Assembly: GCA_049513915.1 (NCBI GenBank)
Contig: JBEKVN010000001.1
Location: forward strand, 224,322 to 288,321
DNA: 64,000 nucleotides
Direction of reading: 5' to 3'
Source of the DNA: Candidatus Aminicenantales bacterium
GTDB taxonomy: Bacteria; Acidobacteriota; Aminicenantia; Aminicenantales; Saccharicenantaceae
Part shown: piece by piece, positions 1 to 64,000 of the stretch
Numbering within the stretch: position 1 is the first letter of the stretch
Layout of the letters: every line of letters begins with the position of its first letter
Notes under the pieces: generated by a model
Databases searched by the model: none
Told to the model about the DNA's origin: nothing
Seen by the model: the letters and a program-made list of their open reading frames with translations, nothing else
Position numbers and translations under genes: made by a program

Positions 1-1111
1 CGGTTTCCGCAAGGCTGAGTTTCGCTTGAGCGCTTCCGGCCTTCCCGGCCTCCGCATCTTCTTCCCCGCGCCAGACTTCGAGCTCGACCGGCTCCCACCG
101 CCGCGATTTCATCGAGCGGTAGCAGGCGTCGACGACGGCGTTGACGACATAGCCGTCGTAAAACGTCTCCGTGGGGGGGCGGCGTCGCTCCATGGCGTCG
201 AGCATGTCGGTGAACATGTGGACATAGCCGAGTTCGTGGACCTCGTCGCCGACCGGGAAGAGCCAGCCCTTCTGGCTCTCGGCTTTCTCCGCGACGTAAC
301 CGCCTTCGCCCGCCGCGGTGAACATCTCGAAGCCGGTGCGCAGGAAGTGGTCGAGCCAGACCGTCCCCTCGGTGCCGGCGACCTCGTCACGGAGGTCCAT
401 GCCGCCGCGGAAGGTCCAGCTGACCTCGAACTGGCCGATAGCGCCGTTCGCGTACTTGACGAGGCCGATGGCGTGGTCCTCTGCGTCGATCGGGTGGACC
501 TGGGTTGCGCCCCAGCAGAAGGCCTCGACCGGGCGGACCTCCTTGCCGATGAAGCTTCGGCCGATCTCGATGCAATGGCAGCCCATGTCGATGATGGCGC
601 CGCCGCCCGACTGCTCCGGGTCCCAGAACCAGGCGCTGTGCGGGCCGGGATGGGTCTCGCGCGAGCGGGTCCAGAGGATGCGGCCCAGGGCGCCGTTGCG
701 CGCGGATTCGAGCGCCTTGAGGGTTTTGGGCGTGTAGACGAGGTCCTCGAGGTAGCCGGCGAAGACACCGGCCCACTCGACGGCCCGGAGCATTTCCAGC
801 GCCTCCGCGGCGTTCCGGCCGAGGGGCTTGGTGCAGAGGACGGCCTTGCCGGCCTTCGCGGCGAGCTGGACGGCTTCGCGGTGGACGTTGTTCGGCACGC
901 CCACGACGACGACGTCCGAATCGGGGTCGAGGACGGCCTCCTTGAGGTCGGCGCTCCAACGCGGGATGCCGTGCTCCTTGGCGAATTCCCGGGCCCGCTC
1001 CGGGCTCCGCGAATAGGCATGCACGACTTTGTCCCGGGACCGGAGGCCGTGCAGCGTCCGGGTGTAGAACGTTCCGATGAGCCCCGTCCCGAGCATCGTT
1101 ATCTTGGCCAT
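1..1111 (-). CDS. Gfo/Idh/MocA family NAD(P)-dependent oxidoreductase (3' end runs off window)
   Basis: Not in the ORF track. Manual translation from ATG 1111 (RBS GGAGCGGAG) gives [13 protein letters not shown] (Rossmann), [18 protein letters not shown]; frame stays open to position 1. Confidence 0.9.
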
Positions 1112-1127
1112 CTCCGCTCCTTATTCT

Positions 1128-1244
1128 AAGAGGGGGTCAAATCTACGCAATGCCAGTTTTCCTTATGTCGCCAATCTGACGCTTTGTTCATTTGGCTGCC
1201 GCTCAATCCTAAAAACTGGCATTGCGTAGATTTGACCCCCTCTT
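1128..1244. repeat. Family A inverted repeat (33-bp perfect arms AAGAGGGGGTCAAATCTACGCAATGCCAGTTTT, 51-bp spacer)
   Basis: 1128-1160 is the exact reverse complement of 1212-1244; the same arm recurs at 8104-8136. Confidence 0.95.
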
Positions 1245-2938
1245 TATTTCTTGACAAATTCGATGCCGGCGGCGCGGCCGACGGCGAGCCTGAAGCCGGT
1301 GACCTTACCCCCCTTGCCGCGGAGGAACTCGATGTTGGCCCCGAAATCGAAATCGATGAATTTGTCCGGCGCCATGGCTTTCATCTCGGCCCGCGGGATG
1401 GCCCTCATCTTGAAGATCAGCTTGTCCTTATCGAGCGAGATCCCGTAGCGCACGTCCAGGAGCTCGGGGCTGACGTACGTGCCGGCGTATTCGTTGAGCA
1501 GGGCGGGCGTGAGGGGACGAAGGGGCGCGGCCTTGACGTAGACGTCGACCTCGTCACGAGTGGGGTAAACGGCCCGGATTCTCCCCGGCTGCCCGGTCGC
1601 CTGCGGCGTGAACTCGAGCCTGACCGTCGATGCCGGCGTCCGGAGCTCGAAGGCCGTCGGCGCGACCGGGACCAGGATGAAATTCCGTCTCCCCCGGCCG
1701 GCGATGAGCTTGCCGTCTTTGAGGCTGATTTCAAGCCATTGGCCGAATTTCGGCTCCTGGTAGTTCCCGACGAGGGGCGCCAGGTCCTTCTCGGGGATGG
1801 CGGGGGCGGCCGCTGTCCCGGCTTTCGCCTCTTCTTTTTTCGCGGGCTCCTTGAGCTTCCCGGCGAGATAGATTTCGGCGACTTTGAAGCACAAGCCCGA
1901 CGGGTCCATCGTGCCCAAGTTGGCCAGGCAAATGACCGTGAATTTCTCGTCGGGGAAGCGGACGATCCCCGCCCGGAACCCGGCCCACGAACCGCCGTGT
2001 TCGACGACCTTGAGGCCCTTGTATTCGGTGACGACCAGGCCGAAGGCGTAATCGATCGTCTTGCCGTCGTTGAGCGTGCCCTTCGTGTGGAGCATGTCCA
2101 TGACGTCCTTGCCCAGCTTGAAGGTGTAAAAGGCCTGGTCCCAGAGGTAGAGGTCCTCGACCGAAGTGTAGATGTTGCCGTCGCCGGTTTCGTCCCAGTT
2201 GCTCATGTCGAGCCTGAATCCCTGGCCGGTGGGTTCGTATCCCGTGGCCCGGTTCTTGATGATTTGCGTGTGGTCGTCCTGAAAGATCGTATGCTCCATG
2301 CCGAGGGGCTTGAAGATGCGCTCCTGGGCGAAGGCATTGAGCGACTTGCCGCTGACGCGCTCGACGATCTGGCTCAGCAGGAAGAAGCCGGTGTTCGTGT
2401 AGGAATATTCCTGGCCGGGGGGATAGTTGAGCTTTTTCTGGCGGCAGATGACGTCCAGGGCTTCGTCGACGTTCGGGCAGTCGGAGTCGCCGCGGAAACC
2501 GGCCAGCTCGAGGAGGTCGTTATAGTCGCGGAGACCGCTCGTGTGGTGGAGAAGGTGGCGCACGGTGATCGGCATCCCGTAGTCGGGGAGCTCGGGGATG
2601 TACTTCCGGACGTTGTCGTCGAGCGAGACCTTGCCGTCGCGCACCAGCATGACGACGCACGTCGCCGTGAACTGCTTGGAGACCGAGCCGATGTCGAAGA
2701 TCTTGTCCGGGGTCATGACGATCCCGTCCTCGATCTTGGCCATCCCGTAGCCGCGCTTGTAGATGATCCGGCCGTCGCGCACGACGGCCAGCGCCGCGCC
2801 GGGCGAGGTCGTCTTGTCCCACGAGGTGAAGAGCTTGTCGACTTTGTCCGTCGATTCGTCAGCGGCGGCCACGGCCGCGATGAGAGCGAAGGCGACGGAG
2901 AATGCCAGGATTCCGGGTGCCATGCGCGCGATTTTCAT
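1244..2938 (-). CDS. Secreted serine hydrolase, class C beta-lactamase/AmpC-like family, with C-terminal extension domains
   Basis: Signal peptide; SVSK (SxxK), YTN (YxN) and HGG motifs. Confidence 0.9.
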   Translation of the reverse strand: MKIARMAPGILAFSVAFALIAAVAAADESTDKVDKLFTSWDKTTSPGAALAVVRDGRIIYKRGYGMAKIEDGIVMTPDKIFDIGSVSKQFTATCVVMLVRDGKVSLDDNVRKYIPELPDYGMPITVRHLLHHTSGLRDYNDLLELAGFRGDSDCPNVDEALDVICRQKKLNYPPGQEYSYTNTGFFLLSQIVERVSGKSLNAFAQERIFKPLGMEHTIFQDDHTQIIKNRATGYEPTGQGFRLDMSNWDETGDGNIYTSVEDLYLWDQAFYTFKLGKDVMDMLHTKGTLNDGKTIDYAFGLVVTEYKGLKVVEHGGSWAGFRAGIVRFPDEKFTVICLANLGTMDPSGLCFKVAEIYLAGKLKEPAKKEEAKAGTAAAPAIPEKDLAPLVGNYQEPKFGQWLEISLKDGKLIAGRGRRNFILVPVAPTAFELRTPASTVRLEFTPQATGQPGRIRAVYPTRDEVDVYVKAAPLRPLTPALLNEYAGTYVSPELLDVRYGISLDKDKLIFKMRAIPRAEMKAMAPDKFIDFDFGANIEFLRGKGGKVTGFRLAVGRAAGIEFVKK

Positions 2939-3080
2939 GAGGGCCTCCCTGCGGGTCCGGATGCCGGAAATATTTCTTATTTATATCCGCGCGCGCCGAA
3001 AATCGCAAGGGGGAATCCGCGCTGGCAGGGGGAGTCCGGCACCTATCCTTTTCCTTGACAATGGGGTAAAATGAGGCCTG

Positions 3081-3458
3081 ATGAACGTCCAGACCGCGAA
3101 CGAACGATATATCGGCATCTCGCTGACCGTCGTCCTGTTGCTCTTCGCGGTGTGGCTCGTCTCGCCCTTCATCCATATCGACCGTTCCGCCTACGCCCAG
3201 CGTGAAATCCTGGGCTACCGGCTGGCCCTGGGCCTGCTAATCATGATCATCTTCGTCGGCAAATGGGCCTTCGACTCCCTGGCCCCGCAGGGGCTGGCGC
3301 GCAAAGTCTCGAACGTCAAGGCCATCGCCCTGATCGCCCTGAGCATCTTCATCATGGGCTTCATCGTCTTCATCGTCGCCCAGGCCACCGTCCTTTACCT
3401 CAAAACCGCGGCCCAGGAAGATCAACAGCAGCAACAGCAAATCATCAACGTCCCGTAA
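3081..3458 (+). CDS. Hypothetical membrane protein (about 3 TM, poly-Gln tail)
   Basis: 125-aa ORF with three hydrophobic segments and GC3-rich codons. Confidence 0.75.
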   Translation: MNVQTANERYIGISLTVVLLLFAVWLVSPFIHIDRSAYAQREILGYRLALGLLIMIIFVGKWAFDSLAPQGLARKVSNVKAIALIALSIFIMGFIVFIVAQATVLYLKTAAQEDQQQQQQIINVP

Positions 3459-3465
3459 TCGTGTA

Positions 3466-3587
3466 GGGGGACACAATACTCTGTCCCTGATTTTTCCCCC
3501 GAAGCGGAGCGGAAATCCGGGACACAATACTCAATTCCGAATAGCACGAAAGCAAAAAAACAATTACAGAAATTGGTATTGTGTCCC
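3466..3587. repeat. Family B GGGGACACAATAC repeat cluster (one palindrome plus one inverted pair)
   Basis: GGGGGACACAATACTCTGTCCC at 3466-3487; GGGACACAATACTCAATTCC at 3519-3538 pairs imperfectly with GAAATTGGTATTGTGTCCC at 3569-3587. Confidence 0.85.
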
Positions 3588-3647
3588 CAATTTTTGAAAG
3601 GCGCCTTTTTTTCGGAAATTGTCGTAGAATAGGGGAAAGAGGAGAGC

Positions 3648-4535
3648 ATGATCATGAGCAAACAACTGTTTATTAGGCACGCGTCGCCAGCCCTATTCCT
3701 AATCGCAGCCGTCTGCCTGTTGGCTGCGGCGGGTGACGCGGGCGCGGCCGACCAGACCTCAACCGGACAACCCGCCAAGGTCCCGACGACCCGCGAGATG
3801 ATCCTGCTCTGCTGGCAGGAATTCCAGGAAATCGTGCCGGCGAAGATCGACACCGTCCTCGTGCCCATGGGTTCGCTCGAGCCGCACGGCGTCATCCCCA
3901 ACGGGACGGACAGCTTGGCCCCCGAGGCCATGGCCCGCGATATCGCCGACCGGACGAACGCGCTCATCGCGCCCACCCTGAACTACGGCCTCACAGCGGC
4001 CATGAAGGGCTTCCCGGGCGCGGTGTCCATCGCTGAGGAGGCTTACGCGCCCTTCGCCGAGAGCCTGCTCCAGAACCTGGCCGACCAGCGCTTCAAAAAT
4101 ATCATCATCCTGAACGGGCACGGCGGCAACACGACGGTCCTCAATCAGGTCGCGACGCGCGTCGCCAACCGCGCCCGGGTCCGCGTCCTCGTCCTCAACT
4201 GGTGGGTGATCGCCGACGATATCACCAAGACGGTCTTCAAGGAGAACGGCGGCCACGCGGGCAATAACGAGACCGCGTACATCCAGGCGTTTTTGCCGGG
4301 CTACATCCATCCCGAACGGTACACGAAGGACATGGCCGCGCCGGGGGCCATCCCGGCCGGGGCCTATGCCGCAGTGCCCGTGACGTCGACCATCATCCTC
4401 TACGAGAAAGGCCAGGGCTATCCGACCTTCCGCGCCGACCAGGCCAAGGAATATTTCCGCAAGGTCAACGACCGGGTCGCGGAGATCGTCCTCGACACGA
4501 TCAAGAAGTGGAACGCGTCGGGCGTTTACAAATAG
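3648..4535 (+). CDS. Creatininase/creatinine amidohydrolase family protein with signal peptide
   Basis: PMGSLEPHG, NGHGGN and GHAGNNET metal-binding motifs; RBS AGGAG. Confidence 0.9.
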   Translation: MIMSKQLFIRHASPALFLIAAVCLLAAAGDAGAADQTSTGQPAKVPTTREMILLCWQEFQEIVPAKIDTVLVPMGSLEPHGVIPNGTDSLAPEAMARDIADRTNALIAPTLNYGLTAAMKGFPGAVSIAEEAYAPFAESLLQNLADQRFKNIIILNGHGGNTTVLNQVATRVANRARVRVLVLNWWVIADDITKTVFKENGGHAGNNETAYIQAFLPGYIHPERYTKDMAAPGAIPAGAYAAVPVTSTIILYEKGQGYPTFRADQAKEYFRKVNDRVAEIVLDTIKKWNASGVYK

Positions 4536-4553
4536 GGCGCCTCGGCATCATTG

Positions 4554-4580
4554 AATTTCGGTATTTAGTTGTGTGTCACC
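4554..4580. repeat. Family C arm (ATTTCGGTATTTAGTTGTGTGTCACC)
   Basis: 26-mer identical to 6578-6603 and near-identical to the arms at 13951-14032. Confidence 0.9.
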
Positions 4581-4799
4581 AAATTACCGGTGTCCCCATA
4601 TTGCCGCATCCCTGAATCACCGCAAAATCACCCCTCAAATCACCTCGTCCAGCGTTTGACGCGACGGAAGGCCCCGTGTTAGAAAAATAGCCTGGGTTCG
4701 GGACCAAAGGGAATGGAACAGCTAATCGTCAATCTTGATATCCGCAAGGCCGCCCGCGGCTACTTCCATCCGCCGGAGAGGGCGGCGGACTGAAGCTCC

Positions 4800-5287
4800 A
4801 TGTATTTACGTCAGTACGATCCCGTGGTTATTCTCGGCGGCTCGTTCGCGACACCGCGGGATTATTGGGAGATGCGGCCGGCCCTGGAGAAACTCACCCG
4901 CCAGCCCGTTTCCATCGTCCCTGTGACGCGGCTGGATTGGGCGCTGGGCCTGACCGGATTCGGCTGGGCCCGGATCCTGAAGAAGCTCGACCGGACGGTG
5001 AGGCGGACGCTCGCTGAAACCGGAGCGGCCAAGGTCGTGCTCGTCGGCCACAGCTCGGGCGGAGTGATCGGCCGGCTTTACCTTAGCCCGCGGCCCTTCC
5101 GCGGCCGCGTTTACGCCGGGCGGGACGTCGTCTGCCGTCTGATCACGCTCGGCAGCCCCCATCTGAACCGCCGCGGCTCGGCCGGCGCTGGTACGGGAAC
5201 ACCCGCACCGTCTGGCGATGGTGGGATGCGGCCCGGCCGTGCCTGGCGGACGAGGAAAGGGCGGACGGACAGCTTGACCTTTATTGA
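4800..5287 (+). pseudogene. Alpha/beta hydrolase (lipase/esterase-like) with apparent internal deletion and frameshift
   Basis: GHSSGG nucleophile elbow and LITLGSPH in frame 1. The family-like C-terminus PRLGRRWYGNTRTVWRWW...stop 5287 lies in another frame directly after about 5175; the expected middle segment is missing. Confidence 0.6.
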
Positions 5288-5304
5288 CGCATGGCGCCTA
5301 TCTT

Positions 5305-5910
5305 TTATTTCATCTTTTCGCGCATTTTGGCTTCGGCGTCCGGGCCCCAGTAGCCGCAGTCGAGCTCGAGGAAAACCGTGGTGTAGGGGAGAGTCAGGTT
5401 CGTCTTGATCATCAGGATGCGGAACGTCCGGGCCACCTGGTCCATACGGGCGATGAGCTCTTCGTGGAGGACGGGCTTGGCCTCGTAGGCGGCTAACATC
5501 CCCTTGAGGCGTTTCCGGCAAGCGTCCATGCCCGGGGCGAGCTCCTCGGGGACGAAGTCCAGTTCCTTGTCGAGGTAAATTTTCGGCCGGACATGCTTGC
5601 TTTGGCCCAGGGCCTTCAGGACCTTGTCCAGGACGGCGAAGTGGTCCTCTCCGGAGACGACGACCTCCATTCCGGGGCTGATCTGGAGCGGGAAAGCGGC
5701 GTCGGCGACGACGACCCAGTTGCGATGGCCGAGGGCGGGCAGGGCGGCGCAGAATTTCGCCTCCCAGCTTTCGGCGAGGGAATTGGCTTGGGGCGCGGTT
5801 CGGGACATGGCCTCGTTCTCCTTTTCCTCCTTGTCTTCTTTGTCTTCCTTGCAGCTCACGGCCAGAACTCCCAGAATGACCAGGCAAACGGGGAGAATGA
5901 TTTTTCGCAT
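5305..5910 (-). CDS. RbsD/FucU-like (sugar mutarotase/pyranase fold) lipoprotein
   Basis: GHRNWVVVADAAFP matches the RbsD/FucU N-terminal motif; lipobox-like LAVSC; ATG 5910 is well spaced from GGAGG. Confidence 0.7.
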   Translation of the reverse strand: MRKIILPVCLVILGVLAVSCKEDKEDKEEKENEAMSRTAPQANSLAESWEAKFCAALPALGHRNWVVVADAAFPLQISPGMEVVVSGEDHFAVLDKVLKALGQSKHVRPKIYLDKELDFVPEELAPGMDACRKRLKGMLAAYEAKPVLHEELIARMDQVARTFRILMIKTNLTLPYTTVFLELDCGYWGPDAEAKMREKMK

Positions 5911-5930
5911 GCGCATGACCTCCATCGGGT

Positions 5931-6452
5931 TTAGAATTCGTCGCCGCGGATAAGTTTTTTCGGCAGGCTGAACATCCGCGGGAGGTAGAGGACTATCAAC
6001 AGAACGAGGACGGCCAGGCCGGCGAACATGTTTCTGGTCGGCAGGGCCGCCGTTCTTCCGTCGACGACACGCAAGATCCCCTGGATGATCAGGTAGAAAA
6101 TGAGGTTGACGGAGACGGCCAACCCGGCCATGAACTCCTGAAGAAAATCCCAGAAGGGGGCCTGCTTTTCGGGCCGGAGCTTCAGGAACTCATCCTTGCG
6201 CGGGATGTTCAGGTACTGGGGGTTCCGGGCGAGCCGGGGCACGGCGAGGGTGAAGGCGTAGAAAAGGATGGTCAGGCCCCAAGAAACGGCGACGAGGACG
6301 AGGAACTCGGACTTCGAACCCCAGCGGTCAGGTGTTCCCGAGATGCCGAAGTGGACGGGGACGCGGCCGGGGAGCGCGGCATAGCGGGAAAGGACGGTGT
6401 AGGTCGTGAGGGCGAGGAGGATGGCGTTCAAGACGTCGTAGATTTTTCTCAT
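5931..6452 (-). CDS. DUF1648 domain membrane protein
   Basis: LPGRVPVHFGISGTPDRWGSK signature plus 4 TM segments. Confidence 0.85.
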   Translation of the reverse strand: MRKIYDVLNAILLALTTYTVLSRYAALPGRVPVHFGISGTPDRWGSKSEFLVLVAVSWGLTILFYAFTLAVPRLARNPQYLNIPRKDEFLKLRPEKQAPFWDFLQEFMAGLAVSVNLIFYLIIQGILRVVDGRTAALPTRNMFAGLAVLVLLIVLYLPRMFSLPKKLIRGDEF

Positions 6453-6499
6453 GGGCCGCCCCTAATTTATCCTACGCGCGGCGGGGTATTCAAGATTTT

Positions 6500-6556
6500 A
6501 AATGGGGACGGTCCAGGTTTCTCTGCGTTTTACGGAAACCAGGACCGTCCCCATTT
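6500..6556. repeat. Family D inverted repeat (22-bp arms AAATGGGGACGGTCC(A/T)GGTTTC, 13-bp spacer)
   Basis: 6500-6521 versus 6535-6556, one mismatch. Confidence 0.9.
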
Positions 6557-6577
6557 TCTATTTCCGCCGCCGGGCCT

Positions 6578-6603
6578 ATTTCGGTATTTAGTTGTGTGTC
6601 ACC
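6578..6603. repeat. Family C arm
   Basis: Identical to 4555-4580. Confidence 0.9.
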
Positions 6604-6607
6604 GAAT

Positions 6608-7555
6608 TCAGCGCGCTAATTTTTTTCGCCCGATGACGATCAGGTTTTTGATGAGGTCGATCGTGACCATGAGGGCGATGAAGAGCAGGGCGAATTTCAG
6701 GCCGAACTTGATCTTCGGCAGGAACCGCTCGGGCACGGACACGACGAAGGGATGGTCGAACGGCTGGCGGAGCAGGAGGCCGATCAAGGCGAGGGATACG
6801 ACGCTCGAACCGACATCCACCCAGCGCGACTTCGTGAAAAGCTTGACCAGCAACGCGACCGTTCCGGCGGCGAGCATGGCGATGACGACGACGGAATACC
6901 GCACGCCCGCGTCGGGAGTGAAGAGCGGCCGCGGGTTCGCGAAGTCCAGGTTGGCGAAAAAGATCGTGTGGTGCTTGACGTAGAGATAGAGGGCGAAATC
7001 GGTGACGGCGAGCATGGGGATCAGGCCCAGGATATTCCAGAAGGTCTTTTTCGGCGCCTTGACCTCGTCGAGGTCGACGCTGAACTTGGGCCAGGGGAGC
7101 TTGACGTCTTTTTTGCTCTGGGTGATGAAGATGAGAACGAGCGCGACGATGCCCAGGTCGGTCAGGAAGGCCGTCGGCAGGTACATGAGGGCTTCGATGA
7201 CGCCGAGGCGCGGCATGAAGAGGAAGGGGAAAAAAATGAAATCCTCCTTGAAGAGGACTCCGAACACGGTCAGGAGAGTGTGGGCGGCGAACAGGAGCGC
7301 CGTGTAGCGGAAAAGATAGCGGCGGTAGGCCGGGGCGATGATCTCGCGGCCTTCGAGGTATTTTTCGGCCACGCGGCGGGCCGGGCCGTAGGCCGCGATG
7401 ACCTTTTCGAGGGACGACGCGGTAAGCGGACCGGATTCGCGCTCGGCCTTTTCCAGGATGTGGCTGCGGATCTCGGACAGGATTTCCTCCCGTTCCTCGC
7501 GGCCGGACAAGAAGTGGCTGATCTCCTCGAGGTAAGCTTCGAGTTTCTCAAACAT
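6608..7555 (-). CDS. HAAS-domain membrane protein (PadR-associated)
   Basis: N-terminal LEAYLEEISHFL...EILSEIRSHI...YGPARRVAEKY helical domain followed by multiple TM segments; overlaps the padR stop. Confidence 0.8.
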   Translation of the reverse strand: MFEKLEAYLEEISHFLSGREEREEILSEIRSHILEKAERESGPLTASSLEKVIAAYGPARRVAEKYLEGREIIAPAYRRYLFRYTALLFAAHTLLTVFGVLFKEDFIFFPFLFMPRLGVIEALMYLPTAFLTDLGIVALVLIFITQSKKDVKLPWPKFSVDLDEVKAPKKTFWNILGLIPMLAVTDFALYLYVKHHTIFFANLDFANPRPLFTPDAGVRYSVVVIAMLAAGTVALLVKLFTKSRWVDVGSSVVSLALIGLLLRQPFDHPFVVSVPERFLPKIKFGLKFALLFIALMVTIDLIKNLIVIGRKKLAR

Positions 7556-7886
7556 GGGTCTGCTCCTCCATGAGATGTTTCAGGATTTCGTCTTGTTTCT
7601 TCCAGATGGCGAGAAGCTGGGTCCTAAGGGCCCGTCCGGCGTCGGTGATGCCATAGAACTTGCGGGGCCGGTCCTCGGTGACGTCCCACCTGCTCCGGAC
7701 CCAGCCGTTCTTTTCGAGGCGGCGGAGCAGGGGGTAGAGGGTGTTTTCCTCGACAACGTAGCCCAGGTCGCTGATCGTGCGGACCATTGAGTAACCGTAC
7801 ATTTCCTTCTCGAGCAGGGCCAGGACCAGGATCTGGAGGAAACCACGGTTCATCTCGGTTTCGAAATTGCCGATTTCAGGTTCCAT
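7548..7886 (-). CDS. padR: PadR family transcriptional regulator
   Basis: MYGYSM, ENTLYPLLRRLEKNG and RKFYGITDAGR motifs; RBS AGGAG. Confidence 0.92.
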   Translation of the reverse strand: MEPEIGNFETEMNRGFLQILVLALLEKEMYGYSMVRTISDLGYVVEENTLYPLLRRLEKNGWVRSRWDVTEDRPRKFYGITDAGRALRTQLLAIWKKQDEILKHLMEEQTHV

Positions 7887-7950
7887 GGCTCGGGCTCCTT
7901 GGCGTCGGGATTGAGACGCGGTTTGCGCGGCGGTCTGAAATTTGGCGGCT

Positions 7951-8012
7951 CATACTGTATGTCTCACTTATCCTATGTTACATAGTATAGCGTATCATAT
8001 ACAGTATGTCAA
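7951..8012 (-). promoter_or_regulatory. Sigma70-type promoter TTGACA-N17-TATACT with two ATAC(A/T)GTAT palindromes (putative PadR operators)
   Basis: -35 at 8012-8007, -10 at 7989-7984; palindromes at 7952-7960 and 7999-8007. Confidence 0.7.
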
Positions 8013-8101
8013 GCTGTTTTTCAAAGTATTCTTGTTATTTTATTATTTATAGCGGCTTACGAAGAATAATTCATGTCTTCAGGATGAAAATGTTGAAGAA
8101 G

Positions 8102-8249
8102 TAAAGAGGGGGTCAAATCTACGCAATGCCAGTTTTTGCAGGCTGAACCCTCCAGATTCACGTAACTATAATAATTAATTATGGATCCGCTGACTTTGAG
8201 CGTTCGAAATCTATGAAAAATGGCAGAATGAAGATTTGACCCCTTCTTA
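8102..8249. repeat. Family A inverted repeat, second copy (one canonical arm, one variant arm)
   Basis: 8102-8137 is the exact reverse complement of 1211-1246; variant arm AAAAATGGCAGAATGAAGATTTGACCCCTTCTTA at 8216-8249. Confidence 0.9.
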
Positions 8250-8306
8250 GCGCACCTTGCGTCAGACTTGCGCGTGTGGTATTCCTTTTCCCAGGAATCA
8301 AGCAAC

Positions 8307-9155
8307 ATGTGCGACTTTTGCCACCAGCACGGGGAAGGAAAAAAGTGGTACCTGGACGCGCGGAATTACTCCGAAGACATGCTCAGCGACCTCCGGCGGC
8401 GCCGCTTTCTCGAGCGATTTTTCGCCTCCCCGGACCACCTCGCTGAAGGGGAACGGGCGCTCGCCAAACTCGACAAAATCCCCTCGTTTTTCACGCGCGG
8501 CATCCGCAAGAAGATCACCGCACAACAAAAGGTCATGCACTTCGGCCAGGTCGTACCCATCGAAGATATCGAAAAAATCCTGGGCTTCACGAGCTCCGTC
8601 GTCCGTCTTGCCTGCATCTGCCGCCACGTCGCGTTCGGTCCGGAACACCGCTACTGCTACGGGATCAGCCTGGCGCCGCAGGGCGGTGAGCTGATCAAGA
8701 TCCTCCGCGATATCGATCCGTCCTACCTGATCGGGCCCCAGACGGGCGGCCTCGAGTTCCTGCCCAGGGAGGACGCCCTGGCCCTGATGCGGGAGAACGA
8801 GGAGGAAGGGCTCTGCCACACGGTCTGGTCGTTCGTCACGCGCTTCATTGGCGGTATCTGCAACTGTTCGCTCCCGGGCTGCCTGGCCATGAGGGCGAGC
8901 GTGACCCACAAAACGCCCGTCATGTTCCGCTCCGAGTACCTGGCGCGCGTGGATGACGGAAAGTGCAGCGGCTGCGGCGAATGCGTCAAGCTCTGCCCGT
9001 TCGAGGCTTTCCATCCCCACAAGCGCAAGACAAAGGCGGTGGTCGATTGGAAAAAGTGCTATGGCTGCGGGATCTGCCGGAACGCCTGCGCCAGGGGAGC
9101 GATCAGCCTCGTCGCCCGCGCGTCGGTGCCCGAAACCGCCGCGCTCTGGCTGTAG
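8307..9155 (+). CDS. 4Fe-4S dicluster (ferredoxin-like) protein
   Basis: Two C-terminal CxxCxxCxxxCP/CA motifs, extra N-terminal MCDFC and CICR/CNC cysteines; likely start ATG 8307. Confidence 0.85.
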   Translation: MCDFCHQHGEGKKWYLDARNYSEDMLSDLRRRRFLERFFASPDHLAEGERALAKLDKIPSFFTRGIRKKITAQQKVMHFGQVVPIEDIEKILGFTSSVVRLACICRHVAFGPEHRYCYGISLAPQGGELIKILRDIDPSYLIGPQTGGLEFLPREDALALMRENEEEGLCHTVWSFVTRFIGGICNCSLPGCLAMRASVTHKTPVMFRSEYLARVDDGKCSGCGECVKLCPFEAFHPHKRKTKAVVDWKKCYGCGICRNACARGAISLVARASVPETAALWL

Positions 9156-9167
9156 AATAAGGACAGG

Positions 9168-9191
9168 GGGGGACACAGTATTGTGTCCCCC
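9168..9191. repeat. Family B palindrome GGGGGACACA-GTAT-TGTGTCCCCC
   Basis: Perfect 10-bp stem just downstream of the ferredoxin stop. Confidence 0.85.
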
Positions 9192-9262
9192 TATTCTATG
9201 ATTTCGGGCGTTTTGGAATTTTTCCCCCTGTCCGGCGTCTAATACACCCTGGCGGAAATTCC

Positions 9263-10153
9263 ATGAGGCTCATCGACATCATCCGCAAGCACCGGCGCGT
9301 TTTTCTGTTCGCCGTGTCCCTCGTCGTCATCGAAAAACTGGCCTGGATCGTCGAGCCGACCCTCTTTGGCCGTCTCCTCGACAGCCTCATCGCGGTCTTC
9401 GGCTCGAAGGAGGCCGTCTCCTACGCCACCCCCCTTGTCCTGTGGGTTGGGGCGTTCGCCGTCAATTCGGGAGTCGGCGCGGCCCGGCGGTCCATCGACG
9501 AAAAAATCTACCTGAACATGTTCACGAACATCGCGGTCGAAGTGACGGAATCGAGCCAGCAGAAAGGTCTGGACGTCGCCAAGACGGCCTCCCGCGTCGA
9601 ACTCTCCCGGGACTACGTAACCTTCCTCAAGCGGCGCGTTCCGGACTTCATTGAACAGTTCTTCGACCTTGGCGGCACGGCCATCGCCCTGGCCCTCTAC
9701 GACATGCGGATCTCGTTAACCTGCCTCCTCATCGCCCTGCCGCTCCTGGTCATCAACCGGTTCTACTCCAAAAAAGTCTTCGGCCTCCAGAAAGAGATCC
9801 ATGACCTGCGGGAAAGCGTCTTCGAGATCTTCGCCAGGAAGGATATCCGGCACGTCCGGGCCTACTACGATTCGATGGTCGAGCCGCAGAAGAAGATCGC
9901 CAACTGGAGCGCGCTCAATTTCGGCCTGATCCGGCTCTGCCTCCTCGGAATTTTCCTTGTTGTCCTCTATATCGCGATCGACATCGACCAGTTCTCGACG
10001 GGGCAGACCTATTCCGTCGTCGCCTATCTCTGGACGTTTGTCACGAGCACCGAGTATCTGCCGGATCTCATGGAGAGCTACTCCTCCCTAAAAGAGATCC
10101 AGGACCGGGTGCGGTTGGAGTCGCCGTCCGACAACGGCTTTGGCGGGAAGTGA
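9263..10153 (+). CDS. ABC transporter six-transmembrane domain protein (no ATPase domain)
   Basis: ABC-membrane-like TM pattern (VEPTLFGRLLDSL...); no Walker A in this or adjacent ORFs. Confidence 0.75.
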   Translation: MRLIDIIRKHRRVFLFAVSLVVIEKLAWIVEPTLFGRLLDSLIAVFGSKEAVSYATPLVLWVGAFAVNSGVGAARRSIDEKIYLNMFTNIAVEVTESSQQKGLDVAKTASRVELSRDYVTFLKRRVPDFIEQFFDLGGTAIALALYDMRISLTCLLIALPLLVINRFYSKKVFGLQKEIHDLRESVFEIFARKDIRHVRAYYDSMVEPQKKIANWSALNFGLIRLCLLGIFLVVLYIAIDIDQFSTGQTYSVVAYLWTFVTSTEYLPDLMESYSSLKEIQDRVRLESPSDNGFGGK

Positions 10154-10180
10154 TGGGGGATGGCGGGGAGTCCGCGGCTG

Positions 10181-11038
10181 ATGAAGACGACGCGCGAGGA
10201 TGGACGGATTCGCAAGACCGCGGGACGGGTCGCCGCCGCGGCCGTCCTGGCGGCGGTCTTGGCCCTGGCCGCCTGCGGCGCGGGCCCGGCGGCCCGCATC
10301 AGGCCGCCTTCGATGACCGGCCAGCCGTATCTCCGGTTTTACGGCCAAGCCGGCGGGTTCGCCGTTTGGGTCGTCAACGGGGCCTTCGTCCGGGAGAACC
10401 TCGACGAGGAATTCACGAATTTCGGCCAGCACCTGAATTTTCGCTTCATCCCGGCCCAAGAATTCTGGCTCGACGAGGAAAACGCCCCGGGCGAGGAGAG
10501 GTTCTTCATCGACCATCTTCTCGTGGAGAACAGGGTCATGGCCCGCGGGGCCGCCTACGACAAGGCCCTGGACCAGGCGGACGCAGCGGAGAAGTCGGAG
10601 AGAGACAAAAACCCGCGCGCCGTGGAAGCCGGGGGGCTCGTGAAGACCGGCCGGACGGACGATCTGCTGCGCATGGTTCACAAGGAACTGCTCAAGGAAT
10701 TCAGCGCGGACGTCAAGGTATGGGTCGTCGACGGCGAGCTCGTCCGGGACGTTTTCTTCATCGATTTCACGGAAGGCGGGCACGACAAGGTCTACAAGTT
10801 CGTTCCGGCCGGCGAAGTCTGGCTCGACGACGACGTCAATCCGGGGGAGCGCAGATTCATCCTTCTCCATGAGCTCCACGAGCGGGCCCTTATGGCGCGC
10901 GGCTGGCCGTACGGGCGGGCCCATAAGGATTCGAGCCGGGTCGAATTTCAGTGCCGCTGCAACCCGGGCCTGCTGGACGCCGCCCTCCGGGCGGAGGTCA
11001 AGAACAACACGTCATCAGGCTCTCCGGAACGGCGTTAG
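10181..11038 (+). CDS. Hypothetical lipoprotein with internally duplicated domain and putative metal-binding HELHE...AH motif
   Basis: Lipobox LAAC; two repeats of about 75 aa (VWVVxG..VR...F(I/V)PA.E.WLD). Alternative start at 10160. Confidence 0.75.
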   Translation: MKTTREDGRIRKTAGRVAAAAVLAAVLALAACGAGPAARIRPPSMTGQPYLRFYGQAGGFAVWVVNGAFVRENLDEEFTNFGQHLNFRFIPAQEFWLDEENAPGEERFFIDHLLVENRVMARGAAYDKALDQADAAEKSERDKNPRAVEAGGLVKTGRTDDLLRMVHKELLKEFSADVKVWVVDGELVRDVFFIDFTEGGHDKVYKFVPAGEVWLDDDVNPGERRFILLHELHERALMARGWPYGRAHKDSSRVEFQCRCNPGLLDAALRAEVKNNTSSGSPERR

Positions 11039-11044
11039 CTAATC

Positions 11045-11068
11045 GGGGGACAGAGTATAGTGTCCCCC
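11045..11068. repeat. Family B palindrome
   Basis: Reverse complement differs from 3466-3487 by one base; lies between convergent genes. Confidence 0.85.
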
Positions 11069-11075
11069 TAAGTGA

Positions 11076-12347
11076 TTATTTTTTCCGGCGCACCGGCGGC
11101 ACCCAGTTCTCGATGAATCTCCTCCCGCCGCTCTCCCGCTCGTCGACGAGCGCCTGGAAGATGGCCTTCATGTGCTGGTAGGGGAGCGTCCCGATGATCA
11201 TCCGGTTATTGATGATGATGGTTGGCGTCGACCGAATTCCGTGCGAATACTTGTCGGACGTTTTCTCGTATTCGGCGCCGGTGTTGATGATCCTCTCGAT
11301 GAGGTCGCGGATGTTGAGGTCGGCGATGGCCTCCTCCGTGCCGTACTTCTTGGCCAGGGCCCGTCGCCATTCCGGGTTCCGGGCCGACCGGAAATTGGCC
11401 CAGATCTCGTTGTGGATCTCGGGGAACCGGGCCAGGTTCCCGGCCGCGATATAGGCCATCTCGCAGGCGCCGGGGTGGAGGCTGGCCTTTTCGGGGACGA
11501 CGGTGTTGCAGATGCCCTCGAGCGGGAAGAACTGGAAAGCGACATTGATCTTGCCCGCGAACTCTTTGTTCAGCTTTTCGAGCTGCTGGGCGAGGTAGAG
11601 GCAGTCCGGGCAGAGGAAATCGGCGTATTCGACGATTTGGATGGGCGCGTCCTCGAACCGCTCCGTGGACTTTACCGACCAGTAGGGCGAGAGGAAGCTC
11701 GGCGAGGCCACCTTGGGAAGCTCGTAGAACTGCTTGACGATGTTCGCGGCCATCCCCGCCTGGGCGTCTTTCTTCGCGTCGTGATACTGGACGACGCCGT
11801 ACGCGCCGGACGCCGCGATGACGGCGAAAACGGCCAGCAGTTTGACGGACGGCTGGACCCATTGCGAGAAGAGGTTCTTCCTGTCGCGGCCGGTCCCGTA
11901 GATCCAGAACAGGACGAAGCTCAGGATTGAGAACAGGTAAAAGCCCGAACAGAGAAGGCACAGGCTGCCCATGACGAGAAGCGAATAGAGGAGAAGGCCG
12001 ACGACACCCACGACGTTGAGGAGCGCCAGGGCCTTGTTGGTCCGCTCGAACGCCTCGGACGGGATGACCGCGCCGAGCGCCACAAGCGCGCCCAGGAAGA
12101 GGCCGAAGAAGCCGAGCGGGACGCCCATGACCTGGGAGATGGGCGAGAAGGCCGAGCTGTCGCAGTTGAAGAAGGCGCTGATGTCGCAGAAGGAGCCGGT
12201 GAAGATCGTAGCCGGGTAATTGGCCAGGAAAAAGTGGCGGATGGTCAGGGCCGAGGCCGCGATCATGCCCAGTCCCGAGACGAGACTCAGGACGCGGGGC
12301 GCGGTCCAGCCGCCGAGCGTCAGCGTCCGTGGCTTCTGATATTCCAT
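11076..12347 (-). CDS. Vitamin K epoxide reductase (VKOR) - DsbA/thioredoxin fusion
   Basis: VKOR cysteines (FCDIS..FNCD; LCLLC) in the TM domain plus DFLCPDC and STPT in the C-terminal domain; ATG 12347 with RBS GAGGAG. Confidence 0.9.
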   Translation of the reverse strand: MEYQKPRTLTLGGWTAPRVLSLVSGLGMIAASALTIRHFFLANYPATIFTGSFCDISAFFNCDSSAFSPISQVMGVPLGFFGLFLGALVALGAVIPSEAFERTNKALALLNVVGVVGLLLYSLLVMGSLCLLCSGFYLFSILSFVLFWIYGTGRDRKNLFSQWVQPSVKLLAVFAVIAASGAYGVVQYHDAKKDAQAGMAANIVKQFYELPKVASPSFLSPYWSVKSTERFEDAPIQIVEYADFLCPDCLYLAQQLEKLNKEFAGKINVAFQFFPLEGICNTVVPEKASLHPGACEMAYIAAGNLARFPEIHNEIWANFRSARNPEWRRALAKKYGTEEAIADLNIRDLIERIINTGAEYEKTSDKYSHGIRSTPTIIINNRMIIGTLPYQHMKAIFQALVDERESGGRRFIENWVPPVRRKK

Positions 12348-12361
12348 GCCTACTCTCCTCA

Positions 12362-13840
12362 TCACACGGCCGGGGGGCGGGGGATATTCTGCCGTCTGGG
12401 GCGCCGGCGGCGGCGCCGTTTTTCCGGCGGGCGGCCGGTCCCGAACCGGGTATCGAAGATCCGCTCGAACGGGTCTTCGCCCTCGCCAAACGTCCCCTGG
12501 GCGAGGAGGGCGGTGATCCTCGAGGCGAACGGGTAGTGGGCGCGCTTCTTCAACGCCCAGCGCATGCGGCCCGAGGAGAGCGCTTCGAGCATGTGTTCGA
12601 CGATGACGAGCGTCTGGACGGCTTCGAGGAGGATGCCCTTGGGGACGAGGGCGGCTGGCTTGCAGTCCCGGAAGGCCTGGTAGAGGACCTTGGTCTTGTC
12701 TCCCTCCGCGTCGGCAAGGATTGTCCGGGCCCAGGGCCAGAGGAGGAGGGAGTAGATGAGTTCCGGGGCCAGGGGGGCGCCGCGCGCGACGGCGGCATCG
12801 AGGGCGTCGAGATATTCCGTGAGGCGGGCGAAGGCGTCATCGGATCGCTGGTAGAAATCGCCCATCCGGCCGAGGATGACGGGGAGGAGGTCGTGGCAGC
12901 GGGCGAGCTCGAAAAACGGGCGGGCGGCGCCCGACTTCATGTCCTTGTTGAGCTCCTCGAAGAGCCGGGACCCGGGGGCCGCGCCGAGGCGATGGCGGTG
13001 ATAGGGAATGGCCCGCGCCGTGCGCTCTTCGATCGAGAAGCCGAGGCGGGAGGCGTGGCGGATGACGCGCCAGATCCGGACGGGATCCTCCGTGTAGCTT
13101 TCGTCGGGGTCGCCGATGATCCGGACGCGGCTCTGGCGGAGGTCGTCGAGCCCGCCGACGTAGTCGATGACGGAGTAGGTCGAGATGTCGTAGAACAAAG
13201 CGTTGATCGTGATGTCGCGGCGGAAGGCGTCTTCCTGAGGCGTCCCGAAGGCGATGGGCTTGAGCGGCGGCCGGCCGGGGATCGGGATGGGTTTCCGGAG
13301 TTCGGGAGCTGGCGGCGGCTCGACGACATCGTCTTCAGGCGTGGCAGGAGCGGCTTGGACCGCGTTTTGCGGCTCGTGGGGTTCGACGTCTTGTGCGACG
13401 TCAAAAGCGCACGGAGCGGCGGATTCGGCGGCATCAAGGGCCTTCTCTGCCTCGGCCGCCCTCATCTCTTCCTCCCGCTCGGCCCGGAGCTCCTCTTCGT
13501 CCGGCTTTCTGCGGAAGGTGGACACCTCGACGATCTTGTTGCCCTGAAACTTGATGTGGGCCAGGCGGAAGCGCCGTCCGATGAGGAACGCGTTCCGGAA
13601 TAGCTTCTTGATCTGGTTGGGATGGGCGTCCGTGCTGATGTCGAAATCGGCCGGCCGGCGGTCCAGAAGAAGGTCGCGGACCGCGCCGCCGACGAGGTAG
13701 GCGATGAAGCCGTGGCCGTTCAGGCGATAGAGGACCTTGAGGGCGTCGTAATCGATGTCGCGCCGCGAGATCGAATGGCGGGACCGGTCGAGAATGACGG
13801 GGCCGTTGAGCTGGGGGTCGGTCAGGGGTTTATCGTCCAT
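12362..13840 (-). CDS. pcnB: Poly(A) polymerase I-type nucleotidyltransferase
   Basis: LVGGAVRDLLL..DFDI, PAP signature LIGRRFRLAHI, RRDITIN, EDPVRI and an Arg-rich tail. Confidence 0.85.
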   Translation of the reverse strand: MDDKPLTDPQLNGPVILDRSRHSISRRDIDYDALKVLYRLNGHGFIAYLVGGAVRDLLLDRRPADFDISTDAHPNQIKKLFRNAFLIGRRFRLAHIKFQGNKIVEVSTFRRKPDEEELRAEREEEMRAAEAEKALDAAESAAPCAFDVAQDVEPHEPQNAVQAAPATPEDDVVEPPPAPELRKPIPIPGRPPLKPIAFGTPQEDAFRRDITINALFYDISTYSVIDYVGGLDDLRQSRVRIIGDPDESYTEDPVRIWRVIRHASRLGFSIEERTARAIPYHRHRLGAAPGSRLFEELNKDMKSGAARPFFELARCHDLLPVILGRMGDFYQRSDDAFARLTEYLDALDAAVARGAPLAPELIYSLLLWPWARTILADAEGDKTKVLYQAFRDCKPAALVPKGILLEAVQTLVIVEHMLEALSSGRMRWALKKRAHYPFASRITALLAQGTFGEGEDPFERIFDTRFGTGRPPEKRRRRRRPRRQNIPRPPAV

Positions 13841-13950
13841 GGATGGGTGAGTCGGGCATCGGCGAGCCGGCTGATATGAGCGTCATAGGCCATCAGGATA
13901 AACCAAACCGGCCGGGGAATCAATTCCATTCGACGTTCGTTCGACGATAA

Positions 13951-14032
13951 TTCGGTGACACACAACTAATTACCGAAATTGTCGGCCTGATGGTCACGTC
14001 CCTAATTCGGTAATTAGTTGTGTGTCACCGAA
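13951..14032. repeat. Family C inverted repeat (27-bp perfect arms, 28-bp spacer)
   Basis: TTCGGTGACACACAACTAATTACCGAA at 13951-13977 is the exact reverse complement of 14006-14032. Confidence 0.95.
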
Positions 14033-14109
14033 ATAGAAAAAGGCACTTGACAATACCCCCACTCGGATGAGTTAAATAGGGGTAGCGACGGTCCGGGGGG
14101 ACGGGAAAT

Positions 14110-15318
14110 ATGAACAACCCACAAGGCCTGTCGAAATTAGGGGTTCTTAGCTTCGCCAACGTTTCTCTCTTTATCGTCATTTCCGCCAGCCTGATATCCC
14201 TTGCGCTGGCCCCGGCGCCGGCCTGCGCTGCCGACGACAGCCTAGTTCAGAACGTCCCCTCAACCTCTGCTCAGGCCCCCTCCGCCGGGTCCGCCGCAGC
14301 CACCGAGACCAACAAATCCTTCAGCGGATTCCCAATCCTGATCTACGATTCGGACATCGGCTTCGGGTACGGTGGTAAAGTCAAATTCGTCAATTACTTC
14401 CGCGGCAGGGAATCTCTCGACCTCATCGCCTTCAACTCGACGAAAGGCGAGCGCTGGTACGTCTTCACCTTCTCCATCCCCGACACCGAGATCCGCCAGG
14501 GGACGCGTTACGGCCTTTCGTTCGACCTCAGGGCCGAATACGACAAGTACGTGGTATACAACTTCTACGGCATCGGCCCTGGCTCCGCAAAAGACGACGT
14601 CACCTCCGCATCGTACCTGAAGGAGGAGCTGGGGCTGACGTTCGGGCGCGGCTTCAGCCCGGCGTTCATCCTCGAGGGCGCCTATATTCTCCGGAATTAC
14701 AAGACCTTCAACGTCGAGCCGGACCGGCCTTTTACGAGTCTCCTCGACGCCGAGGGTAAAAAGTTTTCTCCCTACCTCTCCCTGACCTTCCGCTACGACA
14801 CCTCGAACAGCCAGATCCATCCGACCCGCGGCGTTCGGTTCCTCTTCGAGAATGATTTCGCCGGCCGGGCCGTGGGGAACAAAGCTGGGAAATACTACAG
14901 GATGACCCTCGACCTCCGCTCCTACACGCGGCTCTTCTTCCCGAAGGCGGTGCTGGCCGTGCGCGGGCTCATCCAGCACGTTTCGGGCCCGAATATCCCG
15001 CTCTGGGAGCTGTCGACGCTCGGCGGCGCGTCGACCATGACCGCCATGCGCGGCTATGCCCTAAATCGCTTCATGGACAAGGGCAAATTCCTGGCCGCCG
15101 TGGAGTACCGTTTCCCGATTTGGAAGCGCATCGGCGGAAATATTTTCGCCGAGGGCGGGCAGGTTTGGCCTTCCTGGAGCGCGATCTCGCTCAGGCCGGC
15201 GGCCTTCGATGCCGGCTGGGGGCTCCGGTACTACCTCGCGAATTTCGTGGCCCGCTTCGACATGGGCTTCAGCCGCGAAGGGACCGGCATCTACTTCAAC
15301 TTCGGCCACCTGTTTTAG
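14110..15318 (+). CDS. Omp85/BamA-TamA family outer-membrane beta-barrel protein (no clear POTRA domains)
   Basis: Signal peptide, MRGYALNRF (VRGY-like) motif, C-terminal FNFGHLF. Confidence 0.8.
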   Translation: MNNPQGLSKLGVLSFANVSLFIVISASLISLALAPAPACAADDSLVQNVPSTSAQAPSAGSAAATETNKSFSGFPILIYDSDIGFGYGGKVKFVNYFRGRESLDLIAFNSTKGERWYVFTFSIPDTEIRQGTRYGLSFDLRAEYDKYVVYNFYGIGPGSAKDDVTSASYLKEELGLTFGRGFSPAFILEGAYILRNYKTFNVEPDRPFTSLLDAEGKKFSPYLSLTFRYDTSNSQIHPTRGVRFLFENDFAGRAVGNKAGKYYRMTLDLRSYTRLFFPKAVLAVRGLIQHVSGPNIPLWELSTLGGASTMTAMRGYALNRFMDKGKFLAAVEYRFPIWKRIGGNIFAEGGQVWPSWSAISLRPAAFDAGWGLRYYLANFVARFDMGFSREGTGIYFNFGHLF

Positions 15319-15320
15319 TT

Positions 15321-15992
15321 CTAGTAACGTTCCCGGATAACCTTCACGACGGCCGCGAACGATTCCGGGACGGCCGAGCTGATCTTCAGCCGCTCTCCAT
15401 CCGGCAGGGCGAACTCGATCTCGAGGGCGTGAAGCATCAGCCGCGGGAAGTTTTCCTGCGCCGCCCGTTCCCCGTACTTCAAATCCCCCACGATGGGGTG
15501 GCCAAGGCTGTAGAGGTGGACGCGGATCTGGTGGCGCCGCCCGGTCAGCGGAAAAGCCCGCACGAGCGTGAATCCCTTGAGCCGTTCCTCGACCTTGAAT
15601 TCCGTGGCCGAGGGCTTGCCGCTCTTCGGGTCGATGCCCATCCGCCCCGACCCGAACTCGCGGATCGGCTTGTTGATGGTGCCCCGGTTCGCCGTGATGA
15701 TCCCGTGGGTCAGGGCCAGGTAGGTTTTCCGGACGGACCGCCGGTCGAATTCGCCGTTCAGGTGCCGGTGCATGGCCGCGTCCTTGGCGAAGATGATGAC
15801 GCCGCTCGCCTCGCGGTCGAGCCTGTGGACCGTGTAGAGTCGCCCCGCGAAGACGTCGAGCAGAAGTTCCGGCAGGCCGCCCTTTCCCGCCTCGGATATC
15901 GAAACCACGCCCTCGGGCTTGTCGACGGCGAGGATCGCGTCGTTTTCGAAGAGGACCCGGATCCCGGGCCCGGGAGCGGCGCCCGCGGTCAC
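15321..15992 (-). CDS. RluA family RNA pseudouridine synthase
   Basis: DKPEG, catalytic HRLDREASG, TGRRHQIRVH and LMLHA motifs. Confidence 0.93.
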   Translation of the reverse strand: MTAGAAPGPGIRVLFENDAILAVDKPEGVVSISEAGKGGLPELLLDVFAGRLYTVHRLDREASGVIIFAKDAAMHRHLNGEFDRRSVRKTYLALTHGIITANRGTINKPIREFGSGRMGIDPKSGKPSATEFKVEERLKGFTLVRAFPLTGRRHQIRVHLYSLGHPIVGDLKYGERAAQENFPRLMLHALEIEFALPDGERLKISSAVPESFAAVVKVIRERY

Positions 15993-16750
15993 TTTTTATT
16001 GAAATCCTTCCCCTTGAGCTTTTCTCCGGCCGTCTTCTTCTCCTCGGCCGTCTCGGGGATGAGCTTCGGGTCGGGCTCCATGGCGATCACGAACTCGAGT
16101 TCCTCCCGCGCCTTTTGGATGTCCTTCATGGCCAGGTAAGTGTCGGCCAGGTAGATCCGGGTCAACCCGACCCGCGGCCCCAGCTCCTTGGATTTCAGGA
16201 GATGATCGAGCGACTTTTTATTGTCCCCGCCGAAGAGGCCGGGCAGCTCGTAATAGACGCGGCCCAGCACCCGGTCGGCCCCGCCGTCGTCGAACGCCGG
16301 GTCGATGGACAGGACCTTGCTCATTTCCTCCTTGATGGGATTGACGAGCGACAGGCTCTTGAGAACGCCCTTGGCCTCGCCGTAGACGCCGTAGTTCACG
16401 CCGAGCCAGTAATGGCCCTCGGGTTTGTCCGGGTCGGCGGTAACCGCCTTCTTGCCGTGATAAACCCCCATGCTCAGAATCTGCTTCTTATCGTCCATGT
16501 CCGTCGTGTGGTCGCCGATCCAATACTCCACGCGGGCCATCCTCCAGTAAACACCGTAGGCGTCCTCCTTGGCGATCAGGGCGTCCTGGTACTTGGCCAG
16601 GGCCTCTTTAGCCTTGGCCAGGTCGCCGCGCTGCTCATAGAGTTCGTCGCCCTGCTGGGCCAGCGTTTTCGTTTCCTGAGCATAGGCGGTGAGCGCCGGG
16701 AGAAGGATGAAAAGCGCAAAAAGAGGGATGATCGTCGTTCGTGATTTCAT
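15989..16750 (-). CDS. Secreted TPR-like protein (TatT/RMDN-like)
   Basis: Signal peptide from ATG 16750; helical repeats HYWLGVNYG..GRVYYELPG. Confidence 0.7.
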   Translation of the reverse strand: MKSRTTIIPLFALFILLPALTAYAQETKTLAQQGDELYEQRGDLAKAKEALAKYQDALIAKEDAYGVYWRMARVEYWIGDHTTDMDDKKQILSMGVYHGKKAVTADPDKPEGHYWLGVNYGVYGEAKGVLKSLSLVNPIKEEMSKVLSIDPAFDDGGADRVLGRVYYELPGLFGGDNKKSLDHLLKSKELGPRVGLTRIYLADTYLAMKDIQKAREELEFVIAMEPDPKLIPETAEEKKTAGEKLKGKDFNKK

Positions 16751-16881
16751 GCCCGAACCTCGCTTCCCGATATATAGCACAAAGCCCCCGCCGGGCAAAG
16801 CCCCCGCTTGGGGCTAGCCCCGCCTTGCGGGGTAAAGGACCCGCCAGTATAAAGTCCCTGCTTATGGGACCTAGTCCCGCC

Positions 16882-16911
16882 TTGACAATCCCACCGGCTG
16901 CGCACTACGAT
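16882..16911 (+). promoter_or_regulatory. Sigma70-type promoter TTGACA-N18-TACGAT
   Basis: Directly upstream of the enolase-superfamily gene. Confidence 0.55.
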
Positions 16912-16946
16912 TCCCGCATCCCGATCCGTCGTCCATGGAGGTCCGC

Positions 16947-18101
16947 ATGACATCGACATCCCGCCAGTCGCCCACTGCCACCCTTGAGACGCTCGCTCTC
17001 CCGAAAATCGACCACGTCGATCTCGTCACGGTCAAACTGCCCTTCGTCGCCCCGTTCGGGACGAGTGTCTACGTCTGGACCGACAAGGAAGCCATGCTCA
17101 TGCGCCTCGAGTCCGGCGGTGTCACAGCCTGGAGCGAATGCGTCTCCGACCCCGACCCGTTCTATTTCTACGAAACGAACACGACGGCCCGCCACATAAT
17201 CAAGGACTTCCTGATGCCCCTCGTCGAGCCGGGGATGACGCTCGGGGAGCTCGGAGCGCGCTTCCGGCACGTCCGCGGCCATGGCATGGCCAAGGCGACG
17301 ATCGAGAACGGCCTGCTCATCCTGATCGCCCTCCAGAAGGGCCTCCCGCTCCACGAGCTCCTGGGCCGGCCGGCCAAGAAGATCATGTCGGGGCTGAGCA
17401 TCGGCCTAAAGGAGACACAGGCCGAGCTCCTGGCCGCCGTGGAAAAAGCCGTGGCCAAAAAGTACCAGCGCGTCAAAATGAAGATCAAGAAGGGCCAGGA
17501 CGTGGAATGGGTACGGGCCGTGCGCGAGCGCTTCCCGGACATCCGGCTCATGGTGGACGCGAACGGGGATTATTCGCTCTCCGATATCGACCACCTCAAG
17601 CGGCTCGACGCCTTCGGCCTGATGATGGTCGAACAGCCGCTCTCCTACAGCGACATCTTCGAGCACGCCGCGCTCCAAAAGGAGATGACGACCGCGATCT
17701 GCCTCGACGAGTCCATCCACAGCCTGGCCGACGCGGCCGCGGCTATCTCGCTCGGCGCCTGCCGCATCATCAACATCAAGCAGGGGAGGGTCGGCGGCCT
17801 CCTCGAATCCATGCGGATCGCGCGCCACTGCGCCGATCACGGCATCGGCGTCTGGTCGGGCGGGATGGATGAAACGGAGATCGGCCGCGCCGTCAATATT
17901 CATCTGCAGACGGCGGTGGGCTTCACCCTGCCCGGCGACACGTCGGAAACGACGAACTACTTCGACGAAGACATCGCCGAGCCGCCCGTCGTTCTCGGGG
18001 CCGACGGCTTCATCGACATCCCGAAAGGCCCGGGCATCGGCGTCAAGGTTGTTCCGGAGCGCATCTTAAAGCGGGCCATCGCCATGGAGCGGCTCAAGTG
18101 A
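16947..18101 (+). CDS. menC: o-succinylbenzoate synthase / N-succinylamino acid racemase (enolase superfamily)
   Basis: KMKIK, DAN, EQP, DES, NIKQGRVGG and GGMDET motifs; ATG 16947 follows GGAGG. Confidence 0.85.
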   Translation: MTSTSRQSPTATLETLALPKIDHVDLVTVKLPFVAPFGTSVYVWTDKEAMLMRLESGGVTAWSECVSDPDPFYFYETNTTARHIIKDFLMPLVEPGMTLGELGARFRHVRGHGMAKATIENGLLILIALQKGLPLHELLGRPAKKIMSGLSIGLKETQAELLAAVEKAVAKKYQRVKMKIKKGQDVEWVRAVRERFPDIRLMVDANGDYSLSDIDHLKRLDAFGLMMVEQPLSYSDIFEHAALQKEMTTAICLDESIHSLADAAAAISLGACRIINIKQGRVGGLLESMRIARHCADHGIGVWSGGMDETEIGRAVNIHLQTAVGFTLPGDTSETTNYFDEDIAEPPVVLGADGFIDIPKGPGIGVKVVPERILKRAIAMERLK

Positions 18102-18128
18102 TCCGAAGGGACATGATAGCCGTCCTTA

Positions 18129-18205
18129 TCCCCCGCGCCCCCGGGCACCAGTCCCGTCGGTTCCCCCGTCGGCGGAGCCGCCGGGACCCCCTCCGCTACG
18201 GGGGC
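18129..18205 (+). repeat. Family E GC-rich multi-hairpin intergenic element
   Basis: Near-identical to the reverse complement of 41690-41766; lies between convergent genes. Confidence 0.85.
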
Positions 18206-18237
18206 TTTCGGACGGCTATCATATCCCTTCCGCTTTC

Positions 18238-18828
18238 TTAGTGTAGCTTCTTCGGAATGATCGCCGCGTAATCCTCGGGGTTATCCATATCTTTAAGAAC
18301 GGCCGGCGAGGACACCTCGACCTCGATGATGTCCTGCGAATGGGCCCGGATGAGCTGCTTCAGGCCGACTTCCGGGTCGAGCCCCAGGATTTCGCTCCTG
18401 TAGCCCGTTTCGATCAAGATGGGGTGGCCGCGGCGCTGCCCGTAAACCGGTATGACGATCCCCCGCCCGTTTTCCCGATACTTCGAAACAAGTCCGTCGA
18501 CGACATCGAAAGGGACCGCCGGCTGGTCGCCGAGCATAAGGACCGCCGCCCCGGCCTCGCCGGGAAGGGATTCGAACCCCGCCTGGATCGAAGAGAGCAT
18601 GCCCCGCCTGAAGTCCCTGTTTATGGCGAAGTTCACGGGATAGGATTTGAGGGCCTTCCGGACTTTTTCCTTGTCCGCCCCCAGCACGACGAGGGTCCCG
18701 TCGACGCTCGAATCGAGCGCGGTCCGGACGATGGCCTCGATGACCGTGGTTTCGCCGTAGGGGAGGAGGAGCTTCTGCGTCCCCATCCTCAGCGACTCTC
18801 CCGCGGCCAGGATGACGGCCCAGATCAT
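18238..18828 (-). CDS. mocA: Molybdenum cofactor cytidylyltransferase-like NTP transferase
   Basis: ILAAGESLRMG, GMLSSI, LGDQP, GHPILI and DMDNPEDY; ATGA overlap with xdhC. Confidence 0.85.
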   Translation of the reverse strand: MIWAVILAAGESLRMGTQKLLLPYGETTVIEAIVRTALDSSVDGTLVVLGADKEKVRKALKSYPVNFAINRDFRRGMLSSIQAGFESLPGEAGAAVLMLGDQPAVPFDVVDGLVSKYRENGRGIVIPVYGQRRGHPILIETGYRSEILGLDPEVGLKQLIRAHSQDIIEVEVSSPAVLKDMDNPEDYAAIIPKKLH

Positions 18829-19886
18829 GGCTTTTTCCGGCCCTTTTCGGCGAGCACCGCCCGGACTCGAACGAGCTCGGCGGCGATGCTGACCGCGATC
18901 TCTCCGACCGTCTTCGACCCGATCTCGAGGCCGATCGGCGCCCGCACGCGGCCCCATTCCTCCTCCGTCGCCCAGCCCTTGTCCAGGAACTCGCGCCGCA
19001 TCAGGTCGATTTTGGTCCGGCTTCCGATCATGCCGACGTAAGCCGCCCCCCGCCCGATCGCGGCCCGGAGCGCCTCGGCGTCGTTCCGGTGGCCGCGGGT
19101 CACGATGACGAAATAATTCTCCGGGGAGTCGGGGACCTCCTTGACGGCGGCGGCGATGTCGCCGACGACAAGGCCGTCCGCGTCGGGGATGTTTTCCTTG
19201 CTCGCAAACTCGGGCCGGTCGTCGATGACCATGACCTCAAAATCGAGCAGGTTGCCGAGATGCGCGAGGGCTTTTCCCACATGTCCGGCGCCCGCAATGA
19301 TCAGCCGTGGCAAGGGCCATACGGGCTCGGCGAAGACCGAGAAGTCCTCGGTCTTGAAGAGCGCCGGCCGGCCGTCGCCGAGGACGCGCGCGAGGTCGGA
19401 CGGCCCGATGGTTCCGGCGTGCGGACGGGACGGACCGGAAAAACCGGTTTCCGGAAGCCATTCGCGGACGGTGCGGACGAATCCGCGGCCGAGCGGCCGG
19501 ACCATGGTCAGGAGGACACCAGGCCGGCGTTTCCGGAAGCCTTCGAGGGCCCGCTCGAATGCCGGCCGCGCGTCCGCGATGAGCGGGTCGACGAGGACAG
19601 AGACGGTGCCGCCGCAGATAGCCCCTTCGACGTCGGCCGGGTCGGCGTCCAGCCGGAAATCGGCCAGCCGGGCGCGCTTGTCCTTGAGCGAATCGAGGGC
19701 GATCGCCTGCGTCCGCCCCTCGACGAGGCCGCCGCCGACCGTTCCCGCGACGAGGCCCTGGTTCGAGAAGACGGCTGCCGCGCCCTGGACTTGAGGGGTC
19801 GAACCCGAGGCGTCGATGATGCTGGCCAGGGCCAGCCCCCGGCCCTCGATCATGACCTCGAGGAGCTTGGGAAAACTGTACTTCAT
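18825..19886 (-). CDS. xdhC: XdhC/CoxI family molybdoenzyme maturation protein
   Basis: GSTPQ..GA, GTVGGGLVE, ICGG, GAGHVG, YVGMIGSR and APIGLEIG motifs; ATG 19886. Confidence 0.92.
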   Translation of the reverse strand: MKYSFPKLLEVMIEGRGLALASIIDASGSTPQVQGAAAVFSNQGLVAGTVGGGLVEGRTQAIALDSLKDKRARLADFRLDADPADVEGAICGGTVSVLVDPLIADARPAFERALEGFRKRRPGVLLTMVRPLGRGFVRTVREWLPETGFSGPSRPHAGTIGPSDLARVLGDGRPALFKTEDFSVFAEPVWPLPRLIIAGAGHVGKALAHLGNLLDFEVMVIDDRPEFASKENIPDADGLVVGDIAAAVKEVPDSPENYFVIVTRGHRNDAEALRAAIGRGAAYVGMIGSRTKIDLMRREFLDKGWATEEEWGRVRAPIGLEIGSKTVGEIAVSIAAELVRVRAVLAEKGRKKP

Positions 19887-19891
19887 TCGAT

Positions 19892-20866
19892 TCAGAGGAG
19901 AGCGAGGACGGCCCGTTTGATCGCCGCGGCCGCCAGGTTTTTCTTGTAGGCGTTTTCGGCGAGCGGGCTTGAGTCCTTGAGGGCCTCGCCGGCCGCCTGA
20001 CTGACGAGCGCTTCGGTCGCGGGCTTGCCGCGGAGGATGTCTTCGGCCCCTTTCATCCGCCAGGGGATCGTCGCGAGACCGCCGGCGACGATCGAAATTT
20101 CGGAAAAGACGCCGCCCTTGACAACACCCGTCACGGCGGCCGACGCGACGGCGAAATCCCACGTCCCCCGCTCCTTGAGCTTGATATACGTCCCCTTCTG
20201 GCCGGGCTTGGCGGCCGGCACCCGGACGTCCTTCAGGAACTCGTCCCTGGCCAGGATGTTCTCTTTCGTCACGTCAACCGACGGGGGTTTGTAAAAATCT
20301 TCGAGCCGCATGACCTTGTCGCCCCTGGCGCTACTGATCGTGACGCGCGCCCCCAGGCTGATCAGGGCCGGCGCGAGGTCCGAGGGATAGACGATGAAAC
20401 AGCCGCTTCCGCCGAGGATTGCGTGGTACTTGTTCCGGCCCTGGAAGGCGAAGCAGTTGAAGCCGCCCTTTTTCCGGCAGATGACTTGCGGGTCGCGGTA
20501 ATACCAGCACCGCGGGCGCTGGCAGAGGTTGCCGCCGACCGTGCCGGCGTTCCGGAGTTGGGGCGTCGCGAGCGAAAGGGCTGCCTCCACAAGGACCGGG
20601 AACTCCCGGGCGACGTCCGCGCTCCCGGCGAGCGCCGCGACGGTCGTCATCGGTCCGATCCGCAGGCCGCCCTTGTCCCGGGCGATCCCGGCCAGGCCGG
20701 CCACCCCCTGGATGTCCACGACCATGTCGGGAGCAGCGACGCCGCTCTTGAGCTCATCGATGAGGTCGGTGCCGCCGGCCATGATAAGCGCTTTCTCCTT
20801 GGTTTCGGCCAGGAGAGCCGCCAGTTCCTCGACGGTTTTGGGCTGGGCGATTTTGAACTCTCTCAT
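19892..20866 (-). CDS. Xanthine dehydrogenase family FAD-binding subunit (PaoB/YagS-like)
   Basis: AGGTDL, ATPQLRNAGTVGGNLCQRPRCWYYR with Cys-rich insert. Confidence 0.92.
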   Translation of the reverse strand: MREFKIAQPKTVEELAALLAETKEKALIMAGGTDLIDELKSGVAAPDMVVDIQGVAGLAGIARDKGGLRIGPMTTVAALAGSADVAREFPVLVEAALSLATPQLRNAGTVGGNLCQRPRCWYYRDPQVICRKKGGFNCFAFQGRNKYHAILGGSGCFIVYPSDLAPALISLGARVTISSARGDKVMRLEDFYKPPSVDVTKENILARDEFLKDVRVPAAKPGQKGTYIKLKERGTWDFAVASAAVTGVVKGGVFSEISIVAGGLATIPWRMKGAEDILRGKPATEALVSQAAGEALKDSSPLAENAYKKNLAAAAIKRAVLALL

Positions 20867-23145
20867 GACCTGGACTCCTTGCGCTTGAGGGCCTCGAGGA
20901 CACGCTTGGGTGTCATGGGGATCTCCGCCACATGGACGCCGATCGCGTTGTAGACGGCGTTGGCGATGGCCGCCGAGCTCGGGATGCGCGGCGGCTCCCC
21001 CAGGCCCTTCGCGCCGAGGTTGTTGAGCCTGTCGTCCACAACGTCCACGAAGATCGTCGTGATCTCCGGCATGTCGAGCGACGTCGCGATCTTATAATCG
21101 CGGAGATTCGTATTCACCGGATAACCGATATTCGAGTCCATGACCCGTTCCTCGAAGAGCCCGGCGCTCAGCCCCTGGGTGACGGCCCCGACGACCTGGC
21201 TGTCGGCCGTCTGCCTGTTGATGATCCGGCCGCTGTCGTGAGCGGCGACATACTTGAGGACCCGGACCTTGCCCGTCTCGCAGTCGACCTCGACCTCGGC
21301 GAAGTGGGCCGCGAAGGTGTTGAAGGCGTACTGGTCCTGGGGGAAGCCGGCCCTCTCGCCGTGGAATGCCGTCTCCCGCCGCAACTCGCGGTAAACGTCG
21401 GCGAAGGCGATCGACTTTCCCGGCGTCCCCCGGACCGCGAACGTCCGGCCCTCCATGACGACATCCGCCGGCTTGGCCTCGAGCTTCCGCGCCGCCACCT
21501 GTGTCAGCCGCTCGACGGCTTTGAGCGCGGCGTCGCGGACCGCGGGGGCCACGGACGGAGTCGTCACGCTTCCGCCCGATTGAGGCGCCCACGGATAGTC
21601 CGAATTGCCGATCTTGACCGTGATCTCGCGCGGTTCGAGCCCCAGCGTTTCGGCGGCCACGACGGCCATGTGCGTCCGGGTCCCGGTGCCGAGGTCCTGC
21701 GTCCCGCAAACGACCTCGACGCTCATGTCGGGGTAGAGGACGATGTCGGCCTGGGTCCCGGGCACGCCGGTTCCCCACCAGATGCTCGAGGACATGCCGA
21801 TGCCGCGCCGGACCGGGCCGTTGCCTTCGCCCGGCCGCTTGTTGCGCCGCTCCCAGCCGATGGCCCCGGCCCCGGCCTCGTAGCACTTGTCGAGCCCCTT
21901 GGTCGAGTAGGGGAGTCCGGTGTCGCCCTGGTTTCGGGTGGTGTAGTTTTTCCGCCGGAGCTCGAGCGGGTCCATGCCGATGGCCGCGGCCAGTTCGTCG
22001 AGGAACCCCTCGAGACCGAGCATGCCCTGGGTGTGGCCGGGGGCCCGCGTGGCCCGGGACGCGCCGGTGTTGGTGAAGACCGTGAACTCCTCGACCTTGA
22101 GGTTCGGGCACCGGTAAAGGTCGATGGCCGGTTCCGAGACCTCGTCGCCGTACCCCGTCCCGCCGCTCGCGTAGTTGACCAGCTGGAGGGCCGTCAGGGT
22201 GCCGTCTTTTTTGACGCCGCCTTTATAAGTCTGAAGGGAGGACGGGCGGTAGCCGACGCAGAGGGAATTATCGCGCCGGCTGAGGACGACCTTGACCGGA
22301 CGCCCCGCTTCCCGCGCCAGCCGCGCCGCGGCCACGGTGTGCTCATTGAGGCCGAGCTTGCTCCCGAATCCCCCGCCCATGTAATTTTTGATGACGGTGA
22401 CCTTGGCCGCGGGAATTTTCAGGGCTCGGGCCAGGCCGTCGCGGACGCCGTGGACGTTCTGCGTCGAATCGTAAACGGTGAGCTGGTCCCCGTCCCAGGA
22501 GGCGATGCTGGCGTGGGTTTCCGTCGGGTGGTGGATCTCGAAGTTCGTCCGGTAGGTCCGCTCGATGACGACGTCCGCTTCCTTGAAGCCTTTTTCGACA
22601 TCGCCCCGGGCGGCCTCGTTGAACTTCTCGACGTTGGGCTTGCCGTCGCGGACCTGAGGAGCGCCGGGATCTCTGGCCTTTTCCCAGTCGACGACGGCCG
22701 GGAGGACCTTGTAATCGACCTTGATGAGGTTTAGGGCCCTTTCGGCGGTGCTCTTGTTGACGGCGGCCACGGCGGCGACCTGCTGCCCCGCGTAACGGAC
22801 CTTTCCTTCGGCGAGTTGGATCGCGGCCAGGACCCCGGGCAGGCTCTTGGCCGGCCCTAGGTCGACGGAGACGACCTCGGCCGCGGCGTGCGGGGACCGC
22901 AGGATCTTTCCGGTCAGCATGCCCCTGAGTCGGACGTCGTGGGTGTACTTGGCCTGCCCGGTCACGATCTTGCGGCCGTCGATGCGCGCTGTGGGTTTCC
23001 CGATGAACTTGAACTCGGCCGGGGCCGGTCCGGGGGCAGGCTTGGGCTTGGCTTGAGCCGGCGCGGCCTGGCTCTGGCGGCCGCGGGCCTCCTCGAGGTA
23101 CAGGCCGCTGCCGACGCCGATGTCCGCGGTGTCTTCTTTGGCCAT
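20863..23145 (-). CDS. Xanthine dehydrogenase family molybdopterin-binding subunit (PaoC/YagR-like)
   Basis: VTGQAKY, GGGFGSK, RAPG, GTQDLGTG, GGSVTT and KGLGEPP motifs. Confidence 0.93.
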   Translation of the reverse strand: MAKEDTADIGVGSGLYLEEARGRQSQAAPAQAKPKPAPGPAPAEFKFIGKPTARIDGRKIVTGQAKYTHDVRLRGMLTGKILRSPHAAAEVVSVDLGPAKSLPGVLAAIQLAEGKVRYAGQQVAAVAAVNKSTAERALNLIKVDYKVLPAVVDWEKARDPGAPQVRDGKPNVEKFNEAARGDVEKGFKEADVVIERTYRTNFEIHHPTETHASIASWDGDQLTVYDSTQNVHGVRDGLARALKIPAAKVTVIKNYMGGGFGSKLGLNEHTVAAARLAREAGRPVKVVLSRRDNSLCVGYRPSSLQTYKGGVKKDGTLTALQLVNYASGGTGYGDEVSEPAIDLYRCPNLKVEEFTVFTNTGASRATRAPGHTQGMLGLEGFLDELAAAIGMDPLELRRKNYTTRNQGDTGLPYSTKGLDKCYEAGAGAIGWERRNKRPGEGNGPVRRGIGMSSSIWWGTGVPGTQADIVLYPDMSVEVVCGTQDLGTGTRTHMAVVAAETLGLEPREITVKIGNSDYPWAPQSGGSVTTPSVAPAVRDAALKAVERLTQVAARKLEAKPADVVMEGRTFAVRGTPGKSIAFADVYRELRRETAFHGERAGFPQDQYAFNTFAAHFAEVEVDCETGKVRVLKYVAAHDSGRIINRQTADSQVVGAVTQGLSAGLFEERVMDSNIGYPVNTNLRDYKIATSLDMPEITTIFVDVVDDRLNNLGAKGLGEPPRIPSSAAIANAVYNAIGVHVAEIPMTPKRVLEALKRKESRS

Positions 23146-23146
23146 G

Positions 23147-23773
23147 TCACGCCCCCTTCATCTTTTCGGCGGCGGCCGCGACGGCTTTATAAATCTTGAC
23201 GTAGTTGCCGCAGCGGCAGAGGTTTCCGGAGAGGGCCAGCTTGATCTCGTCCGCATTCGGGGACGGGTTTTTGGCCAGGAAGCCCGTCGTCGCCATGACG
23301 AACCCGGGCGTGCAGAAGCCGCACTGGTAGCCGTCGTGCTCGATGAAGGCCTCCTGGACGGGATGAAGCTTGTCGCCCTTGGCCAGGCCTTCGACCGTCG
23401 TGACGCTCCGCCCATCGGCCCGGACGGCCAGGGCCATGCAGGCGTAGACCGGCTCGCCGTCGAGGAGCACCGTGCAGCCGCCGCATTCGCCGCGGTCGCA
23501 AACGTTCTTGGCTCCCGTGAGCTCGAGCCGGTCGCGCAGGACGTCGAGGAGCGTTTCGTTCGCCGCGACCAGCACGCTTTGTGGCCTGCCGTTGACGGTC
23601 AGCGTGATGTTTTTCTTGTCGAAGACGGGGACGCGGCCCTTTTTCGTGACCACCGCGTCCTCGGCGAAAAGCCGGGGGAGGACGGCCGTTCCCAGGGCGC
23701 CGGTGCCGACACCCTTGATGAAATCCCTGCGGCTGACGCCGCCGGGAGCTTTCCTGTCGGGTCGTTTTTCCAT
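23147..23773 (-). CDS. (2Fe-2S)-binding subunit with Tat signal (PaoA/YagT-like)
   Basis: SRRDFIK twin-Arg motif; CDRGECGGC, QCGFCTPG and NLCRC motifs. Confidence 0.93.
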   Translation of the reverse strand: MEKRPDRKAPGGVSRRDFIKGVGTGALGTAVLPRLFAEDAVVTKKGRVPVFDKKNITLTVNGRPQSVLVAANETLLDVLRDRLELTGAKNVCDRGECGGCTVLLDGEPVYACMALAVRADGRSVTTVEGLAKGDKLHPVQEAFIEHDGYQCGFCTPGFVMATTGFLAKNPSPNADEIKLALSGNLCRCGNYVKIYKAVAAAAEKMKGA

Positions 23774-23805
23774 GGCGGACTCCCGTGAAGAGAAATCAGG
23801 TCGCG

Positions 23806-24471
23806 TTATATCAGCCGCAGGCACGCCAGGGCGGCCAGGCAGAGAACGAACGCGGCGGGGGAAACCCAGCGCAATCTGGCCGCGCCGAGCGGCGCGAGAC
23901 GGGTCTCGAAGGAGGCGGCCCTGGCCCCGGCCCAGAAACCGGCCGGGACGGTCAGCGCCGAGAGGGCGATGGCGATGGGCGCGTAATAGAGCGAAAGCGA
24001 CAGGGCGGTGCCCGGAACTTTACAGGCCGCGATGCCCGTGGCGAAACGCACCAGCGGGAAGGCGTTGACGGCGAGGAGGGCGGTCAGGCCTCCGGCGAGT
24101 CCGCGGCCGGCGGTCTGCGCGGCGAAGTCCCTGCGGATGACGCTGATGAGGACGAAGAACGCCGCTCCCTCCATGACGATGGCGAAAATCGGGTTGGCGA
24201 TCGCGCCGTGGAGGACGGGCAGGCCGAGGAGCAGGGCGTCGAAGAGCTTGAAGAAGGAGGCCAGGAGGACCATGCCCGCGAGGGACTGCAGGCGCGGCGA
24301 GACCGCCCAGGCGGCGGCCAGGAAAAAGAGGGCCCCGCCGGTCATGAGCGAACCCGAGACCGTCGAGGCGCACTGGCGAAGGTACATGCCGAGAGCCGCC
24401 TCGGACAGACCCCAGAGGCTTCCCAGGACAAGGATCGGACCCCAAGCTGTTTTTTGCGGATTCAATGACAT
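23806..24471 (-). CDS. Hypothetical multi-TM membrane protein, first gene of the molybdoenzyme operon
   Basis: About 6 hydrophobic segments; ATG 24471 with RBS GAGGGA; 32 bp upstream of the 2Fe-2S gene. Confidence 0.75.
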   Translation of the reverse strand: MSLNPQKTAWGPILVLGSLWGLSEAALGMYLRQCASTVSGSLMTGGALFFLAAAWAVSPRLQSLAGMVLLASFFKLFDALLLGLPVLHGAIANPIFAIVMEGAAFFVLISVIRRDFAAQTAGRGLAGGLTALLAVNAFPLVRFATGIAACKVPGTALSLSLYYAPIAIALSALTVPAGFWAGARAASFETRLAPLGAARLRWVSPAAFVLCLAALACLRLI

Positions 24472-24514
24472 CGTTCCCTCCCGTTTTTGGGATTGCCGGC
24501 GGACGTCAATCATA

Positions 24515-24544
24515 ATCATACGCCGTCCGGGCGCGTGACGTCAA
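24515..24544 (-). promoter_or_regulatory. Sigma70-type promoter TTGACG-N18-TATGAT
   Basis: Upstream of the membrane protein/pao-like operon. Confidence 0.5.
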
Positions 24545-24585
24545 CAAAGGGGCCGGACTCTGAGGGCTCGTCCTTCACGGGCGCC

Positions 24586-25407
24586 TCAGAAGCCGCGGAG
24601 CCTCGTGCTGTCCCGGCGGGGGAGTCCGGGCTTGGGCGTCCGGGTGAGGACGACATATTCGATCCCGGCCTGCCGGCAGAACTCCCGCTTCTCGGGCCGG
24701 TCGCCGTCCTCGTTGACGACGTAGTAATGGGGCTTGATGGTGGCGATCTCAGGCTCCGCGTCCATCCACCCCTGGCCGGTCGCGATAAACGCGCGCTTGA
24801 CGTGCCGGACCGATTGGACCATGTAGGCACGCTCGGCCTCCGGAAAAAGAGGATGACCGTCGCGCTTGAGCCGGCGGAGATTGGCGTCGCTGCCGACGCC
24901 GACGTAGAGATCGCCGAAGGCCGCGGCCTCCTCGAAGAAACGGACGTGGCCGGAGTGAAACCAGTCGTAACAGCCTGTGACGACGACCCGTTTGCTTTCC
25001 GGGCGCGCGTCGACCTCGAGCGCGGGCAACGGGGGAAATCCCTTGAGCGCAGCGGCGGTTATGATCCGGAGTTCAAGCCCGCCTTCCTCAGATAGTGCCT
25101 TGGTTTCGGGGGAATCTCCCGCTTCGTCCACGGCCCAAATGCCCGGCGCCGGGGTCTGGCCCGGCCCGTGGTCAGCGGTCGGCGGGAATTCGCCGACGGC
25201 GGATACCTGGGAGACATAGCGAATCGCCTGCAGCATGTACAGGCGTTCGGCGAAAGCAAATTTCGGCGGTTTTTTTTCCCGGGCAAGAAAGAGATCGTCT
25301 GTCCATAAGCCGGCCTGAACCCGGCCGAACTTTGCCGCCTCTTCGAGGAATCGAACGTCGCGCGCCCGAAGGTCGTCGAACGGGCCGGTGACCAGGACCT
25401 CCTTCAT
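24586..25407 (-). CDS. Tandem cytidylyltransferase-like (HIGH-family) protein; first domain degenerate
   Basis: Domain 2 GCYDWFHSGH is intact; domain 1 GPFDDLRARD lacks HxGH. Confidence 0.85.
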   Translation of the reverse strand: MKEVLVTGPFDDLRARDVRFLEEAAKFGRVQAGLWTDDLFLAREKKPPKFAFAERLYMLQAIRYVSQVSAVGEFPPTADHGPGQTPAPGIWAVDEAGDSPETKALSEEGGLELRIITAAALKGFPPLPALEVDARPESKRVVVTGCYDWFHSGHVRFFEEAAAFGDLYVGVGSDANLRRLKRDGHPLFPEAERAYMVQSVRHVKRAFIATGQGWMDAEPEIATIKPHYYVVNEDGDRPEKREFCRQAGIEYVVLTRTPKPGLPRRDSTRLRGF

Positions 25408-25419
25408 GCCCTGCTTCCG

Positions 25420-26175
25420 TCAGGCGGCCCGGACCTTGATTTTCAGGCCGATCGGGACGTCCTCGTCCGAGACGACGATGAGATAGCCGCCGCCGCAGCC
25501 CGAATACATGGCCCCGGGATACCAGGATTGGTAATCGGCCAGGATGGCCTTGAGGTCGGCTTGGATCGCGGGATGACGCACCGTGTTCGGCAAAATGGCT
25601 TCCCAGCACTCCATGGTCTCGTTGAAGGAGGCGCCGAGCGCCATGATGTCCTTGGCCAGGATCGCGCCGTAACAATCCTTGCCGGACCTTCCGAGCCGCC
25701 TGATCCAGAGCGGGTCGAGGTTTTTGATACCGAGGGGGTCGTAGCCCTCGGGCCTGGCCGAGACCGGGATGAGCCAGATCATTTTCTCGAGCCATGCCGC
25801 GACCGCCGGGTCCGTGTTCGATTCGATATTGGCCGGGAAAACGCCTCCCGAGACCTGGAAATCGTAATCCAGCCGGCTGACTCCGGGATAGATGATCCCC
25901 GCCATGTCCTGTGAGCCGGAGGGTTCGCTTTTCCCAGCGTTTTCGGCGTCGTAGAGTTCACGCATCAGGACCGCCGGATCCTTTTGCGGCAGGCTCTCGC
26001 CCCAACGCTTGACGGCCGTCAGGCGCGTGCTGGTGGCCAGCCCGCTCCGGTCCATGAACGTTTGGTCAGGGACCAGGGAAACGACGACCATGGAGCCGCG
26101 CGGGTCGGGATTGTGGCGTGAAACGAAGGGCTGGTCGATCCAGCCGCCGGCCAGGGCCAGTCTGTAGGGGATCAT
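25420..26175 (-). CDS. GHMP kinase family sugar kinase-like protein
   Basis: RLALAGGWID, SGLATS, SGSQD and SGCGGGY motifs. Confidence 0.75.
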   Translation of the reverse strand: MIPYRLALAGGWIDQPFVSRHNPDPRGSMVVVSLVPDQTFMDRSGLATSTRLTAVKRWGESLPQKDPAVLMRELYDAENAGKSEPSGSQDMAGIIYPGVSRLDYDFQVSGGVFPANIESNTDPAVAAWLEKMIWLIPVSARPEGYDPLGIKNLDPLWIRRLGRSGKDCYGAILAKDIMALGASFNETMECWEAILPNTVRHPAIQADLKAILADYQSWYPGAMYSGCGGGYLIVVSDEDVPIGLKIKVRAA

Positions 26176-27216
26176 TCAGATCACCGTCCGTTTGCCCGCC
26201 TGGCGCAGCTTGACCTGCGCCTCGATCCAGGCGTACGTCTTGGCTATGCCCTTTCGGAGCGGCGTCGACGGCTCCCAGCCGAGGACCCGTTTGATCGTCG
26301 TGTTGTCGGAGTTGCGGCCGGCGACGCCCTTGGGCGCGCTGGGGTCGTAGGTCCGCTTGACCTTGATACCGGCCGCGCCCTCGATGATCGTCAGGAGGTC
26401 GTTGATCGAGACGAGCTCGCTCGTGCCGAGGTTGATCGGCGTCGCGAGGAGCTCGTCGCAGTGCATGATCATGTCGATGCCTTCGACGCAGTCGTCGATG
26501 AACATGAAGCTCCGGGTCTGGCGCCCATCGCCCCAGACCTCGACCGTTCCGGACCCGCTTTCGCGGGCCTCGATGACCTTACGGCAGAGCGCGGCCGGCG
26601 CCTTTTCGCGGCCGCCGTCCCATGTCCCCCAAGGGCCGTAAACATTGTGGAGGCGGGCGATGAACGTCCGGAGCCCGCGCTCGGCCCAATATTCCTGGCA
26701 GAACATCTCCGACATCAGTTTTTCCCACCCGTAGCCGCGCTCGGCCATAGCCGGGAAGGCGTCGGATTCCTTGAGGGCCCGGGAGTTGACGTCCTTCTGA
26801 AGGTCGGTGTTGTAGGCGCAGGCGGAGGAGGAGAAGAAGTAGCGGTCCGCGCCGGCCCGGTAGGCGGCCTCGATCATGTGGGCGTTGATGAGGATGCTCC
26901 GGAGGCATTCGACGCGGAAGCGCTCGATAAACCCCATGCCTCCCATATCGGCGGCGAGCTGATAAACTTCGACGGCGCCCTCGCAGGCCCGGACGCAGTT
27001 GTTCCGATGGCTCAGGTCCAGGCAGAGGTTTTCAACTTCGGGCGTCCTCTGATACCACTCGGAGAGGGGCTTTTTGTCGACGGCGCGGATCCTCGTAAAA
27101 CCTTTATCGCGGAAATACCGGACCAGCGCCCCGGCGATGAACCCGCCCGCGCCCGTGATCACGAGGAGGTCGTCTTTCGCGCGGAAATCCTCAATGCGTT
27201 TTTGTCGCGCGCTCAT
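26176..27216 (-). CDS. NAD-dependent epimerase, GDP-mannose 3,5-epimerase-like extended SDR
   Basis: TGAGGFIAG, LAADMGGMGFI, SSSAC, YGWEK and GGREKAPAALCRK motifs. Confidence 0.88.
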   Translation of the reverse strand: MSARQKRIEDFRAKDDLLVITGAGGFIAGALVRYFRDKGFTRIRAVDKKPLSEWYQRTPEVENLCLDLSHRNNCVRACEGAVEVYQLAADMGGMGFIERFRVECLRSILINAHMIEAAYRAGADRYFFSSSACAYNTDLQKDVNSRALKESDAFPAMAERGYGWEKLMSEMFCQEYWAERGLRTFIARLHNVYGPWGTWDGGREKAPAALCRKVIEARESGSGTVEVWGDGRQTRSFMFIDDCVEGIDMIMHCDELLATPINLGTSELVSINDLLTIIEGAAGIKVKRTYDPSAPKGVAGRNSDNTTIKRVLGWEPSTPLRKGIAKTYAWIEAQVKLRQAGKRTVI

Positions 27217-27379
27217 ATGATCCTTGTCCTTTCCCCGTAATAGGGGTCATTATATCGTATTTTAGTCGTCACGGAGAACCTTTTTCCCCTGAATCCCGTT
27301 TATATTGGTGACCGGGTATATAGATCTTCGCCATCGGCCGGCCCAACACCCGGCGCGGACCCAATTCGAGGAGGACTTC

Positions 27380-28240
27380 ATGAACATCCCCGCAGCCCTG
27401 AGAAAATGCCGGAAAGCGATGCCCGGCTTAATCCTGGTCCTGGCCATCCTTCACAGCCACGGCGTGTTCGCACAGAGCCTGGACATCCCCACGGGCAAAT
27501 GGGGGATCAGCTTCGGCAATTCAAAGGATTTCACCGGGCTCCGGTTCAACTTCCGCGACAGCCGGGTGAGCCGCGTCACGGGGATTAATGTCACCTTATG
27601 GAACCCGCGGAAGGACAACAAGGATTCCGTGATCAAGGGGATCTCTCTGGGCCTCATCCCCGGCGGCGGCGAAATGACGGGCCTTCAGCTCGGCCTCCTG
27701 GGCCCGGGCGCCGAGAAGAGCATGACCGGCGTGAACATCGGCCTCATCGGGGCCGGCAGCGGCGAGGACATGACCGGAATCAATATCGGCGGCGTGGGAG
27801 TCGGAGCCGGCAACAACATGACCGGCTTGAATATCGGCGGAATCGGCGTAGGCTCCGGGAAGATCCTCAAAGGCATCACCATCGCCGGGATCGGGGCCGG
27901 GGCGGGAGAGAAGCTCCTCGGGTTGATTGTCACGGGAGTCGGCGCCGGGGCGCCGGAAGTCCGGGGGATCGCCGTCAGCGGCGCCGTCGTCGGCGCCAGG
28001 CATCTCACCGGCGCCTTTTTCGCCGGCGGGGTGGTTTTCATCGACAGGAGCGGCAGCCTGTCCGGCCTGGCCGCGAGCCCGGTCAACTATGTCAGGGGCA
28101 CCGTGAACGGGCTGTGCATCGGGATCGTGAATTACGCCTGGAAGCTCGAGAAGGGGCTTCAGATCGGCATCGTCAATATCATCCGCGACAATCCCAAAGG
28201 TCTCAAGGTCCTGCCGGTATTCAATACGCGGTTCAATTAG
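27380..28240 (+). CDS. Secreted Gly-rich repeat protein (LA_2272-like beta-repeat family)
   Basis: RBS GAGGAGG, signal peptide, repeated MTG(V/I/L)N(I/L)GG(I/V)G(A/V)G units, GLQIGIVN. Confidence 0.75.
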   Translation: MNIPAALRKCRKAMPGLILVLAILHSHGVFAQSLDIPTGKWGISFGNSKDFTGLRFNFRDSRVSRVTGINVTLWNPRKDNKDSVIKGISLGLIPGGGEMTGLQLGLLGPGAEKSMTGVNIGLIGAGSGEDMTGINIGGVGVGAGNNMTGLNIGGIGVGSGKILKGITIAGIGAGAGEKLLGLIVTGVGAGAPEVRGIAVSGAVVGARHLTGAFFAGGVVFIDRSGSLSGLAASPVNYVRGTVNGLCIGIVNYAWKLEKGLQIGIVNIIRDNPKGLKVLPVFNTRFN

Positions 28241-28300
28241 CCACCGCCTTTTGGCATTCTATCAAAGACTGCCCGGGGCTATCGCGTGCGTACCCGGAAA

Positions 28301-28476
28301 GGGCCTTGGGGATGGCCTCCGGCAGGGAGAGGATTCTGAGGAGCGACCGGCAGAAATGCGGCGGAGCGGAACGGAGCCGCATTTCTGGTAAGTATCCGAA
28401 ATGAGTTTATGTATCTTCTTCCATGAATTGACCAATTTCTCCGCACATGACGTTCCGGCCATGCCCCCTTCGGCCC
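28301..28476 (+). other. Family F structured intergenic element, copy 1
   Basis: Outer arms GGGCCTTGGGGATGGCC / GGCCATGCCCCCTTCGGCCC; 17-mer CATGACGTTCCGGCCAT (28446-28462) shared with 45718-45734; internal 12-bp hairpin at 28351-28387. Confidence 0.6.
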
Positions 28477-28532
28477 TTTCCAAGCCAGGGCGGAGAGGCA
28501 ATTTCCTTCTCCTGAATCATCACGCCTTTCTT

Positions 28533-28565
28533 GAAAAATGGCTGAATGAAGATTTGACCCTATCT
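28533..28565. repeat. Family A variant arm (solo)
   Basis: GAAAAATGGCTGAATGAAGATTTGACCC differs by one base from 8215-8242. Confidence 0.85.
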
Positions 28566-28602
28566 GAGACCTATACTAAATTGTAAGCTGATGGAGGTTG
28601 TC

Positions 28603-29907
28603 ATGAGGATGATTAATGGAAAATCGTTTACGCGCCCTGGGCGGGCCGCGCTGGCCGTTCTGCTCCTGGCGTTGGTCTGTCCGGCCTTCGCCGCCAAGTT
28701 TGTCCCGGCCAGGCCCCAGGAGGTCGGGCTGTCCGCCGAACGGCTGGACCGGATCGGCGAGGTCATGCAGCAGTACGTGGACACGGGAAAGGTCCCTGGC
28801 GTCGTCGTCCTGATCGTCCGCGACGGGAAGGCGGCCTATTTCAAGTCTTTCGGCAAGCTCGACGTCGGCCGCGGTTCGCCGATGCCGCCGAACGCCATTT
28901 TCCGGATCGCCTCGCAGTCCAAGGCGGTGACGAGCGTCGCGGTTATGACCCTCGTCGAGGAAGGGCGGATCAATCTCGGCGACCCGGTGTCCAAATTCAT
29001 TCCCGAGTTCAAAGAGACGAAGGTTTCCGTCCCCGCGGCGGATAAGGGAGCCGTGGGCTATTCGGTTGTCCCGGCCAAACGCGAGATCACGATCCGCGAT
29101 CTCCTGACACACACGGCCGGGATCTCCTACGGCGACGGGCCGGCCTCGGACCTCTATAAAGCCGCCGGCGTCCAGGGCTGGTCTTTCGCGGACAAGAACG
29201 TTCTTGTAGGGGACTGCGTCAAGAAGCTGGCCAAGCTCCCTTTCGACGCCCAGCCGGGTGAAAAATGGATCTATGGCTTCAATACCGACATCCTGGGCTA
29301 TGTTGTCGAGGTCGTTTCCGGGATGAGCCTGGCCGACTACGTGAAGAAGAGGATCACCGACCCCCTGGGGATGACCGATACACACTTTTTCCTGCCCCAG
29401 AACAAGACCGGCCGGTTCGCGTCCGTCTACGGCGCCGGGAAGGACGGCAAGATCGAGCAGGTCGAAGACGCCCTGGAGAGCGCCTTCGTCAAAGGGCCTC
29501 GGATGTGTTTTTCGGGCGGGGCGGGTCTGCTCTCGACCGCGGAGGACTACGCTAGCTTCCTGCAAATGCTGGCGAACGGGGGCGCGCTCGACGGCGTCCG
29601 CATCCTCAGCCCGAAAACGGTTGAGATCATGACCGTCAATCAAGTCGGCGACCTCTACGGGGGCCGGGGCCAGGGGTTCGGCCTCGGCTTCTGGGTGACG
29701 AACGACCTGGGGAAGACGGGGGAGATGGGCTCCGTCGGCGCGTTCGGCTGGGGCGGCGCGTATTACACGACCTACTGGGTCGACCCGGCCGAGCGGCTCG
29801 TTGCCGTCTTCATGACGCAGCTCCTGCCGGCCGGCGGGCTGGACCTCCAGGCGAAATTCAAGACGCTCGTCTACCAGTCGATCGTCGAATCCCGCGAAAA
29901 GAAATAG
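28603..29907 (+). CDS. Secreted serine hydrolase, class C beta-lactamase/esterase family
   Basis: SQSK (SxxK), LLTHTAG, WIYG and FGWGG motifs; GGAGG before ATG 28603. Confidence 0.9.
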   Translation: MRMINGKSFTRPGRAALAVLLLALVCPAFAAKFVPARPQEVGLSAERLDRIGEVMQQYVDTGKVPGVVVLIVRDGKAAYFKSFGKLDVGRGSPMPPNAIFRIASQSKAVTSVAVMTLVEEGRINLGDPVSKFIPEFKETKVSVPAADKGAVGYSVVPAKREITIRDLLTHTAGISYGDGPASDLYKAAGVQGWSFADKNVLVGDCVKKLAKLPFDAQPGEKWIYGFNTDILGYVVEVVSGMSLADYVKKRITDPLGMTDTHFFLPQNKTGRFASVYGAGKDGKIEQVEDALESAFVKGPRMCFSGGAGLLSTAEDYASFLQMLANGGALDGVRILSPKTVEIMTVNQVGDLYGGRGQGFGLGFWVTNDLGKTGEMGSVGAFGWGGAYYTTYWVDPAERLVAVFMTQLLPAGGLDLQAKFKTLVYQSIVESREKK

Positions 29908-29978
29908 AAACGATAGAACACGAGGCCTGGCGTGCCGGTTCCCGATCCTCGCGGGGTATAATGGTGGAGAGGCGGTCA

Positions 29979-31046
29979 ATGGCCATGAGCAATCCGCATA
30001 GCCGGAGGTTGTGCGTTGCTTTCGCCCTGTTGATCCCGGCCCTGGGAGCGCTTCCGGCCGCCGGCAATGGGCGTGAATCCGCCGCCTCCCACGGGCGCGG
30101 GCCCGATGCGGGCCAGCAGATCACGGGCCTGCCTTCGACCGAAGAAATGGAACGGGACCTCCTCGCCGCGAACGGAGAAAACATCGCCCGGAGCGGCACC
30201 TTCGTCGCGAACCTCATCCATAAGTCTTTCATGGAGAGCCCCGGCCACAGGGAGAACGTCCTCAACCGGGATTTCGACGAGGCCGGAATCGGGATTGTCC
30301 GTGGGCCGGAGAACACCTACTACGTCACGGAAGACTTTATCAGGGGCCTCGTTCAAAGGCCCGCGGCCGAGGTGCGGGCCCTGGTCCTTGGGGCGTTGAA
30401 TGAAAAGAGGGCGCAAAAAAAACTCTCCCCGATCGTCCTGATCGATGAAGCCGGGCGGACGGCCGATGCGTTCGCGAGGGCGAAGGCCGCCGGGAGGGAC
30501 CTCCCTCCCGTGCCGTCCTTCTTCGGGAAGACCGCGGTGAGTCTTGCGATCGGCCCAGAGCTTGCACAGGTCATAGGCGTGATCCGGGAGAACGACCTGG
30601 CGGGCCACGGCCGGGCCGGGATCGGTGTCTCGTTCAGCCGCGGTCCCGAATACCCCGGCGGCGCATATTTCATATGCGTCCTGCTCATTGAAGACAGCGG
30701 ATCCGCCGACCCGGACGAACTGGACCGGCTGCTGAAGGTTTTAAAGGCGGCGAACGACCTCAGGGCCCGGAGCCGGCGCGAACCGCTCGCGCTCGATATG
30801 GAACTCTCGCGGCGGGCCGACGACGTGGTCAGCGATCAGCGGCGGACGGGACGTTCGACCCTGCCCGTTCAAGCGCTGGAGGAGACCTTCTTTTCCATGT
30901 TCCAGAGGCTCGGCCAATTCGACGACAAGCTCCGGACGCGCATCGCCGATCCCGCGTTCAGGAAAATCGGCATTTCCACGCTGCCGATCCAATTGGAAGA
31001 GGGCGGCAAGCTCCAATACGCCGTGGCGGTCATCCTCGGCCGCTAG
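29979..31046 (+). CDS. CAP (SCP-like) domain protein with three CAP-like repeats; first repeat appears internally deleted
   Basis: GENIA, FMESPGHRENVL and GIGIV motifs. TATAAT at 29957-29962 argues against the ATG at 29961 as start. Confidence 0.75.
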   Translation: MAMSNPHSRRLCVAFALLIPALGALPAAGNGRESAASHGRGPDAGQQITGLPSTEEMERDLLAANGENIARSGTFVANLIHKSFMESPGHRENVLNRDFDEAGIGIVRGPENTYYVTEDFIRGLVQRPAAEVRALVLGALNEKRAQKKLSPIVLIDEAGRTADAFARAKAAGRDLPPVPSFFGKTAVSLAIGPELAQVIGVIRENDLAGHGRAGIGVSFSRGPEYPGGAYFICVLLIEDSGSADPDELDRLLKVLKAANDLRARSRREPLALDMELSRRADDVVSDQRRTGRSTLPVQALEETFFSMFQRLGQFDDKLRTRIADPAFRKIGISTLPIQLEEGGKLQYAVAVILGR

Positions 31047-31098
31047 GTCGAGGATCCTCTTGCCTTTCAATCCCCTTCGCGGGATTCCAGGGACGCCA

Positions 31099-33219
31099 TC
31101 AAGAGGCGGCACTCGGGGGCCTCTTGATGACTGCGGGGTTCAGGCCAACAGAGCCCCCGGCTGTGAGTCCGTGGAGCTTCAGTTTTTTTCGGAGCTCGTC
31201 GAGAAAACCCGGATCAAGAACTATCCCCAAGGCCTGGGCTTTTTGGGCGTGGTCCCAGGCTTTATCGTAGGCGCCTTTTTCGTAATAAAGGAGAGCGAGG
31301 TTGTTGTGCAGCGATCCGTCGTTGGGGTCGAGCGCGGAGGCCTTGAGGAAAAGCCCCAGGGCCTCGTCCTTTTTTCCGAGGCGCATCAGGAGAATGGCCA
31401 GGTTGGCGAACGCATCCTTGTATTTCGGGTCGAGCTCTCCGGCTTTCCGGAAGGCCGCGACGGCCTCGCCGGTTTGCCCTTTTTTCGTATAGGCGATTCC
31501 CAGATTGTTACGGGCCATGGCCAAGGCCGGGTCGATCGCGATCGCCTGGAGGGCTTCCTCGATCGCGGCATCGGGCGAATTTTTCTGCAGATAGGCGTAG
31601 CTCAGGTTGAGGTGGGCCGCGGCGGACACCAGCCCGAGCTTCAGGGAAAGCTGGATCTCGGCGATCCCGGCCTCGGTTTTCCGGTTCCTGAGCAGGCAGT
31701 ATCCGAGGCTGGCGTGGGCCTCGGGAAACCCCGGCCGGAGTTCGATGGCCTTCGAAAACTGGCCCGTGGCCTCTTCAACGCGCCCCTCCTCGAAGCGGCA
31801 GATGCCGAGATTGTAATAGGCCTTTTCGTAGGCGGGGTCGAGGTCGATGGCTTTAAGGTATTCGGTGACGGCCTCGCCCGCGAGGCCCTGGCGATGGAGG
31901 AGGTTCCCGTGGACATTGTGGGGCCCGGGCAGGTCCGGATTGAGCCGGAGGGCCAGCGTGACTTCCGCCAGGGACTTTTCGTACTCGTTTTTCCTGGCAT
32001 AGACTTCCGCCAGGTTGGAATGGCCGAGGGCGAAAGCCTCGTTGAGAGAGACGGCCTTGGCGAAGGCCGCTTCCGCGCCGCCGAGGCGGCCGGCGCGCAG
32101 GTCCAACTCGCCGATGTTGTTATGGGCTTCGACGAAATTGGGCTTGATCACGATGGCGCGGCGATAGCAATCCATCGCCCCGCCGATTTCGCCGGTCCTG
32201 GCCAGGGCAATGCCCAGATTGTACAGGAACCGGGCGGACCGGGGCCGGGCCTCGAGGATCTTCCTGTAAATTGAAATCGCGTCCTCGACCCGGCCCTCCC
32301 TCCTCATGATGATGCCCTCGAGGTTCCTTGTCTCGAGGTTCTCCGGATTGAGTTCCAGGGCCGCGCGGCAGGCGGCAAGGGCGTCTCCGTACTCTTTCTC
32401 TTCCAGGTGGATCTGGGCCAGGAGGATGTGGGCGTCATCGAGGAAAAAAGAATTCCTCCGTCCGTCCTCTCCGGCGAGACCCTGGAAATCCTGGCGGATG
32501 GTTACTCCCGCGCTCTTCAATCCCGTCGCTGGCGCCGGCGCTGGCGACGGGGCGGGCGGCCGGGCCGGCGCCTTCCGGTTGAATTCACAGATCTCCCGGT
32601 AAACCTCGACAGCGGCTTTCCGCGAGCCTTTGCGGATGGGGAATTCGATGCCGTCGAAGGTCCGGTCCTTGCAGAGCTCCACGGCCCGGGCGTTGAGCGC
32701 ATCGAAGCCCGTCCCCTTGATTAAGAAGCCCATGACCGATTCAGGATCTGCGATGTGGGCCGCGCCGAACATGTGCCCCCACTCATGTGTCAGGATGCGT
32801 TCGAGGCCGGGGAGGTCATCTGTGAGGGTGGCCAGCAGAATCCCTTCTTTGAAGAGCGTAAAGCCGGAAAGGCCGGACTTCAGGTTCTTCTGAGCGGTGA
32901 AGGCGAGGAGGGTATCGCAGCCCTCTTTTTCGGCCTGCGCCTCGAGGGCGTCGAGGAGAAGGTCCAGGGTTTGGAGCGAGTCGTCGGACGTCCAGCCCGC
33001 ATAATCCCTGATGACGAACCGGATCCCGAATAGCCGCTCGAAATCCGAGGACACGGCGCCGATAAGGCTCGAGATCCTGGCCTGCCAGCCGGCAATCGCC
33101 CGGGTCTCTTCGTCTGCCAGGACCCGGATGCTGACGTCCCTCGTTTCCGCGCCGACCGCCGTTGCGCCGACAAGGCCGAGCGCGAAAATGACCGCGATGA
33201 TTCTGGACAGGGGTCGCAT
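31099..33219 (-). CDS. Secreted metzincin-type zinc metallopeptidase domain plus multiple TPR repeats
   Basis: THEWGHMFGAAH...SVM (HExGHxxGxxH plus Met-turn); about 10 TPR-like repeats. Confidence 0.85.
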   Translation of the reverse strand: MRPLSRIIAVIFALGLVGATAVGAETRDVSIRVLADEETRAIAGWQARISSLIGAVSSDFERLFGIRFVIRDYAGWTSDDSLQTLDLLLDALEAQAEKEGCDTLLAFTAQKNLKSGLSGFTLFKEGILLATLTDDLPGLERILTHEWGHMFGAAHIADPESVMGFLIKGTGFDALNARAVELCKDRTFDGIEFPIRKGSRKAAVEVYREICEFNRKAPARPPAPSPAPAPATGLKSAGVTIRQDFQGLAGEDGRRNSFFLDDAHILLAQIHLEEKEYGDALAACRAALELNPENLETRNLEGIIMRREGRVEDAISIYRKILEARPRSARFLYNLGIALARTGEIGGAMDCYRRAIVIKPNFVEAHNNIGELDLRAGRLGGAEAAFAKAVSLNEAFALGHSNLAEVYARKNEYEKSLAEVTLALRLNPDLPGPHNVHGNLLHRQGLAGEAVTEYLKAIDLDPAYEKAYYNLGICRFEEGRVEEATGQFSKAIELRPGFPEAHASLGYCLLRNRKTEAGIAEIQLSLKLGLVSAAAHLNLSYAYLQKNSPDAAIEEALQAIAIDPALAMARNNLGIAYTKKGQTGEAVAAFRKAGELDPKYKDAFANLAILLMRLGKKDEALGLFLKASALDPNDGSLHNNLALLYYEKGAYDKAWDHAQKAQALGIVLDPGFLDELRKKLKLHGLTAGGSVGLNPAVIKRPPSAAS

Positions 33220-33252
33220 CTTCCCGCCATCTCCTTGCGGCCTTATTCTAGC

Positions 33253-33648
33253 TCAGCGGAGGAGCGAAAAACCAGGGGGTCTGGTTTCGTCCTTGCCGGC
33301 TGCCGCGGGGTTTTCCGGCCCGGCCGGGTCGGCGCGTCTTCCCGCCCGCCTGAAGTAACGGCAAATCACCAAATAGTCGAAGGTCCCCAGGACCGCGATC
33401 AGGACCATGAAAGCGGCCCACTGGAAGGATCTGGCGTGGATATTTTCCCGGTCCTGCGTGCTCGATCTCCGGAGGATGTACTGGGGCAGGAGGACGTAGG
33501 AGTTTTTGGGGATGGTCGTCCGGAGATAGACCCGGGAATAGGGATCGAGCCTCAGGGTCGTCGTCGTCGTGGTGCAGGGGACGAAGATCAGGGCCATAAG
33601 GAACAGGCATCCGAAGAGCCCGACGACGGCCTTTGTGCAGCGGTCCAT
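33253..33648 (-). CDS. Hypothetical membrane protein (2 TM)
   Basis: 131-aa ORF co-oriented with its neighbours; two hydrophobic segments. Confidence 0.6.
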   Translation of the reverse strand: MDRCTKAVVGLFGCLFLMALIFVPCTTTTTTLRLDPYSRVYLRTTIPKNSYVLLPQYILRRSSTQDRENIHARSFQWAAFMVLIAVLGTFDYLVICRYFRRAGRRADPAGPENPAAAGKDETRPPGFSLLR

Positions 33649-33695
33649 TCCATTTGATATTACGCCGCGGGAGACGATGATGTTTATGAAAGGGA

Positions 33696-35468
33696 CTAAC
33701 GGACCTGGCGTTCGAGTTTCTCGAACTGCTCGCGGATCTCCGAGGGCAGCCGGCTGCGGTAGGGCTTGAGGAAGCTCCGGATGTCGTCGACTTCGCCTTT
33801 CCAGTCCTTCATGTCGACGGCGAAGAGCTTCTCGAGCTTATCCTTGGGCAGGTTGAGCCCGCTCATGTCGAGGTCCTCGACCCGCGGCACGAGCCCCGCG
33901 GCGGTTTCCCGGGCCGGCACCGCGCCGTTGACCCGGTCGACGACCCATTTGAGGACGCGCATGTTGTCGCCGAACCCGGGCCAGAGGAACTTGCCCTTCT
34001 CGTCGACGCGGAACCAGTTCACGGAGAAAATCCTGGGCGGCCGGGTCAGGCGATTCCCCACGTTCAGGTAGTGCCGCCAGTAATCGGCCATGTTGTAGCC
34101 GCAGAAGGGGAGCATGGCCATCGGGTCGCGCCGCACGACTCCGACCTGGCCCGTGGCGGCGGCCGTCGTTTCGCTGCCCATCCTGGCGCCGAGGAACACT
34201 CCGTGGGCCCAGCTGAAGCTCTCGGTGACGAGCGGGATGAGCTTGGTCCGCCGCCCGCCGAAGATAATGGCCGAAATGGGGACGCCCCGGGGGTTGTCGT
34301 ATTCTTTCGAGAGCATCGGGGAGTTGATGAGCGCGGCCGTGAACCGCGAGTTGGGGTGCGCGCCCTTCGTGCCGGTGGCCGGCGTCCAGGGCCTCCCCTG
34401 CCAGTCGAGGAGGTGCTCCGGGACCGGGCCGTCGATGCCCTCCCACCACGGCTCGTTCGCGTCCGTGTCGAGGGCGACGTTCGTGAAGAGGGTCGGATTG
34501 AAGGCTCCGCGCCGGATCGTCCGCATCATGTTGGGGTTGGTCTTCATCGACGTTCCCGGCGCGACGCCGAAGTAGCCGGCCTCGGGATTGATGGCCCAGA
34601 GCCGGCCGTCGGGCCCTATGTTGAGCCAGGCGATGTCGTCCCCGAGCGTCCAGACCCGGAAGCCGGGCAAAGCCGATTCCATCATGGCCAGGTTTGTCTT
34701 GCCGCAGGCGCTGGGCAAGGCCGCCGTTACGTATGTGACATTGCCCCGGTGGTCTTCGATCCCCATGATGACCATGTGTTCAGCCAGCCATCCCTGCCGA
34801 TAGCCGAGGTAGGAGCCGATGCGGAGCGAAACACACTTTTTGCCGAGCAGGGCGTTTCCCCCGTAGCCCGAGCCGACGCTCCAGACCATCCCTTCCTGGG
34901 GAAAATGCATGATGTAGCGGTGGTTGGGGTCGAGGTCTCCGATGGAATGGAAGCCCTTGATGAAGTCCTCGCGGTTGCGGAGCTTTTCGAGGACCGGCGT
35001 CCCGATCCGGGTCATGACGCGCATGCTGAGCGCGACGTAGCACGAATCCGTGACCATGAGGCAGGCCTTGGCGTAGGGCGAATCGGCGTGCCCCATCATG
35101 TAGGGGATGACGTACATGGTCCGGCCGGACATGCAGCCGTCGGAGAGCTTGGCCATGACTTTCTTGGCCCTGGCCGGGTCCATCCAGTTGTTGTTCGGGC
35201 CGGAATCGTCGCGGTCGGGGTGGCAGACGAAGGTCAGGTGCTCGGTCCGGGCGACATCGGTCGGATGGCTGCGGTGAAGGTAGGCCGTGGGCCAGGTCTT
35301 GTGGTTGAGCTTATAGAAAACCGGGCCGTTGAGCCTCTCCTCATTCAGTCCCACCTCGAGGAGTCGCCAGGCCTCGCCCTCGGAACCGTCGCACCAGTAC
35401 ACGCGGGCCGGCTTGGCCAGCCGTTCCTGGTCCTCAACCCATCGGTCAGCGGCGGAAATCATGTCCAC
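33696..35468 (-). CDS. pckG: Phosphoenolpyruvate carboxykinase (GTP)
   Basis: YWCDGS, SGYGGNALLGKKC, PSACGKTNLAM, GDDIAW, HPNSRF and FGGRR motifs. Confidence 0.96.
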   Translation of the reverse strand: MDMISAADRWVEDQERLAKPARVYWCDGSEGEAWRLLEVGLNEERLNGPVFYKLNHKTWPTAYLHRSHPTDVARTEHLTFVCHPDRDDSGPNNNWMDPARAKKVMAKLSDGCMSGRTMYVIPYMMGHADSPYAKACLMVTDSCYVALSMRVMTRIGTPVLEKLRNREDFIKGFHSIGDLDPNHRYIMHFPQEGMVWSVGSGYGGNALLGKKCVSLRIGSYLGYRQGWLAEHMVIMGIEDHRGNVTYVTAALPSACGKTNLAMMESALPGFRVWTLGDDIAWLNIGPDGRLWAINPEAGYFGVAPGTSMKTNPNMMRTIRRGAFNPTLFTNVALDTDANEPWWEGIDGPVPEHLLDWQGRPWTPATGTKGAHPNSRFTAALINSPMLSKEYDNPRGVPISAIIFGGRRTKLIPLVTESFSWAHGVFLGARMGSETTAAATGQVGVVRRDPMAMLPFCGYNMADYWRHYLNVGNRLTRPPRIFSVNWFRVDEKGKFLWPGFGDNMRVLKWVVDRVNGAVPARETAAGLVPRVEDLDMSGLNLPKDKLEKLFAVDMKDWKGEVDDIRSFLKPYRSRLPSEIREQFEKLERQVR

Positions 35469-35701
35469 TCATCCACACCTTTTTTATCAGGTCGACCGGG
35501 TGATGTCAAACCAGGTTCAGCGGATGTTGTTGATCGAGTTCTTGGCCGTGTGGGGCTTGCTTTTCATGTTGATACGGTTTCATCATGCTCACGGACATCG
35601 GCCGGAGCGCTTGAAAAAGGCGGCTGCAAATGCTATCGTAACACCTGTTTCCAGGTTTTTTGTCGGTCGGCAAACGTCAGCCGCACTCGAGGAGGGCCGG
35701 C

Positions 35702-36280
35702 ATGATCAACGGCAAAGACATCGAATCGCTATTCGGACGACAGCTGGGCCGAATCCAGGATCTGGCCCTGCGGGCCAAGGTCGTCAAGGTTTTTGTCCTC
35801 GCCTGCGAGAGGGGCGGCTGGCTATCGGTCGAGGAGCTGAAGCAGGTCCCTTTTACCCTCCTGACGGACTCGCTCGGGATTAGTTTCGTCGAGCATACGG
35901 TAGCGGTCACCGAGGGGGCTGCCGCACTCGGCCGGGCCCAGGCGGAGGCCTATGCCAGGATGCCCTACACAATCGATTTCGACCGTCTCTATGCGGGCGG
36001 TCTGCTCCACGACGTGGGCAAGCTTCTTGAGATCGAGCCCGACGGCAAAGGCGGCTTCCGCAAGAGCCTCTCGGGCAAGTACGCCCGGCACCCGGTTTCC
36101 GGGGCCATCCTGGCCGCCGAGTGTGGCCTGCCCGGGGCCATCTTGAATATCATCGTCTGCCACGCCAAGGAGGGTGAGGGCAAGCCCCAGGTCGTCGAAG
36201 CCGTCCTCATTCATCAAACGGATTTTGCCACGTTTGACCCCCTCGTGATGAAACAAAAGGGGATGCTCATCGAGAGTTGA
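35702..36280 (+). CDS. HD/HDIG domain metal-dependent phosphohydrolase
   Basis: VEHT...LLHDVGK...RHPVSG...HQTD; likely start ATG 35702. Confidence 0.85.
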   Translation: MINGKDIESLFGRQLGRIQDLALRAKVVKVFVLACERGGWLSVEELKQVPFTLLTDSLGISFVEHTVAVTEGAAALGRAQAEAYARMPYTIDFDRLYAGGLLHDVGKLLEIEPDGKGGFRKSLSGKYARHPVSGAILAAECGLPGAILNIIVCHAKEGEGKPQVVEAVLIHQTDFATFDPLVMKQKGMLIES

Positions 36281-36372
36281 AAAGCGGAGTCCGGCCTGTC
36301 AAGCCGCACGGGGAAAAACGGCACCTGGATGTCGAATCCGCCGTGAAAATGACCGCCGTTACGGAGTCCAGC

Positions 36373-38187
36373 ATGGGGCAGACCATCATCGAGAAAATCC
36401 TCTCCGGCCATTCCGGGCGCACGCTCAAACCCGGGGAGATCGCCGAGGTGCGCATCGACGCCCGGATGGCCCGCGATTTCGGCGGCGCCAACGTCGTCAA
36501 GAACTTGCGGGAGAGCCGGCTCGGCGTCCATGACGTCAAGAAGACGTTCTTCACCTTCGACTGCAACCCTGGCGGCTCGGACCAGAAATACGCGGCCAAT
36601 CAGCAGATCTGCCGGGTATTTGCCCGGGAGCAGGCCATCACGGTCTACGATATCGATGCCGGGATCGGCACGCACATCGCCATCGACGAGGGCCTGGTCC
36701 TCCCGGGCGGCACGCTCGTTTCAACCGACTCACATGCCAATGTCCTGGGAGCCATCGGCGCCTTCGGCCAGGGCATGGGAGACCGGGACATCGCCGCGGC
36801 CTGGGCCTACGGCCAGGTGTGGTTCAAAGTCCCAAAGTCGATCAGGGTCATCCTGAAGGGAATTCCGCCCTTAGGGACAACGGCCAAGGACATCGGCCTG
36901 GCGTTCCTTCGGAAATTCGGCGCGGCCGGCCTCCTGGGCTTGAGCGCCGAGCTCTACGGAGAGGCCGTCGACAGCCTTGGGCTCAGCGAGCGGATCACCG
37001 TCGCCTCCCTGGCCACGGAAATGGGGGGCATCATACTCCTCTTTCCACCGAACGAGCCCGTGCTTAAACACTTTGACCGGCTCGGAAAAAAGGCCAAGGC
37101 CGTGTCCGCGGACGCCGACGCCTCGTACGAGAAGACCGTCGAAATCGACGTTTCCGGGCTCGTCCCCCTGATCTCGCGCCCGGGTCATCCCGAGGACGTC
37201 GTTCCGGTGAGCGACGTGGCCGGGGCAAAAATCGACTCGGCGTTCATCGGATCGTGCACCAACGGACGTTACGAGGACATGCGCGCGGCCGCTGAAATCC
37301 TCAAGGGCCGCAAGGTGGCCCCCGGCGTCGTCCTGAAAATCGTCCCGGCCACGCGGGCGATCTGGCAGCGCTGCCTGTCCGACGGCCTCCTTGACGTCTT
37401 TGCCCGGGCCGGCGGACTCGTGGGGAATCCCGGCTGCGCCGGCTGCGCCGAAGGCCAGATCGGCCAGAACGGGCCCGGGGAGGTCACGGTCAGCACGGGC
37501 AACAGGAATTTCCCCGGCAAACAGGGGAAAGGCAACGTCTATCTCGCTTCGCCCGAGACGGCCGCGGCCTCGGCCGTCGCCGGTTGCATCACGGTGGCCT
37601 CGGACATCCCCGATAAGCCGGTCCTCTTTGCGGCGGCCCATCCCAAGGCCGTTTCGCGGGAAGGTGGTGGGAGAAAAGTCCCGCGGGAGGGGGGGCGGCC
37701 CACCGTAATCACGGGGCGAGTATGGGTCATCGACAAGGACAATATTGATACCGATATGATCTTCCACAACAGGTATCTGGCCATTACGGACATCGCCCAG
37801 ATGGGCCGGTACACGTTTGATAACCTTGCCGGCTGGGAAGATTTCGCCAGGAAGGCCTCCCCCGGGGACATCGTGATCACGGCCGGCAACTTCGGCGCCG
37901 GATCTTCCCGTCAGCAGGCCGTCGATTGCTTCAAGAGCTTGGGGATCCAAGCCATCGTCGCCCGTTCGTTCGGCGCCATCTACGAGAGGAATGCGATCAA
38001 CGCCGCGCTGCCGGTGCTCGCCGGCGACCTCATCACGTCGGGGCTCGAGGATGGCGAAAACATCACCCTTAACCTCGCCACGGGAGAGGTGAAAAGGCAT
38101 CGCACCGGCGAGGTCTTCCGCGTTGAACCGCTCTCGGAAACCCAGATGGCCATCTACCAGAGGGGCGGCTTGTTGAATCGAGCTTGA
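36373..38187 (+). CDS. Aconitase-family hydratase, fused LeuC/LeuD (homoaconitase-type large plus small subunit)
   Basis: DSH, FIGSCTN, GCAGC, STGNRNF; swivel domain NIDTD, GAGSSRQQA and FGAIYERN. Confidence 0.9.
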   Translation: MGQTIIEKILSGHSGRTLKPGEIAEVRIDARMARDFGGANVVKNLRESRLGVHDVKKTFFTFDCNPGGSDQKYAANQQICRVFAREQAITVYDIDAGIGTHIAIDEGLVLPGGTLVSTDSHANVLGAIGAFGQGMGDRDIAAAWAYGQVWFKVPKSIRVILKGIPPLGTTAKDIGLAFLRKFGAAGLLGLSAELYGEAVDSLGLSERITVASLATEMGGIILLFPPNEPVLKHFDRLGKKAKAVSADADASYEKTVEIDVSGLVPLISRPGHPEDVVPVSDVAGAKIDSAFIGSCTNGRYEDMRAAAEILKGRKVAPGVVLKIVPATRAIWQRCLSDGLLDVFARAGGLVGNPGCAGCAEGQIGQNGPGEVTVSTGNRNFPGKQGKGNVYLASPETAAASAVAGCITVASDIPDKPVLFAAAHPKAVSREGGGRKVPREGGRPTVITGRVWVIDKDNIDTDMIFHNRYLAITDIAQMGRYTFDNLAGWEDFARKASPGDIVITAGNFGAGSSRQQAVDCFKSLGIQAIVARSFGAIYERNAINAALPVLAGDLITSGLEDGENITLNLATGEVKRHRTGEVFRVEPLSETQMAIYQRGGLLNRA

Positions 38188-38188
38188 G

Positions 38189-39472
38189 ATGCGACTCTAC
38201 GAGAACGAAGCCAAGCAGGTTTTCGAAAAGGAAGGCATCCCCGTCCCCAGGGCGTACGGCGTGGTCCACCGGGCCGGGGAAATCCGCGAGGGGCCGCAAA
38301 TGCGCTTTCCGGTGATGATCAAATCCCTCGTCCTCATCGGCGGCCGGGGAAAGGCGGGCGGCATTCAGAAAGCGACAAACACGGACGAGGCTGTCGCCCG
38401 CGCGAGCGAGATTCTCGGCCGGCGGATTCGCGGGTATGCCGTCGACAGGGTCCTGGTCGAAGAGGTGGTCGACGGGACCGCCGCCTGCTACGTCGGGGTG
38501 ACGATGAACCCCGTCGATTTCAATGTCAGCCTCATCGTCAGTCCCGCCGGCGGTGTTGACATCGAGCAGGTGGCCCGGGATACGCCGGAAAAAATTCTGA
38601 CCATTGAGATCCCCGGAAACGATGAATTGCTGCCCGAGTCGAAGGCCCTGGAGCTGGCATCATTCCTCACCACCGGGCTGGGCCTGGCGGAGGATGCCCG
38701 CGGCGGTTTGCAGTCCGTTATCTCCCGCCTCTACGGCCTCTTCCAGAAGTATGACTGTAAGGTGGCGGAGATCAATCCCCTCCTCGTGACGCCCGCCGGC
38801 CCGGTGGCCGCGGACGCGAAGATCGTGCTCGACGACAACGGCCTCTACCGGCAGAGCGGGCTCCTGCATTTCCTGGGGCTAAGAGAAATACGGCATGACG
38901 TCTCGGAGCCGACGCGGAACGAGGTCCGTGCCCGCGAAATGGGCTTCCGCTATGTCGACCTCCTGCCCGAGGACCATGAGAAGGACCCGGCCCGGCTCTA
39001 CGTAGGGCTTGTTCCCGGCGGGGCGGGCTATGGGATTTTCTCCATCGATGAAGTCGCCAACATCGGGGACCGGTTCTTCGGCGGCCGGGTCGTGCCCGTC
39101 AACTTCATGGACTCGGGCGGCGGCCCGACCGTGACGATGGTATCGGAGATGTTCAATCTCCTGCTCGACAACGACATGGTCGATCTCGTCCTCACCTCCC
39201 GGTTCGGCGGCATCTCCTCCTGCGACGTCTTCATCCGCGGGCTGGTCGGATGCCTGAGGAACAGGGGAAGGAGGCGGGCCCGGGTCGTCCCGGTGATCGG
39301 GAGGATGGTCGGCACGGACCTTCCGAGCGCCCGTGACTTCCTGGAACGGGCCGTCCGGGAAACGCCCGAAGAGCTCAAGGACATGCGCATCACGGTCGGG
39401 AACCAGAAGATCATGGCCGACGTCATCCGGGAGGGCATCCGATACGCCTTCGACCTCAGGGGATGGAAATGA
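38189..39472 (+). CDS. ATP-grasp subunit, succinyl-CoA synthetase beta / citryl-CoA synthetase / ATP-citrate lyase beta-like
   Basis: MRLYENEAK, GGRGKAGG, AEINPL, ADAK, GAGYG and NFMDSGGG motifs. Confidence 0.85.
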   Translation: MRLYENEAKQVFEKEGIPVPRAYGVVHRAGEIREGPQMRFPVMIKSLVLIGGRGKAGGIQKATNTDEAVARASEILGRRIRGYAVDRVLVEEVVDGTAACYVGVTMNPVDFNVSLIVSPAGGVDIEQVARDTPEKILTIEIPGNDELLPESKALELASFLTTGLGLAEDARGGLQSVISRLYGLFQKYDCKVAEINPLLVTPAGPVAADAKIVLDDNGLYRQSGLLHFLGLREIRHDVSEPTRNEVRAREMGFRYVDLLPEDHEKDPARLYVGLVPGGAGYGIFSIDEVANIGDRFFGGRVVPVNFMDSGGGPTVTMVSEMFNLLLDNDMVDLVLTSRFGGISSCDVFIRGLVGCLRNRGRRRARVVPVIGRMVGTDLPSARDFLERAVRETPEELKDMRITVGNQKIMADVIREGIRYAFDLRGWK

Positions 39473-41616
39473 TGGACGAAAAAGTCAGCGCCACCGATGG
39501 CATGCTCTTCCATATCATCAAGAAAGTCCGGCCCCATCTGGCCGAGCGTGTCGCCCGGACCGGTCGGCTCGACACGATCATCCTGGGCCTCGGCGGCCAA
39601 GGTTCCAAACATGCCGGGCTGATGCACGATTTCGGGACGTCCGTCGTCGCCGGCGTCGCGCCGGGCGCGGGCGGGACCCGGGTCTATGAGGTCATCCCGG
39701 TGTTTGACTCCGTGAAAGAATGCCTCGAAGAGTATCCCGACGTTGTCGCCGCCAGCATCTGGCGCCACTATTCGACAGCCAAAGAGACCGCCCTGGAGGC
39801 CATTGAAGCGGGGATTCCCCTTGTCGTCCTCATCTCGGAGGGGCTTCCCCTGAAGGACGTCCGCGACATCATCGTCTCGGCGCGGAAACATCAGACCATC
39901 CTCATCGGCGGCAACACGCCGGGGCTCATTTTTCCGCCGGAACGCATCAAGATCGGCATGTTGCCCGATGTGTTTTACCCTGAGGAGATTTCTCCCGGCC
40001 GGTTCGGCGCGGGGGGTGTGACCATCGTCTCCCGAAGCGGGGCCATCCTCTACCACATGTCCGACGCCATGGCCAGCATCGGTATCGCCCAGAACGCCGT
40101 CATCGGCATCGGCGGCGACGGGGCCATCGGCTCCACGTTCCGCGACCTAGTCCCCCTGGCCATGGAGTTTGAGAAGACGGACCTGGTCATCGTCGCCGGT
40201 GAAATTGGGGGATGCCAGGAGGAGCTCCTGGCCCAGGACGTCCGGGACAATCCGGGACGATACCCGAAGCCCCTCGTGGCTCTCATCTCGGGTGCCCATG
40301 CTCCGGAGGGAAAAACCATGGGCCATGCCGGCGCCATCATCACTCCGGGGGTCGAAACGGGGACTTTCCTCTCCAAGAAAAAAGCCCTGCAGGCGGCCGG
40401 CGTCCCCGTCGTCAACAGCCAGTACGACCTGCTCGAGACCGTCCGGAGCAAGCTCAAGGGGAAGATCTATTTCCCGCCCGAGCGGTACTACGCCAGGATG
40501 AAAGCGATCTGGGAGGCGCCTCCGCCCAAGCCCAGCTGGACGACCCTGATCACCAAGGTCGAGCCCAACAATCTGGTCGTGCGGGGATACCGGGTCCAGG
40601 ACCTCATCGAGCGGGCCTCCATCGTCGAAGCCGCTCAGCTCGTCGTGCAAGGGGGCTTGCCGGACGCCGGGCGGACTGATTCGTTGACCCGCTTGGCTCT
40701 GGAAGCGGCCCTGAAGCCCCTCCCGTCCGTCACCCGGAATCCTGAGGAAGACCTGTCCAAGACTTTCCAGAAATATATCCTCAACGATGAAACCCTCGCC
40801 GGCTTCAAACCTGCAGGCAAGACGGCCCAGACGGATAAAACCGTGTTCGCTCTAGGGCGGTTCACGGCCTACCTGGCCGGGCTCCAATCCCACATCGGGG
40901 CCCTCGAAGCATCAGCGCCCGGGGCTCCTTTCGGCGACGCCGTGTTCCGTGCCGTTTCCGGCGCGAAATCCCTGGACAAAGGGAGGGCGCGGATGCTCGA
41001 GGCGATCATCGTGGCCTCCATCGACCACGGCGTCACGCCTCCTTCCGCGCAGGCGACGCTCATTGCCTCGTCCGTTAGGGCGTCCTACGAGGTCGCTGTT
41101 GCCCAAGGTGTCGGGGCGATCACGGACGTCCACGGCGGGGCCGGCGAAAAGGCGGCCGAGTTTTTTCGCCGGTCAGCGGACCTGGCCGCCAAAAAGGGGC
41201 TTTCCTTCGAGGAGGCTGCGCGGGCCGTCATCCGTGAATACATCCGTCAGGGGAAGCGCATCGAAGGCATGGGGCATCGCGTCCATACGCAGGATCCCCG
41301 GCGCGACGTCCTGTGGCGGCTGGCCGAGAAGAGCGGGCTGGCCGGGCCCTGCGTCGCTATTTCCAGGATCGCCGAGGACGCGCTCCGCGAAGTCCGCGGG
41401 CTCAGCCTGCCCATCAACGTGGACGGCGTCATCGGCGCCATCATAGCCGACATGGGCCTCGATCCCCGGCTGGCCAAAGCCCTCTTCATATTCGGGCGGA
41501 TTATGGGCCTCTCCGCCCATTACTTCGAGGAAGTGGCCAGCCAGCCGCCTATGAGGACCATCAACTTCGCTCAAGCCGTCTACCGGGGCACCCCGGATAG
41601 ACCGTATCCCGTTTAG
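39469..41616 (+). CDS. SucD-like CoA-binding/phospho-His domain fused to citryl-CoA lyase (citrate synthase-fold) domain; ATP-citrate lyase alpha-like
   Basis: IGGNTPG, SRSG, GIGGD, MGHAGA (phospho-His); then VRGY, DHG, HGGAGE, GMGHRVH..DPR and INVDG; ATGA overlap with the upstream gene. Confidence 0.85.
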   Translation: MMDEKVSATDGMLFHIIKKVRPHLAERVARTGRLDTIILGLGGQGSKHAGLMHDFGTSVVAGVAPGAGGTRVYEVIPVFDSVKECLEEYPDVVAASIWRHYSTAKETALEAIEAGIPLVVLISEGLPLKDVRDIIVSARKHQTILIGGNTPGLIFPPERIKIGMLPDVFYPEEISPGRFGAGGVTIVSRSGAILYHMSDAMASIGIAQNAVIGIGGDGAIGSTFRDLVPLAMEFEKTDLVIVAGEIGGCQEELLAQDVRDNPGRYPKPLVALISGAHAPEGKTMGHAGAIITPGVETGTFLSKKKALQAAGVPVVNSQYDLLETVRSKLKGKIYFPPERYYARMKAIWEAPPPKPSWTTLITKVEPNNLVVRGYRVQDLIERASIVEAAQLVVQGGLPDAGRTDSLTRLALEAALKPLPSVTRNPEEDLSKTFQKYILNDETLAGFKPAGKTAQTDKTVFALGRFTAYLAGLQSHIGALEASAPGAPFGDAVFRAVSGAKSLDKGRARMLEAIIVASIDHGVTPPSAQATLIASSVRASYEVAVAQGVGAITDVHGGAGEKAAEFFRRSADLAAKKGLSFEEAARAVIREYIRQGKRIEGMGHRVHTQDPRRDVLWRLAEKSGLAGPCVAISRIAEDALREVRGLSLPINVDGVIGAIIADMGLDPRLAKALFIFGRIMGLSAHYFEEVASQPPMRTINFAQAVYRGTPDRPYPV

Positions 41617-41660
41617 CCTCTTCCCAAGCTAGTTCGAAGAGTGAGCTCACTACCCGGCTT

Positions 41661-41791
41661 GGGGGCGGCAGTAAAGGCCACCCATAAGACCCCCGTAGCG
41701 GAAGGGGACCCGTCGGCTCCGCCGACGGGGGAACCGACGGGACTGGTTCCCGGGCGTGCGGGGGGACATGGGTGGTCTTTACTGCCACCCC
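41661..41791. repeat. Family E element (41690-41766) enclosed by a long stem of about 24 bp
   Basis: Outer arms 41661-41685 and 41768-41791 pair with G-U wobbles; inner part matches 18129-18205 in reverse orientation. Confidence 0.85.
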
Positions 41792-41816
41792 AGGGTCGTT
41801 GCTTTATCGCCTCCGC

Positions 41817-43463
41817 TCAACGGGTGACGAGCCGGGTGAAGGGGAAGACATAGGCCTGGAGGAAGACGAGGAGGCCCATCAGGACGGCCAGGGCCAGGCT
41901 GTGGAAGAAGACATAGCGTAAGATCTCGCCCTCGTGTCCGTACCAGCGGGTGGCCGTGCTGGCCACGACGATGCTCTGGGCGTCGATCATCTTGCCCATG
42001 ACCCCGCCCGAACTGTTGGCCGAGGCCATCAGGACGGGGCTCAGGCCGAGCTGGCCTGCGGAGATCTTCTGCAAGCTCCCGAAGAGGACGTTCGAGGACG
42101 TGTCCGAGCCGGTCATGGCTACGCCGAGCCAGCCGAGAAGCGTGCCGAAGAAAGGATACAAAACCCCCGTCCGCGCAAAAGCCAGGCCGAGTGTCGCGTC
42201 GAGCCCCGAATAGCGGGTCACGTAGCCGAGAGAAAGCATGGCCGCGACGGTGAAGAGCGAGAATCTGACGCGCTTGAGCGTCTTTCCGTAGGCCCGGAGG
42301 AGTTCTCCTGGCTTAAAGGACATCAGCAGCCCTGCAAGCACGGAGGCCGCGAAAATCCCGGTTCCGGTGAACGAAAGCCAATTAAACGTGAAGACGGCGG
42401 CCTCGGCCGTGTCCTTGACGACGACGGGCGGCACGCGATAGACGAGCTTATCGAGGCCGGGCACTGGGAAGCGGACCACGGAGATTCCGTCGAGCAGAGC
42501 CTTGACCTGCGGAATACCCCAGAGAAAAACGAATACGCTCAGCACGAACCAGGGCAGCCAGGCCCTGGCGATCTCCCCGGCCGCACGGGAATGGCGGGGG
42601 CGGGGGAGAGGCGCCTTGTCTTCCCCGTCGCACCCGAAGTCGTAGAACGACCGCGGCCGCCATTTCAGGAGAAAGACGACCAGGGCGGCCATGGATATGA
42701 CGGCGGAGCCCACACCCGCCAGCCAGGGCCCGTGAAAATTAGAGATAAGGTATTGGGGAATGGCGAAAGACACACCGGCGACGAGGAGCGGCGGCCAGAT
42801 CTCCCGCATCCTGCGGAATCCGCAAAAAGCCCAGATGAGCCAGAAGGGGATGATGATGGAGAAAAAGGGGAGTTGGCGTCCCACCATGGCGCTCAACTCC
42901 TTGAGGTCCAGCCCCGTGACCCCGGCCAGGGCGATGATGGGGGTTCCCAGCGCGCCGTACGCTACGGGCGCCGTGTTGGCGATGAGCGAGAGCCCGGAGG
43001 CGCTGAGCGGCGAGAAGCCGAGGCCGATGAGGATGGCCGCGGTGACCGCCACCGGCGTCCCGAACCCGGCCGCGCCCTCGAAAAACGCGCCGAAGGAAAA
43101 GGCGATCAGGAGGAGCTGGAGCCGGCGATCCCGCGTAATGCCGGTGAGGCTGTCCTGCATGACCTTGAAATGTCCCTTGGCGACGGTGAGGTCGTAGAGA
43201 AAGATGACGTTGAGGATGATCCAGCCGATCGGGAAAAGGCCATAGGCCGCGCCCAGGCCCGCCGTCCGGAGGGCCATACTCACGGGCATCCCGAAAGCGG
43301 CGACGGCCGTGAGCATGGCCGCGGCCAGGCCGAGGAGCGCGGCCACATGGGCCTTGAGGCGAAGCGCGGCGAGCCCGCCGAGGAGGATGACAATAGGGAG
43401 GGCCGCGATGAGGCTCGAGAGCAGGGCGTTCTGCACGGGGTTATAAACCTGGTGCCACGCCAT
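41817..43463 (-). CDS. lctP: L-lactate permease
   Basis: FFEGAAGFGTP, ANTAPVAYGALGTP, TGSDTSSN and GKMIDAQSI motifs. Confidence 0.95.
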   Translation of the reverse strand: MAWHQVYNPVQNALLSSLIAALPIVILLGGLAALRLKAHVAALLGLAAAMLTAVAAFGMPVSMALRTAGLGAAYGLFPIGWIILNVIFLYDLTVAKGHFKVMQDSLTGITRDRRLQLLLIAFSFGAFFEGAAGFGTPVAVTAAILIGLGFSPLSASGLSLIANTAPVAYGALGTPIIALAGVTGLDLKELSAMVGRQLPFFSIIIPFWLIWAFCGFRRMREIWPPLLVAGVSFAIPQYLISNFHGPWLAGVGSAVISMAALVVFLLKWRPRSFYDFGCDGEDKAPLPRPRHSRAAGEIARAWLPWFVLSVFVFLWGIPQVKALLDGISVVRFPVPGLDKLVYRVPPVVVKDTAEAAVFTFNWLSFTGTGIFAASVLAGLLMSFKPGELLRAYGKTLKRVRFSLFTVAAMLSLGYVTRYSGLDATLGLAFARTGVLYPFFGTLLGWLGVAMTGSDTSSNVLFGSLQKISAGQLGLSPVLMASANSSGGVMGKMIDAQSIVVASTATRWYGHEGEILRYVFFHSLALAVLMGLLVFLQAYVFPFTRLVTR

Positions 43464-43511
43464 GGGTTCCTCCTCGCGGGACCCGCCCGGTCCGGCGCGC
43501 GGATCCGCCGT

Positions 43512-44213
43512 TTACAGGATGCCGTCCGTTTCCTTGTTCAGACGGGCGAAAAAGCCGACCATATAACGGTGACGCTCGGCCGCGATCCGCTTACCCTCCC
43601 GGGTGAAGATGCGCTCCCGGACGCGGCCCAGCTTGACGAGATACTCGCGGTACGCCGTGTCCTCTCGGGTATAAGGCCTCGTCCGGCGGACGTCGATGTC
43701 CTTGTCGTGGAGCCGGGCCCCGACTTCCCCGGCGAAGAGGAAGGCCCGGCCGATACCCACGGCGCCGATCGAATCCAGTTTGTCGGCGTCGAAGAGAATC
43801 CTGGCTTCGAGGGTTTTCGGGACTGTCCTTTTCCTGAAACGGTGGGTCCGGATGCAATGAACGACGGCCCGGATGGTTATGGCGTCAAGGCCGTGCTTAG
43901 CGAGCAGAGCCCTCGCCATCGCCGCGCCGGCTTGGCCGTGGCAGATCCTGCCGCTCGTCCGGTCCTCTTCCCCCCGGCCGATGTCGTGGAGGACGGCGGC
44001 CAGCCGGAGAATCCCGAGGTCCGCGCGCTCCTTCCGCCCGATCCTTTCGCAGAGCCGGTACACGCGCTCGGTGTGGTCCCAATCGTGGCTGCCGCGGGCC
44101 TCGCGAAAAAAGACCCGGGCCTGCTTCCTGACCGCAGCCAGAAGCGCAGGGGAAAGGGGGCGGCGGGGGGCTTCCGGGGCCCCGGTTTTTTTCCGGGCCG
44201 CGGCGCGCGTCAT
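43512..44213 (-). CDS. HD domain phosphohydrolase (YpgQ/YedJ-like)
   Basis: SHDWDHTERV, LHDIGR, THRFR and DADKLDSIGA; ATGA overlap, start 44213. Confidence 0.88.
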   Translation of the reverse strand: MTRAAARKKTGAPEAPRRPLSPALLAAVRKQARVFFREARGSHDWDHTERVYRLCERIGRKERADLGILRLAAVLHDIGRGEEDRTSGRICHGQAGAAMARALLAKHGLDAITIRAVVHCIRTHRFRKRTVPKTLEARILFDADKLDSIGAVGIGRAFLFAGEVGARLHDKDIDVRRTRPYTREDTAYREYLVKLGRVRERIFTREGKRIAAERHRYMVGFFARLNKETDGIL

Positions 44214-45451
44214 TCGTCGATCGTGTGGACGGCGAGGCCGTCCTTGAGTTTGGGCTCGAACCAGGTGGATTTGGGCGGCATGACCTTGCCGCGGTCGGCG
44301 ACCGAAAAGAGCTGATCGATAGTCGTCGGGAACAGGGAGAAGGCGAGTTTGAATTGCCCGCTTCGGACCTTTTTTTCGAGTTCGGCCGGGCCCCGGATGC
44401 CGCCCACGAAGTCGATGCGCTTGTCCGTCCGCGGGTCCTGGATGCCGAGCAGAGGGGCCAGGATGTTCGCCTGGAGGATGGACACGTCGAGCGAGGCGAT
44501 GGGGTCGGCGAGGTCGTAGATGCCGGCCCGGGCTTCGAGGACATGCCACCGGCCGTCGAGGAAGAAACAGAATTCCCTAGGCTTCGAGGGCGTGTCCCGG
44601 TCGCCGGGAAGCAGGTTGAATTTTTCCCCGATTTTGTCCAGAAACGCCGCGGCGCTCAGGCCGTTGAGATCCCGGACCACGCGGTTGTAGGCAAGGATCT
44701 TCATCTGGTTGTGCGGAAAGATGACGGCCAGGAAGAAATTGTATTCCTCCCGTCCGGTCGGATGGGGGGCCTGCTCGTCGCGTTTGACCTTGATCCGCGT
44801 TGCGGCCGCCGACCTGTGGTGGCCGTCGGCGACATAAAGACGGTCCAGGCCGGCGAACGCCGCCTGGATGCGGCCGGAGAGGCCGGGGTCGTCAACGACG
44901 TAGAAGATGTGGCGGACGCCGTCCGCCGTCGAGAAATCATATTCGGGTCCCTTGGCCATCCCCTCGGCGATCAGGGTGTCGATCCCTGCCGTCCTGCGGT
45001 AGGTGAGGAAGACGGGGCCGGTTTGCGCTCCCAGGGCCTCGATATGGCGCATCCGGTCATTCTCCTTGTCGGGGCGGGTCAGTTCGTGCTTCTTGATGAC
45101 ATCGTCCAGATAATCCTGACAGGACGCCCCGGCGACCAGGCCGACCTGGACATGGTCTCCCCAGACTTGCTTATAAATGTAGAAGTTCCTGCCGGGGTCC
45201 CTGGCGATGACGCCTTCGCGCACGAAGCGCTCGAAGTTTTCCTTGCCCTTGGCGTAGACCTCGTCCGCATAGGGATCGATCCCCGGCGGCAGGTCGATCT
45301 CCGGCTTCCCGACATGGAGGAACGAATAGGGATTTCCCGCGGCCATTTCGCGGGCTTCCTCCGAGCTGAGCACGTCGTAGGGCGGGGCCGCGACAAGGTG
45401 AGCGATATCACGGCGCGGCCTGATTCCACGGAACGGTTCAATGTGGGCCAT
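44210..45451 (-). CDS. DUF1015 family protein
   Basis: APPYDV, KKHELTR, YVADGHHR and MPPKSTWFEPKL motifs. Confidence 0.92.
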   Translation of the reverse strand: MAHIEPFRGIRPRRDIAHLVAAPPYDVLSSEEAREMAAGNPYSFLHVGKPEIDLPPGIDPYADEVYAKGKENFERFVREGVIARDPGRNFYIYKQVWGDHVQVGLVAGASCQDYLDDVIKKHELTRPDKENDRMRHIEALGAQTGPVFLTYRRTAGIDTLIAEGMAKGPEYDFSTADGVRHIFYVVDDPGLSGRIQAAFAGLDRLYVADGHHRSAAATRIKVKRDEQAPHPTGREEYNFFLAVIFPHNQMKILAYNRVVRDLNGLSAAAFLDKIGEKFNLLPGDRDTPSKPREFCFFLDGRWHVLEARAGIYDLADPIASLDVSILQANILAPLLGIQDPRTDKRIDFVGGIRGPAELEKKVRSGQFKLAFSLFPTTIDQLFSVADRGKVMPPKSTWFEPKLKDGLAVHTIDE

Positions 45452-45545
45452 GGTGTCCTCCGGAAAGGAAATTTCTATAGCAAAGCCCGCCCGGCGTCAA
45501 GGGAAATAGAGTCTGACCGGTCCCTCCGAGGCATTGCCCCTGTCA

Positions 45546-45747
45546 GGGGCTGATGGGCTGGCCTCCACTCCAGAGCGCGGTTCTTCACGCCGCGAGAATC
45601 CCGTCCTTCTCGGCACCAAAACAACTCGCTTGGCGTGCGCTACGCCAAGCTCAAACAAGTTTTGGCGGTTCCCCCTGGAACTTCCCTCGAAGAACGCGAT
45701 TCCCGGGCTAAACCGCGCATGACGTTCCGGCCATTCCCATCAGCCCC
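45546..45747 (+). other. Family F structured intergenic element, copy 2
   Basis: 12-bp perfect outer stem GGGGCTGATGGG/CCCATCAGCCCC, inner GCGCGGTT/AACCGCGC stem, GCTTGGCGT/ACGCCAAGC hairpin; shared 17-mer at 45718-45734. Confidence 0.6.
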
Positions 45748-45835
45748 TTCCTGCACTTTCGCGCTGCTCGTCCACTTAACAAAAGTCCGACGAATATTCC
45801 TGGAGAATCCGGCCGGACGAGGTTAAAATGATGTC

Positions 45836-47317
45836 ATGGTTACACAAGCGCAGAGCGGCCGGGTCGCGGCTTTGGTCGGAATCGCGGCGCTGGCGTTCAT
45901 TGCCGCGGGCTGTGAGACCCGCCAGGAATCGCTGACGAAAAGCCGGATCCGGAAAGTCGAAAAAGGCCTTCTCCGCGCCATCTACCTCAAGGGCCAGCGA
46001 CCCGAAAAACTGTCTCTCGAGGCCCGCCTGCCGTTCTACAAGGTCCCCGGCGTCGGCTTGGCTGTCATGGACAGGAACGGGCTCGAATGGGCCCGGGGAT
46101 ACGGCGTTCGCGACACGCACTCCCGCGAGCCCGTGACAACCGACACCATCTTCCAGGCTGGCGACCTCAGTCAGCCCGTCGCCGCCGCCGCGGCCCTCGA
46201 GCTCGTCGACAAGGGCGTCCTCGACCTCGGCGGCGATATTGAACCCCTTCTTCGCCGCCTGCTGCCTCCCGGCACCGTGCCTACTCCGCTGAACAAAGTC
46301 ACGATCCGGAAGATTTTGACCCATACCGATGGTCTCGCGCCGCTAGGCTTGCCCGGATATCCGCAGGGCCGAAAGCTTCCGCCTCTGGCGGACGTGCTCG
46401 CCGGCCGGGAATCCCCGGCTCCCGGTCCCGGGGAAACGTCCGGGCTTCCCGCCGTCGACACCAACACATCCGATGCCGGCTTGGCCGTTCTCCAGGCGCT
46501 TCTCGAGGAAACCACGGCCAAGACTTTCCCGGTCCTGGCGAACGAGACGGTTTTCGGACCGTTTGGGATGAAACACAGCACGTTCGACGTCCCGTTGCCG
46601 GAATTCATGAAGCTCAACGCGGCCTCGGGGCACGGTCGGGACGGGCGTCCCATCGAAGGAAAATGGCTTTCCTATCCGGCCGCGGCGGCCCGAGGTCTCT
46701 GGACGACTCCGTCGGACCTCGTCTCGTTCGCGGCCGGAGTCCTCCAGGCGGCGATGGGAAAAGAGGGCCATGTCCTGTCCGCGGGTCTGGCCCGGGCCAT
46801 GCTCACGTCCCAGGCCGGAAACCGGGGGCTCGGCTTCACCATCGACGGGGCCGGGACGGACGTCCGGTTCCACCTTGAAGGCCGGACCCGAGGCTACACC
46901 TGTTCGCTCGTCGTTTATCCATACAAAGGCCAGGGCGCCGTGGTCATGACGAACGGCGACAATGGGTTCCTGATTGCCGATGAGATCCTCCGGGCCGTTT
47001 CGGACGCCTACGAATGGCCGGATTTCAAGCCCCAGGAACGCCCCCTTTTCCGGCTCGACCCGTCGGTCTACCAGGATTACGTCGGCCGCTACCAGGTCAC
47101 CCCGGATTATGCCCTGGACGTGACCTACGAGAATTATTACCTGATCATCCGGCCCACCGGACAGGCGCCGACCAGGTTCTACGTGGAAAACCAGACCTTC
47201 TTTTTCTCCATCGACCCGTACGTCCGGATCCAGTTCCTGAGCGACGACAGAGGCCGGGTGACGGGCCTCATTCTCTGGCAGCAGGATTTTAAACAGGAAG
47301 CGAAGAAAATCGGCTGA
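45836..47317 (+). CDS. Beta-lactamase-fold lipoprotein with degenerate catalytic motifs plus C-terminal DUF3471-like domain
   Basis: Lipobox AAGC; IFQAGDLSQPV replaces the usual FQAASISKPV; TNTSDAG replaces YSGGG. Confidence 0.8.
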   Translation: MVTQAQSGRVAALVGIAALAFIAAGCETRQESLTKSRIRKVEKGLLRAIYLKGQRPEKLSLEARLPFYKVPGVGLAVMDRNGLEWARGYGVRDTHSREPVTTDTIFQAGDLSQPVAAAAALELVDKGVLDLGGDIEPLLRRLLPPGTVPTPLNKVTIRKILTHTDGLAPLGLPGYPQGRKLPPLADVLAGRESPAPGPGETSGLPAVDTNTSDAGLAVLQALLEETTAKTFPVLANETVFGPFGMKHSTFDVPLPEFMKLNAASGHGRDGRPIEGKWLSYPAAAARGLWTTPSDLVSFAAGVLQAAMGKEGHVLSAGLARAMLTSQAGNRGLGFTIDGAGTDVRFHLEGRTRGYTCSLVVYPYKGQGAVVMTNGDNGFLIADEILRAVSDAYEWPDFKPQERPLFRLDPSVYQDYVGRYQVTPDYALDVTYENYYLIIRPTGQAPTRFYVENQTFFFSIDPYVRIQFLSDDRGRVTGLILWQQDFKQEAKKIG

Positions 47318-47470
47318 TTTTCTCCTGGGCCTTGGCCTTGGCCTTGTACAGCGCCCCGTCATCTTTCTCGATGAGCTGCTCCACCGTTTTGGTCGGCGCC
47401 GCCGTCCAGGCGTACGATGCCCAGGTTGATCGTCAGGGAGAGCTGGCCGGTCGCCGTCACGGCGACGGCG
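47318..47470 (-). pseudogene. Frameshifted relic resembling the C-terminus of a GGDEF diguanylate cyclase
   Basis: Minus strand reads QLSLTINLGIVRLDG, then in a shifted frame TKTVEQLIEKDDGALYKAKAKA, resembling the GGDEF tail pattern TxSxG...lxxADxALYxAK. Confidence 0.5.
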
Positions 47471-47480
47471 CCCGGCTCGG

Positions 47481-50051
47481 TCACGCCGTACCGTCCGGGC
47501 CGGCGCTCGGACCTTGCTCCTGGACGAGGGAGTTGCTGACCTCGAGGAAGTGCTCCACGACCTCCGGGTCGAACTGCGTTCCCGAACACCGGATGATCTC
47601 TTTCACCGCGTAACGGTGGGAGGCGGCCTTGCGGTAAGGCCGTTCCGAGGTGATGGAGTCGTAGGTGTCGGCGACGGCCATGATCCGGGCCCCCAGAGGG
47701 ATTTCCCGCCCCTTCAATCCGTCGGGATAGCCCAAGCCGTCGTAGCGCTCGTGATGGGACCGCACGACCCTGGCGATGTCCTTGAGTTCGATGACGGGCT
47801 TTAGGATGCTTTCCCCGCGCGCCGGATGTTCCTTGATGAGGGCGAATTCCTGGTCGGTCAGCTTGCCTGGCTTGTTCAGGATGCTCTCCGGGACGGCGAT
47901 CTTGCCGACGTCGTGGAGGAGAGCGGCCAGTTCGAGGTCGCCGGCTTCCTTTTCACTGAAGCCCATGGTGCCGGCGATCTTCAGCGTGAATTCCGTGACC
48001 CGCGTCGAATGGTGCCGGGTGTACTCGTCTTTAGCGTCAATGGCGGAGGCCAGGGACTTGACCGTGGATAAGAAGAGGGAGCGCTGCTGGTCGACGAGGT
48101 CGGACGTCCGCTGCTTGAGATTCCGGTTGGCCATGGCCAGTTCCGATTCCACCCGGCGGATCCGGAGCAGGGCCCGGATCCTGGCCTTGAGCTCGACCGA
48201 GTCGAAAGGCTTGGAGATGTAATCGTCGGCGCCGGCCTTCATGCCCTCGTCCAGCATTTCCGCGCCCGTCCTGGCGGTGATCAGGATGATGGGAATGTGC
48301 TTCAGGGCCTGGTCAGACTTGACGGCCCGGGAAAACGCGTGCCCGTCCATCCCGGGCATCATGACATCGCAGAGGACGAGATCGGGGCCTTTCTCTTTCA
48401 TGATCGCCAGCCCTTTTTCCGCCGACGTCGCGAGCTCCAGGTCGAATTCGTCGCTGAGGAGCATCCTCATCAGCTTGAGGACCTCGGGATTGTCGTCGAT
48501 GGCCAAAATGAGGGCGTCGTGCGTTTTCGTGTTGGCAGCCCCCGCGTCTTGGATGTCCACATGCTCGAGGTCGACGAGATGGAGACGGCGAGAATCCGTG
48601 ACGATGTCCTGGACGCGCGGTTCCTGGGTGTCCGTGGTTCGTCTCCTGAGTCCGACCGAGTGTTCCTCCTGACGACGGTCGAGCGTGTCCGCGGGGAAAT
48701 GCTCCTCGCCTTTCATTAAGTCCACGATGAACCGGGAACCCTTGCCGAGCTCGCTCTCGACCCGGACGCTCCCTTGGTGAAGGCCGACGATCTCTCGGAC
48801 AAGGGAGAGCCCGATCCCGGTGCCTTCGTGGGCGCGGGACATGGATCCATCGACTTGCGAGAACCGGTCGAAAATGGACTCCAACATGTTCGCCGGGATG
48901 CCGATCCCCGTGTCCTCGACGATCAGGGAAACCGCGCGGTCCCGGTCCTCGATATACAGAGTGATTTTGCCGCCGCGCGGCGTGAACTTGAGGGCGTTCG
49001 AAAGGAGATTCAGGACGACTTTTTCGAACTGGTCCGGGTCGATGACGAGTTCGACATCGTGCGGGGGGTGCTGGAAGTAAAGGCGGATCTGCTTCTGGTC
49101 GGCCAGGGGCTTCACCGATCCGAGGAGAGAGTTTGTGAACTCGACGAAGTTGACTGTTTTGATCTTGAGCCGCATCTTCCCTTCCTCGAGCTTCGTCAGG
49201 TCGAGCAGGTTGTTGATCAGCTTGAGGAGCTTGTAGCCGTTGCGCTGCATGGTCTCCAGGGTGTCTTTAATCACGGGCGACAGGCGCCCCATCCGTCCTT
49301 CGAGGACGGCCTTGATCGGCGCCAGTATCAAGGTCAACGGCGTCCGGATCTCATGATTGACGTTTGCGAAAAACTGGGTCTTGAGTTCGTCCAGGCTCTT
49401 GAGCTTGGCGTTGGATTCCTGGAGCTTCGCCGTCGTCTCCTCGAGCTGGATCCGGCCGCGGAGTTCGCGGCGGCGGATGCTGTCCATAATATAGGAGCCA
49501 AAGCCCCCGACGATGATGATCGAGGTCAGGAAGAGAAGGTTGTTCGTTACAAACCGCCAGAATTGGATCTCTGCTCCGTCCACGACGATCGGTCTCTGGC
49601 CATGGAGAATTTTAAAGATACTCGGCACCGTGTACATGAGCCAGACGAGGCAGTAGAGGACGATGGTCTCTCGAAACGCCAACGGGATGAGGACCATCAT
49701 GCCCATGACGATGATGTTCAATCCCTGATAGTAGCTGGTCAGGAAGCCGCCCAGGATCTGAATCATGACCGCGATCCCCGCCGCGTCCACAAGGGCCAAG
49801 GTCAGGGCCAGATTCATGGTCCCTTGCGTGGTTTTGACTCTTCCCAGGAGGACGATGAGGACGCCGACAATGCCAACCACGACCATGCGGATGAGAAGGA
49901 AAGTTTTAAAGTAATGGGGTGTATAAATGGCGTCGAGACCGAGAAAGCTCAGGTAGAGGAAGATGCTCAGGATGGCGGCCAGCCGGGTCCGCCCTTTCAG
50001 GTCATATTCCTTATTCAGCCGTTCTTCGAATGCCATATCGCGGTTAGCCAT
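47481..50051 (-). CDS. Hybrid sensor: 6-TM domain - HisKA - HATPase - REC - HD-GYP phosphodiesterase (856 aa)
   Basis: H-box ANVNHEIRTPL, N/G1/F/G2 boxes, REC with DVMMPGMDG and SKPF, HD-GYP motifs LLHDVGK, HHERYDGLGYP and RPYRK; ATG 50051 overlaps the upstream stop. Confidence 0.92.
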   Translation of the reverse strand: MANRDMAFEERLNKEYDLKGRTRLAAILSIFLYLSFLGLDAIYTPHYFKTFLLIRMVVVGIVGVLIVLLGRVKTTQGTMNLALTLALVDAAGIAVMIQILGGFLTSYYQGLNIIVMGMMVLIPLAFRETIVLYCLVWLMYTVPSIFKILHGQRPIVVDGAEIQFWRFVTNNLLFLTSIIIVGGFGSYIMDSIRRRELRGRIQLEETTAKLQESNAKLKSLDELKTQFFANVNHEIRTPLTLILAPIKAVLEGRMGRLSPVIKDTLETMQRNGYKLLKLINNLLDLTKLEEGKMRLKIKTVNFVEFTNSLLGSVKPLADQKQIRLYFQHPPHDVELVIDPDQFEKVVLNLLSNALKFTPRGGKITLYIEDRDRAVSLIVEDTGIGIPANMLESIFDRFSQVDGSMSRAHEGTGIGLSLVREIVGLHQGSVRVESELGKGSRFIVDLMKGEEHFPADTLDRRQEEHSVGLRRRTTDTQEPRVQDIVTDSRRLHLVDLEHVDIQDAGAANTKTHDALILAIDDNPEVLKLMRMLLSDEFDLELATSAEKGLAIMKEKGPDLVLCDVMMPGMDGHAFSRAVKSDQALKHIPIILITARTGAEMLDEGMKAGADDYISKPFDSVELKARIRALLRIRRVESELAMANRNLKQRTSDLVDQQRSLFLSTVKSLASAIDAKDEYTRHHSTRVTEFTLKIAGTMGFSEKEAGDLELAALLHDVGKIAVPESILNKPGKLTDQEFALIKEHPARGESILKPVIELKDIARVVRSHHERYDGLGYPDGLKGREIPLGARIMAVADTYDSITSERPYRKAASHRYAVKEIIRCSGTQFDPEVVEHFLEVSNSLVQEQGPSAGPDGTA

Positions 50052-53000
50052 GGATGTTCCTCGCTCTGGCAATGACGACATACCCCTGCGGGGGGTCGCC
50101 GTACGACGGAATGACCCTGTCGATCTCCCAGCCCGCCCCCTCCAGCAGGCCTTCGAGTTTCTCCGGGTCGAAGAAGTCGAACGTTCCTGCTTCTTCCAGG
50201 TCCACCAGGGCCTGGGCGTCGTTAAGGAAGGACCGGAGGGACTCGAGCAGGAGGGGTTTAGGCCATTTCGGCGGCAGGGCCTCCTCGGGCATGGTTTCGA
50301 TTTTTTCCAGGAGCCGAGTGAAGGGGCCCGACGCGTCGGTATCCGGGCGCATGCTCGAAAGAACGAGCCGTCCTCCCGGCCTGATGATCCGCCGGACCTC
50401 GGCCAGGGTTTCTCCAGGATTGAAGATATAGGAAAGGACAAGGCTCATGAGGACCTTGTTAAACCAGCCCGCGCGGATCGGCAAATGGATGTTTCCTTCC
50501 AGGAACCCGGGGAGGGCGAGGCGGCGAAGAGTAGGCTTCTTGTTGGTCAACCTGCGGACGTAGCGAGCGGCTTGGTTGAAGTCCAGGATCGTCCGGTATT
50601 CATGGAGATCGAACTGCCGCTTCAACCAGTCGTCCAGTGCCGGGGTGATAGACTCGCCGCGGAGGATCCGGTGGAGCTTGGGGGAATAAGCCCCCTGGAT
50701 CTTGATGGCGCTCTCCAGGGTGAGGTTTTCGATCTTGTCGGCCATCTCCTCGAAGGTTCCGACCTCGCCGCCGAGGAACCTCTCGATGGGCAGGAAGCGG
50801 CTCAATTCGAGGTCCAGACCGAGGAGGTCGAAACGGCCCGGCTCCTGGAGGGCCTCGTAGCGGGCCGCGAGCTTCTGCCGGGCCTGGGTCATAGCATCCG
50901 GAATGAGGTCGGCAATCGTGATTTGGGCGGGCAGCTCGCGGCCGCTCTCCAGGAGATGTTCGACGAAGTTCCCCGTGCCTCCTCCCAGATCGAGCAGGCG
51001 GTCCGAGGATTGCAGTTCGAGGGCGAGGAGTTGGTCCTGCATCAGCTGCTGGTAATCGTCAGACATGGCCATGATGTCGAAACCCAACAAATTGTTTTCA
51101 CCCACCAGATAACGGTGCCAATAGCTCTTTCGGTTTCTGAGATTCCGCGGTGGAAGCCGGTCCTTCTCGGCCCGGCGCATGATCTCCATGCTCTTGCGGC
51201 CCGGCAAATTCGGCTGGATCATGGCCTTGTAGAGGAACCGGTGAATCAACGATGTGATGGTCCCGAACATCTTGAGCGCGTCCTTCGAGGTTCTGGCATT
51301 GTGCCCGATGGGGACGGAAATCACCTCGCGGGCGGCGTTGGCCTTGATGCTCATAACGTCACGGATGAACTCGGCTCTGACCCAGCTGTCGTATTGGCCA
51401 TAGATCCACGTGATCGGGATGTCGATATGGCGCATGTCTTCGCGGGCCTGCTCCAGAGTCGCCACCGAGTTCCGGACCCCGTCGCCGACGTAGGGATCGA
51501 CGTTGACCAAATTGCCCAGGACCGGCATAACGCCGAGCTTGATGCCGAGCTGAAAGTGTTCCAGGAAATCCAGGCCGCAATTGACGCGAACCATCAAATC
51601 GCGGAATTCCGGTGTTCCCATGCAGGCGATCCAATAATGGATGCGGTGCCGGTTGGCTTCCTCACGGAGGACGATCCGGGCGTCCAAAGCCGAAAAAGAA
51701 AACGTCAGGAGGATGACGGAGCTGGGCCGGAGCTTGGGGTTGAGGTCGAGCCAGTCAAGAATGGCGACGATGTCCGCTGCCCCCTGCGTGAAATTCGTGT
51801 TGAGCATCTCGTAGGGCGGTTCCGAAGCCTCCGGGTCCTTGTAGCTTTCGCCCTTTTTACGGATGCCGTCGAAACGGACGACCGCCAGCGGCCTCCCCAG
51901 CCGGCGGAAGTTTTCCGTCAGGGTCAGGGCGAGACCGAAAAGCGTTTCCTTGGTTTTTCCAAACGCCGGGGGGACAATGACGACGGGAACGGATTTCTCA
52001 TCTAAAGGAAGGGAAGAGTTGAGAAGGCCGACGATCTCCTCGCCCTGACGGGTTTCCACCCGGATGACTTCCGGCGTCGCGGCCCGCGCCGAGGGCTTCT
52101 CCGCGGATTCCTCCGTAGGGTAAACGAAGTCGAGCTCAGGCGTCTGGACGGATTGGATGCTCATCCGGCCGATCCCGAACTGGATCCCGTATTTCATGGC
52201 GTCGGGCGCGATCTCCGCGGCCCTCGCGACGTACCGGACCTCGCCGTTTTCCTTCCAGAGGACCTGATCGCCATCCATGATGGAGATGGTTTCGAGGGGT
52301 GTGCCCTTCAGGAGGACATGGGCGCGAGAGTCGGCGACAAAACTGACCCCGCCGGGGCTTATGTCCGTGATGCGGCCGGCGATGTTGCTGCTGAAAGGCG
52401 CGGGAAGAGGGATCTCGATCCGGAGGTTCCCGAACGGGCTGATCCTTTTTTCGGTCCGCTTTTCGGAGTAGAACATGACCCGCGGGTACAAGCAGACGAG
52501 CTTCTGGCCGTCGGGAGTGATCCGGGAAACCATCGTCTCGAAATTGTACGTGGCGTAGCCGATCTGGAATGAGACAAAGATCAGGTCTGAGGTTTTGAAC
52601 TTGACGTTCAGATCTTCACCTTTGAGCACGCACGTTAAGGGCGGCCGGATATCGGTGAACCCGAGGATCTCCGGATTCCGGGACTGAGCGTGGATGACCG
52701 CGACCTCCAATTCGGCTCTCATGGCTTCGCGGATGAGGGATTCGATCTTATAAGTGTCCGAAAACAGAACCATGTCCTCGGTCTTGAGGAAAGGGTATCG
52801 GACTTTGAGCTCCGCGAGGTCATGGACGGTGACGTAGTCAGAAAGAAACTGAAGGAGGGACCGGCGGCCTAGTTCGTCGATGGACGAGAATTCGACGCCG
52901 ACGCCTCCCTGATCGAGGTCCTGCCTGACGATTCGGCCGCTCACCGCGTAACTCCGTCCGTCCGGGAGGGCAATTTTCAGAGGGAGCGACGAGCCCTCGG

Positions 53001-53550
53001 GTAAAAAGGATACGGTCTTGAGGAACATCCCGTTTTCACTGAGGTTGACAACCCGGGCATCCGCCCCGTCTCCGGCCTCTATTTGGATGTCGGCGGAGCC
53101 GTTGATGTTGACCCTCATGGAGGTCCGCTTCTCGCGGGACTTTTGGGCGATAAGGAAACCGACCTTCTGCTTGAGCTCAGACGGATCCCGCGGTCTAGGG
53201 CAGATAAAATCGATACGGCCGTGGCTGGTCAAGTCCCCGGCTGGATCGTCCGTTGGAGAGTCCGTCAGCAGGATCTTGATGATCGCGTCGGATTTCTCAA
53301 ACATCTCGTGGAGAAAACGGAGGAGCTCAGTCCCCTTCATCCGGGGCAAATCCTCCTTGACGACGAGGACGTTGACCTCGGGGAGCGCCTTGATCAGCTT
53401 GATGGCTTCGATACCGCTGGTGGTCGTATAGACGGAGAACTGTTCGCGAAGGGCTCGCTGGAGTCTTTCAAGATAAGACAGGTCGTCTTCGACGAGGAGG
53501 ACAATGGGCTTAGCCCCGGGGGATTGCGTGCCGGCATCTGTCTGAGTCAT
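50044..53550 (-). CDS. Multidomain protein: atypical REC - PilZ - PilZN(YcgR-like) - PilZ - LuxD-like alpha/beta hydrolase - class I SAM methyltransferase
   Basis: PilZ motifs RTSMR..NLSENG and RTEKR..DISPGG; hydrolase motifs PAFGKTK, RFDG, FSFSA, YDSWV, GHNA; methyltransferase motifs LLDLGGGTGNF and RPGGRLVLS. Confidence 0.85.
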   Translation of the reverse strand: MTQTDAGTQSPGAKPIVLLVEDDLSYLERLQRALREQFSVYTTTSGIEAIKLIKALPEVNVLVVKEDLPRMKGTELLRFLHEMFEKSDAIIKILLTDSPTDDPAGDLTSHGRIDFICPRPRDPSELKQKVGFLIAQKSREKRTSMRVNINGSADIQIEAGDGADARVVNLSENGMFLKTVSFLPEGSSLPLKIALPDGRSYAVSGRIVRQDLDQGGVGVEFSSIDELGRRSLLQFLSDYVTVHDLAELKVRYPFLKTEDMVLFSDTYKIESLIREAMRAELEVAVIHAQSRNPEILGFTDIRPPLTCVLKGEDLNVKFKTSDLIFVSFQIGYATYNFETMVSRITPDGQKLVCLYPRVMFYSEKRTEKRISPFGNLRIEIPLPAPFSSNIAGRITDISPGGVSFVADSRAHVLLKGTPLETISIMDGDQVLWKENGEVRYVARAAEIAPDAMKYGIQFGIGRMSIQSVQTPELDFVYPTEESAEKPSARAATPEVIRVETRQGEEIVGLLNSSLPLDEKSVPVVIVPPAFGKTKETLFGLALTLTENFRRLGRPLAVVRFDGIRKKGESYKDPEASEPPYEMLNTNFTQGAADIVAILDWLDLNPKLRPSSVILLTFSFSALDARIVLREEANRHRIHYWIACMGTPEFRDLMVRVNCGLDFLEHFQLGIKLGVMPVLGNLVNVDPYVGDGVRNSVATLEQAREDMRHIDIPITWIYGQYDSWVRAEFIRDVMSIKANAAREVISVPIGHNARTSKDALKMFGTITSLIHRFLYKAMIQPNLPGRKSMEIMRRAEKDRLPPRNLRNRKSYWHRYLVGENNLLGFDIMAMSDDYQQLMQDQLLALELQSSDRLLDLGGGTGNFVEHLLESGRELPAQITIADLIPDAMTQARQKLAARYEALQEPGRFDLLGLDLELSRFLPIERFLGGEVGTFEEMADKIENLTLESAIKIQGAYSPKLHRILRGESITPALDDWLKRQFDLHEYRTILDFNQAARYVRRLTNKKPTLRRLALPGFLEGNIHLPIRAGWFNKVLMSLVLSYIFNPGETLAEVRRIIRPGGRLVLSSMRPDTDASGPFTRLLEKIETMPEEALPPKWPKPLLLESLRSFLNDAQALVDLEEAGTFDFFDPEKLEGLLEGAGWEIDRVIPSYGDPPQGYVVIARARNIHG

Positions 53551-53689
53551 GGACCTTATTTATCCAGGGCGGATTCCGTCGTGTAACTCATTTAGTCGCG
53601 CCTGGCCCGCGGCGTTGAAGAAAAGAACGGGGGGTTAGTAGCCAGTCTCCAACACCAAGTTTTGTGGGATTCCATAAGTCTCCCTACAA

Positions 53690-53718
53690 AATCTAGTATA
53701 CAAATGTAGGCCTGTCAA
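53690..53718 (-). promoter_or_regulatory. Sigma70-type promoter TTGACA-N17-TAGATT for the PilZ-synthase/sensor operon
   Basis: -35 at 53718-53713 overlaps the aldolase stop; -10 at 53695-53690. Confidence 0.65.
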
Positions 53719-54476
53719 GAGTTTCTTGGCTTCAGGCTTCTTACGATCTCGGCGGCCGCGCTCGAAAACAGGCCGATATCCACCCCCGAGCACACCAGAC
53801 TGTAGCCCTCGGCCAGGGCCTTCGCGGAGCCCGCAATATCGCCCGAAAAGATGCCGACCGGCGTCTTTCTCAGGGAACAGGCTGTCCGGACGGCTGCGAG
53901 GGCATTCCTCACGTCTCCATCCTGGATGCAGCCCGGCTTGCCCAGGCTCGCCGAAAGGTCATAAGGCCCGATGAAGACGGCGTCCACCCCCGGAACTGCC
54001 AGGATATCGTCGATGGCCCTGACGGCATCGATGTGCTCCACTTGGATGATAACCGCCGTCGTCCGGTTGGCCGTGTCCACTTGCTCCTGGAAGCGGACGC
54101 CATAAAGGTTGGCCCTGGAGAAACCGACGCCCCGGCCCCCCTCCGGCGGGTACTTGGCCCAGTGGACGGCCCGGGCCGCTTCCCCCGCCGAATTGACGCG
54201 CGGGATGATGACGCCCGCCGCGCCGGAGTCCAGGGCCTTCTTGATCCACATCTCTTCGTTCTCCGGGACGCGGACGACCGGGGCGCAGGGTTCGCGGACC
54301 GCCTGGATCATGCGGACGAGATCCCCCGGACCGATCGGCCCGTGTTCCATATCGAGGAAGAGCCAGTCGAGGCCGGCCGCGCTCGCGATTTCGGCCAGTT
54401 CGGAAGCCGGCAGCGTGAGAATGGTCCCGACGAGCCTATCGCCCCGCAGAAGCCGCTCACGGAAACTTTCGCCCAT
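53715..54476 (-). CDS. HpcH/HpaI aldolase family (2-keto-3-deoxy-sugar acid aldolase-like)
   Basis: DMEHGP, VVRVP, ALDSGA, VIIQVEH and FIGPYDLS motifs. Confidence 0.92.
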   Translation of the reverse strand: MGESFRERLLRGDRLVGTILTLPASELAEIASAAGLDWLFLDMEHGPIGPGDLVRMIQAVREPCAPVVRVPENEEMWIKKALDSGAAGVIIPRVNSAGEAARAVHWAKYPPEGGRGVGFSRANLYGVRFQEQVDTANRTTAVIIQVEHIDAVRAIDDILAVPGVDAVFIGPYDLSASLGKPGCIQDGDVRNALAAVRTACSLRKTPVGIFSGDIAGSAKALAEGYSLVCSGVDIGLFSSAAAEIVRSLKPRNS

Positions 54477-54504
54477 GTTCTTCGCTCCTTCCGCCCGCGC
54501 CCGC

Positions 54505-55416
54505 TTACCGGTTGAAGCTCCGGCCGATGAAGCTCAGGCCGTCGACGATCCCGGTGCGCCAGTACACCCAGGTGTGGGCACCGTCGCGGACCCGGAATTC
54601 GTGCGGAATTTTCCGGTCGTTGAGGAGGATGTGGAGGGCGCAATTGCCCTTGATGAGAAAGTCGTCGTCGCCGCAGTCGATATAATAGCGGACCTTCTTC
54701 AGGGAATCCTCCGGCAGGGTCCTGGCAAGCTCGAGCGGACTGTACATCCGGAAATGCGGCGTGAGACGGTTTTTGCCGGCGAGGCCGGGCCCGAGCACCG
54801 GGCCGACCACCTTGTCCCACGTGTCCTGCTTCATCGACACGATTTCATCATCCGGCCAGACGGCGGCGCTGAAAGCGGCGCAGGCCGCGAAGACATCCGG
54901 GTGGCGCAGCGCGTAGACGAGAGTGCCCCATCCGCCCATGGACAATCCGGCGATCCCGCGGAACTCCCGCTCGGGCCGCGTCCGGTAGGTGGAATCGATG
55001 TGGGGGATGAACTCCTGGATGAACATGTCCTCGAAACGGACCTTGTTCTGATAGTCGTTGACATACCAGGTGACGCCGCCGTCGGGCATGACGATGATCA
55101 TCGGGGGAATCTCCCGGTCCGCGATGGCCCGGTCCGCGGCCATGTTGACCTCGCCGAACTGGACCCAGCCCGACTCGTTGTCCGTGTAACCGTGAAGCAG
55201 GTAGACGACGGGGTAGCGGCGCGTGGAGGTCGCGTAGTCCGCCGGCAGGTATACCGCGTAATGGACATCCCGGCCGAGGATCGCGCTGGTCAGGTGGAGA
55301 CCCTCCAGGACTTGGCCCATGGCCGGCCCCTCCCGGGAATAGAGCGGAAGGCCGGTCGCGATGGCCATGACCAGGACCGTTGCGAAAGCCGCGATCAACG
55401 CTTTGGAGTTCTTCAT
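54505..55416 (-). CDS. Secreted esterase family alpha/beta hydrolase
   Basis: YLLHG, GLSMGG, DCGDDD and DGAHTW motifs; signal peptide. Confidence 0.9.
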   Translation of the reverse strand: MKNSKALIAAFATVLVMAIATGLPLYSREGPAMGQVLEGLHLTSAILGRDVHYAVYLPADYATSTRRYPVVYLLHGYTDNESGWVQFGEVNMAADRAIADREIPPMIIVMPDGGVTWYVNDYQNKVRFEDMFIQEFIPHIDSTYRTRPEREFRGIAGLSMGGWGTLVYALRHPDVFAACAAFSAAVWPDDEIVSMKQDTWDKVVGPVLGPGLAGKNRLTPHFRMYSPLELARTLPEDSLKKVRYYIDCGDDDFLIKGNCALHILLNDRKIPHEFRVRDGAHTWVYWRTGIVDGLSFIGRSFNR

Positions 55417-55528
55417 GCTGGCCTCCTTCCCGGCTCCGCGTCCCTTCGGGCTTTCGGCCGGCGCGAGCCGACGACGGGGGAACGCCTGAGGCCGGTCAGG
55501 GAAATATAGTGGCGGACGGGGCCCGGCG

Positions 55529-56215
55529 TCAAGACGGGTTCTTTTTCTTGGTGCTGAGCGAGATACCGCCGCCGGTCGAGGTGTCGATGACCGTTTCCAT
55601 GTAGTCGAGCCCGCGGACGTAGGCGAGGAAATCCCGGATGCCCTGCATGAAGCCGAGGCTGACGACGTTGTGGACGGCGAAACAGCCGCCGACCTCGAGC
55701 TTGGGCAGGAGGGCCTTGAAATAATTCAGGGTCCAGTTCTTGTCGGCGTCGATGAAGACGAAATCGAAGGGGCCGGGAAGCTCCTGGACGAGCTCGTGGG
55801 CGTCGGCCAGGCGGGCGTCGATGCGGTCCTCGAGCCCAGAGGCCTTGAAATTCTGGACGGCGCGGAGGTGGCGGAACTCGTCGATCTCGATCGTCACGAG
55901 CCGGCCTCCGGTCTTGCTCAGCGCCCAAGCCTGCCAGATCCCGGAATGGCCGGTCGACGTCCCGATCTCCAGGGCCCTGGTATAGCGGCGCTTAAGGATG
56001 AGGTCGTGCAGGAACCGGCCGTCGGCCTCCGTGACGTTTTCCTCGCGCCACTGGTCTTTTTGCGACTGGAGGAAGTTCCAAACCCTATCGTCGAGGGCCT
56101 TCGAGTCGGGGGCAGGGGTTTTTTGCTGAGGGGAAGCCGTCCCGGCCGGCCGCACGACAAGGGGCGTGAGCGCAAGGAGAACCGTCAAAAGAAGGGCCCG
56201 AACGCTGGATCTCAT
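55529..56215 (-). CDS. Class I SAM-dependent O-methyltransferase with signal-peptide-like N-terminus
   Basis: LEIGTSTGHS, FDFVFIDADK and AVHNV motifs. Confidence 0.88.
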   Translation of the reverse strand: MRSSVRALLLTVLLALTPLVVRPAGTASPQQKTPAPDSKALDDRVWNFLQSQKDQWREENVTEADGRFLHDLILKRRYTRALEIGTSTGHSGIWQAWALSKTGGRLVTIEIDEFRHLRAVQNFKASGLEDRIDARLADAHELVQELPGPFDFVFIDADKNWTLNYFKALLPKLEVGGCFAVHNVVSLGFMQGIRDFLAYVRGLDYMETVIDTSTGGGISLSTKKKNPS

Positions 56216-56337
56216 CTTGTTCCGCCGAGGCCTGGGGAATGCCCCTTATCTGGAGACAGGGAAAATTCTGGTCCCACGCCCAATCAAAATATACGGGAGC
56301 CGGCGTGGGAAGTCAAACAGGAGGAAAGCGTCCGCAC

Positions 56338-56373
56338 AAAAAAAAGGGCCGCCCCCCAACGGGGGGCTGCCCT
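56338..56373 (-). terminator. Rho-independent terminator downstream of the Sec-thioredoxin-TPR gene
   Basis: Minus strand AGGGCAGCCCCCC-GTT-GGGGGGCGGCCCT followed by a T8 run. Confidence 0.85.
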
Positions 56374-56401
56374 CTGCAAACGACTTCGTGACTTCGCCGC
56401 C

Positions 56402-57970
56402 CTACTTTTTCGCGATGGCGTCCTTGATGTCCTTGACGAGCTTGTCGTACTGCTGGGTCGAGAACCCTTCATACTTCGCGGCGATGGGTTTGACGAGCTC
56501 GACCGCTTTTTCGGCGTACGTCAGGGCCTCATCATTCTTTTTCAGCTTGAAGAGGAGCTTGGCCAGCGTGTAATTATTGTAGTAGTCGGAGGTGAGCTCG
56601 ACCGACTTCCTGGCCGCTTCCAGGGCGCTTTCGAGGTTCATGCCCTCTTGATTCTTGCCCTGCCGGCTCCAGAACGACGCGTAGCTCGCGAGGATGTTCT
56701 GGTCCCCCATGTTGGCCTTGATGAAGGCCGGTCCGTATATGGCCAGGGCCTTCTCGGGCTTGTTCAGCTTGGCGTAGATTCCGGCCACGGTTTGGAGCGT
56801 GTACCACTGGGAGGCGGGGGCCATCTTGACCGCCGTGTCTGCGGCGACCTCGACGCTGTCCAGGTTTTTCCCCTGCTCGATCCAGAAATTTGCGTACCCG
56901 GTCAGGGCATAAACGGCGTTCGAAACGTAGCCGTCGATGAAATCCTTGCCGTATTCCTCGTCGGCCTTGGCCGCGTCGCCCTTGAGGATGTACAGCTGGG
57001 CCAGGTTCTGGACGTATTGGGGATTGCGCGGGTAGCCCTGGATCTCCTTGACTTTTTCGGCCAGTTCGATGCCCTTGTCGAGAGGCGCCTTCTGCTTGAC
57101 GATCCACTCGACATAAGAATTGAGGGCTGAGGCGTCCTGGGGATACTTGGCGGTATATTCTTCAAGGAATTTCTGCGCGTCGGCCTTGCCTGCGGCATCG
57201 CCAGGAGCATTGTACTGATAATACTGGGCCAGATAGGAATAGGCTTGCTTGACGAGCGGGCTCTGGGGGTACTTGGCGATGAAATTCTTAAGCGGTGCCG
57301 CGTCGGGCTTGCGGGCGTAGATGCTCTCCTGGCCGAGCTCGAACTCGGCGGCCTGGGTGTACGGGACCGTGGCCTTCATGTACTCAAAAGTGTAATTGCC
57401 CGCCTTCCCCTGGGGGTCGATGGCGATGACCTTCTGGTAGAGCTCCTTGGCCTTTTCCGGCATCGTGTAGCGGCTGGAGGTCTTCTGGGCGAGCTTGAAA
57501 ATGACCGGAACGTTCGTCGGCTCCTTGGCGTACTTCGCCGTGAGCGCCTTGTAGGTCTCCTCGCCGGTCAGGACCTTCTGGAGCTTTTCCAGGAACTTGT
57601 CGGCGGGAGGGCCGTAGCCGACGATCCAGTCGACTTCGTTGCCGTCCTTGTCGACGAAGAGCTCGGTCGGCGTGGCCTGGACGTTGAATTTCGTGTAGAT
57701 CGCGTCACCGATCTTGTCGCCGCGGCTGGCGCGGTACACGATGAAGTTGTTGTTGAGGAAATCGGCGTACTTAGGGTTGTTGTAGAACTGCTGGACCAGC
57801 AGTTTACAGGCCCCTCAGCCACTTGAGAAAAAATCGACGAGGATGAGCTTGTTTTCCTTTTTGGCCTGGGCCAGCGCCTCGTCGAACGGTCCGCTCATGA
57901 TCTTGGCGGTTTGGGCCGTGGCGAACGAGGCGATGAGCAGCAGGCCGGCGATCGCGGTCAGCTTTTTCAT
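56402..57970 (-). CDS. Putative selenoprotein: signal peptide - thioredoxin-like domain (UGAC, Sec at codon 52) - TPR repeats (522 aa)
   Basis: RBS GGAGGA, ATG 57970; LVDFFSSG-TGA(57817-57815)-GAC continues in frame into the tracked 445-aa ORF; cis-Pro-like ATPT motif; SECIS-like hairpin. Confidence 0.85.
57786..57804 (-). promoter_or_regulatory. Bacterial SECIS-like hairpin AACTGCTG-GTC-CAGCAGTT
   Basis: Starts 10 nt after the in-frame TGA; perfect 8-bp stem with GU in the loop. Confidence 0.75.
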
Positions 57971-58006
57971 TCAGTCCTCCTAAGATTGAGACGCGTCTTT
58001 CCGATT

Positions 58007-58035
58007 AACATATAGAATCCGGCGGGAAAACGCAA
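58007..58035 (-). promoter_or_regulatory. Sigma70-type promoter TTGCGT-N17-TATGTT
   Basis: Upstream of the first Sec-thioredoxin-TPR gene. Confidence 0.45.
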
Positions 58036-58087
58036 TATATCCATCCGTCCTTAAATACGTCTCGACCCGGAGAAAGGTTGCGTTCGG

Positions 58088-59647
58088 CTACTTCTTGATG
58101 TCCTCGCCCTTCTCCTTGGCCATGGCGGTTTTGATTTCCTGAACCCGGGCCTCGTAGGATTTGATGGCGAAACCGGGTCTCCGCTTGGCCGACTCCCGGG
58201 CCAAGGCCAGGGCGCGTTCGGCCGATTTGAGGGCCTCGTCGTAGTTCTTGAGCTTGAGCAGGATCTGGGCCTGGATGTCAAAATACGTGAGCTGGGGTTG
58301 ATATTCGATCAATTTCCGGACCGCATCCAGGGCGCTTTCCAGGTTTTTCCCTTGCTGGTTCCAATACCATGCATATGCGTAAAGGGTATCGCTCTTGTCC
58401 AGGTTCTTTTGAATATAATCCGGGCCGAACATCTCGAGGGCCTTGTCCGGCCTATTCAGCTTGGCGTAGATCGTGGCGGCTGTCTGGCGGAGATAAGGCG
58501 TATCGGGCTGGACCTTAACGGCGAGCTCGATGGCCTCGACGGCCTGGTCGAGGTTGGTGTCCCGGTCGTTCCAGAAACCGGCATAGCTGCTCAGAAGGTA
58601 GGAGATCTCGGATTTCTGGTCCTTGAGGAATTGCTTCCCGAAGATTTCCTCCGTTTTGGCCTTATCGTCCTTGAGCCAATACAGTTCGGCGCGGCTCCGG
58701 AGAAAGTAGGGGTCGACATACTCCGAAGGGAGGCTGGGGATCTTTCCGGCGAGCTCGAGGCCCCGGTCGAGGGGCTCCTTGTCCTTGATAATCCGCCGGA
58801 CATAGGAGTCCAGGACCCAAGGGTCGTCCGGGTAATTGGCGACATAGTCTTCAAAGAACTTTTGGGCTTGGTCTTTCGGAGCGTAGTAGCCGTAGTACGT
58901 GCTCAGCCAGGAATATCCCGTCTTGACCAGCTGGCTCTGTGGATACTTGCGGAGAAACGCCCACATCAGGTCGGGGGCTGAGCTGAGCCCCATGGCGGCT
59001 TTCCTGGCCATGATGAACTCGGCATATTCGGTGTAAGGCACCCGGACCTTGGGATAATCGACGTCGGTCAGGCCGGCCTTGCCTTCCGGGTCGAGCGCGA
59101 CGATCTGCCTGTAAAGCTCGTCGGCCTTGGCCGCGGTCGAAAATTTCTGGTCGTATTTTCTGGCCAGCTTGAAGATGACTTCGATATTTTTCGGATCCTT
59201 GGCGTAAAGGACGGACAGGGACTTGTATGTGTCGACCCCTGCGAGGGATTTTTGGATTCTCTCGAAATACACCTCGGCCGGAGGGCTGTAGCCCACGATC
59301 CAATCGATCTCATTGCCGTTCTTGTCGAGGATAAGGACGGTCGGCGTTGACTGGATTCCAAATCTGGTGAAGATGGACTCCCCGGTCAGATCGCCCCGGG
59401 TGGCCCGGTAGAGGACGAATGTCTTGCCCAGGAAATCGGCGTACTTGGCGCTTTCATAAACCTGCTGGACCAGCAGGTCGCAGCTCCCTCAGCCGCCGCG
59501 CTGGTGGAAATCGACGAGGATGGGCTTGTTTTGCTTCTTGGCCAGGGCCAGGGCCTCGTCGAAGGGCCCCTTCAGGAATGTCGGGGTCTGGGCGGAAGCC
59601 AGGGAAGCGATGAGGAGCAGTCCGGCGAGCGCCGTGAGTTTTTTCAT
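58088..59647 (-). CDS. Putative selenoprotein paralog: signal peptide - thioredoxin-like domain (UGSC, Sec at codon 53) - TPR repeats (519 aa)
   Basis: ATG 59647; ILVDFHQRGG-TGA(59491-59489)-GSC is in frame with the tracked 402-aa ORF; N-terminus is highly similar to the paralog; STPT motif. Confidence 0.85.
59460..59478 (-). promoter_or_regulatory. Bacterial SECIS-like hairpin ACCTGCTG-GTC-CAGCAGGT
   Basis: Same 10-nt spacing from TGA; compensatory A-T to C-G pair change relative to the paralog. Confidence 0.75.
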
Positions 59648-59724
59648 GCGGCCCTCCAAAAGCGGGTTCCTATTATCGGAATATACTCTGAAGTGGCGGG
59701 CGCAGGCAAGCTCGGCTTTCTCTC

Positions 59725-61698
59725 CTATTTCTCTTTCTCGAGCTCGACGAGCATGCCGTCGTCTGAGACGAACTTTAGACGATAGAGCGACCGGCCGATC
59801 GGAATATGGCTCGTTCCTTCGTGGACGGGGACCCAGTCATCGCCTTTCTTCATTTTGAGCTTGAGGAAGCCCGGGGCGGTCGTGTCTTCCTCTGTCAGGA
59901 GCCGGTCGCCGTTTAAGTCGGCGATTTCAAGCGCATATTGGGTCTTGTCGACGAAAAAGGCCCCCTCGGAGCGCACGATTGAGCCAAGGCCGAAGACTTC
60001 CGGCGCGCTTCCCGCCGGGCCCGGCTTTGCGTAGAAGCGCATGCCGAGGAAGGCGATGCCGCCGCTGGCCCAGGGGACCCGAATGTTCACCTCGACCATT
60101 TTCAGGATATCCGGCGACGGCTCCGTCAAGATGGGAATGTCATACCCCGTGCCCTTTGTTAAATCAAAATCGTGATTGGTGTCGATAACAATGTGAATCT
60201 TGCCGACGGCCGAGCTGGCATAAGCGACGAGGACGGTTCCGTTCGTGAGCAATCCGACCGTGGCGTCTTTCCGCAGGCCCTCCGGCATCTTCAACCGGCC
60301 CGACTTGACGAGATCCCAGACCTTTTGACTCCTAAAGTCGACCTTAATCGTCGGACGCGGTTCCGGGGCAGGTCCGTATTTCGCAGAGCATGGAATAAAA
60401 AGCGTGTTGTCGGGGCCATTGGGGTCATTGAAGTGGGCATCCAGAAACCGCTCCATTTTTCTATAATCTTTGGTTGCGTAACGGGCGATCCCTTGCTCGT
60501 CGATTGCGATATACATGGGGAAGCCCTCCCCATCCTCAGGCAAGCAGCCGAAAACTTGACAGACGGGATGAAGCAAACCCTTGCCCTCGATAACTTGAGG
60601 CCAGGTTAGCTGATAATCAGCCATCACCTTTTTACCAGCCTCGACTTTCTCCGCGACATCGACGTTGATTCCGACGACGGCAAATGACTTTTTCTCAAAC
60701 CTCTGAATCATCTTCTTGATATCTGGGAATTCGGCGATACAGGGTTTGCACCAAGACGCCCAGAAGTCGAGGAGAAGGACTTTGCCTTTAAAATCACTGA
60801 CGCGGAATAATTGTCCAGCCATGTCCGTCATCTGCAAATCGGGGGCCGGTTTCCCCAACGCCGCGGCGGGGAGAGCGCTCTTGACGATCTCGATCCAACT
60901 TCCGTCTTCGGCAATCCCTTTGAATTCGTATAAGTCGCCGGCAAGAGGAATCCTATTCTGGAAACGATAGAATTCTCCGCCTCCGGAGTCCATTTCGCTT
61001 TTCAATCCTATCTGGATATTAGTGTTGCTCTCCTTTTCCCTATAAAAGTGGCCGTTGGCATCTCCGTCCATAAGCCGGAGTCCGTAATCATGGTTTTTCA
61101 GGCGGAATTCACCATCATACCGATAGATCGCGACCAAAAAGATATGCTCCCTAATTTGGCCATCGCGCCCCTTATCCTCTTCATATCCGATGCGGTAGGA
61201 CAGCCATTCAACATGCGGCGCCGGTTGGCCGTACGTGCGGGCGATCTTCACGACAGTGCCCTCATCCCAATTTTTGCACACGGGAAGTTCCAGAGCCTTG
61301 TCGTCGGTTAAATCGCGGTTCGCATTGACGTCCAGCGTCAATCTGGGGGTCGGCCGACCCGGCGTTTTTTCTAAGAGACCGAAGAGGGGGCCGGAATAGC
61401 ACATAACCACTTGGGTGTTTGCCGGTAGGGGTTTGGGAAGCATGACTTTGTATTTTTCGACTGCCTTGGCCACTCTCTCCTTATCAAAATCGAAGGTTTG
61501 GCCAATCCCGATCACCACGTTATCGACCCGATGAAGATCAACGTGAATCTTTTCTTCCTGGGTTCTTGACTCCAGCTGGGAAACGTCTTTCGCGAGCTGG
61601 CCGGAGTCGGCCTGGCCCAAGGGCATTCCGGCGGAAAACGCGATGATGACCAGGATGCCCATAGCCGAAAGAAAAGCCAATCTCTTTAGCGTTATCAT
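59725..61698 (-). CDS. Secreted TlpA/redoxin family protein with a central thioredoxin domain flanked by duplicated unknown domains
   Basis: DFWASWCKPC motif; signal peptide from ATG 61698 (GGAGG); similar N- and C-terminal domains. Confidence 0.85.
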   Translation of the reverse strand: MITLKRLAFLSAMGILVIIAFSAGMPLGQADSGQLAKDVSQLESRTQEEKIHVDLHRVDNVVIGIGQTFDFDKERVAKAVEKYKVMLPKPLPANTQVVMCYSGPLFGLLEKTPGRPTPRLTLDVNANRDLTDDKALELPVCKNWDEGTVVKIARTYGQPAPHVEWLSYRIGYEEDKGRDGQIREHIFLVAIYRYDGEFRLKNHDYGLRLMDGDANGHFYREKESNTNIQIGLKSEMDSGGGEFYRFQNRIPLAGDLYEFKGIAEDGSWIEIVKSALPAAALGKPAPDLQMTDMAGQLFRVSDFKGKVLLLDFWASWCKPCIAEFPDIKKMIQRFEKKSFAVVGINVDVAEKVEAGKKVMADYQLTWPQVIEGKGLLHPVCQVFGCLPEDGEGFPMYIAIDEQGIARYATKDYRKMERFLDAHFNDPNGPDNTLFIPCSAKYGPAPEPRPTIKVDFRSQKVWDLVKSGRLKMPEGLRKDATVGLLTNGTVLVAYASSAVGKIHIVIDTNHDFDLTKGTGYDIPILTEPSPDILKMVEVNIRVPWASGGIAFLGMRFYAKPGPAGSAPEVFGLGSIVRSEGAFFVDKTQYALEIADLNGDRLLTEEDTTAPGFLKLKMKKGDDWVPVHEGTSHIPIGRSLYRLKFVSDDGMLVELEKEK

Positions 61699-61824
61699 AC
61701 GGATGACCTCCCTGGCATGAAGCGGGAAACCCATCGCCCCAGGTTAGAAGTCGCTCGAGGGCCCGCTTGTTGCCTGCCTCGCGAATCATCGGACCGAAGG
61801 CGGAGATTGTCAAGCCTTGCGGCG

Positions 61825-62835
61825 CTAATACCCGGCTTCGTCCAGACCGGCTTTACCTTTGAACACCCGGTACGCGTAGATCGTGTAGCCGATGACAAGC
61901 GGCATGCCGACCAGGGCGATGATCAACATGACCTTGAGGGTTAGGGCGCTCGACGAGGAGTTCGTGATCGTCAGGCTCAGAGCCGGATCAGTCGCCCGGA
62001 CTAGGTTCGGATAGTGGATAGCGCCGATATTCCCCCACAGGCTCAGAAAGATGAGCGAGGAGAACGCGAAGGCACGGCCGTCTTTCCGCCTTTTGAGGGC
62101 CGAGATAAGGAATCCCAGAGAAAGCCAGACGAGGGCGGCGAAAATCCAGGCCGCGATTCTTTTCAGCGCTCCGGGGAGATAAATCCAGACGGCGACGAAG
62201 GACAGCAAGTAAAAGATCCCCGTGAGCACAGTCATCTTCCGTGCCGTTCGCCTCGCTCTTTCCTGGAGCGCGCCCGACGTTTTGAGCGCGGCCCACGCGC
62301 TTCCGTGGAGGAGGAAAGCCGCCAGTCCGAGCAGGCCGAAAACGAGGGGCAGCGGCCGGAGGAGCGTGAAGAAGTTCCCGGCGTATTCCATCTGTGCGTC
62401 GATGGGAACCCCCACGACAACGTTGCCCAGGGCCACGCCGAAGAGCAGGGCGGGGAGGAGGCTCCCGATGACGAAGGCCGCTTCCCACAGCCCTTTCAGC
62501 GCCCCGTCATGCGTCCGGAACTCGAGCGACACGGCCCTCAGGATGAGAGAAAAGAGGACGAGCATCAGGGCCAGATAAAATCCGCTGAAGACCGTCGCGT
62601 AGGCATGCGGGAATGCGGCGAATAGCGCGCCGCCTCCGGTGAGAAGCCAGACCTCGTTCCCGTCCCAGACGGGACCGATAGACCTGACGAGAAACGTTTT
62701 CTCGCGCTCGTCCCTGGCCAGGAATGGGAAGAGGACACCGACGCCGAGGTCGAAGCCGTCCAGGACGGAATACCCGGCGAGGAGAACGCCCACCAGCAGA
62801 AACCACACGTTGCGAAGGAGGGCCCAGGTTTCCAT
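61825..62835 (-). CDS. cydB: Cytochrome bd ubiquinol oxidase subunit II
   Basis: LDGFDLGVG, PVWDGNEVWL and FPHAYA motifs. Confidence 0.95.
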   Translation of the reverse strand: METWALLRNVWFLLVGVLLAGYSVLDGFDLGVGVLFPFLARDEREKTFLVRSIGPVWDGNEVWLLTGGGALFAAFPHAYATVFSGFYLALMLVLFSLILRAVSLEFRTHDGALKGLWEAAFVIGSLLPALLFGVALGNVVVGVPIDAQMEYAGNFFTLLRPLPLVFGLLGLAAFLLHGSAWAALKTSGALQERARRTARKMTVLTGIFYLLSFVAVWIYLPGALKRIAAWIFAALVWLSLGFLISALKRRKDGRAFAFSSLIFLSLWGNIGAIHYPNLVRATDPALSLTITNSSSSALTLKVMLIIALVGMPLVIGYTIYAYRVFKGKAGLDEAGY

Positions 62836-64000
62836 CACAGGCCTCCTTGCGGGGCCGCCTTGGCCGGTTCGTCGAACCCTCTCCTGACCAGCTTGAGGAT
62901 GATCGAAAGGCCCGCCGCCGCGATCAGCGTGTAGATGGCCGCGAACAGGACGAGCGAGAAGAGGATATTCCCGGCGGGCACGACCTTCGACGCGGCGTCC
63001 GCCGTCCGGAGGACCCGGTAAACCGCCCAGGGCTGGCGGCCGACCTCGGCGGCGATCCAGCCGAGCTCGTTGGCGAGGTAGGGCAGGGGGATGGCCAGGA
63101 TGATCAATTTGAGATAGGCGCGGCTCTCCCCGAGCCTTTTCCGCGCGAGCAGGCCGGCGCCCCAGACGGCCATCGCGATGAACAGGAGGCCGAAGAGGAT
63201 CATCAAGTGGTAGCCGGCGAAGGGAAGGAAGACGGGCGGACGCTCATCCTTGGGAAATTCGTTCAGCCCGAGGACCCTGGTGTTCATGTCGAAGCCGACC
63301 AGGAAGCTGAGAAAGCGCGGGATCCTGACGGCGAGATGCGTCCGCTCGTTCTTCTCGTCGGGGATTCCGAAGATCGTGAACGGCGCCCCCGACTGCGTTT
63401 GCCAGAGGGCTTCGAAGGCGGCCATCTTTTCCGGCTGCGTGCGGGCGACTTGGACGGAGTGGGCGTGGCCGGAGCCGAGTTGGAGGACCGCCGTGACGGC
63501 AAAAACGATGACCGAAACCCTGAGGACGAGAGCCGCCTTTTCCCGGGATCTCCCCTTGAGCAAATGCCACGCGGCGATGCCCGCGGCCACGAGCGACCCC
63601 GTGATCCAGCCGCCGAGGATCGTGTGGACGAACCGGACGACCGTCGAAGGATTAAAGGCGGCCTGCCAGAAGTCGGTGAGCATGGCCCGCCCGGCCTCCA
63701 TGGCGTATCCGGCCGGCGTCTGCATCCAGGAGTTGGCGATAATGATCCACAGCCCGGAGAGGTGGGAGGCGAAAAAGACCAGGAAGGCCGAGAGCCAGTA
63801 CATTTTCGGGGAGACCCGCCGCCGCCCGAAAACCAGGATACCGATGAACACGGATTCCAGGAAGAACGAGAACACGCCCTCGGCGGCGAGCGGCGCGCCG
63901 AAGATGTCGCCGACCGCCCGCGAGTAGGCCGACCAGTTGTTGCCGAAGGCGAACTCGAGGGCGATGCCGGTCGCGACGCCCATAACGAAAACGACGCCCA
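62835..64000 (-). CDS. cydA: Cytochrome bd ubiquinol oxidase subunit I (5' end outside window)
   Basis: EGVFSFFLES, ANSWMQTP, QPEKMAAFE and AEVGRQPW motifs. Confidence 0.95.
   Translation of the reverse strand, partial: GVVFVMGVATGIALEFAFGNNWSAYSRAVGDIFGAPLAAEGVFSFFLESVFIGILVFGRRRVSPKMYWLSAFLVFFASHLSGLWIIIANSWMQTPAGYAMEAGRAMLTDFWQAAFNPSTVVRFVHTILGGWITGSLVAAGIAAWHLLKGRSREKAALVLRVSVIVFAVTAVLQLGSGHAHSVQVARTQPEKMAAFEALWQTQSGAPFTIFGIPDEKNERTHLAVRIPRFLSFLVGFDMNTRVLGLNEFPKDERPPVFLPFAGYHLMILFGLLFIAMAVWGAGLLARKRLGESRAYLKLIILAIPLPYLANELGWIAAEVGRQPWAVYRVLRTADAASKVVPAGNILFSLVLFAAIYTLIAAAGLSIILKLVRRGFDEPAKAAPQGGL

Follow-up and report, generated by a model that had tools for sequence, protein, structure and literature searches.

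What function could be fulfilled by a protein that joins two PilZ domains to an alpha/beta hydrolase and a class I SAM methyltransferase? This question is raised by a gene on the minus strand of an Aminicenantes genome, located in a 64,000-nucleotide stretch of DNA that was analyzed as a whole and is referred to here as the window. A first-pass annotation made from the sequence had proposed that the gene product releases an acyl chain and methylates it under c-di-GMP control. The underlying domain reading (PilZ, LuxD-like hydrolase, and methyltransferase) was right according to Pfam, motifs, and fold comparison, and all of the motifs named for these three parts were found at their places. The sequence is best explained by a protein that would both bind c-di-GMP as a receptor and catalyze two consecutive steps.

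Identity and architecture of the gene

The open reading frame has no internal stops and exactly the boundaries given in Table 1. More than 250 full-length orthologues with 60 to 84% identity were found, which rules out a chance open reading frame and indicates a real gene. The first-pass annotation knew of no characterized protein with this architecture, and no paper describing a combination of PilZ, LuxD-like hydrolase, and methyltransferase was found in the literature.

Table 1. Features of the locus, with positions in the window and residue numbers of the encoded protein
Feature	Position	Strand	Basis
Target gene, 1168 aa: aspartate-less REC / PilZ / middle domain / PilZ / LuxD-like hydrolase / class I methyltransferase	50044..53550	-	ORF, Pfam
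Receiver-fold domain, aa 17-129	53164..53502	-	Pfam, 30.9 bits
PilZ domain 1, aa 140-236; R142xxxR146, N169xS171xxG174	52843..53133	-	Pfam, motifs
Middle domain, aa 241-358, directly ahead of PilZ domain 2	52477..52830	-	No Pfam or PDB sequence match
PilZ domain 2, aa 359-465; R365xxxR369, D396xS398xxG401	52156..52476	-	Pfam, motifs
LuxD-family alpha/beta hydrolase, aa 495-790; Ser618 (TFSFS elbow), Asp721, His750	51181..52068	-	PF02273, AF2, Foldseek
Class I SAM methyltransferase, aa 830-1168; motif I LDLGGGTG 853-860, acidic Asp881	50047..51063	-	Pfam, AF2, Foldseek
Helical insertion of ~105 aa within the methyltransferase, aa 916-1020	50491..50805	-	Split Pfam matches; model helices 121-199
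Partner gene: 6-TM sensor / HisKA / HATPase / REC / HD-GYP	47481..50051	-	Domain profiles, translation
Vestige of a 7TM-PAS-GAF-GGDEF cyclase gene (its C-terminal end)	47316..47466	-	Two tblastn matches, not in the same frame (73% and 40% identity)
Putative sigma-70-like promoter, TTGACA-17-TAGATT, 10/12	53690..53718	-	Consensus match only

The receiver-fold and PilZ region

Two stretches of the protein matched the PilZ family (PF07238; 65.1 bits against a threshold of 22.5). The first contains RTSMR (142-146) and NLSENG (169-174) and the second RTEKR (365-369) and DISPGG (396-401). Across 55 orthologues, the arginines were present in all 55 and the motifs overall in 53 to 55, and the motifs were also found in 114 of 119 distant forms of about 830 aa. 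The earlier claim of two PilZ domains that both carry the canonical c-di-GMP motifs is hence well founded, and to judge from these residues both domains look competent for c-di-GMP binding.

The domain between the two PilZ domains is conserved among Aminicenantes, and Spirochaete homologues can be aligned over it. It had no match in Pfam, including PF07317 and PF12945, and a PDB profile search returned no sequence match, YcgR and PlzD included; when it was compared with Escherichia coli YcgR by hhalign, only the PilZ junction was aligned, with a probability of 0.6%. The sole basis of the label "PilZN-like" that it had received is its position ahead of the second PilZ domain.

The match of the N-terminal domain to the receiver family PF00072 was marginal (30.9 bits; gathering threshold, 30.2), and one orthologue reached 51.7 bits. 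The DDD pocket, Thr96, and Arg119-Pro120 are kept. The phospho-acceptor position is occupied by Lys65, and this column contains N36, S9, D6, T2, and K1 in the 55-orthologue set; it was placed by its spacing to the conserved P-x-M-x-G, so that a shifted Asp67 is a possible reading. By this alignment, the domain is an aspartate-less receiver in most family members. The designation "REC" is thus upheld by a profile match above threshold, but the missing phospho-acceptor aspartate (mostly Asn in the orthologues) argues against the phospho-control that it implies. A phospho-link from kinase to enzyme, as the gene pair described below would suggest, is unlikely here because the receiver lacks this residue. 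The fold is probably not phosphorylated in this protein and would more likely serve as a docking or dimerization module.

The LuxD-like hydrolase

The full-length protein matched PF02273 (Acyl_transf_2, LuxD family) weakly over residues 530 to 737 (17.9 bits), and the hydrolase domain scanned alone reached 21.7 bits against a threshold of 20.3. Among 34 relatives that belong to the protein family of the target, 33 matched PF02273 (best E-value, 2e-7), and LuxD (1THT) was the sole hydrolase found in the PDB profile search. The comparison of the hydrolase model (AF2, pLDDT 80.8) with LuxD, suggested in the first-pass annotation, bore out the resemblance: 1THT was the top Foldseek match (E 2e-14, TM 0.74/0.79, 316 aligned columns), and the runners-up had TM values of 0.57 to 0.63. 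Feruloyl esterases and lipases were also strong matches, with esterases ranking just below LuxD, so that an esterase role is possible.

The Ser-Asp-His triad, initially called plausible, lies in FSFSA (617-621), YDSWV (720-724), and IGHNA (748-752). Ser618, Asp721, and His750 were each present in 55/55 orthologues and, across 245 diverse members, in 243, 245, and 245 sequences, respectively. Asp721 was aligned with LuxD Asp211, and the Ser618 elbow and His750 were assigned to the LuxD triad positions by inspection and spacing. The likeness to LuxD stands at the level of family and fold but does not extend to orthology, as the protein scored 15.1 bits on the NCBIfam LuxD equivalog NF052253, whose cut-off is 420, and lacks a lux context; no lux or fatty-acid genes were found near it within the window. 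At about 15% identity, the hydrolase is, by sequence, a distant PF02273 member and not a LuxD orthologue.

The methyltransferase

The C-terminal domain matched several Pfam families above threshold, and the class I methyltransferase match was split into residues 834 to 909 and 988 to 1068. The glycines of motif I, Asp881, and Tyr1041 are invariant or nearly so across the 245 diverse members, and Ser1065, Asp1070, and Asp1072 are also invariant or nearly invariant. The AF2 model had a pLDDT of 85.4, and its best Foldseek matches were the small-molecule methyltransferases Coq5, MitM, PsoF, PhzM, and RebM. These matches were generic (TM relative to the query 0.33 to 0.44) and cannot separate O-, C-, and N-methylation, nor a small-molecule from a protein substrate. 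Pfam, the intact LDLGGGTG and Asp881, and the fold all confirm the class I SAM methyltransferase that had been recognized, and by its motifs it looks active. The near invariance of the hydrolase triad and the SAM motifs in the 245 members argues for catalysis. The helical insertion is missing from the Myxococcales-type forms of about 830 aa, according to the architectures of family representatives, and may be a substrate lid.

An identity as the malonyl-ACP O-methyltransferase BioC was rejected, since the equivalog scored 27.9 bits against a cut-off of 184.95 and matched only the N-terminal methyltransferase motifs. No PhcB model appeared among the best 25 of 38 NCBIfam matches. Weak sequence matches included phosphatidylethanolamine N-methyltransferase and cyclopropane-fatty-acid-synthase-like proteins.

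Gene neighborhood and distribution

The ATG of the partner kinase, at 50051, overlaps the stop of the target gene by 8 nt (ATGGCTAA). Its sensor is almost wholly membrane-embedded, with six helices and short loops, and its HD-GYP domain, of the c-di-GMP phosphodiesterase type, is well defined by the HD_5 profile (149.4 bits) and by LHDVGK and HHERYDGLGYP in the translation. From the membrane region onwards, it is 36% identical to a kinase from a Myxococcales-type locus that has a precomputed MASE8 match. A homologous multi-pass membrane hybrid histidine kinase is located beside or near the core in every context examined: it directly follows the target gene in about 50 Aminicenantes loci, adjoins the ~830-aa forms in 5/5 distinct contexts, and in two Spirochaete loci lies downstream with two genes in between. 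One of these intervening genes encodes an adenylating enzyme that best matches long-chain fatty-acid-CoA ligases and the other a B12 radical-SAM enzyme that best matches lipid-modifying families, both below family cut-offs; this context favors acyl chemistry. The kinase gene of Myxococcales-type loci is followed by a receiver-kinase gene.

An intact 7TM-PAS-GAF-GGDEF cyclase is the third gene, after the kinase, in 28 related loci, and locus comparison shows a GGDEF cyclase to be the predicted ancestral third gene of the cluster. The target genome has 6 to 7 GGDEF genes. The putative promoter lies ahead of the target gene, in a gap of 164 nt. The overlap with the kinase-HD-GYP gene and the position of the cyclase make c-di-GMP control of the enzyme more likely.

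A search for the distribution of the architecture, as had been proposed, revealed a large family that comprises, beyond the Aminicenantes-type orthologues, proteins of Myxococcales and Spirochaetia. The core of PilZ, hydrolase, and methyltransferase forms 345 clusters at 50% identity scoring below 1e-30 and occurs in at least three phyla. The size and spread of the family, its fully retained catalytic and ligand-binding residues, and its constant kinase partner point to a coherent, unstudied signaling module and not to a one-off fusion. Its occurrence is patchy (5/9 genomes in the order and 0/292 elsewhere in the phylum sample), which fits an accessory signaling module better than core lipid metabolism.

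Possible function

Together, PilZ motifs, enzyme motifs, and synteny give good support to the predicted c-di-GMP control of a bifunctional acyl-processing enzyme. Our best explanation, which we hold tentatively, is that the hydrolase and the methyltransferase act in sequence on an acyl chain, with c-di-GMP as the gate and coupling to the kinase. Ser618 of the hydrolase would accept the chain from acyl-ACP or acyl-CoA as the thioester carrier, and the acid would then be freed in the manner of LuxD; the fused methyltransferase would methylate the released acid, most simply to a methyl ester. By analogy with PhcB, we infer that the product may be a fatty-acid methyl ester. Binding of c-di-GMP to the PilZ domains would turn the output on or off, the neighboring multi-pass kinase would read the hydrophobic product or the resulting membrane state, and its REC-HD-GYP output would alter c-di-GMP and close a feedback loop. 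Alternatively, the kinase might regulate the enzyme or be acted on by it, and not sense its product. A bolder version, which we consider improbable, is that the family is the source of methylated, methyl-ester-like acyl signals of a class not known before, whose production is gated by c-di-GMP from within the cell and which are sensed by the membrane-embedded kinase of the neighboring gene (MASE8-like in relatives), with c-di-GMP breakdown as the kinase output in the Aminicenantes lineage and a phosphorelay in Myxococcales.

The two activities might also oppose each other. Methylation and demethylation are paired by BioC with BioH/BioG on pimeloyl-ACP and by LCMT-1 with PME-1 on PP2A. It is conceivable, but rather unlikely, that the methyltransferase makes a carboxyl methyl ester, the hydrolase removes it, and c-di-GMP sets the balance, the substrate being a small molecule or, in a CheR/CheB-like adaptation, the partner kinase. 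In favor of this reading, alpha/beta hydrolases are common methylesterases, esterases were the next best structural matches after LuxD, relatives are annotated in some sources as "pimeloyl-ACP methyl ester carboxylesterase," and the N-terminal methyltransferase motifs match BioC weakly. Against it, the acyl-ACP thioesterase LuxD is both the best match of the hydrolase and the only one at family level, and the BioC score is far below the cut-off of 185. A role in modifying the kinase would agree with the strict association of the gene with a single kinase family, and control of a methyltransferase by a PilZ protein has a precedent in MapZ/CheR (bioRxiv 10.1101/814665), but the protein has no CheR-like or CheB-like domain, and its top methyltransferase fold matches are natural-product and quinone methyltransferases.

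The membrane-embedded partner sensor would also suit a c-di-GMP-controlled deacylation and methylation of a membrane lipid or precursor, in which the kinase monitors the membrane state and not a diffusible signal. Lipases among the hydrolase fold matches, the lipid methyltransferases and cyclopropane-type proteins among the weak matches, and the Spirochaete B12 radical-SAM neighbor are consistent with this remodeling, but the enzyme itself lacks a membrane segment, the lipid-methyltransferase matches are weak and non-specific, and the patchy spread speaks against it; we regard it as still less probable. That the catalytic domains are inactive relics and the protein a mere c-di-GMP-dependent adaptor for the kinase could be argued from the loss of the catalytic Asp from the receiver, but is very improbable in view of the essentially invariant triad and SAM-binding motifs.

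Most of the PilZ effectors known so far act on motility, polysaccharide secretion, or transcription. If our preferred reading of sequential acyl processing is true, c-di-GMP would gain small-molecule or lipid synthesis as a further output through a PilZ-gated thioesterase and methyltransferase. If the methylated acyl product is a signal, Aminicenantes, Spirochaetia, and Myxococcales would have a direct coupling of cell-to-cell signaling to the turnover of a second messenger. The family may also reveal the type of ligand of the MASE8-like sensor domain.

Comparison with known systems

LuxD is the myristoyl-ACP thioesterase/acyl transferase of the lux system (PF02273; PDB 1THT). The target hydrolase resembles it at threshold level in PF02273, is structurally closest to it along almost the full length of the domain, and shares the elbow type (small-x-S-x-S) and the order and spacing of Ser, Asp, and His. 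It differs in its low identity, in its fusion to PilZ domains and a methyltransferase, and in having no luxCE or luciferase genes nearby. Enzymes fused to or controlled by PilZ domains include BcsA cellulose synthase, Alg44, the Myxococcus xanthus acetyltransferase protein PixB, and CheR under MapZ, and known PilZ layouts comprise tandem PilZ as well as PilZ preceded by an extra domain. The target likewise has canonical RxxxR and [D/N]xSxxG PilZ domains beside a catalytic domain, but its catalytic partner is new for PilZ. With BioC and BioH/BioG it has in common a class I methyltransferase and an alpha/beta hydrolase, which in the target would likewise act on one acyl-carrier-bound substrate, along with the weak BioC motif match, whereas its hydrolase is LuxD-like and not BioH-like, its BioC score is well under the cut-off, and its context is signaling and not biotin.

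PhcB is the Ralstonia methyltransferase that makes a fatty-acid methyl ester quorum signal, and PhcS is a sensor kinase. In the phc operon, the methyltransferase gene comes first, then that of the sensor kinase, and then that of the receiver-kinase (PMC8578825). In the target locus, the SAM methyltransferase gene is likewise directly followed by a membrane sensor kinase gene, and Myxococcales-type loci continue with the receiver-kinase gene, which is an analogy of gene order only; if a thioesterase acts first and a methyltransferase second, the simplest product would also be a fatty-acid methyl ester. In the phc papers compared here, PhcB is described only as a methyltransferase; the target has PilZ domains and a hydrolase besides, and the predicted output is c-di-GMP turnover through HD-GYP in place of PhcA. 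The analogy to PhcB gains support from the conservation of the pair of enzyme and membrane kinase across three phyla in an order similar to that of phcB-phcS-phcR.

Domain architecture and conservation of the family

The target gene is an uninterrupted frame whose product was predicted to carry a receiver (REC) domain, two PilZ domains on either side of a middle domain, a LuxD-like hydrolase, and a class I methyltransferase (see the table). More than 250 relatives were found in the 5.8 billion proteins searched. The best 120 of these are all full length (1165 to 1203 amino acids, 63 to 83% identity), and those that are named belong to MAGs of Candidatus Aminicenantes or Acidobacteriota. The frame is a real gene, and its source is an Aminicenantes bacterium. 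NCBIfam returned distant matches only, namely, TIGR02266 PilZ and weak hits to BioC, UbiE, and LuxD, and public annotations call the family just "PilZ domain-containing protein" or "UbiE methylase/CheY-like." Conservation was counted in an alignment of 55 orthologues, in which each motif named in the first-pass annotation was located at its given residue and found to be conserved. We consider the domain-level reading to be highly probable.

Coordinates of the predicted domains and genes
Feature	Sequence	Position	Strand	Remark
Target gene	window	50044-53550	minus	1168 codons
REC	target	residues 17-129		Pfam 30.9 bits, marginal
PilZ, two stretches	target			Pfam 65 bits
Middle domain	target	residues 241-358
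Acyl_transf_2 (LuxD family)	target	residues 530-737		Pfam, sub-threshold in full-length scan
Class I methyltransferase	target	residues 834-909 and 988-1068 (split)		Pfam
Partner kinase	window	47481-50051	minus	next gene 3' of target
Cyclase remnant	window	47316-47466	minus
HpcH/HpaI aldolase, PF00756 esterase, PF01596 O-methyltransferase	window	53715-56215	minus	upstream of target
Paralogous TPR proteins	window	56402-57739; 58088-59296	minus
Third PilZ domain	Spirochaete locus L062	4167-4540		RRHIR ... NISRTG
Adenylating and radical-SAM genes	Spirochaete loci	L060 3522-6538; L062 7799-10503		between enzyme and kinase genes
Deaminase genes	Myxococcales-type loci	L065 6880-7887; L066 3576-4598; L068 4105-5103; L069 6149-6673; L070 5890-6906		5' of enzyme gene

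The family is large. A hydrolase-methyltransferase profile run against 1.84 billion cluster representatives yielded 904 clusters at E <1e-3 and 345 at <1e-30, and in the best 149 clusters the two enzymes are always C-terminal and the N-terminal part is variable. Close relatives have REC-PilZ-X-PilZ in this part, and forms with some 1050 to 1200 amino acids have PilZ-PilZ or PilZ-X-PilZ; the commonest forms, which have ~830 amino acids and are without the methyltransferase insertion, have about 115 residues plus one PilZ domain. This short form has more than 500 relatives, the few named ones being from Myxococcales or Myxococcota MAGs, and an RxxxR...[D/N]xSxxG pair lies near residues ~114-126 in 114 of 119 such proteins. 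Across 245 diverse members, the catalytic Ser is present in 243 and the Asp and His in all 245; the motif I glycines, Asp881, Tyr1041, Ser1065, Asp1070, and Asp1072 are likewise essentially invariant. Selection thus acts family-wide on the two catalytic domains and on the c-di-GMP site. The idea that the protein is a catalytically dead scaffold is contradicted by the invariant active-site residues.

In the sample of the window's phylum, the gene occurs in five of nine genomes of its own order and in 0 of 292 elsewhere, and the source genome has one copy. A tblastn search of plasmids gave zero matches, and PADLOC indicated no link to defence systems. The Aminicenantes MAG CAWEJF01 carries the whole enzyme-plus-kinase locus twice (L029 and L033); the copies lie on separate contigs and are preceded by the same genes.

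The hydrolase and methyltransferase domains

The likeness to LuxD proposed in the first-pass annotation turned out to be a correct lead, with Foldseek, the PDB profile, phmmer, and PF02273 in agreement. PDB sequence searches with the hydrolase were weak, returning 1THT alone (E 0.9 with the single sequence, E 0.04 with the profile), so that a fold search was needed to decide; the family profile against all PDB sequences retrieved 1THT as the sole hydrolase (E 0.04), and a PDB search with the relative P0152 gave methyltransferases and no hydrolase. The AlphaFold2 model of residues 491-805 (pLDDT 80.8, pTM 0.85) has 1THT, the Vibrio harveyi myristoyl-ACP thioesterase LuxD, as its best PDB match (E 2e-14, TM 0.74/0.79, 316 columns), followed by feruloyl esterases and a thermophilic lipase with TM values of 0.57 to 0.63 relative to the query. 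The phmmer alignment places Asp721 on LuxD Asp211 within a common D-x-W-V motif, and S618, D721, and H750 are each found in 55/55 orthologues. Scanned alone, the domain passes PF02273 (21.7 against a gathering score of 20.3), and 33 of 34 family members match this family and no other hydrolase family. A LuxD orthologue was ruled out by the score of 15 bits with the NCBIfam LuxD model, for which the cut-off is 420. The hydrolase belongs to the LuxD family as a distant member, and its triad is intact.

The class I methyltransferase of the first-pass annotation was confirmed by Pfam, by the presence of LDLGGGTG and D881 in all 55 orthologues, and by a Rossmann-type model of residues 800-1168 (pLDDT 85.4), which has a helical segment at its N-terminus and, between strands 3 and 4, ~100 inserted residues that are also helical. 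Among PDB folds it comes closest to the small-molecule methyltransferases Coq5, MitM, PsoF, PhzM, RebM, and DnrK, with low TM values relative to the query (0.33 to 0.44) that are generic for class I and do not single out an acceptor. The model is compatible with a small-molecule acceptor.

PilZ domains, receiver, and middle domain

Both PilZ domains retain their motifs in the 55 orthologues: R142 and R146 are found in all, N169 in 51, S171 in 54, and G174 in 55 for PilZ1, and R365 and R369 in all, D396 in 53, S398 in 54, and G401 in 55 for PilZ2. As for the receiver that the first-pass annotation had named, the profile match stood, if marginally, whereas the phospho-acceptor Asp is replaced by Lys in the target. 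The acidic pocket DDD 21-23, Thr96, and Lys/Arg119-Pro120 are all kept. The phospho-acceptor column, placed by motif spacing four residues before the conserved proline and not by a structure, holds Asn in 36 orthologues, Ser in 9, Asp in 6, Thr in 2, and Lys in 1, and we read the receiver as probably aspartate-less in most family members. The Spirochaete homologue of L062 has a third motif-complete PilZ domain in place of the aspartate-less receiver of Aminicenantes.

The middle domain had zero Pfam matches, and a PilZ-middle-PilZ profile returned PilZ structures alone from the PDB. The "PilZN-like" reading of the first-pass annotation thus corresponds to a likeness of position alone, the PilZN domain occupying the equivalent place in YcgR-type proteins; hhalign of the middle region with E. 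coli YcgR gave an alignment of negligible probability that was confined to the junction into PilZ2.

The partner kinase and the gene neighbourhood

In the partner kinase, HisKA, HATPase, REC, and HD-GYP domains come after six membrane helices, and the protein carries the HD and HHExxDGxGYP motifs. Its ATG overlaps the target stop codon by 8 nt (ATGGCTAA), and a promoter-like TTGACA-17-TAGATT lies within the 164-nt gap 5' of the target, so that both genes look like one unit; the overlap shows a predicted translational coupling of the target to an HD-GYP hybrid kinase. Species-representative genomes supplied 61 Aminicenantes-type loci, and in these the kinase directly follows the target wherever the flank suffices, even in lineages with an N-terminal half that is only 38 to 53% identical. 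In 28 of these loci the third gene encodes a 690-amino-acid 7TM-PAS-GAF-GGDEF diguanylate cyclase. The window retains two short out-of-frame pieces of the C-terminal end of this cyclase, which match its residues 639-660 (73% identity) and 664-688 (40%) in tblastn; the gene has evidently been deleted in this lineage. The intact cyclases and this remnant point to an ancestral cluster with cyclase, phosphodiesterase, and PilZ-bearing enzyme side by side. Six to seven GGDEF genes are found elsewhere in the genome.

The upstream aldolase, esterase, and O-methyltransferase genes are syntenic in closer relatives only, each being variably absent; given this variable presence and their location beyond the promoter-like gap, they probably do not belong to the module. 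Of the two paralogous TPR proteins, the one at 56402-57739 begins within a thioredoxin-like domain (its Pfam Thioredoxin_2 match covers profile positions 68-103 only), which suggests that translation in fact begins farther upstream, before an in-frame stop.

Two Spirochaete MAGs possess a PilZ-PilZ-X-PilZ-hydrolase-methyltransferase gene (33 to 34% identical), followed by an adenylating enzyme, a B12-binding radical-SAM enzyme, and then a kinase-REC-HD-GYP gene of the same type. The adenylating enzyme best matches long-chain fatty-acid-CoA ligases and the radical-SAM enzyme HpnJ and lipid-modifying families, in both cases below family cut-offs; neither has a counterpart in the window or the Aminicenantes loci.

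Six Myxococcales-type loci, two of them near-identical, provided five distinct contexts, in all of which a HisKA-HATPase-REC-HATPase hybrid kinase adjoins the enzyme. In four contexts the gene right after this kinase encodes REC and GAF domains, usually along with a kinase domain; in L070 a gene of this type comes two genes later. A precomputed MASE8 match exists on the adjacent kinase in three contexts; it was not reproduced on rescanning the L069 kinase N-terminus, and Pfam did not detect MASE8 in the window's kinase. The MASE8 link is drawn from BLASTP homology between the window's kinase and one Myxococcales-type kinase (36% identity over 647 residues, from the membrane region on) and from a weak match in L062. 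The pairing of the enzyme with this membrane kinase family is therefore old and conserved, and the output domain of the kinase varies. In the Myxococcales-type loci, a dCMP/cytidine-deaminase gene is located immediately 5' of the enzyme gene; in most its product carries a fused AAA_17/18 kinase-like domain, and it matches an anti-phage dCTP deaminase model weakly (133 bits versus a cut-off of 400).

Possible function and relation to known systems

We class the target as a putative PilZ-controlled enzyme. Binding of c-di-GMP to the PilZ domains would control its activity; the hydrolase would cleave an acyl group off its thioester carrier in the manner of LuxD, and the fused methyltransferase would then methylate the product, a methyl ester being the simplest outcome. 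The membrane-embedded kinase may respond to this hydrophobic product, or to the effect that it has on the membrane, and would then adjust c-di-GMP via HD-GYP. With moderate confidence, we see the protein as an enzyme regulated by c-di-GMP whose substrate is an acyl compound or a small molecule; the full sequence of thioesterase, methyl ester, and kinase feedback is put forward tentatively, and a diffusible quorum-type signal as the product is unlikely.

Alternatively, hydrolase and methyltransferase could oppose each other as a methyl-ester switch whose substrate would be a small molecule or the kinase. Such a switch would suit the high rank that esterases take in the fold search, and also the strict pairing with the kinase, but an acyl-ACP thioesterase is the sole family-level match, and nothing CheR- or CheB-like was found. 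Lipid remodelling by the two enzymes would agree with a membrane sensor, yet it is hard to reconcile with an enzyme that is soluble and patchily distributed.

Full-text literature searches, which took in the PilZ domain survey of Galperin and Chou and a census of the PilZ proteins of M. xanthus, found no description of the architecture of the target. The component domains are all of known kinds; what is new is their combination, its conservation, and the fixed kinase partner. The family, with a product that we infer, is of genuine interest for research on c-di-GMP. A comparison is offered by the phc system, in which PhcS senses the methyl 3-hydroxymyristate that PhcB makes (PMC8578825). The phcB-phcS-phcR genes have the same order of methyltransferase, membrane kinase, and receiver-kinase, an analogy of organization only (PMC8578825).

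Follow-up and report, generated by a model that had tools for sequence, protein, structure and literature searches.

Two overlapping genes of an uncultured Aminicenantes bacterium, located in a window of 64,000 nt (the whole stretch of DNA that was analyzed), are best explained as a dedicated local c-di-GMP module, in which a membrane sensor kinase-phosphodiesterase (gene 2) controls a PilZ-gated enzyme (gene 1). The probability of this reading is put at about 0.6. The gene pair is an undescribed signaling module that can be tested.

Organization of the locus

Both genes are located on the minus strand and share one promoter upstream (Table 1). Gene 2 starts with an ATG at position 50051 and overlaps the stop codon of gene 1 by 8 nt (ATGGCTAA), so that the 8-nt overlap into an 856-aa protein given in the preliminary description, which was made from the sequence alone, is borne out. 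The TTGACA-N17-TAGATT promoter of the same description is also present. As a bare consensus it is not significant (two sites vs. 1.6 expected from shuffles); the promoter type (TTGACA-N16-18-TAnnnT) is nevertheless kept ahead of gene 1 homologues at 59 of the 70 related loci, and an alignment of five genomes shows an invariant -35 box. The leader of gene 1 contains a conserved inverted repeat and an invariant box, which may represent either an operator or a leader hairpin. A riboswitch or other known RNA was considered for the leader and rejected, with no Rfam match and an unexceptional fold stability of the whole leader (z = -0.1).

Table 1. Features of the gene pair and its flanks; positions are those of the window
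Feature	Position	Strand	Basis or detail
Sigma-70-type promoter	53690..53718	-	TTGACA 53718-53713, 17-nt spacer, TAGATT 53695-53690
5' leader of gene 1, ~140 nt	53551..53691	-	between promoter and gene 1 start
Inverted repeat TTTTGTAGGGA...TCCCACAAAA	53691-53660	-	conserved; directly 3' of the -10 box
CGACTAAA box in gene 1 leader	53598-53591	-	invariant
Gene 1, 1168 aa, predicted c-di-GMP-binding multidomain enzyme	50044..53550	-	ORF and family matches
Atypical receiver, gene 1 residues 17-129	53164..53502	-	Pfam Response_reg, 30.9 bits vs. cut-off 30.2
PilZ domain 1, gene 1 residues 140-236	52843..53133	-	R142xxxR146, N169xS171xxG174; Pfam PilZ E = 8e-18
PilZ domain 2, gene 1 residues 363-458	52177..52464	-	R365xxxR369, D396xS398xxG401
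Alpha/beta-hydrolase, LuxD type (acyl-ACP thioesterase/acyltransferase), gene 1 residues ~500-770	51241..52053	-	triad S618, D721, H750
Class I SAM-dependent methyltransferase, gene 1 residues ~830-1168	50047..51063	-	Pfam Methyltransf_23/11/12/25
Gene 2, 856 aa, membrane hybrid histidine kinase + receiver + HD-GYP	47481..50051	-	ORF, Pfam
Six-helix membrane sensor domain, gene 2 residues 1-190	49482..50051	-	hydrophobicity and conservation
HisKA + HATPase_c, gene 2 residues 224-445	48717..49382	-	Pfam HisKA 224-291, HATPase_c 338-445
Canonical receiver, gene 2 residues 515-626	48174..48509	-	Pfam Response_reg; D519/D520, D562, T592, K614
HD-GYP phosphodiesterase domain, gene 2 residues 667-831	47559..48053	-	Pfam HD_5 E = 1e-43
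Decayed 3' end of 7TM-PAS-GAF-GGDEF diguanylate cyclase gene	47334..47473	-	last ~45 codons; frameshift and 24-nt deletion

The sensor kinase-phosphodiesterase

Gene 2 had been described as a single polypeptide that joins a sensor of six membrane helices, without a large periplasmic domain, to a complete HisKA/HATPase, a receiver with its Asp and an intact HD-GYP domain, and this architecture stands. Six hydrophobic segments lie within residues 24-189, the longest loop has at most 18 residues, and there is no periplasmic domain; HisKA, HATPase_c, Response_reg and HD_5 all match on the one chain. All catalytic residues are present and are nearly invariant in 121 homologues: H233, N352 and the G1 and G2 boxes (D380/G382, G410) of the kinase, D562, T592 and K614 of the receiver, and H681, HD713-714, HHE766-768, GYP774-776 and D795 of the HD-GYP domain. 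The protein has a single receiver, and Pfam detected no Hpt domain.

In the membrane domain D40, R55, M96, G110 and N171 are invariant, and Y108 and P143 are nearly so. Precomputed matches to MASE8 (PF20968), likewise a six-helix membrane domain found N-terminally in signaling proteins, are recorded for close homologues of gene 2, such as P0122 (91% identical in the membrane region), and for wider relatives. However, Pfam and NCBIfam scans of the isolated domain (residues 1-215), with an older version of the MASE8 model, gave no match for gene 2 itself even at E ≤ 10; an hmmscan of wider relatives with that version matched four of 59 at E ≤ 1e-3 (best E = 2.4e-4). On these profile matches the membrane domain appears faintly MASE8-like. 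We know of no ligand for MASE8. The family of the membrane domain is linked to kinases and very large (4349 clusters), and some of its members have no gene 1 relative nearby.

The PilZ enzyme

Homologues of gene 1 are 63-83% identical and uniform in length (~1180 aa). The N-terminal receiver, missing from the preliminary description, is atypical. Lys65 is found at the end of strand 3, where a canonical receiver has its phospho-acceptor Asp. The domain retains the acidic pair D22/D23 and T96, has R119 where a Lys is usual, and carries an Asp (D67) at the +2 position. Among 125 homologues the canonical position is held by Asn (101), Asp (12), Ser (9) or Lys, Thr and Gln (one each), and an Asp or Glu is found at the canonical or the +2 position in all but one.

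Two stretches in the N-terminal half of the protein were recognized by Pfam as PilZ; in a scan with the PilZ model domain 2 scored 21.3 bits, slightly below the cut-off. The RxxxR and [D/N]xSxxG motifs of both domains are invariant or nearly so in the 125 homologues. The earlier proposal that the enzyme reads c-di-GMP is strengthened by these two domains with intact motifs, the binding itself being predicted. Residues 250-360 (~110 residues), N-terminal to PilZ domain 2, are conserved as well and have no assigned fold.

The first catalytic domain resembles LuxD. Foldseek placed 1tht (LuxD) as the best match (E = 6e-13, TM-score 0.79 normalized to the target), and a profile search of the PDB returned the same entry at E = 8e-5. 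Pfam Acyl_transf_2 (PF02273) scored 17.9 bits, under its gathering threshold of 20.3, and precomputed PF02273 matches are recorded for several homologues. The triad S618/D721/H750 is invariant in all 125 homologues. In the methyltransferase D854xGxGxG860 and D881 are invariant in the same set, and a helical insert of about 110 residues is present. As Foldseek results for a joint model of hydrolase and methyltransferase were dominated by hydrolases, the methyltransferase was then modeled alone. Its fold neighbors (such as MitM, RebM, CurJ, PsoF, Coq5, UbiG) are natural-product small-molecule enzymes; they are generic small-molecule methyltransferases and do not point to a substrate class. The best NCBIfam matches include BioC (E = 1.9e-6), at 27.9 bits vs. 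a family cut-off of 185.

Taken from fold and sequence, the gene 1 enzyme probably releases and methylates a fatty-acyl-type compound. The synthase of the preliminary description is upheld in part: the LuxD-like fold and the acyl-adenylating and B12 radical-SAM operon partners of deeper relatives (see below) speak for it, and homology to PhcB, CqsA or RpfF was not found in family scans of both proteins or in a methyltransferase-profile search. The family scans likewise gave no match to the crotonase (ECH) family or to aminotransferases of the CqsA type (PLP-dependent) on either protein. The profile search, a word-indexed one through 5.8 billion proteins that was aimed at PhcB-like enzymes standing alone, retrieved nothing but fragments of the gene 1 family.

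Conservation and gene neighborhood

Of 101 related genomes, 45 have gene 1 and 44 have gene 2; the two genes are present or absent together, and whole genera lack both. Among the 74 loci with sequence room beyond gene 1, gene 2 follows directly in all 74, starting about -5 to +35 nt from the end of the gene 1 match. The start and stop codons overlap by 4-14 nt in 69 of the 74 (8 nt in 43, 14 nt in 21, 4 nt in 3). The co-occurrence and adjacency that the preliminary description had named as a check are thus found, its refuting condition of a lack of synteny in relatives is not borne out, and it is supported by these comparisons that the two genes act as one conserved functional unit. In a scan of 301 genomes of the phylum the fused enzyme was found only in the order to which the window belongs.

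The wider distribution of the enzyme was seen only through a metagenome scan with a divergent (type-B) profile. A deeper version of the module is found in MAGs labeled Desulfobacula and Spirochaetota. In these operons two further enzymes accompany the enzyme homologues. One is an AMP-binding (acyl-adenylating) enzyme, with its best match to the long-chain-fatty-acid-CoA ligase subfamily; the other, a B12 radical-SAM enzyme, has the lipid-modifying HpnJ, HpnR and ladderane families among its best matches. The last gene of the operon encodes a homologous six-helix kinase. Such partners argue for small-molecule, probably lipid, chemistry. Methyltransferase and hydrolase are always fused or adjacent. 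Type-B relatives have a third PilZ domain in place of the gene 1 receiver, and the partnership with the kinase persists. The six-helix kinase adjoins the enzyme genes across deep divergence (30-35% identity, MAGs labeled as several phyla), and its family is also found beside a PilZ-PilZ-methyltransferase. The breadth of the membrane-domain family was considered as evidence against a specific link to gene 1; it was tempered by this retention of the kinase beside enzyme clusters in MAGs labeled as several phyla. In low-GC relatives the partner kinase has a second kinase module instead of the HD-GYP domain, and the PilZ motifs of the enzyme are intact, so the link between kinase and enzyme does not always run through c-di-GMP hydrolysis. 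The idea that the integrity of the PilZ motifs follows the presence of HD-GYP in the partner was rejected, as the motifs are intact with and without it.

In 26 of 61 relatives gene 2 is directly followed by an intact third gene, which encodes a 7TM-PAS-GAF-GGDEF cyclase; the other 35 lack this gene, as does the locus analyzed here. What remains in the window is a decayed 3' end. When positions 47290-47500 (minus strand) were aligned with the 3' end of an intact cyclase gene (locus L037) the mean column identity was 76%, and the remnant peptides LSLTINLGIVRLDG and DGALYKAKAKAQ match LSLTISLGV...ADRAMYQAKAAG of the intact gene. The feedback loop drawn in the preliminary description, from signal through kinase, HD-GYP and c-di-GMP to the synthase, lacks in this form the cyclase that many relatives encode. 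The genome contains 6-7 GGDEF proteins and about nine loci that encode PilZ domains (10 PilZ matches, two of them within gene 1), which argues that c-di-GMP signaling operates in this organism. With the third-gene cyclase deleted, c-di-GMP must be supplied by the remaining six GGDEF proteins.

Proposed mechanism and alternatives

In the preferred reading, a cue at or within the membrane would act on the six-helix domain of gene 2 and lead to autophosphorylation of H233. The phosphoryl group would pass to the receiver of the same protein (D562) and switch the fused HD-GYP phosphodiesterase, as in REC-HD-GYP proteins of the RpfG type, whose activity depends on phosphorylation (bioRxiv 10.1101/2021.11.05.467447). 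Switching would lower c-di-GMP, probably locally. Gene 1, presumably translationally coupled to gene 2, would sense this level via its two PilZ domains, which would gate both catalytic domains, a LuxD-like Ser-Asp-His acyl-thioester hydrolase/acyltransferase and a SAM-dependent small-molecule methyltransferase with a helical cap. The most likely outcome would be that an acyl- or lipid-type compound is released (or transferred) and methylated, giving for example a methyl ester. The receiver-like domain of gene 1, in which the canonical phospho-Asp is absent, is more likely a docking or regulatory module than a normal target of phosphorylation. The output of the module would be an enzyme and not a transcription factor. 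The ancestral state, still seen in many relatives, would be one in which c-di-GMP is supplied by the third-gene cyclase. Several observations count against this reading: the sub-threshold PF02273 score, the generic fold neighbors of the methyltransferase, the partner kinases that have a second kinase module in place of HD-GYP, the lack of the dedicated cyclase here and in 35 relatives, and the acidic residue kept at the canonical or +2 position in nearly all gene 1 receivers, with which phosphorylation of gene 1 by gene 2 would be compatible.

It is rather unlikely that the pair forms a closed autoinducer circuit, in which gene 1 makes a hydrophobic signal of the methyl-ester type that enters the membrane, where the six-helix domain detects it, and the HD-GYP domain then alters c-di-GMP and so feeds back on the PilZ-gated synthase, in the manner of a Phc- or Rpf-like quorum system. 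Such a circuit would explain why the kinase stays beside the enzyme genes even where HD-GYP has become a second kinase, as adjacency that outlasts a change of the output domain fits a link via the sensor input rather than the output. The invariant polar residues within the membrane helices (D40, R55 and N171, with Y108 nearly so), the lack of a periplasmic domain and the precedent of Phc, in which a methyl 3-hydroxymyristate methyltransferase is paired with a sensor kinase (PMC8578825, PMC11960443), are consistent with it as well. However, thousands of kinase clusters, some of them without a gene 1 relative, contain this membrane domain together with its invariant residues, and these residues therefore define no product-specific pocket; also against the circuit are the failure of the search of 5.8 billion proteins to detect PhcB homology and the lack of a conserved exporter in the locus. 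The broader proposal is unlikely: that a methylated signal derived from a lipid is made by the ~1180-aa PilZ-hydrolase-methyltransferase proteins and received by the always adjacent six-helix (MASE8-like) kinase, and that they form an ancient cell-cell or membrane-state system in Acidobacteriota/Aminicenantes, Desulfobacterota and Spirochaetota-labeled MAGs, with c-di-GMP placed inside the autoinduction loop and the Aminicenantes form being a streamlined two-gene version.

The constant fusion or adjacency of methyltransferase and hydrolase would also suit two opposed activities, one making and the other cleaving a methyl ester on the same carboxyl, with c-di-GMP and PilZ deciding which of them wins. 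Analogies to such a switch are BioC/BioH and protein carboxyl methylation/demethylation. The partner of BioC, BioH, is an alpha/beta-hydrolase methyl-esterase. BioC, a malonyl-ACP O-methyltransferase, is among the best NCBIfam matches here and reaches E = 5e-11 in one relative (L027), and MapZ-CheR is a known case in which c-di-GMP controls a methyltransferase by way of a PilZ protein (bioRxiv 10.1101/814665). The switch is nevertheless quite improbable: the BioC score is far under its cut-off, the closest structure and the only sequence-level family match of the hydrolase are LuxD and not BioH or another methyl-esterase, and the acyl-adenylating and radical-SAM partners of deeper relatives favor a biosynthetic pathway over a futile switch. 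It is very improbable that gene 1 serves gene 2 as an ordinary response regulator, controlled mainly by phosphorylation of its receiver (at D67 or the canonical site) rather than by c-di-GMP. The receiver's acidic pair, Thr and Lys are kept in most homologues, an acidic residue is available at the canonical or +2 position in nearly all of them, and gene 2 has no Hpt, so that any phosphotransfer to gene 1 would be direct. Against these points, the canonical acceptor is Asn, Ser, Lys, Thr or Gln in 113 of the 125 members (Lys in this protein, which also has R119 in place of the conserved Lys), and type-B relatives have exchanged the receiver for a third PilZ domain and still kept the kinase partner.

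Comparison with known systems

The Rpf system of Xanthomonas (RpfF, RpfC, RpfG) is similar in that a membrane hybrid kinase controls a REC-HD-GYP phosphodiesterase and is linked to the gene of a fatty-acyl enzyme, and in that the sensor, with its several membrane helices, lacks a large periplasmic domain. It differs in that kinase, single receiver and HD-GYP are here on one polypeptide without Hpt, and in the enzyme, a PilZ-gated LuxD-like hydrolase plus methyltransferase, whereas RpfF belongs to the crotonase family. The enzyme is here itself predicted to bind the messenger, and a cyclase gene accompanies the pair in many relatives. The chemistry proposed for gene 1 has its closest functional analogue in the Phc system of Ralstonia, where the SAM-dependent methyltransferase PhcB makes a fatty-acid methyl ester and its gene adjoins that of the sensing membrane kinase PhcS (PMC8578825, PMC11960443). 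Phc, however, has no PilZ, HD-GYP or c-di-GMP component, its output is the transcription factor PhcA, and the profile search detected no sequence relationship between PhcB and the gene 1 methyltransferase.

In BcsA cellulose synthase, Alg44 and MapZ-CheR1, c-di-GMP acting on PilZ directly gates an enzyme activity; MapZ, a PilZ protein, controls the methyltransferase CheR1 (bioRxiv 10.1101/814665). The activities that would be gated here, an acyl hydrolase of the cytoplasm and a methyltransferase for small molecules, are neither a glycosyltransferase nor a chemoreceptor methylase, each chain has two PilZ domains (three in deeper relatives), and the operon also encodes a cognate phosphodiesterase. 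LuxD (1tht), a myristoyl-ACP thioesterase/acyltransferase, shares with its structural neighbor in gene 1 the Ser-Asp-His triad. The nucleophile context is also similar, FSFSA in gene 1 and ASLSA in LuxD. The two differ in that identity is only 14%, the PF02273 score is below threshold, the gene 1 domain is part of a 1168-aa regulatory protein, and no lux genes are found near it.

Significance

Known effectors of c-di-GMP mostly act on polysaccharide synthases, flagellar motors, pili or transcription. In the present module c-di-GMP appears to control a cytoplasmic acyl hydrolase/methyltransferase, an output class that was not described in the literature searched or in the domain surveys consulted. 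The module is unusually self-contained, with sensor, kinase, receiver and phosphodiesterase on one chain and the receptor-enzyme, often together with a cyclase, in the same operon, and thus offers a compact model of local c-di-GMP signaling. Both proteins are open to expression and assay without culturing the host. Given the acyl-adenylating and B12 radical-SAM operons in Desulfobacula- and Spirochaetota-labeled MAGs, the product may be an unrecognized lipid or signal molecule that is widespread in bacteria of anaerobic sediments and wetlands.

Gene organization and domain architecture

Two long minus-strand open reading frames occupy the stretch 47481-53550 (see table). The preliminary description had named a TTGACA-N17-TAGATT promoter, a synthase gene overlapping by 8 nt an 856-aa protein with six transmembrane helices and no large periplasmic domain, and a complete HisKA/HATPase, a receiver and an intact HD-GYP domain on that one chain; all of these features were recovered. 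Gene 2 overlaps the gene-1 stop codon (ATGGCTAA), and a hydropathy scan of its product places six hydrophobic segments inside residues 24-189, joined by loops of at most 18 residues.

Features of the gene pair, its surroundings and the longer operon of deeper relatives
Feature	Position	Strand	Remarks
Promoter-like TTGACA-N17-TAGATT	53718-53690	-	
Inverted repeat directly past the -10 box	53691-53660	-	TTTTGTAGGGA...TCCCACAAAA
CGACTAAA box	53598-53591	-	
Gene 1	50044-53550	-	1168 aa
Gene 1, receiver domain, weak	residues 17-129		30.9 bits, cut-off 30.2
Gene 1, PilZ domain 1, strong	residues 140-236		E = 8e-18
Gene 1, PilZ domain 2	residues ~363-458		21.3 bits; separate scan shows two PilZ stretches
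Gene 1, LuxD acyl-transferase family match	residues 530-737		sub-threshold
Gene 1, class I methyltransferase	residues 834-1068		interrupted by an insert
Gene 2	ATG at 50051	-	856 aa; HisKA, HATPase_c, Response_reg, HD_5/HD-GYP
Cyclase remnant, last ~45 codons	47334-47473	-	alignment with intact gene of a relative
Beta-lactamase-family gene	45836-47317	+	convergent, abuts remnant
PilZ-rich hydrolase-methyltransferase	longer operon, position 1		
AMP-binding enzyme	longer operon, position 2		best NCBIfam match: long-chain-fatty-acid-CoA ligase subfamily, E = 2e-54
B12-binding radical-SAM enzyme	longer operon, position 3		best HpnJ, BchE, PhpK; ladderane-lipid and HpnR families also listed
Six-helix HK-REC-HD-GYP	longer operon, position 4		34-37% identical to gene 2

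The gene-1 protein has neither signal peptide nor membrane segment. Its homologues are uniform in length (approximately 1165-1200 aa) and 63-83% identical (best 120), and those with a named source are Aminicenantes metagenome-assembled genomes. Among 125 homologues the two pairs of PilZ motifs vary little or not at all, the hydrolase triad S618, D721 and H750 and the acidic D881 are invariant, and 124 have methyltransferase motif I (D854, G856, G858, G860), the remaining one being gapped there. Residues 480-1168 were modeled with AlphaFold2 (mean pLDDT 76), and the top structural match of this model is Vibrio harveyi LuxD (1tht), a myristoyl-ACP thioesterase/acyltransferase (E = 6e-13; TM-score 0.79, normalised to the target); next come lipases, feruloyl esterases and the thioesterase DcsB. 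A profile search likewise matched 1tht among PDB sequences at E = 8e-5. The methyltransferase part, modeled separately (pLDDT 74), resembles the small-molecule methyltransferases MitM, RebM, CurJ, PsoF, TleD, Coq5 and UbiG, and the structure search returned no neighbour near enough to assign a substrate. Its roughly 110-residue insert is modeled as helical, resembling substrate-capping lids. Gene 1 is broken up into three frames in one same-genus genome (G004:C14:18960-22495), and a single in-frame TGA occurs in gene 1 of two genomes and gene 2 of one (among G076:C31, G091:C87 and G049:C6); these interruptions could be decay, assembly error or recoding.

In 121 gene-2 homologues the catalytic residues of kinase, receiver and HD-GYP are all essentially invariant, as are, fully or nearly, D40, R55, M96, Y108, G110, P143 and N171 of the membrane domain. 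No Pfam family matched this domain in our scans; precomputed MASE8 (PF20968) matches exist on close homologues, one of them 91% identical in the membrane region, and on wider relatives. A search of 1.84 billion representatives with a profile of the domain gives 4349 clusters at E ≤ 1e-3. Sampled relatives carry HisKA and HATPase in 59 of 59 cases, a receiver in 56 and HD-GYP in only 6; one (a Brocadiaceae MAG) has GGDEF-EAL and another SpoIIE, and a second kinase module is apparent in many, from the family consensus and the loci examined. Their neighbourhoods are mixed, two members standing alone and others beside PilZ fusions. Two paralogues (L033:4876-7437, genome G070, and L162:9001-11553) share the six-helix HK-REC-HD-GYP architecture and 33-36% identity with gene 2 and are located apart from any gene-1 relative, with DUF3147/PALP neighbours in one case and EamA/OmpA in the other. 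At another locus (L164) a 590-aa PilZ-PilZ-methyltransferase (6983-8755), whose first PilZ is 36% identical to PilZ 2 of gene 1, lies directly upstream of a MASE8 HK-REC-HK gene (9001-11679); this is another variant of the PilZ-enzyme and six-helix-kinase theme. A PilZ-aminotransferase fusion of 744 aa (L165:16030-18264) is found amid multi-kinase genes of MASE8 and HisKA_7TM type; a GGDEF-EAL gene lies close by.

Promoter and leader

The promoter consensus alone is not significant (2 sites seen, 1.6 expected from shuffles). However, 59 of 70 related loci have TTGACA-N16-18-TAnnnT ahead of their gene-1 homologue, with a usual distance of 135-215 nt to the start codon, and an alignment of five genomes with a mean identity of only 60% shows no change in the -35 box; because of this recurrence and conservation, the element is more than a consensus match. 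In the same alignment the inverted repeat is conserved and the CGACTAAA box invariant. One position of the repeat arm changes from G-C to A-T on both sides between two related loci (L050 and L045). The leader matches no Rfam family and its fold is not unusually stable; the conserved repeat and box may represent an operator or a leader hairpin. Immediately upstream of the promoter (53715-55416, minus strand) are two genes that relatives do not keep together with the pair: one for an HpcH/HpaI aldolase, its stop codon reaching into the -35 box, and one for a putative esterase.

Co-inheritance and a lost cyclase gene

The co-occurrence and adjacency that the preliminary description had proposed to check were found in relatives, and the loss of synteny that would have refuted its reading did not occur. 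Of 101 related genomes, 45 contain gene 1 and 44 contain gene 2 (E ≤ 1e-100); the genomes are the same ones, and the two genes lie side by side on the same strand. The sole mismatch is a gene-1 copy that covers query residues 10-1076 and lacks its 3' end, as expected if the contig stops there. Both genes are missing from whole genera. A further sample comprised 80 loci on one-genome-per-species contigs; in all 74 with room (more than 490 nt past gene 1) gene 2 begins about -5 to +35 nt from the gene-1 end. Start and stop overlap by 8 nt at 43 loci, by 14 nt at 21 and by 4 nt at 3. The neighbour survey of related loci revealed no third gene comparably conserved. Judged by this perfect co-occurrence and adjacency, the two genes form a functional unit.

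Of 61 related loci that offer room, 26 have a 690-aa gene directly behind gene 2, with a 4-nt overlap in L050. It encodes a HisKA_7TM membrane domain, PAS, GAF and a GGDEF cyclase whose active site reads GGEEF and whose inhibitory site is RxxD. In the window, the approximately 160 nt that separate the gene-2 stop from the convergent beta-lactamase-family gene can be aligned to the 3' end of the cyclase gene of a same-genus relative, at 76% mean column identity over 47290-47500, with a 1-nt indel and a 24-nt deletion. On this alignment, the dedicated cyclase is deleted here, with the junction at the gene-2 stop. The genome encodes 6-7 GGDEF proteins and about nine PilZ loci (10 PilZ matches, two of them within gene 1), and no orthologue of the lost cyclase was found elsewhere in it.

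Deeper relatives

Two genomes of the same order hold a diverged gene-1 homologue (29-34% identity) in a longer operon. A metagenome scan with this diverged profile (type-B) gave 41 loci. Among those with room, about 25 keep the gene order; identities are 35-56% and GC contents 36% to 62%. The type-B enzyme, at about 1180 aa, is likewise one chain; it has three PilZ domains and lacks the receiver. AMP-ligase proteins identical or nearly identical to the type-B ones are labeled by NCBI, approximately, as Desulfobacula, Spirochaetota and Spirochaetia MAGs; these labels and the GC spread together point to several phyla for the type-B operon. In the five-gene operons (L121-L161, L025-L027) the kinase carries HD-GYP or a second kinase module. 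In low-GC type-B operons it has the second kinase module and no HD-GYP, and the PilZ motifs of the enzyme are still intact. The two-gene form, with a receiver replacing the first PilZ and without ligase or radical-SAM enzyme, was seen in no order but the window's own among 301 genomes of the phylum. Elsewhere in the window's genome the homologues are all remote, at 21-29% identity for the ligase and at best 35% for the radical-SAM enzyme. The deeper operons suggest chemistry on small molecules, probably lipids.

Proposed mechanism

The best-supported reading, with a probability of about 0.6, is a local c-di-GMP module in which a sensor kinase-phosphodiesterase controls a PilZ-gated enzyme. A membrane cue would set the gene-2 kinase, which would phosphorylate its own receiver and thereby switch the HD-GYP domain in the RpfG-type manner; such phosphorylation-dependent control is established for REC-HD-GYP proteins (bioRxiv 10.1101/2021.11.05.467447). 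The co-translated gene-1 enzyme would then, through its PilZ domains, read the c-di-GMP level, and these domains would gate the acyl hydrolase/methyltransferase. The steps from cue to HD-GYP and the binding of c-di-GMP are predicted from conserved residues and family knowledge, and the gene-1 chemistry from modeled fold and operon context.

The loop of the preliminary description was closed, the gene-1 product being sensed by the gene-2 kinase. The kinase does stay beside the enzymes even when its own output domain changes, but the same membrane domain, invariant residues included, is in wide use without such enzymes, and a closed loop is considered unlikely. An opposed methylation/demethylation switch is more doubtful still, and phosphorylation of the gene-1 receiver as the main control is very improbable. 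The canonical phospho-acceptor position of this receiver holds Asn in 101, Ser in 9 and Asp in only 12 of 125 homologues, and Lys in the window protein; the acidic pair and the Thr of the receiver are kept, and its conserved Lys in most. The domain is atypical and probably non-phosphorylated, with the reservation that all but one homologue have an Asp or Glu at the canonical site or at +2.

Relation to known systems

The pair resembles Rpf in its hybrid kinase leading to REC-HD-GYP and in the link to a fatty-acyl enzyme; in contrast to Rpf, family scans of both proteins detected neither crotonase nor Hpt domain. It resembles Phc, where a methyl-ester synthase adjoins its own sensor kinase (PMC8578825, PMC11960443). 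Family scans and a methyltransferase-profile search detected no PhcB or CqsA relative, and the pair lies outside Rpf and probably outside Phc. The proposed PilZ-gated enzyme is reminiscent of BcsA, Alg44 and MapZ-CheR, the last being a precedent for a PilZ-controlled methyltransferase (bioRxiv 10.1101/814665), whereas the gated chemistry of gene 1 differs. Literature searches found no published description of the gene-pair architecture, and the passages of an HD-GYP survey and a PilZ survey that match the search terms do not mention it. New here are the cyclase gene together with its remnant, the residue counts at the receiver, the multi-phylum operon of five genes and the varying output domain of the kinase.

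Follow-up and report, generated by a model that had tools for sequence, protein, structure and literature searches.

Two adjoining genes on the minus strand of the window, the 64,000-nucleotide stretch of DNA analysed here, are with high confidence intact selenoprotein genes; this judgement concerns the gene model, apart from the clients of the proteins or the direction of their chemistry. Gene 1 (56402-57970, 522 codons) and gene 2 (58088-59647, 519 codons) share one architecture, in which a predicted signal peptide is followed by a thioredoxin fold and, C-terminal to it, a TPR superhelix, and their proteins are 48% identical. A single TGA interrupts each otherwise open frame between ATG and stop, with no other stops or frameshifts, and in both genes this codon is the first Cys of the thioredoxin CxxC motif. 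It lies at 57815-57817 in gene 1, as Sec52 and the first position of UGAC, and at 59489-59491 in gene 2, as Sec53 and the first position of UGSC. When the TGA is read through, the surrounding residues are ...LILVDFFSSG-U-GAC-KLLVQQ... and ...ILVDFHQRGG-U-GSC-DLLVQQ..., respectively. The first-pass annotation had recognized both the placement of the TGA and the truncated state of the listed reading frames, and the read-through frames bear it out: under translation table 11 the ORFs are N-terminally shortened frames of 445 amino acids for gene 1 (from a GTG at 57739) and 402 amino acids for gene 2 (from a GTG at 59296).

Gene structure and coding signal

A Shine-Dalgarno sequence lies 5 nt ahead of each ATG, AGGAGG at 57976-57981 for gene 1 and GGAGG at 59653-59657 for gene 2. 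Ahead of gene 2, a match to a sigma-70-like promoter (59680-59709, 9 of 12 positions) is weak evidence, and 35 nt past the gene 1 stop lies a hairpin that resembles an intrinsic terminator (GCCCCCC-GTT-GGGGGGC and then a run of T, 56351-56367); all of these lie on the minus strand. The predicted AxA-type signal peptides, as read from the sequence, are MKKLTAIAGLLLIASFATA in gene 1 and MKKLTALAGLLLIASLASA in gene 2, each followed by QT. In gene 1 the peptide would comprise residues 1-19 (57914-57970, minus strand) with cleavage at ATA/QT, and A17, A19 and Q20 around this site are invariant in the homologue alignment.

The stretch ahead of the TGA is itself under coding constraint. Across the 50 codons that precede it, 42 homologues differ 6662, 1998 and 10952 times at the first, second and third codon positions, and we therefore conclude that coding evolution proceeds in the same frame ahead of the TGA. 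Substitution patterns indicate purifying selection on either side of the codon. Several plus-strand ORFs run across the genes, at 55670-57130 and 58298-58981 among other places. None of them has a homologue within the family matches, and we take them to be antisense shadow frames in a genome of 62% GC.

Predicted thioredoxin and TPR domains

The top Pfam match of both proteins is Thioredoxin_2 (PF13098; 45.1 and 41.2 bits for the two proteins), followed by Thioredoxin_7 (PF13899; 36.1 and 36.3 bits), with a gathering score of 27 in each case. In gene 1 the thioredoxin-fold domain spans residues 23-135 (57566-57904, minus strand) and the all-helical TPR superhelix residues 140-521 (56408-57553, minus strand); the superhelix forms the C-terminal part of both proteins and is about 390 residues long. 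An AlphaFold2 model has a pLDDT of 92.3 and a pTM of 0.78, the signal-peptide residues of gene 1 falling below a pLDDT of 50. As modelled, a helix (53-63) begins straight after U52, and the cis-Pro motif T100-P101-T102 precedes the strand 102-106; P101 and T102 are at least 90% conserved in an alignment of 31 sequences. The predicted structure thus places the C/U-x-x-C motif at the N-terminal end of helix alpha1 and includes a cis-Pro loop. The signal peptide, thioredoxin strand, TPT motif and TPR repeats that had been noticed at first reading are all recovered, as judged from sequence.

Foldseek comparison matches the thioredoxin part to 2kuc, to DsbH (2ju5), to 2lst and to DsbD-gamma/4ip1 at TMt values of 0.69-0.77, and the structural matches of the remainder are TPR superhelices. 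Among the PDB sequence matches, 2kuc aligns with the family profile at an E value of 1e-32.

A SECIS-like hairpin follows each UGA

Each UGA is followed, after 13 nt, by a hairpin of 8-9 bp whose loop G is invariant; it occupies positions 14-32, with the U of the UGA as position 1. In gene 1 it reads AACUGCUG-GUC-CAGCAGUU (57786-57804, minus strand; loop G22), and in gene 2 it reads (G)ACCUGCUG-GUC-CAGCAGGU(U) at the same spacing (59460-59479, minus strand); between the two, an A-U pair is exchanged for C-G in a compensatory manner. The minimum free energies are -19.1 and -18.4 kcal/mol. Among 22 distinct sequences, 99.4% of the cells of the stem are paired, both-sided compensatory changes occur at 4 of the 8 pairs, including a doubly synonymous change of CUG/CAG to UUG/CAA, and the loop G22 never varies. 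None of 500 shuffles was as good as the alignment of the hairpin, and slid controls were 17-61% paired. Folding of the 110 nt after each UGA likewise yields the hairpin at the canonical distance, with no need for a conserved second element.

A scan of 56000-60000 against Rfam returned nothing at E ≤ 1, so that the hairpin matches no Rfam family; we know of no Rfam model for bacterial SECIS elements. The bSECIS model of Zhang and Gladyshev (2005) reportedly describes a stem-loop that comes shortly 3' of the UGA and whose small apical loop carries a conserved G. The hairpins of genes 1 and 2 agree with this description.

Conservation of the selenocysteine codon

The first reading had also held that the TGA position is conserved in both diverged paralogues, and the conservation proves to be much broader. 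A TGA stands at the Sec codon in all of the close homologues examined (about 45 genes at 37 Aminicenantes loci, from independent assemblies) and also in distant metagenomic relatives (L057-L062, L088, L089 and L091), and the reading frame and TGA position are kept down to 26-33% identity. The description of a tandem pair was correct insofar as the two genes adjoin, but the genome carries four paralogues in total rather than two, the others being TGA-bearing copies on contigs C14 and C45. In more distant homologues the Sec column holds Cys (P0124, P0222, P0235, P0236, P0250, P0255, P0262, L063-L074 and others), in motifs such as CQGC (P0124), WCxPC and WCGWC, so that TGA and Cys are the two states of this site among the homologues. 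With Sec written as C, the Sec column and the resolving Cys are invariant (alignment A2). A tree places 26 Sec rows and one Cys row in a clade with 99% support, the other Cys forms lying outside, and on this basis Sec appears to be the ancestral state for the clade of roughly 500-residue proteins.

These observations bear on two simpler accounts of the interrupted frames. A TGA is one base away from TGC or TGT, and the genes might therefore be pseudogenes, or a sequencing or assembly error might have struck a Cys codon. An assembly error is excluded because about 50 genomes and metagenomes, each assembled independently, show the same TGA. Its presence in all four paralogues of the genome, together with the purifying selection on both sides and the otherwise uninterrupted frames of genes 1 and 2, leaves this account with a negligible probability. 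The other account takes the UGA as a true stop, giving a 51-residue secreted stub and a separate cytoplasmic TPR protein that starts at the internal GTG. Table 11 ORF calling yields precisely such a stub and fragment, and all of the database entries examined are fragments of this sort, N-terminally truncated at 349-447 residues and named "TPR repeat protein" or "hypothetical protein". However, a true stop would split the thioredoxin fold, with beta1 and the active-site turn before the TGA and alpha1 and the cis-Pro loop after it, and the internal GTG lacks a Shine-Dalgarno sequence. The Cys homologues, moreover, are single continuous proteins, and only 0-5 of the 8 hairpin positions pair in them; the covarying hairpin is present in TGA forms and absent from Cys forms. 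With frame and TGA position also maintained among the most diverged relatives, we regard termination at the UGA as very improbable. The truncated entries have a practical consequence, in that the catalytic domain and export signal are invisible to function prediction for hundreds of metagenomic genes.

Selenocysteine machinery and the genetic code

A search of the genome for the machinery of selenocysteine insertion located selA, selD and selB side by side on contig C18 (45766-50373), all above curated cut-offs with profile scores of 567, 365 and 353 bits, respectively, and tRNA-Sec(TCA) on contig C50. A reassigned code (table 4 or 25), in which UGA would specify Trp or Gly, finds encouragement in a few full-length JGI proteins (P0010, P0011 and P0077) that carry W at the Sec site (...SSG-W-GxC...). 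Against it, TGA is the commonest stop of the genome, closing 1775 of 3430 long open frames and exceeding both TAG and TAA, and under table 11 selA, selB, selD and cydB all have normal ends. A Trp in place of the CxxC nucleophile would abolish the redox site, where homologues have Cys, and the W calls sit on contigs of 1.4-2.3 kb, for which we suspect that the gene caller chose the wrong code. Reassignment is thus scarcely credible. The first-pass annotation had named three conditions that would refute the selenoprotein reading, namely a genome without Sec machinery, homologues with neither Cys nor TGA at the site, and a TGA that is an assembly error; the evidence on all three favors the reading.

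A possible role in envelope redox chemistry

By analogy with the established bacterial mechanism, SelB-GTP-Sec-tRNASec would bind the hairpin and deliver Sec to the UGA, so that the ribosome would read through and produce one protein of about 520 residues. The N-terminal AxA signal peptide would direct this protein through the Sec translocon to the cell envelope, and the mature form would consist of a DsbD-gamma/DsbH-like thioredoxin domain and the TPR superhelix. The TPR domain may hold envelope protein clients while the selenolate of Sec52/53 attacks their sulfenylated cysteines or disulfides; the mixed selenenylsulfide would then be resolved by Cys55/56. The first-pass annotation put the selection of clients by the TPR array too strongly, but on grounds of architecture it is plausible.

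A Thr ahead of the cis-Pro is typical of reductases and isomerases, as is a DsbD-gamma/DsbH-like fold. Because the proteins have both of these features, together with a small Gly-x dipeptide, we favor reduction, isomerization or repair in the manner of DsbC, DsbG or CnoX, giving this direction of the reaction about an even chance; a role as an oxidase ranks below it and seems to us unlikely.

The DsbD/CcdA transmembrane domain (PF02683) has no match in the genome, and 10 of 14 control genomes were positive; since the assembly, a metagenome-assembled genome of an uncultured lineage, is 94% complete, the absence is uncertain. A lone DsbD_2 (PF13386) match was rejected as a DsbD conduit, the membrane protein concerned being rich in His and having just one Cys. 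DsbB was looked for in the genome and not found, and an oxidative module is present in the form of a VKOR-DsbA fusion. The lack of DsbD/CcdA and the presence of the VKOR-DsbA module count against a reductive model.

The same gene model could instead support other chemistry, with the proteins acting as envelope disulfide oxidases or as peroxide or sulfenate scavengers whose electrons pass via VKOR-DsbA and quinones to the neighbouring cytochrome bd. Besides the redox partners just described, this proposal draws on the capacity of Sec to accelerate exchange reactions in both directions and on gene order: cydB, encoding cytochrome bd subunit II (61825-62838, minus strand; so named because it is 58-85% identical to the cydB homologues of related loci), lies upstream in the window, and the selenoprotein gene directly follows cydAB in about 30 related loci, among them most close relatives. 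Yet VKOR already has a DsbA-like domain of its own, and the cis-Pro Thr and fold argue for a reductase or isomerase. Furthermore, the cydB-selenoprotein-OMT-esterase order, strong in close relatives, is missing from more distant ones and may therefore be an inherited order rather than a functional coupling; the cydAB linkage is also absent at the other paralogues of the genome. Such oxidase or scavenger chemistry consequently strikes us as a minor possibility, behind the reductive, isomerase or repair role.

Other neighbours give little guidance. The gene immediately upstream of the pair encodes a 669-residue membrane-anchored AhpC-TSA/Redoxin protein, TlpA-like and with a WCKPC motif (59725-61734, minus strand), and is found beside homologues in none of 37 related loci. 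Common neighbours were considered as a clue to function and set aside, as no partner is common to the surroundings of the four paralogues; the paralogue neighbours are unrelated, namely a Maf-methyltransferase, a secreted Met-zincin (DUF4953) and a histidine kinase.

One rather doubtful way of joining these strands is that protein-thiol maintenance in the envelope of Aminicenantia and related lineages is selenium-dependent. According to this proposal, Sec-ancestral exported "chaperedoxins", combining a thioredoxin domain with a TPR client clamp, would occur as up to four paralogues per genome and operate without a DsbD/CcdA conduit, and in the clade of the window they would be linked functionally with cytochrome bd, serving an otherwise anaerobic organism as a module against oxygen stress. 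If true, this would mean that redox repair in the periplasm has a pathway that draws on a new source of electrons.

Relation to known systems

Sec in the redox motif of a thioredoxin-like domain is a feature that genes 1 and 2 share with the thioredoxin-like selenoproteins of NCBIfam, namely Trx7/PDZ (NF041199), VPGUxxT (NF041382/3) and TsoB (NF045694). The UGSC motif of gene 2 recalls the UGSC-containing protein (NF041046), for which there was no match at E ≤ 0.01, and the motif of Trx7/PDZ is CxxU, in contrast to the UxxC of the present family. The other models scored 16-39 bits against cut-offs of 275-805; the top match, TsoB, reached 39.4 bits against 805 and covered only the C-terminal DsbD-like part. 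Because none exceeds its cut-off, the curated families do not apply. The nearest solved relatives of the thioredoxin domain are instead DsbD gamma, Chlamydia DsbH (2ju5) and the Bacteroides "putative disulphide isomerase" 2kuc, periplasmic proteins of the Thioredoxin_7 type. Unlike the family described here, these have Cys and no TPR domain, and DsbD adds a membrane electron conduit that is apparently missing here.

CnoX/YbbN of E. coli and Caulobacter joins a thioredoxin-fold redox domain to a TPR client-binding domain. This two-module logic is the basis of our model in which a client is held and its cysteines are protected or repaired. CnoX is cytoplasmic, has about 280 residues and carries Cys or Ser, whereas the present proteins have Sec and a predicted signal peptide. 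Membership in the CnoX family was considered and rejected, as neither the top 60 PDB matches by sequence nor the top 50 by Foldseek include a CnoX structure; CnoX is an analogue rather than a demonstrable relative.

The closest catalogued counterpart is a UxxC "thiol:disulfide interchange protein" (PF13098), a predicted selenoprotein in the 2026 prokaryotic inventory (PMC13188914, its ref. 12). In both, Sec replaces the first Cys of CxxC in a thioredoxin fold of an envelope-type oxidoreductase, a SECIS hairpin lies just past the UGA and Cys homologues exist; the roughly 390-residue C-terminal TPR superhelix sets the present family apart by description. This generic row is the only one in the inventory that fits, and the words TPR and tetratricopeptide are absent from its text (PMC13188914). 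DsbA-like, DsbG-like and thiol-disulfide-isomerase-like UxxC selenoproteins are also known (PMC13188914, PMC1088965). The first-pass annotation thus overstated the case in calling duplication plus export unusual, since exported-type proteins of this fold have been published and tandem copies of the selenoprotein gene recur in six other loci.

A literature search found nothing joining "selenoprotein" and "Aminicenantes", and the phylum is barely represented in the selenoprotein literature searched. The family is widespread and is missing from the selenoprotein catalogues checked. It poses the question of how an exported selenenylsulfide is re-reduced or re-oxidized in a bacterium without DsbD or CcdA. 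Thioredoxin-fold UxxC selenoproteins are well known as a kind, and the principles of Sec decoding and thioredoxin chemistry are unchanged by the new members; what the family adds to the selenoproteome of Acidobacteriota and Aminicenantia is a widespread, apparently Sec-ancestral clade with four copies in one genome.

Two thioredoxin-TPR genes with an in-frame TGA codon

The table-11 open reading frames at 56402-57739 (445 aa) and 58088-59296 (402 aa), both on the minus strand with GTG starts, are N-terminally truncated versions of longer genes. When a single TGA is read through in each, gene 1 spans 56402-57970 (minus strand; ATG, 522 codons, TGA at codon 52) and gene 2 spans 58088-59647 (minus strand; ATG, 519 codons, TGA at codon 53), with a Shine-Dalgarno sequence 5 nt ahead of either ATG (AGGAGG and GGAGG, respectively). 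The TGA occupies the first Cys position of the thioredoxin CxxC motif in both cases (gene 1, ...LILVDFFSSG-U-GAC-K; gene 2, ...ILVDFHQRGG-U-GSC-D), and the full-length proteins are 48% identical. Typical type-I signal peptides are predicted at their N-termini, reading from the sequence MKKLTAIAGLLLIASFATA followed by QT in gene 1 and MKKLTALAGLLLIASLASA followed by QT in gene 2; A17, A19 and Q20 are invariant in the aligned full-length family members. The first-pass annotation, which had proposed truncated frames, signal peptides and UGAC/UGSC motifs with TGA at the first Cys, was thus right about both genes throughout.

The UGA codon very probably specifies selenocysteine

The annotation had called for a search for selenocysteine (Sec) machinery in the rest of the genome, and this machinery is present: selA, selD and selB, which score 567, 365 and 353 bits and all exceed their curated cut-offs, adjoin one another on contig C18 (45766-50373), and tRNA-Sec(TCA) is encoded on contig C50. 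A homologue scan using one genome per species yielded 38 loci, nearly all labelled Aminicenantes, and TGA stands at the active-site codon in all ~45 genes of the 37 loci in which the active-site region is present. The source genome has two extra paralogues with one active-site TGA each, at C14:36672-38189 (plus strand; UASC, 47% identity to gene 1) and C45:7763-9271 (plus strand; UGSC, 43%). Cluster representatives at 26-33% identity all start with ‘MLDQQFF...’, immediately past the motif, and their DNA contains the same split gene, with a signal-peptide stub upstream that is closed by TGA. Cys takes the Sec column in more remote homologues that share the architecture, including P0124 (CQGC, 42% identity) and many WCxPC/WCGWC forms, so that both TGA and Cys were found among homologues at this site. 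Differences in the 50 codons ahead of the TGA number 6662, 1998 and 10952 at the three codon positions, and by this sequence measure the upstream stretch evolves like a protein-coding region read in that frame.

A SECIS-like hairpin of 8-9 bp lies at positions 14-32 from the U of UGA (in gene 1, AACUGCUG-GUC-CAGCAGUU) and is also carried by the C14 and C45 paralogues; its spacing from the UGA is canonical. Across 22 distinct sequences 99.4% of cells are paired, four of the eight pairs have changed on both sides, and the G at position 22, in the loop, never varies. None of 500 shuffles matched any observed measure, and pairing fell to 17-61% in slid controls. The change from CUG...CAG to UUG...CAA is synonymous at both sides of the stem and is therefore under selection as RNA. 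Cys homologues have no hairpin at the same site, with only 0-5 of 8 positions pairing. Five lines of evidence agree that UGA is a selenocysteine codon here: machinery, codon conservation, Sec/Cys pairing, the SECIS-like element and coding constraint.

Two other explanations of the TGA are weak. Reassignment of UGA to another amino acid is excluded by the finding that TGA is the commonest stop in the genome, ending 1775 of 3430 long open frames. An assembly error, which the annotation had named as a potential refutation, is likewise ruled out by the number of independent assemblies with the same TGA. The full-length versions of the family in databases, the JGI metagenome proteins P0010, P0011 and P0077, show Trp in place of Sec (SSG-W-GxC); their contigs are only 1.4-2.3 kb long, and gene calling on them apparently used a code in which TGA means Trp.

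Protein architecture

Pfam places Thioredoxin_2 and Thioredoxin_7 above gathering score at residues ~25-130 and gives weak TPR matches in the C-terminal half. In a confident AF2 model built from a 31-sequence alignment (pLDDT 92.3, pTM 0.78), the signal-peptide region is disordered, the thioredoxin fold covers residues 23-135 with U52 beginning helix 53-63 and a T100-P101-T102 loop preceding strand 102-106, and an unbroken array of paired helices runs from residue 140 to 521. By Foldseek and PDB profile search, the thioredoxin part matches 2kuc (a Bacteroides ‘putative disulphide isomerase’, E 1e-32), Chlamydia DsbH, a Thermus thioredoxin and the DsbD gamma domain, and the remainder matches generic TPR superhelices, for example those of OGT, SPINDLY and LbcA, a periplasmic adaptor.

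Within the TPR domain a motif, Y-A-x-F-W-x(3-5)-G-x-N-L-(D/E)-S-A-L, recurs at gene 1 residues ~355-375 and ~425-450. A unit of this type occurs about six times in the 733-aa relative P0125, and the array therefore seemingly grows by unit duplication. In three distant Sec members (loci L060, L061 and L062; UGPC, ~31% identity) a lipobox-like N-terminus (LLTAAGC/LLAAAAC) replaces the AxA site, and from these N-termini some clades may be lipoproteins.

Evolution and genomic context

A maximum-likelihood tree built from 47 family members groups 27 long-form (~500 aa) proteins in one clade with 99% support and places the WCxxC Cys forms outside it. Because 26 of the 27 have Sec, Sec is ancestral for this clade, and its remaining member, P0124, has secondarily reverted to Cys; the tree as a whole requires a minimum of three Sec/Cys switches. 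The four paralogues of the source genome are split between two old sub-clades, and the paralogy is therefore older than the diversification of the group. The tandem pair proposed by the annotation is real, though it makes up only two of four paralogues. Its combination of duplication and export is less unusual than had been suggested, given tandem pairs in six other loci (L020, L027, L028, L031, L042 and L044) and the envelope UxxC types already known.

A strong terminator-like hairpin follows gene 1 (56367-56351, minus strand). Upstream of gene 2 lie, in order, an AhpC-TSA/Redoxin gene, cydB and cydA. The first of these (59725-61734, minus strand) encodes a membrane-anchored, TlpA-like protein of 669 aa with a WCKPC motif; it is missing at the corresponding place in 37/37 related loci and appears to have been inserted into the cydAB-selenoprotein cluster in this lineage specifically. 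About 30 related loci have the order cydB, one or two selenoprotein genes, O-methyltransferase and esterase, which is gone in more distant relatives. The C14 and C45 paralogues have unrelated neighbours, the C45 copy being preceded by a secreted Met-zincin (DUF4953) gene. We regard the connection to cytochrome bd as a lead only.

At 54505-56215 (minus strand) are genes for a class I O-methyltransferase (Methyltransf_3) with a signal peptide and a secreted esterase (PF00756), and nearly every close relative has both of them downstream of its selenoprotein genes. Export of a SAM-dependent methyltransferase would be odd, since SAM is expected only in the cytoplasm.

Proposed mechanism and redox role

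Our analysis demonstrates the recoding elements and domain architecture of the two genes. By analogy with established bacterial Sec decoding, SelB would bind the hairpin and Sec would be inserted at the UGA; where insertion failed, the sole product would be a harmless stub of 51 residues. The architecture suggests that the product would then be exported through the Sec translocon and its signal peptide cleaved, that the TPR superhelix may dock envelope protein clients, and that the selenolate at the attacking position could exchange with client disulfides or sulfenates, with Cys55/56 resolving the intermediate.

The two proteins have a Thr before the cis-Pro, a Gly-x dipeptide and a DsbD-gamma/DsbH-like fold, features typical of DsbC/DsbG-type proteins, and for this reason we lean towards a role as reductase, isomerase or repair protein. 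A function as oxidase or scavenger is kept alive by the failure to find a DsbD/CcdA domain in the 94%-complete genome and by the presence of a VKOR protein. The latter, encoded within the window (11076-12365, minus strand), joins a VKOR membrane domain to a DsbA-like CPDC thioredoxin domain in 429 aa. No other quinone-linked module for disulfide formation was found in the genome, and no DsbB. The sole DsbD_2 (PF13386) match (C26:7311-7868; L084 1366-2085, plus strand) is a 239-aa membrane protein with one Cys and a long loop rich in His (HAHAHIHGHDGAHEHTHTH); these features suggest a metal transporter rather than a thiol-disulfide conduit.

Comparison with known systems

It is well supported that genes 1 and 2 are real thioredoxin-TPR selenoprotein genes, their products predicted to be exported, and that they are two of a four-member set; mis-annotation is systematic across this widespread family. 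The best functional analogue is CnoX/YbbN, which also combines thioredoxin and TPR parts, but Foldseek and PDB profile search show no homology between it and the family. Neither protein approaches the cut-off of any curated NCBIfam selenoprotein model. UxxC thioredoxin-fold proteins are the commonest kind among predicted bacterial selenoproteins and include envelope types, namely DsbA-like, DsbG-like and PF13098 ‘thiol:disulfide interchange protein’ (PMC13188914, PMC1088965). By Pfam domain the family belongs in the PF13098 row of the 2026 prokaryotic selenoproteome inventory, which, in contrast to what we find in genes 1 and 2, mentions no TPR fusion (PMC13188914). The thioredoxin-TPR family is therefore an uncatalogued addition to the well-known UxxC selenoproteins rather than a new type of system.
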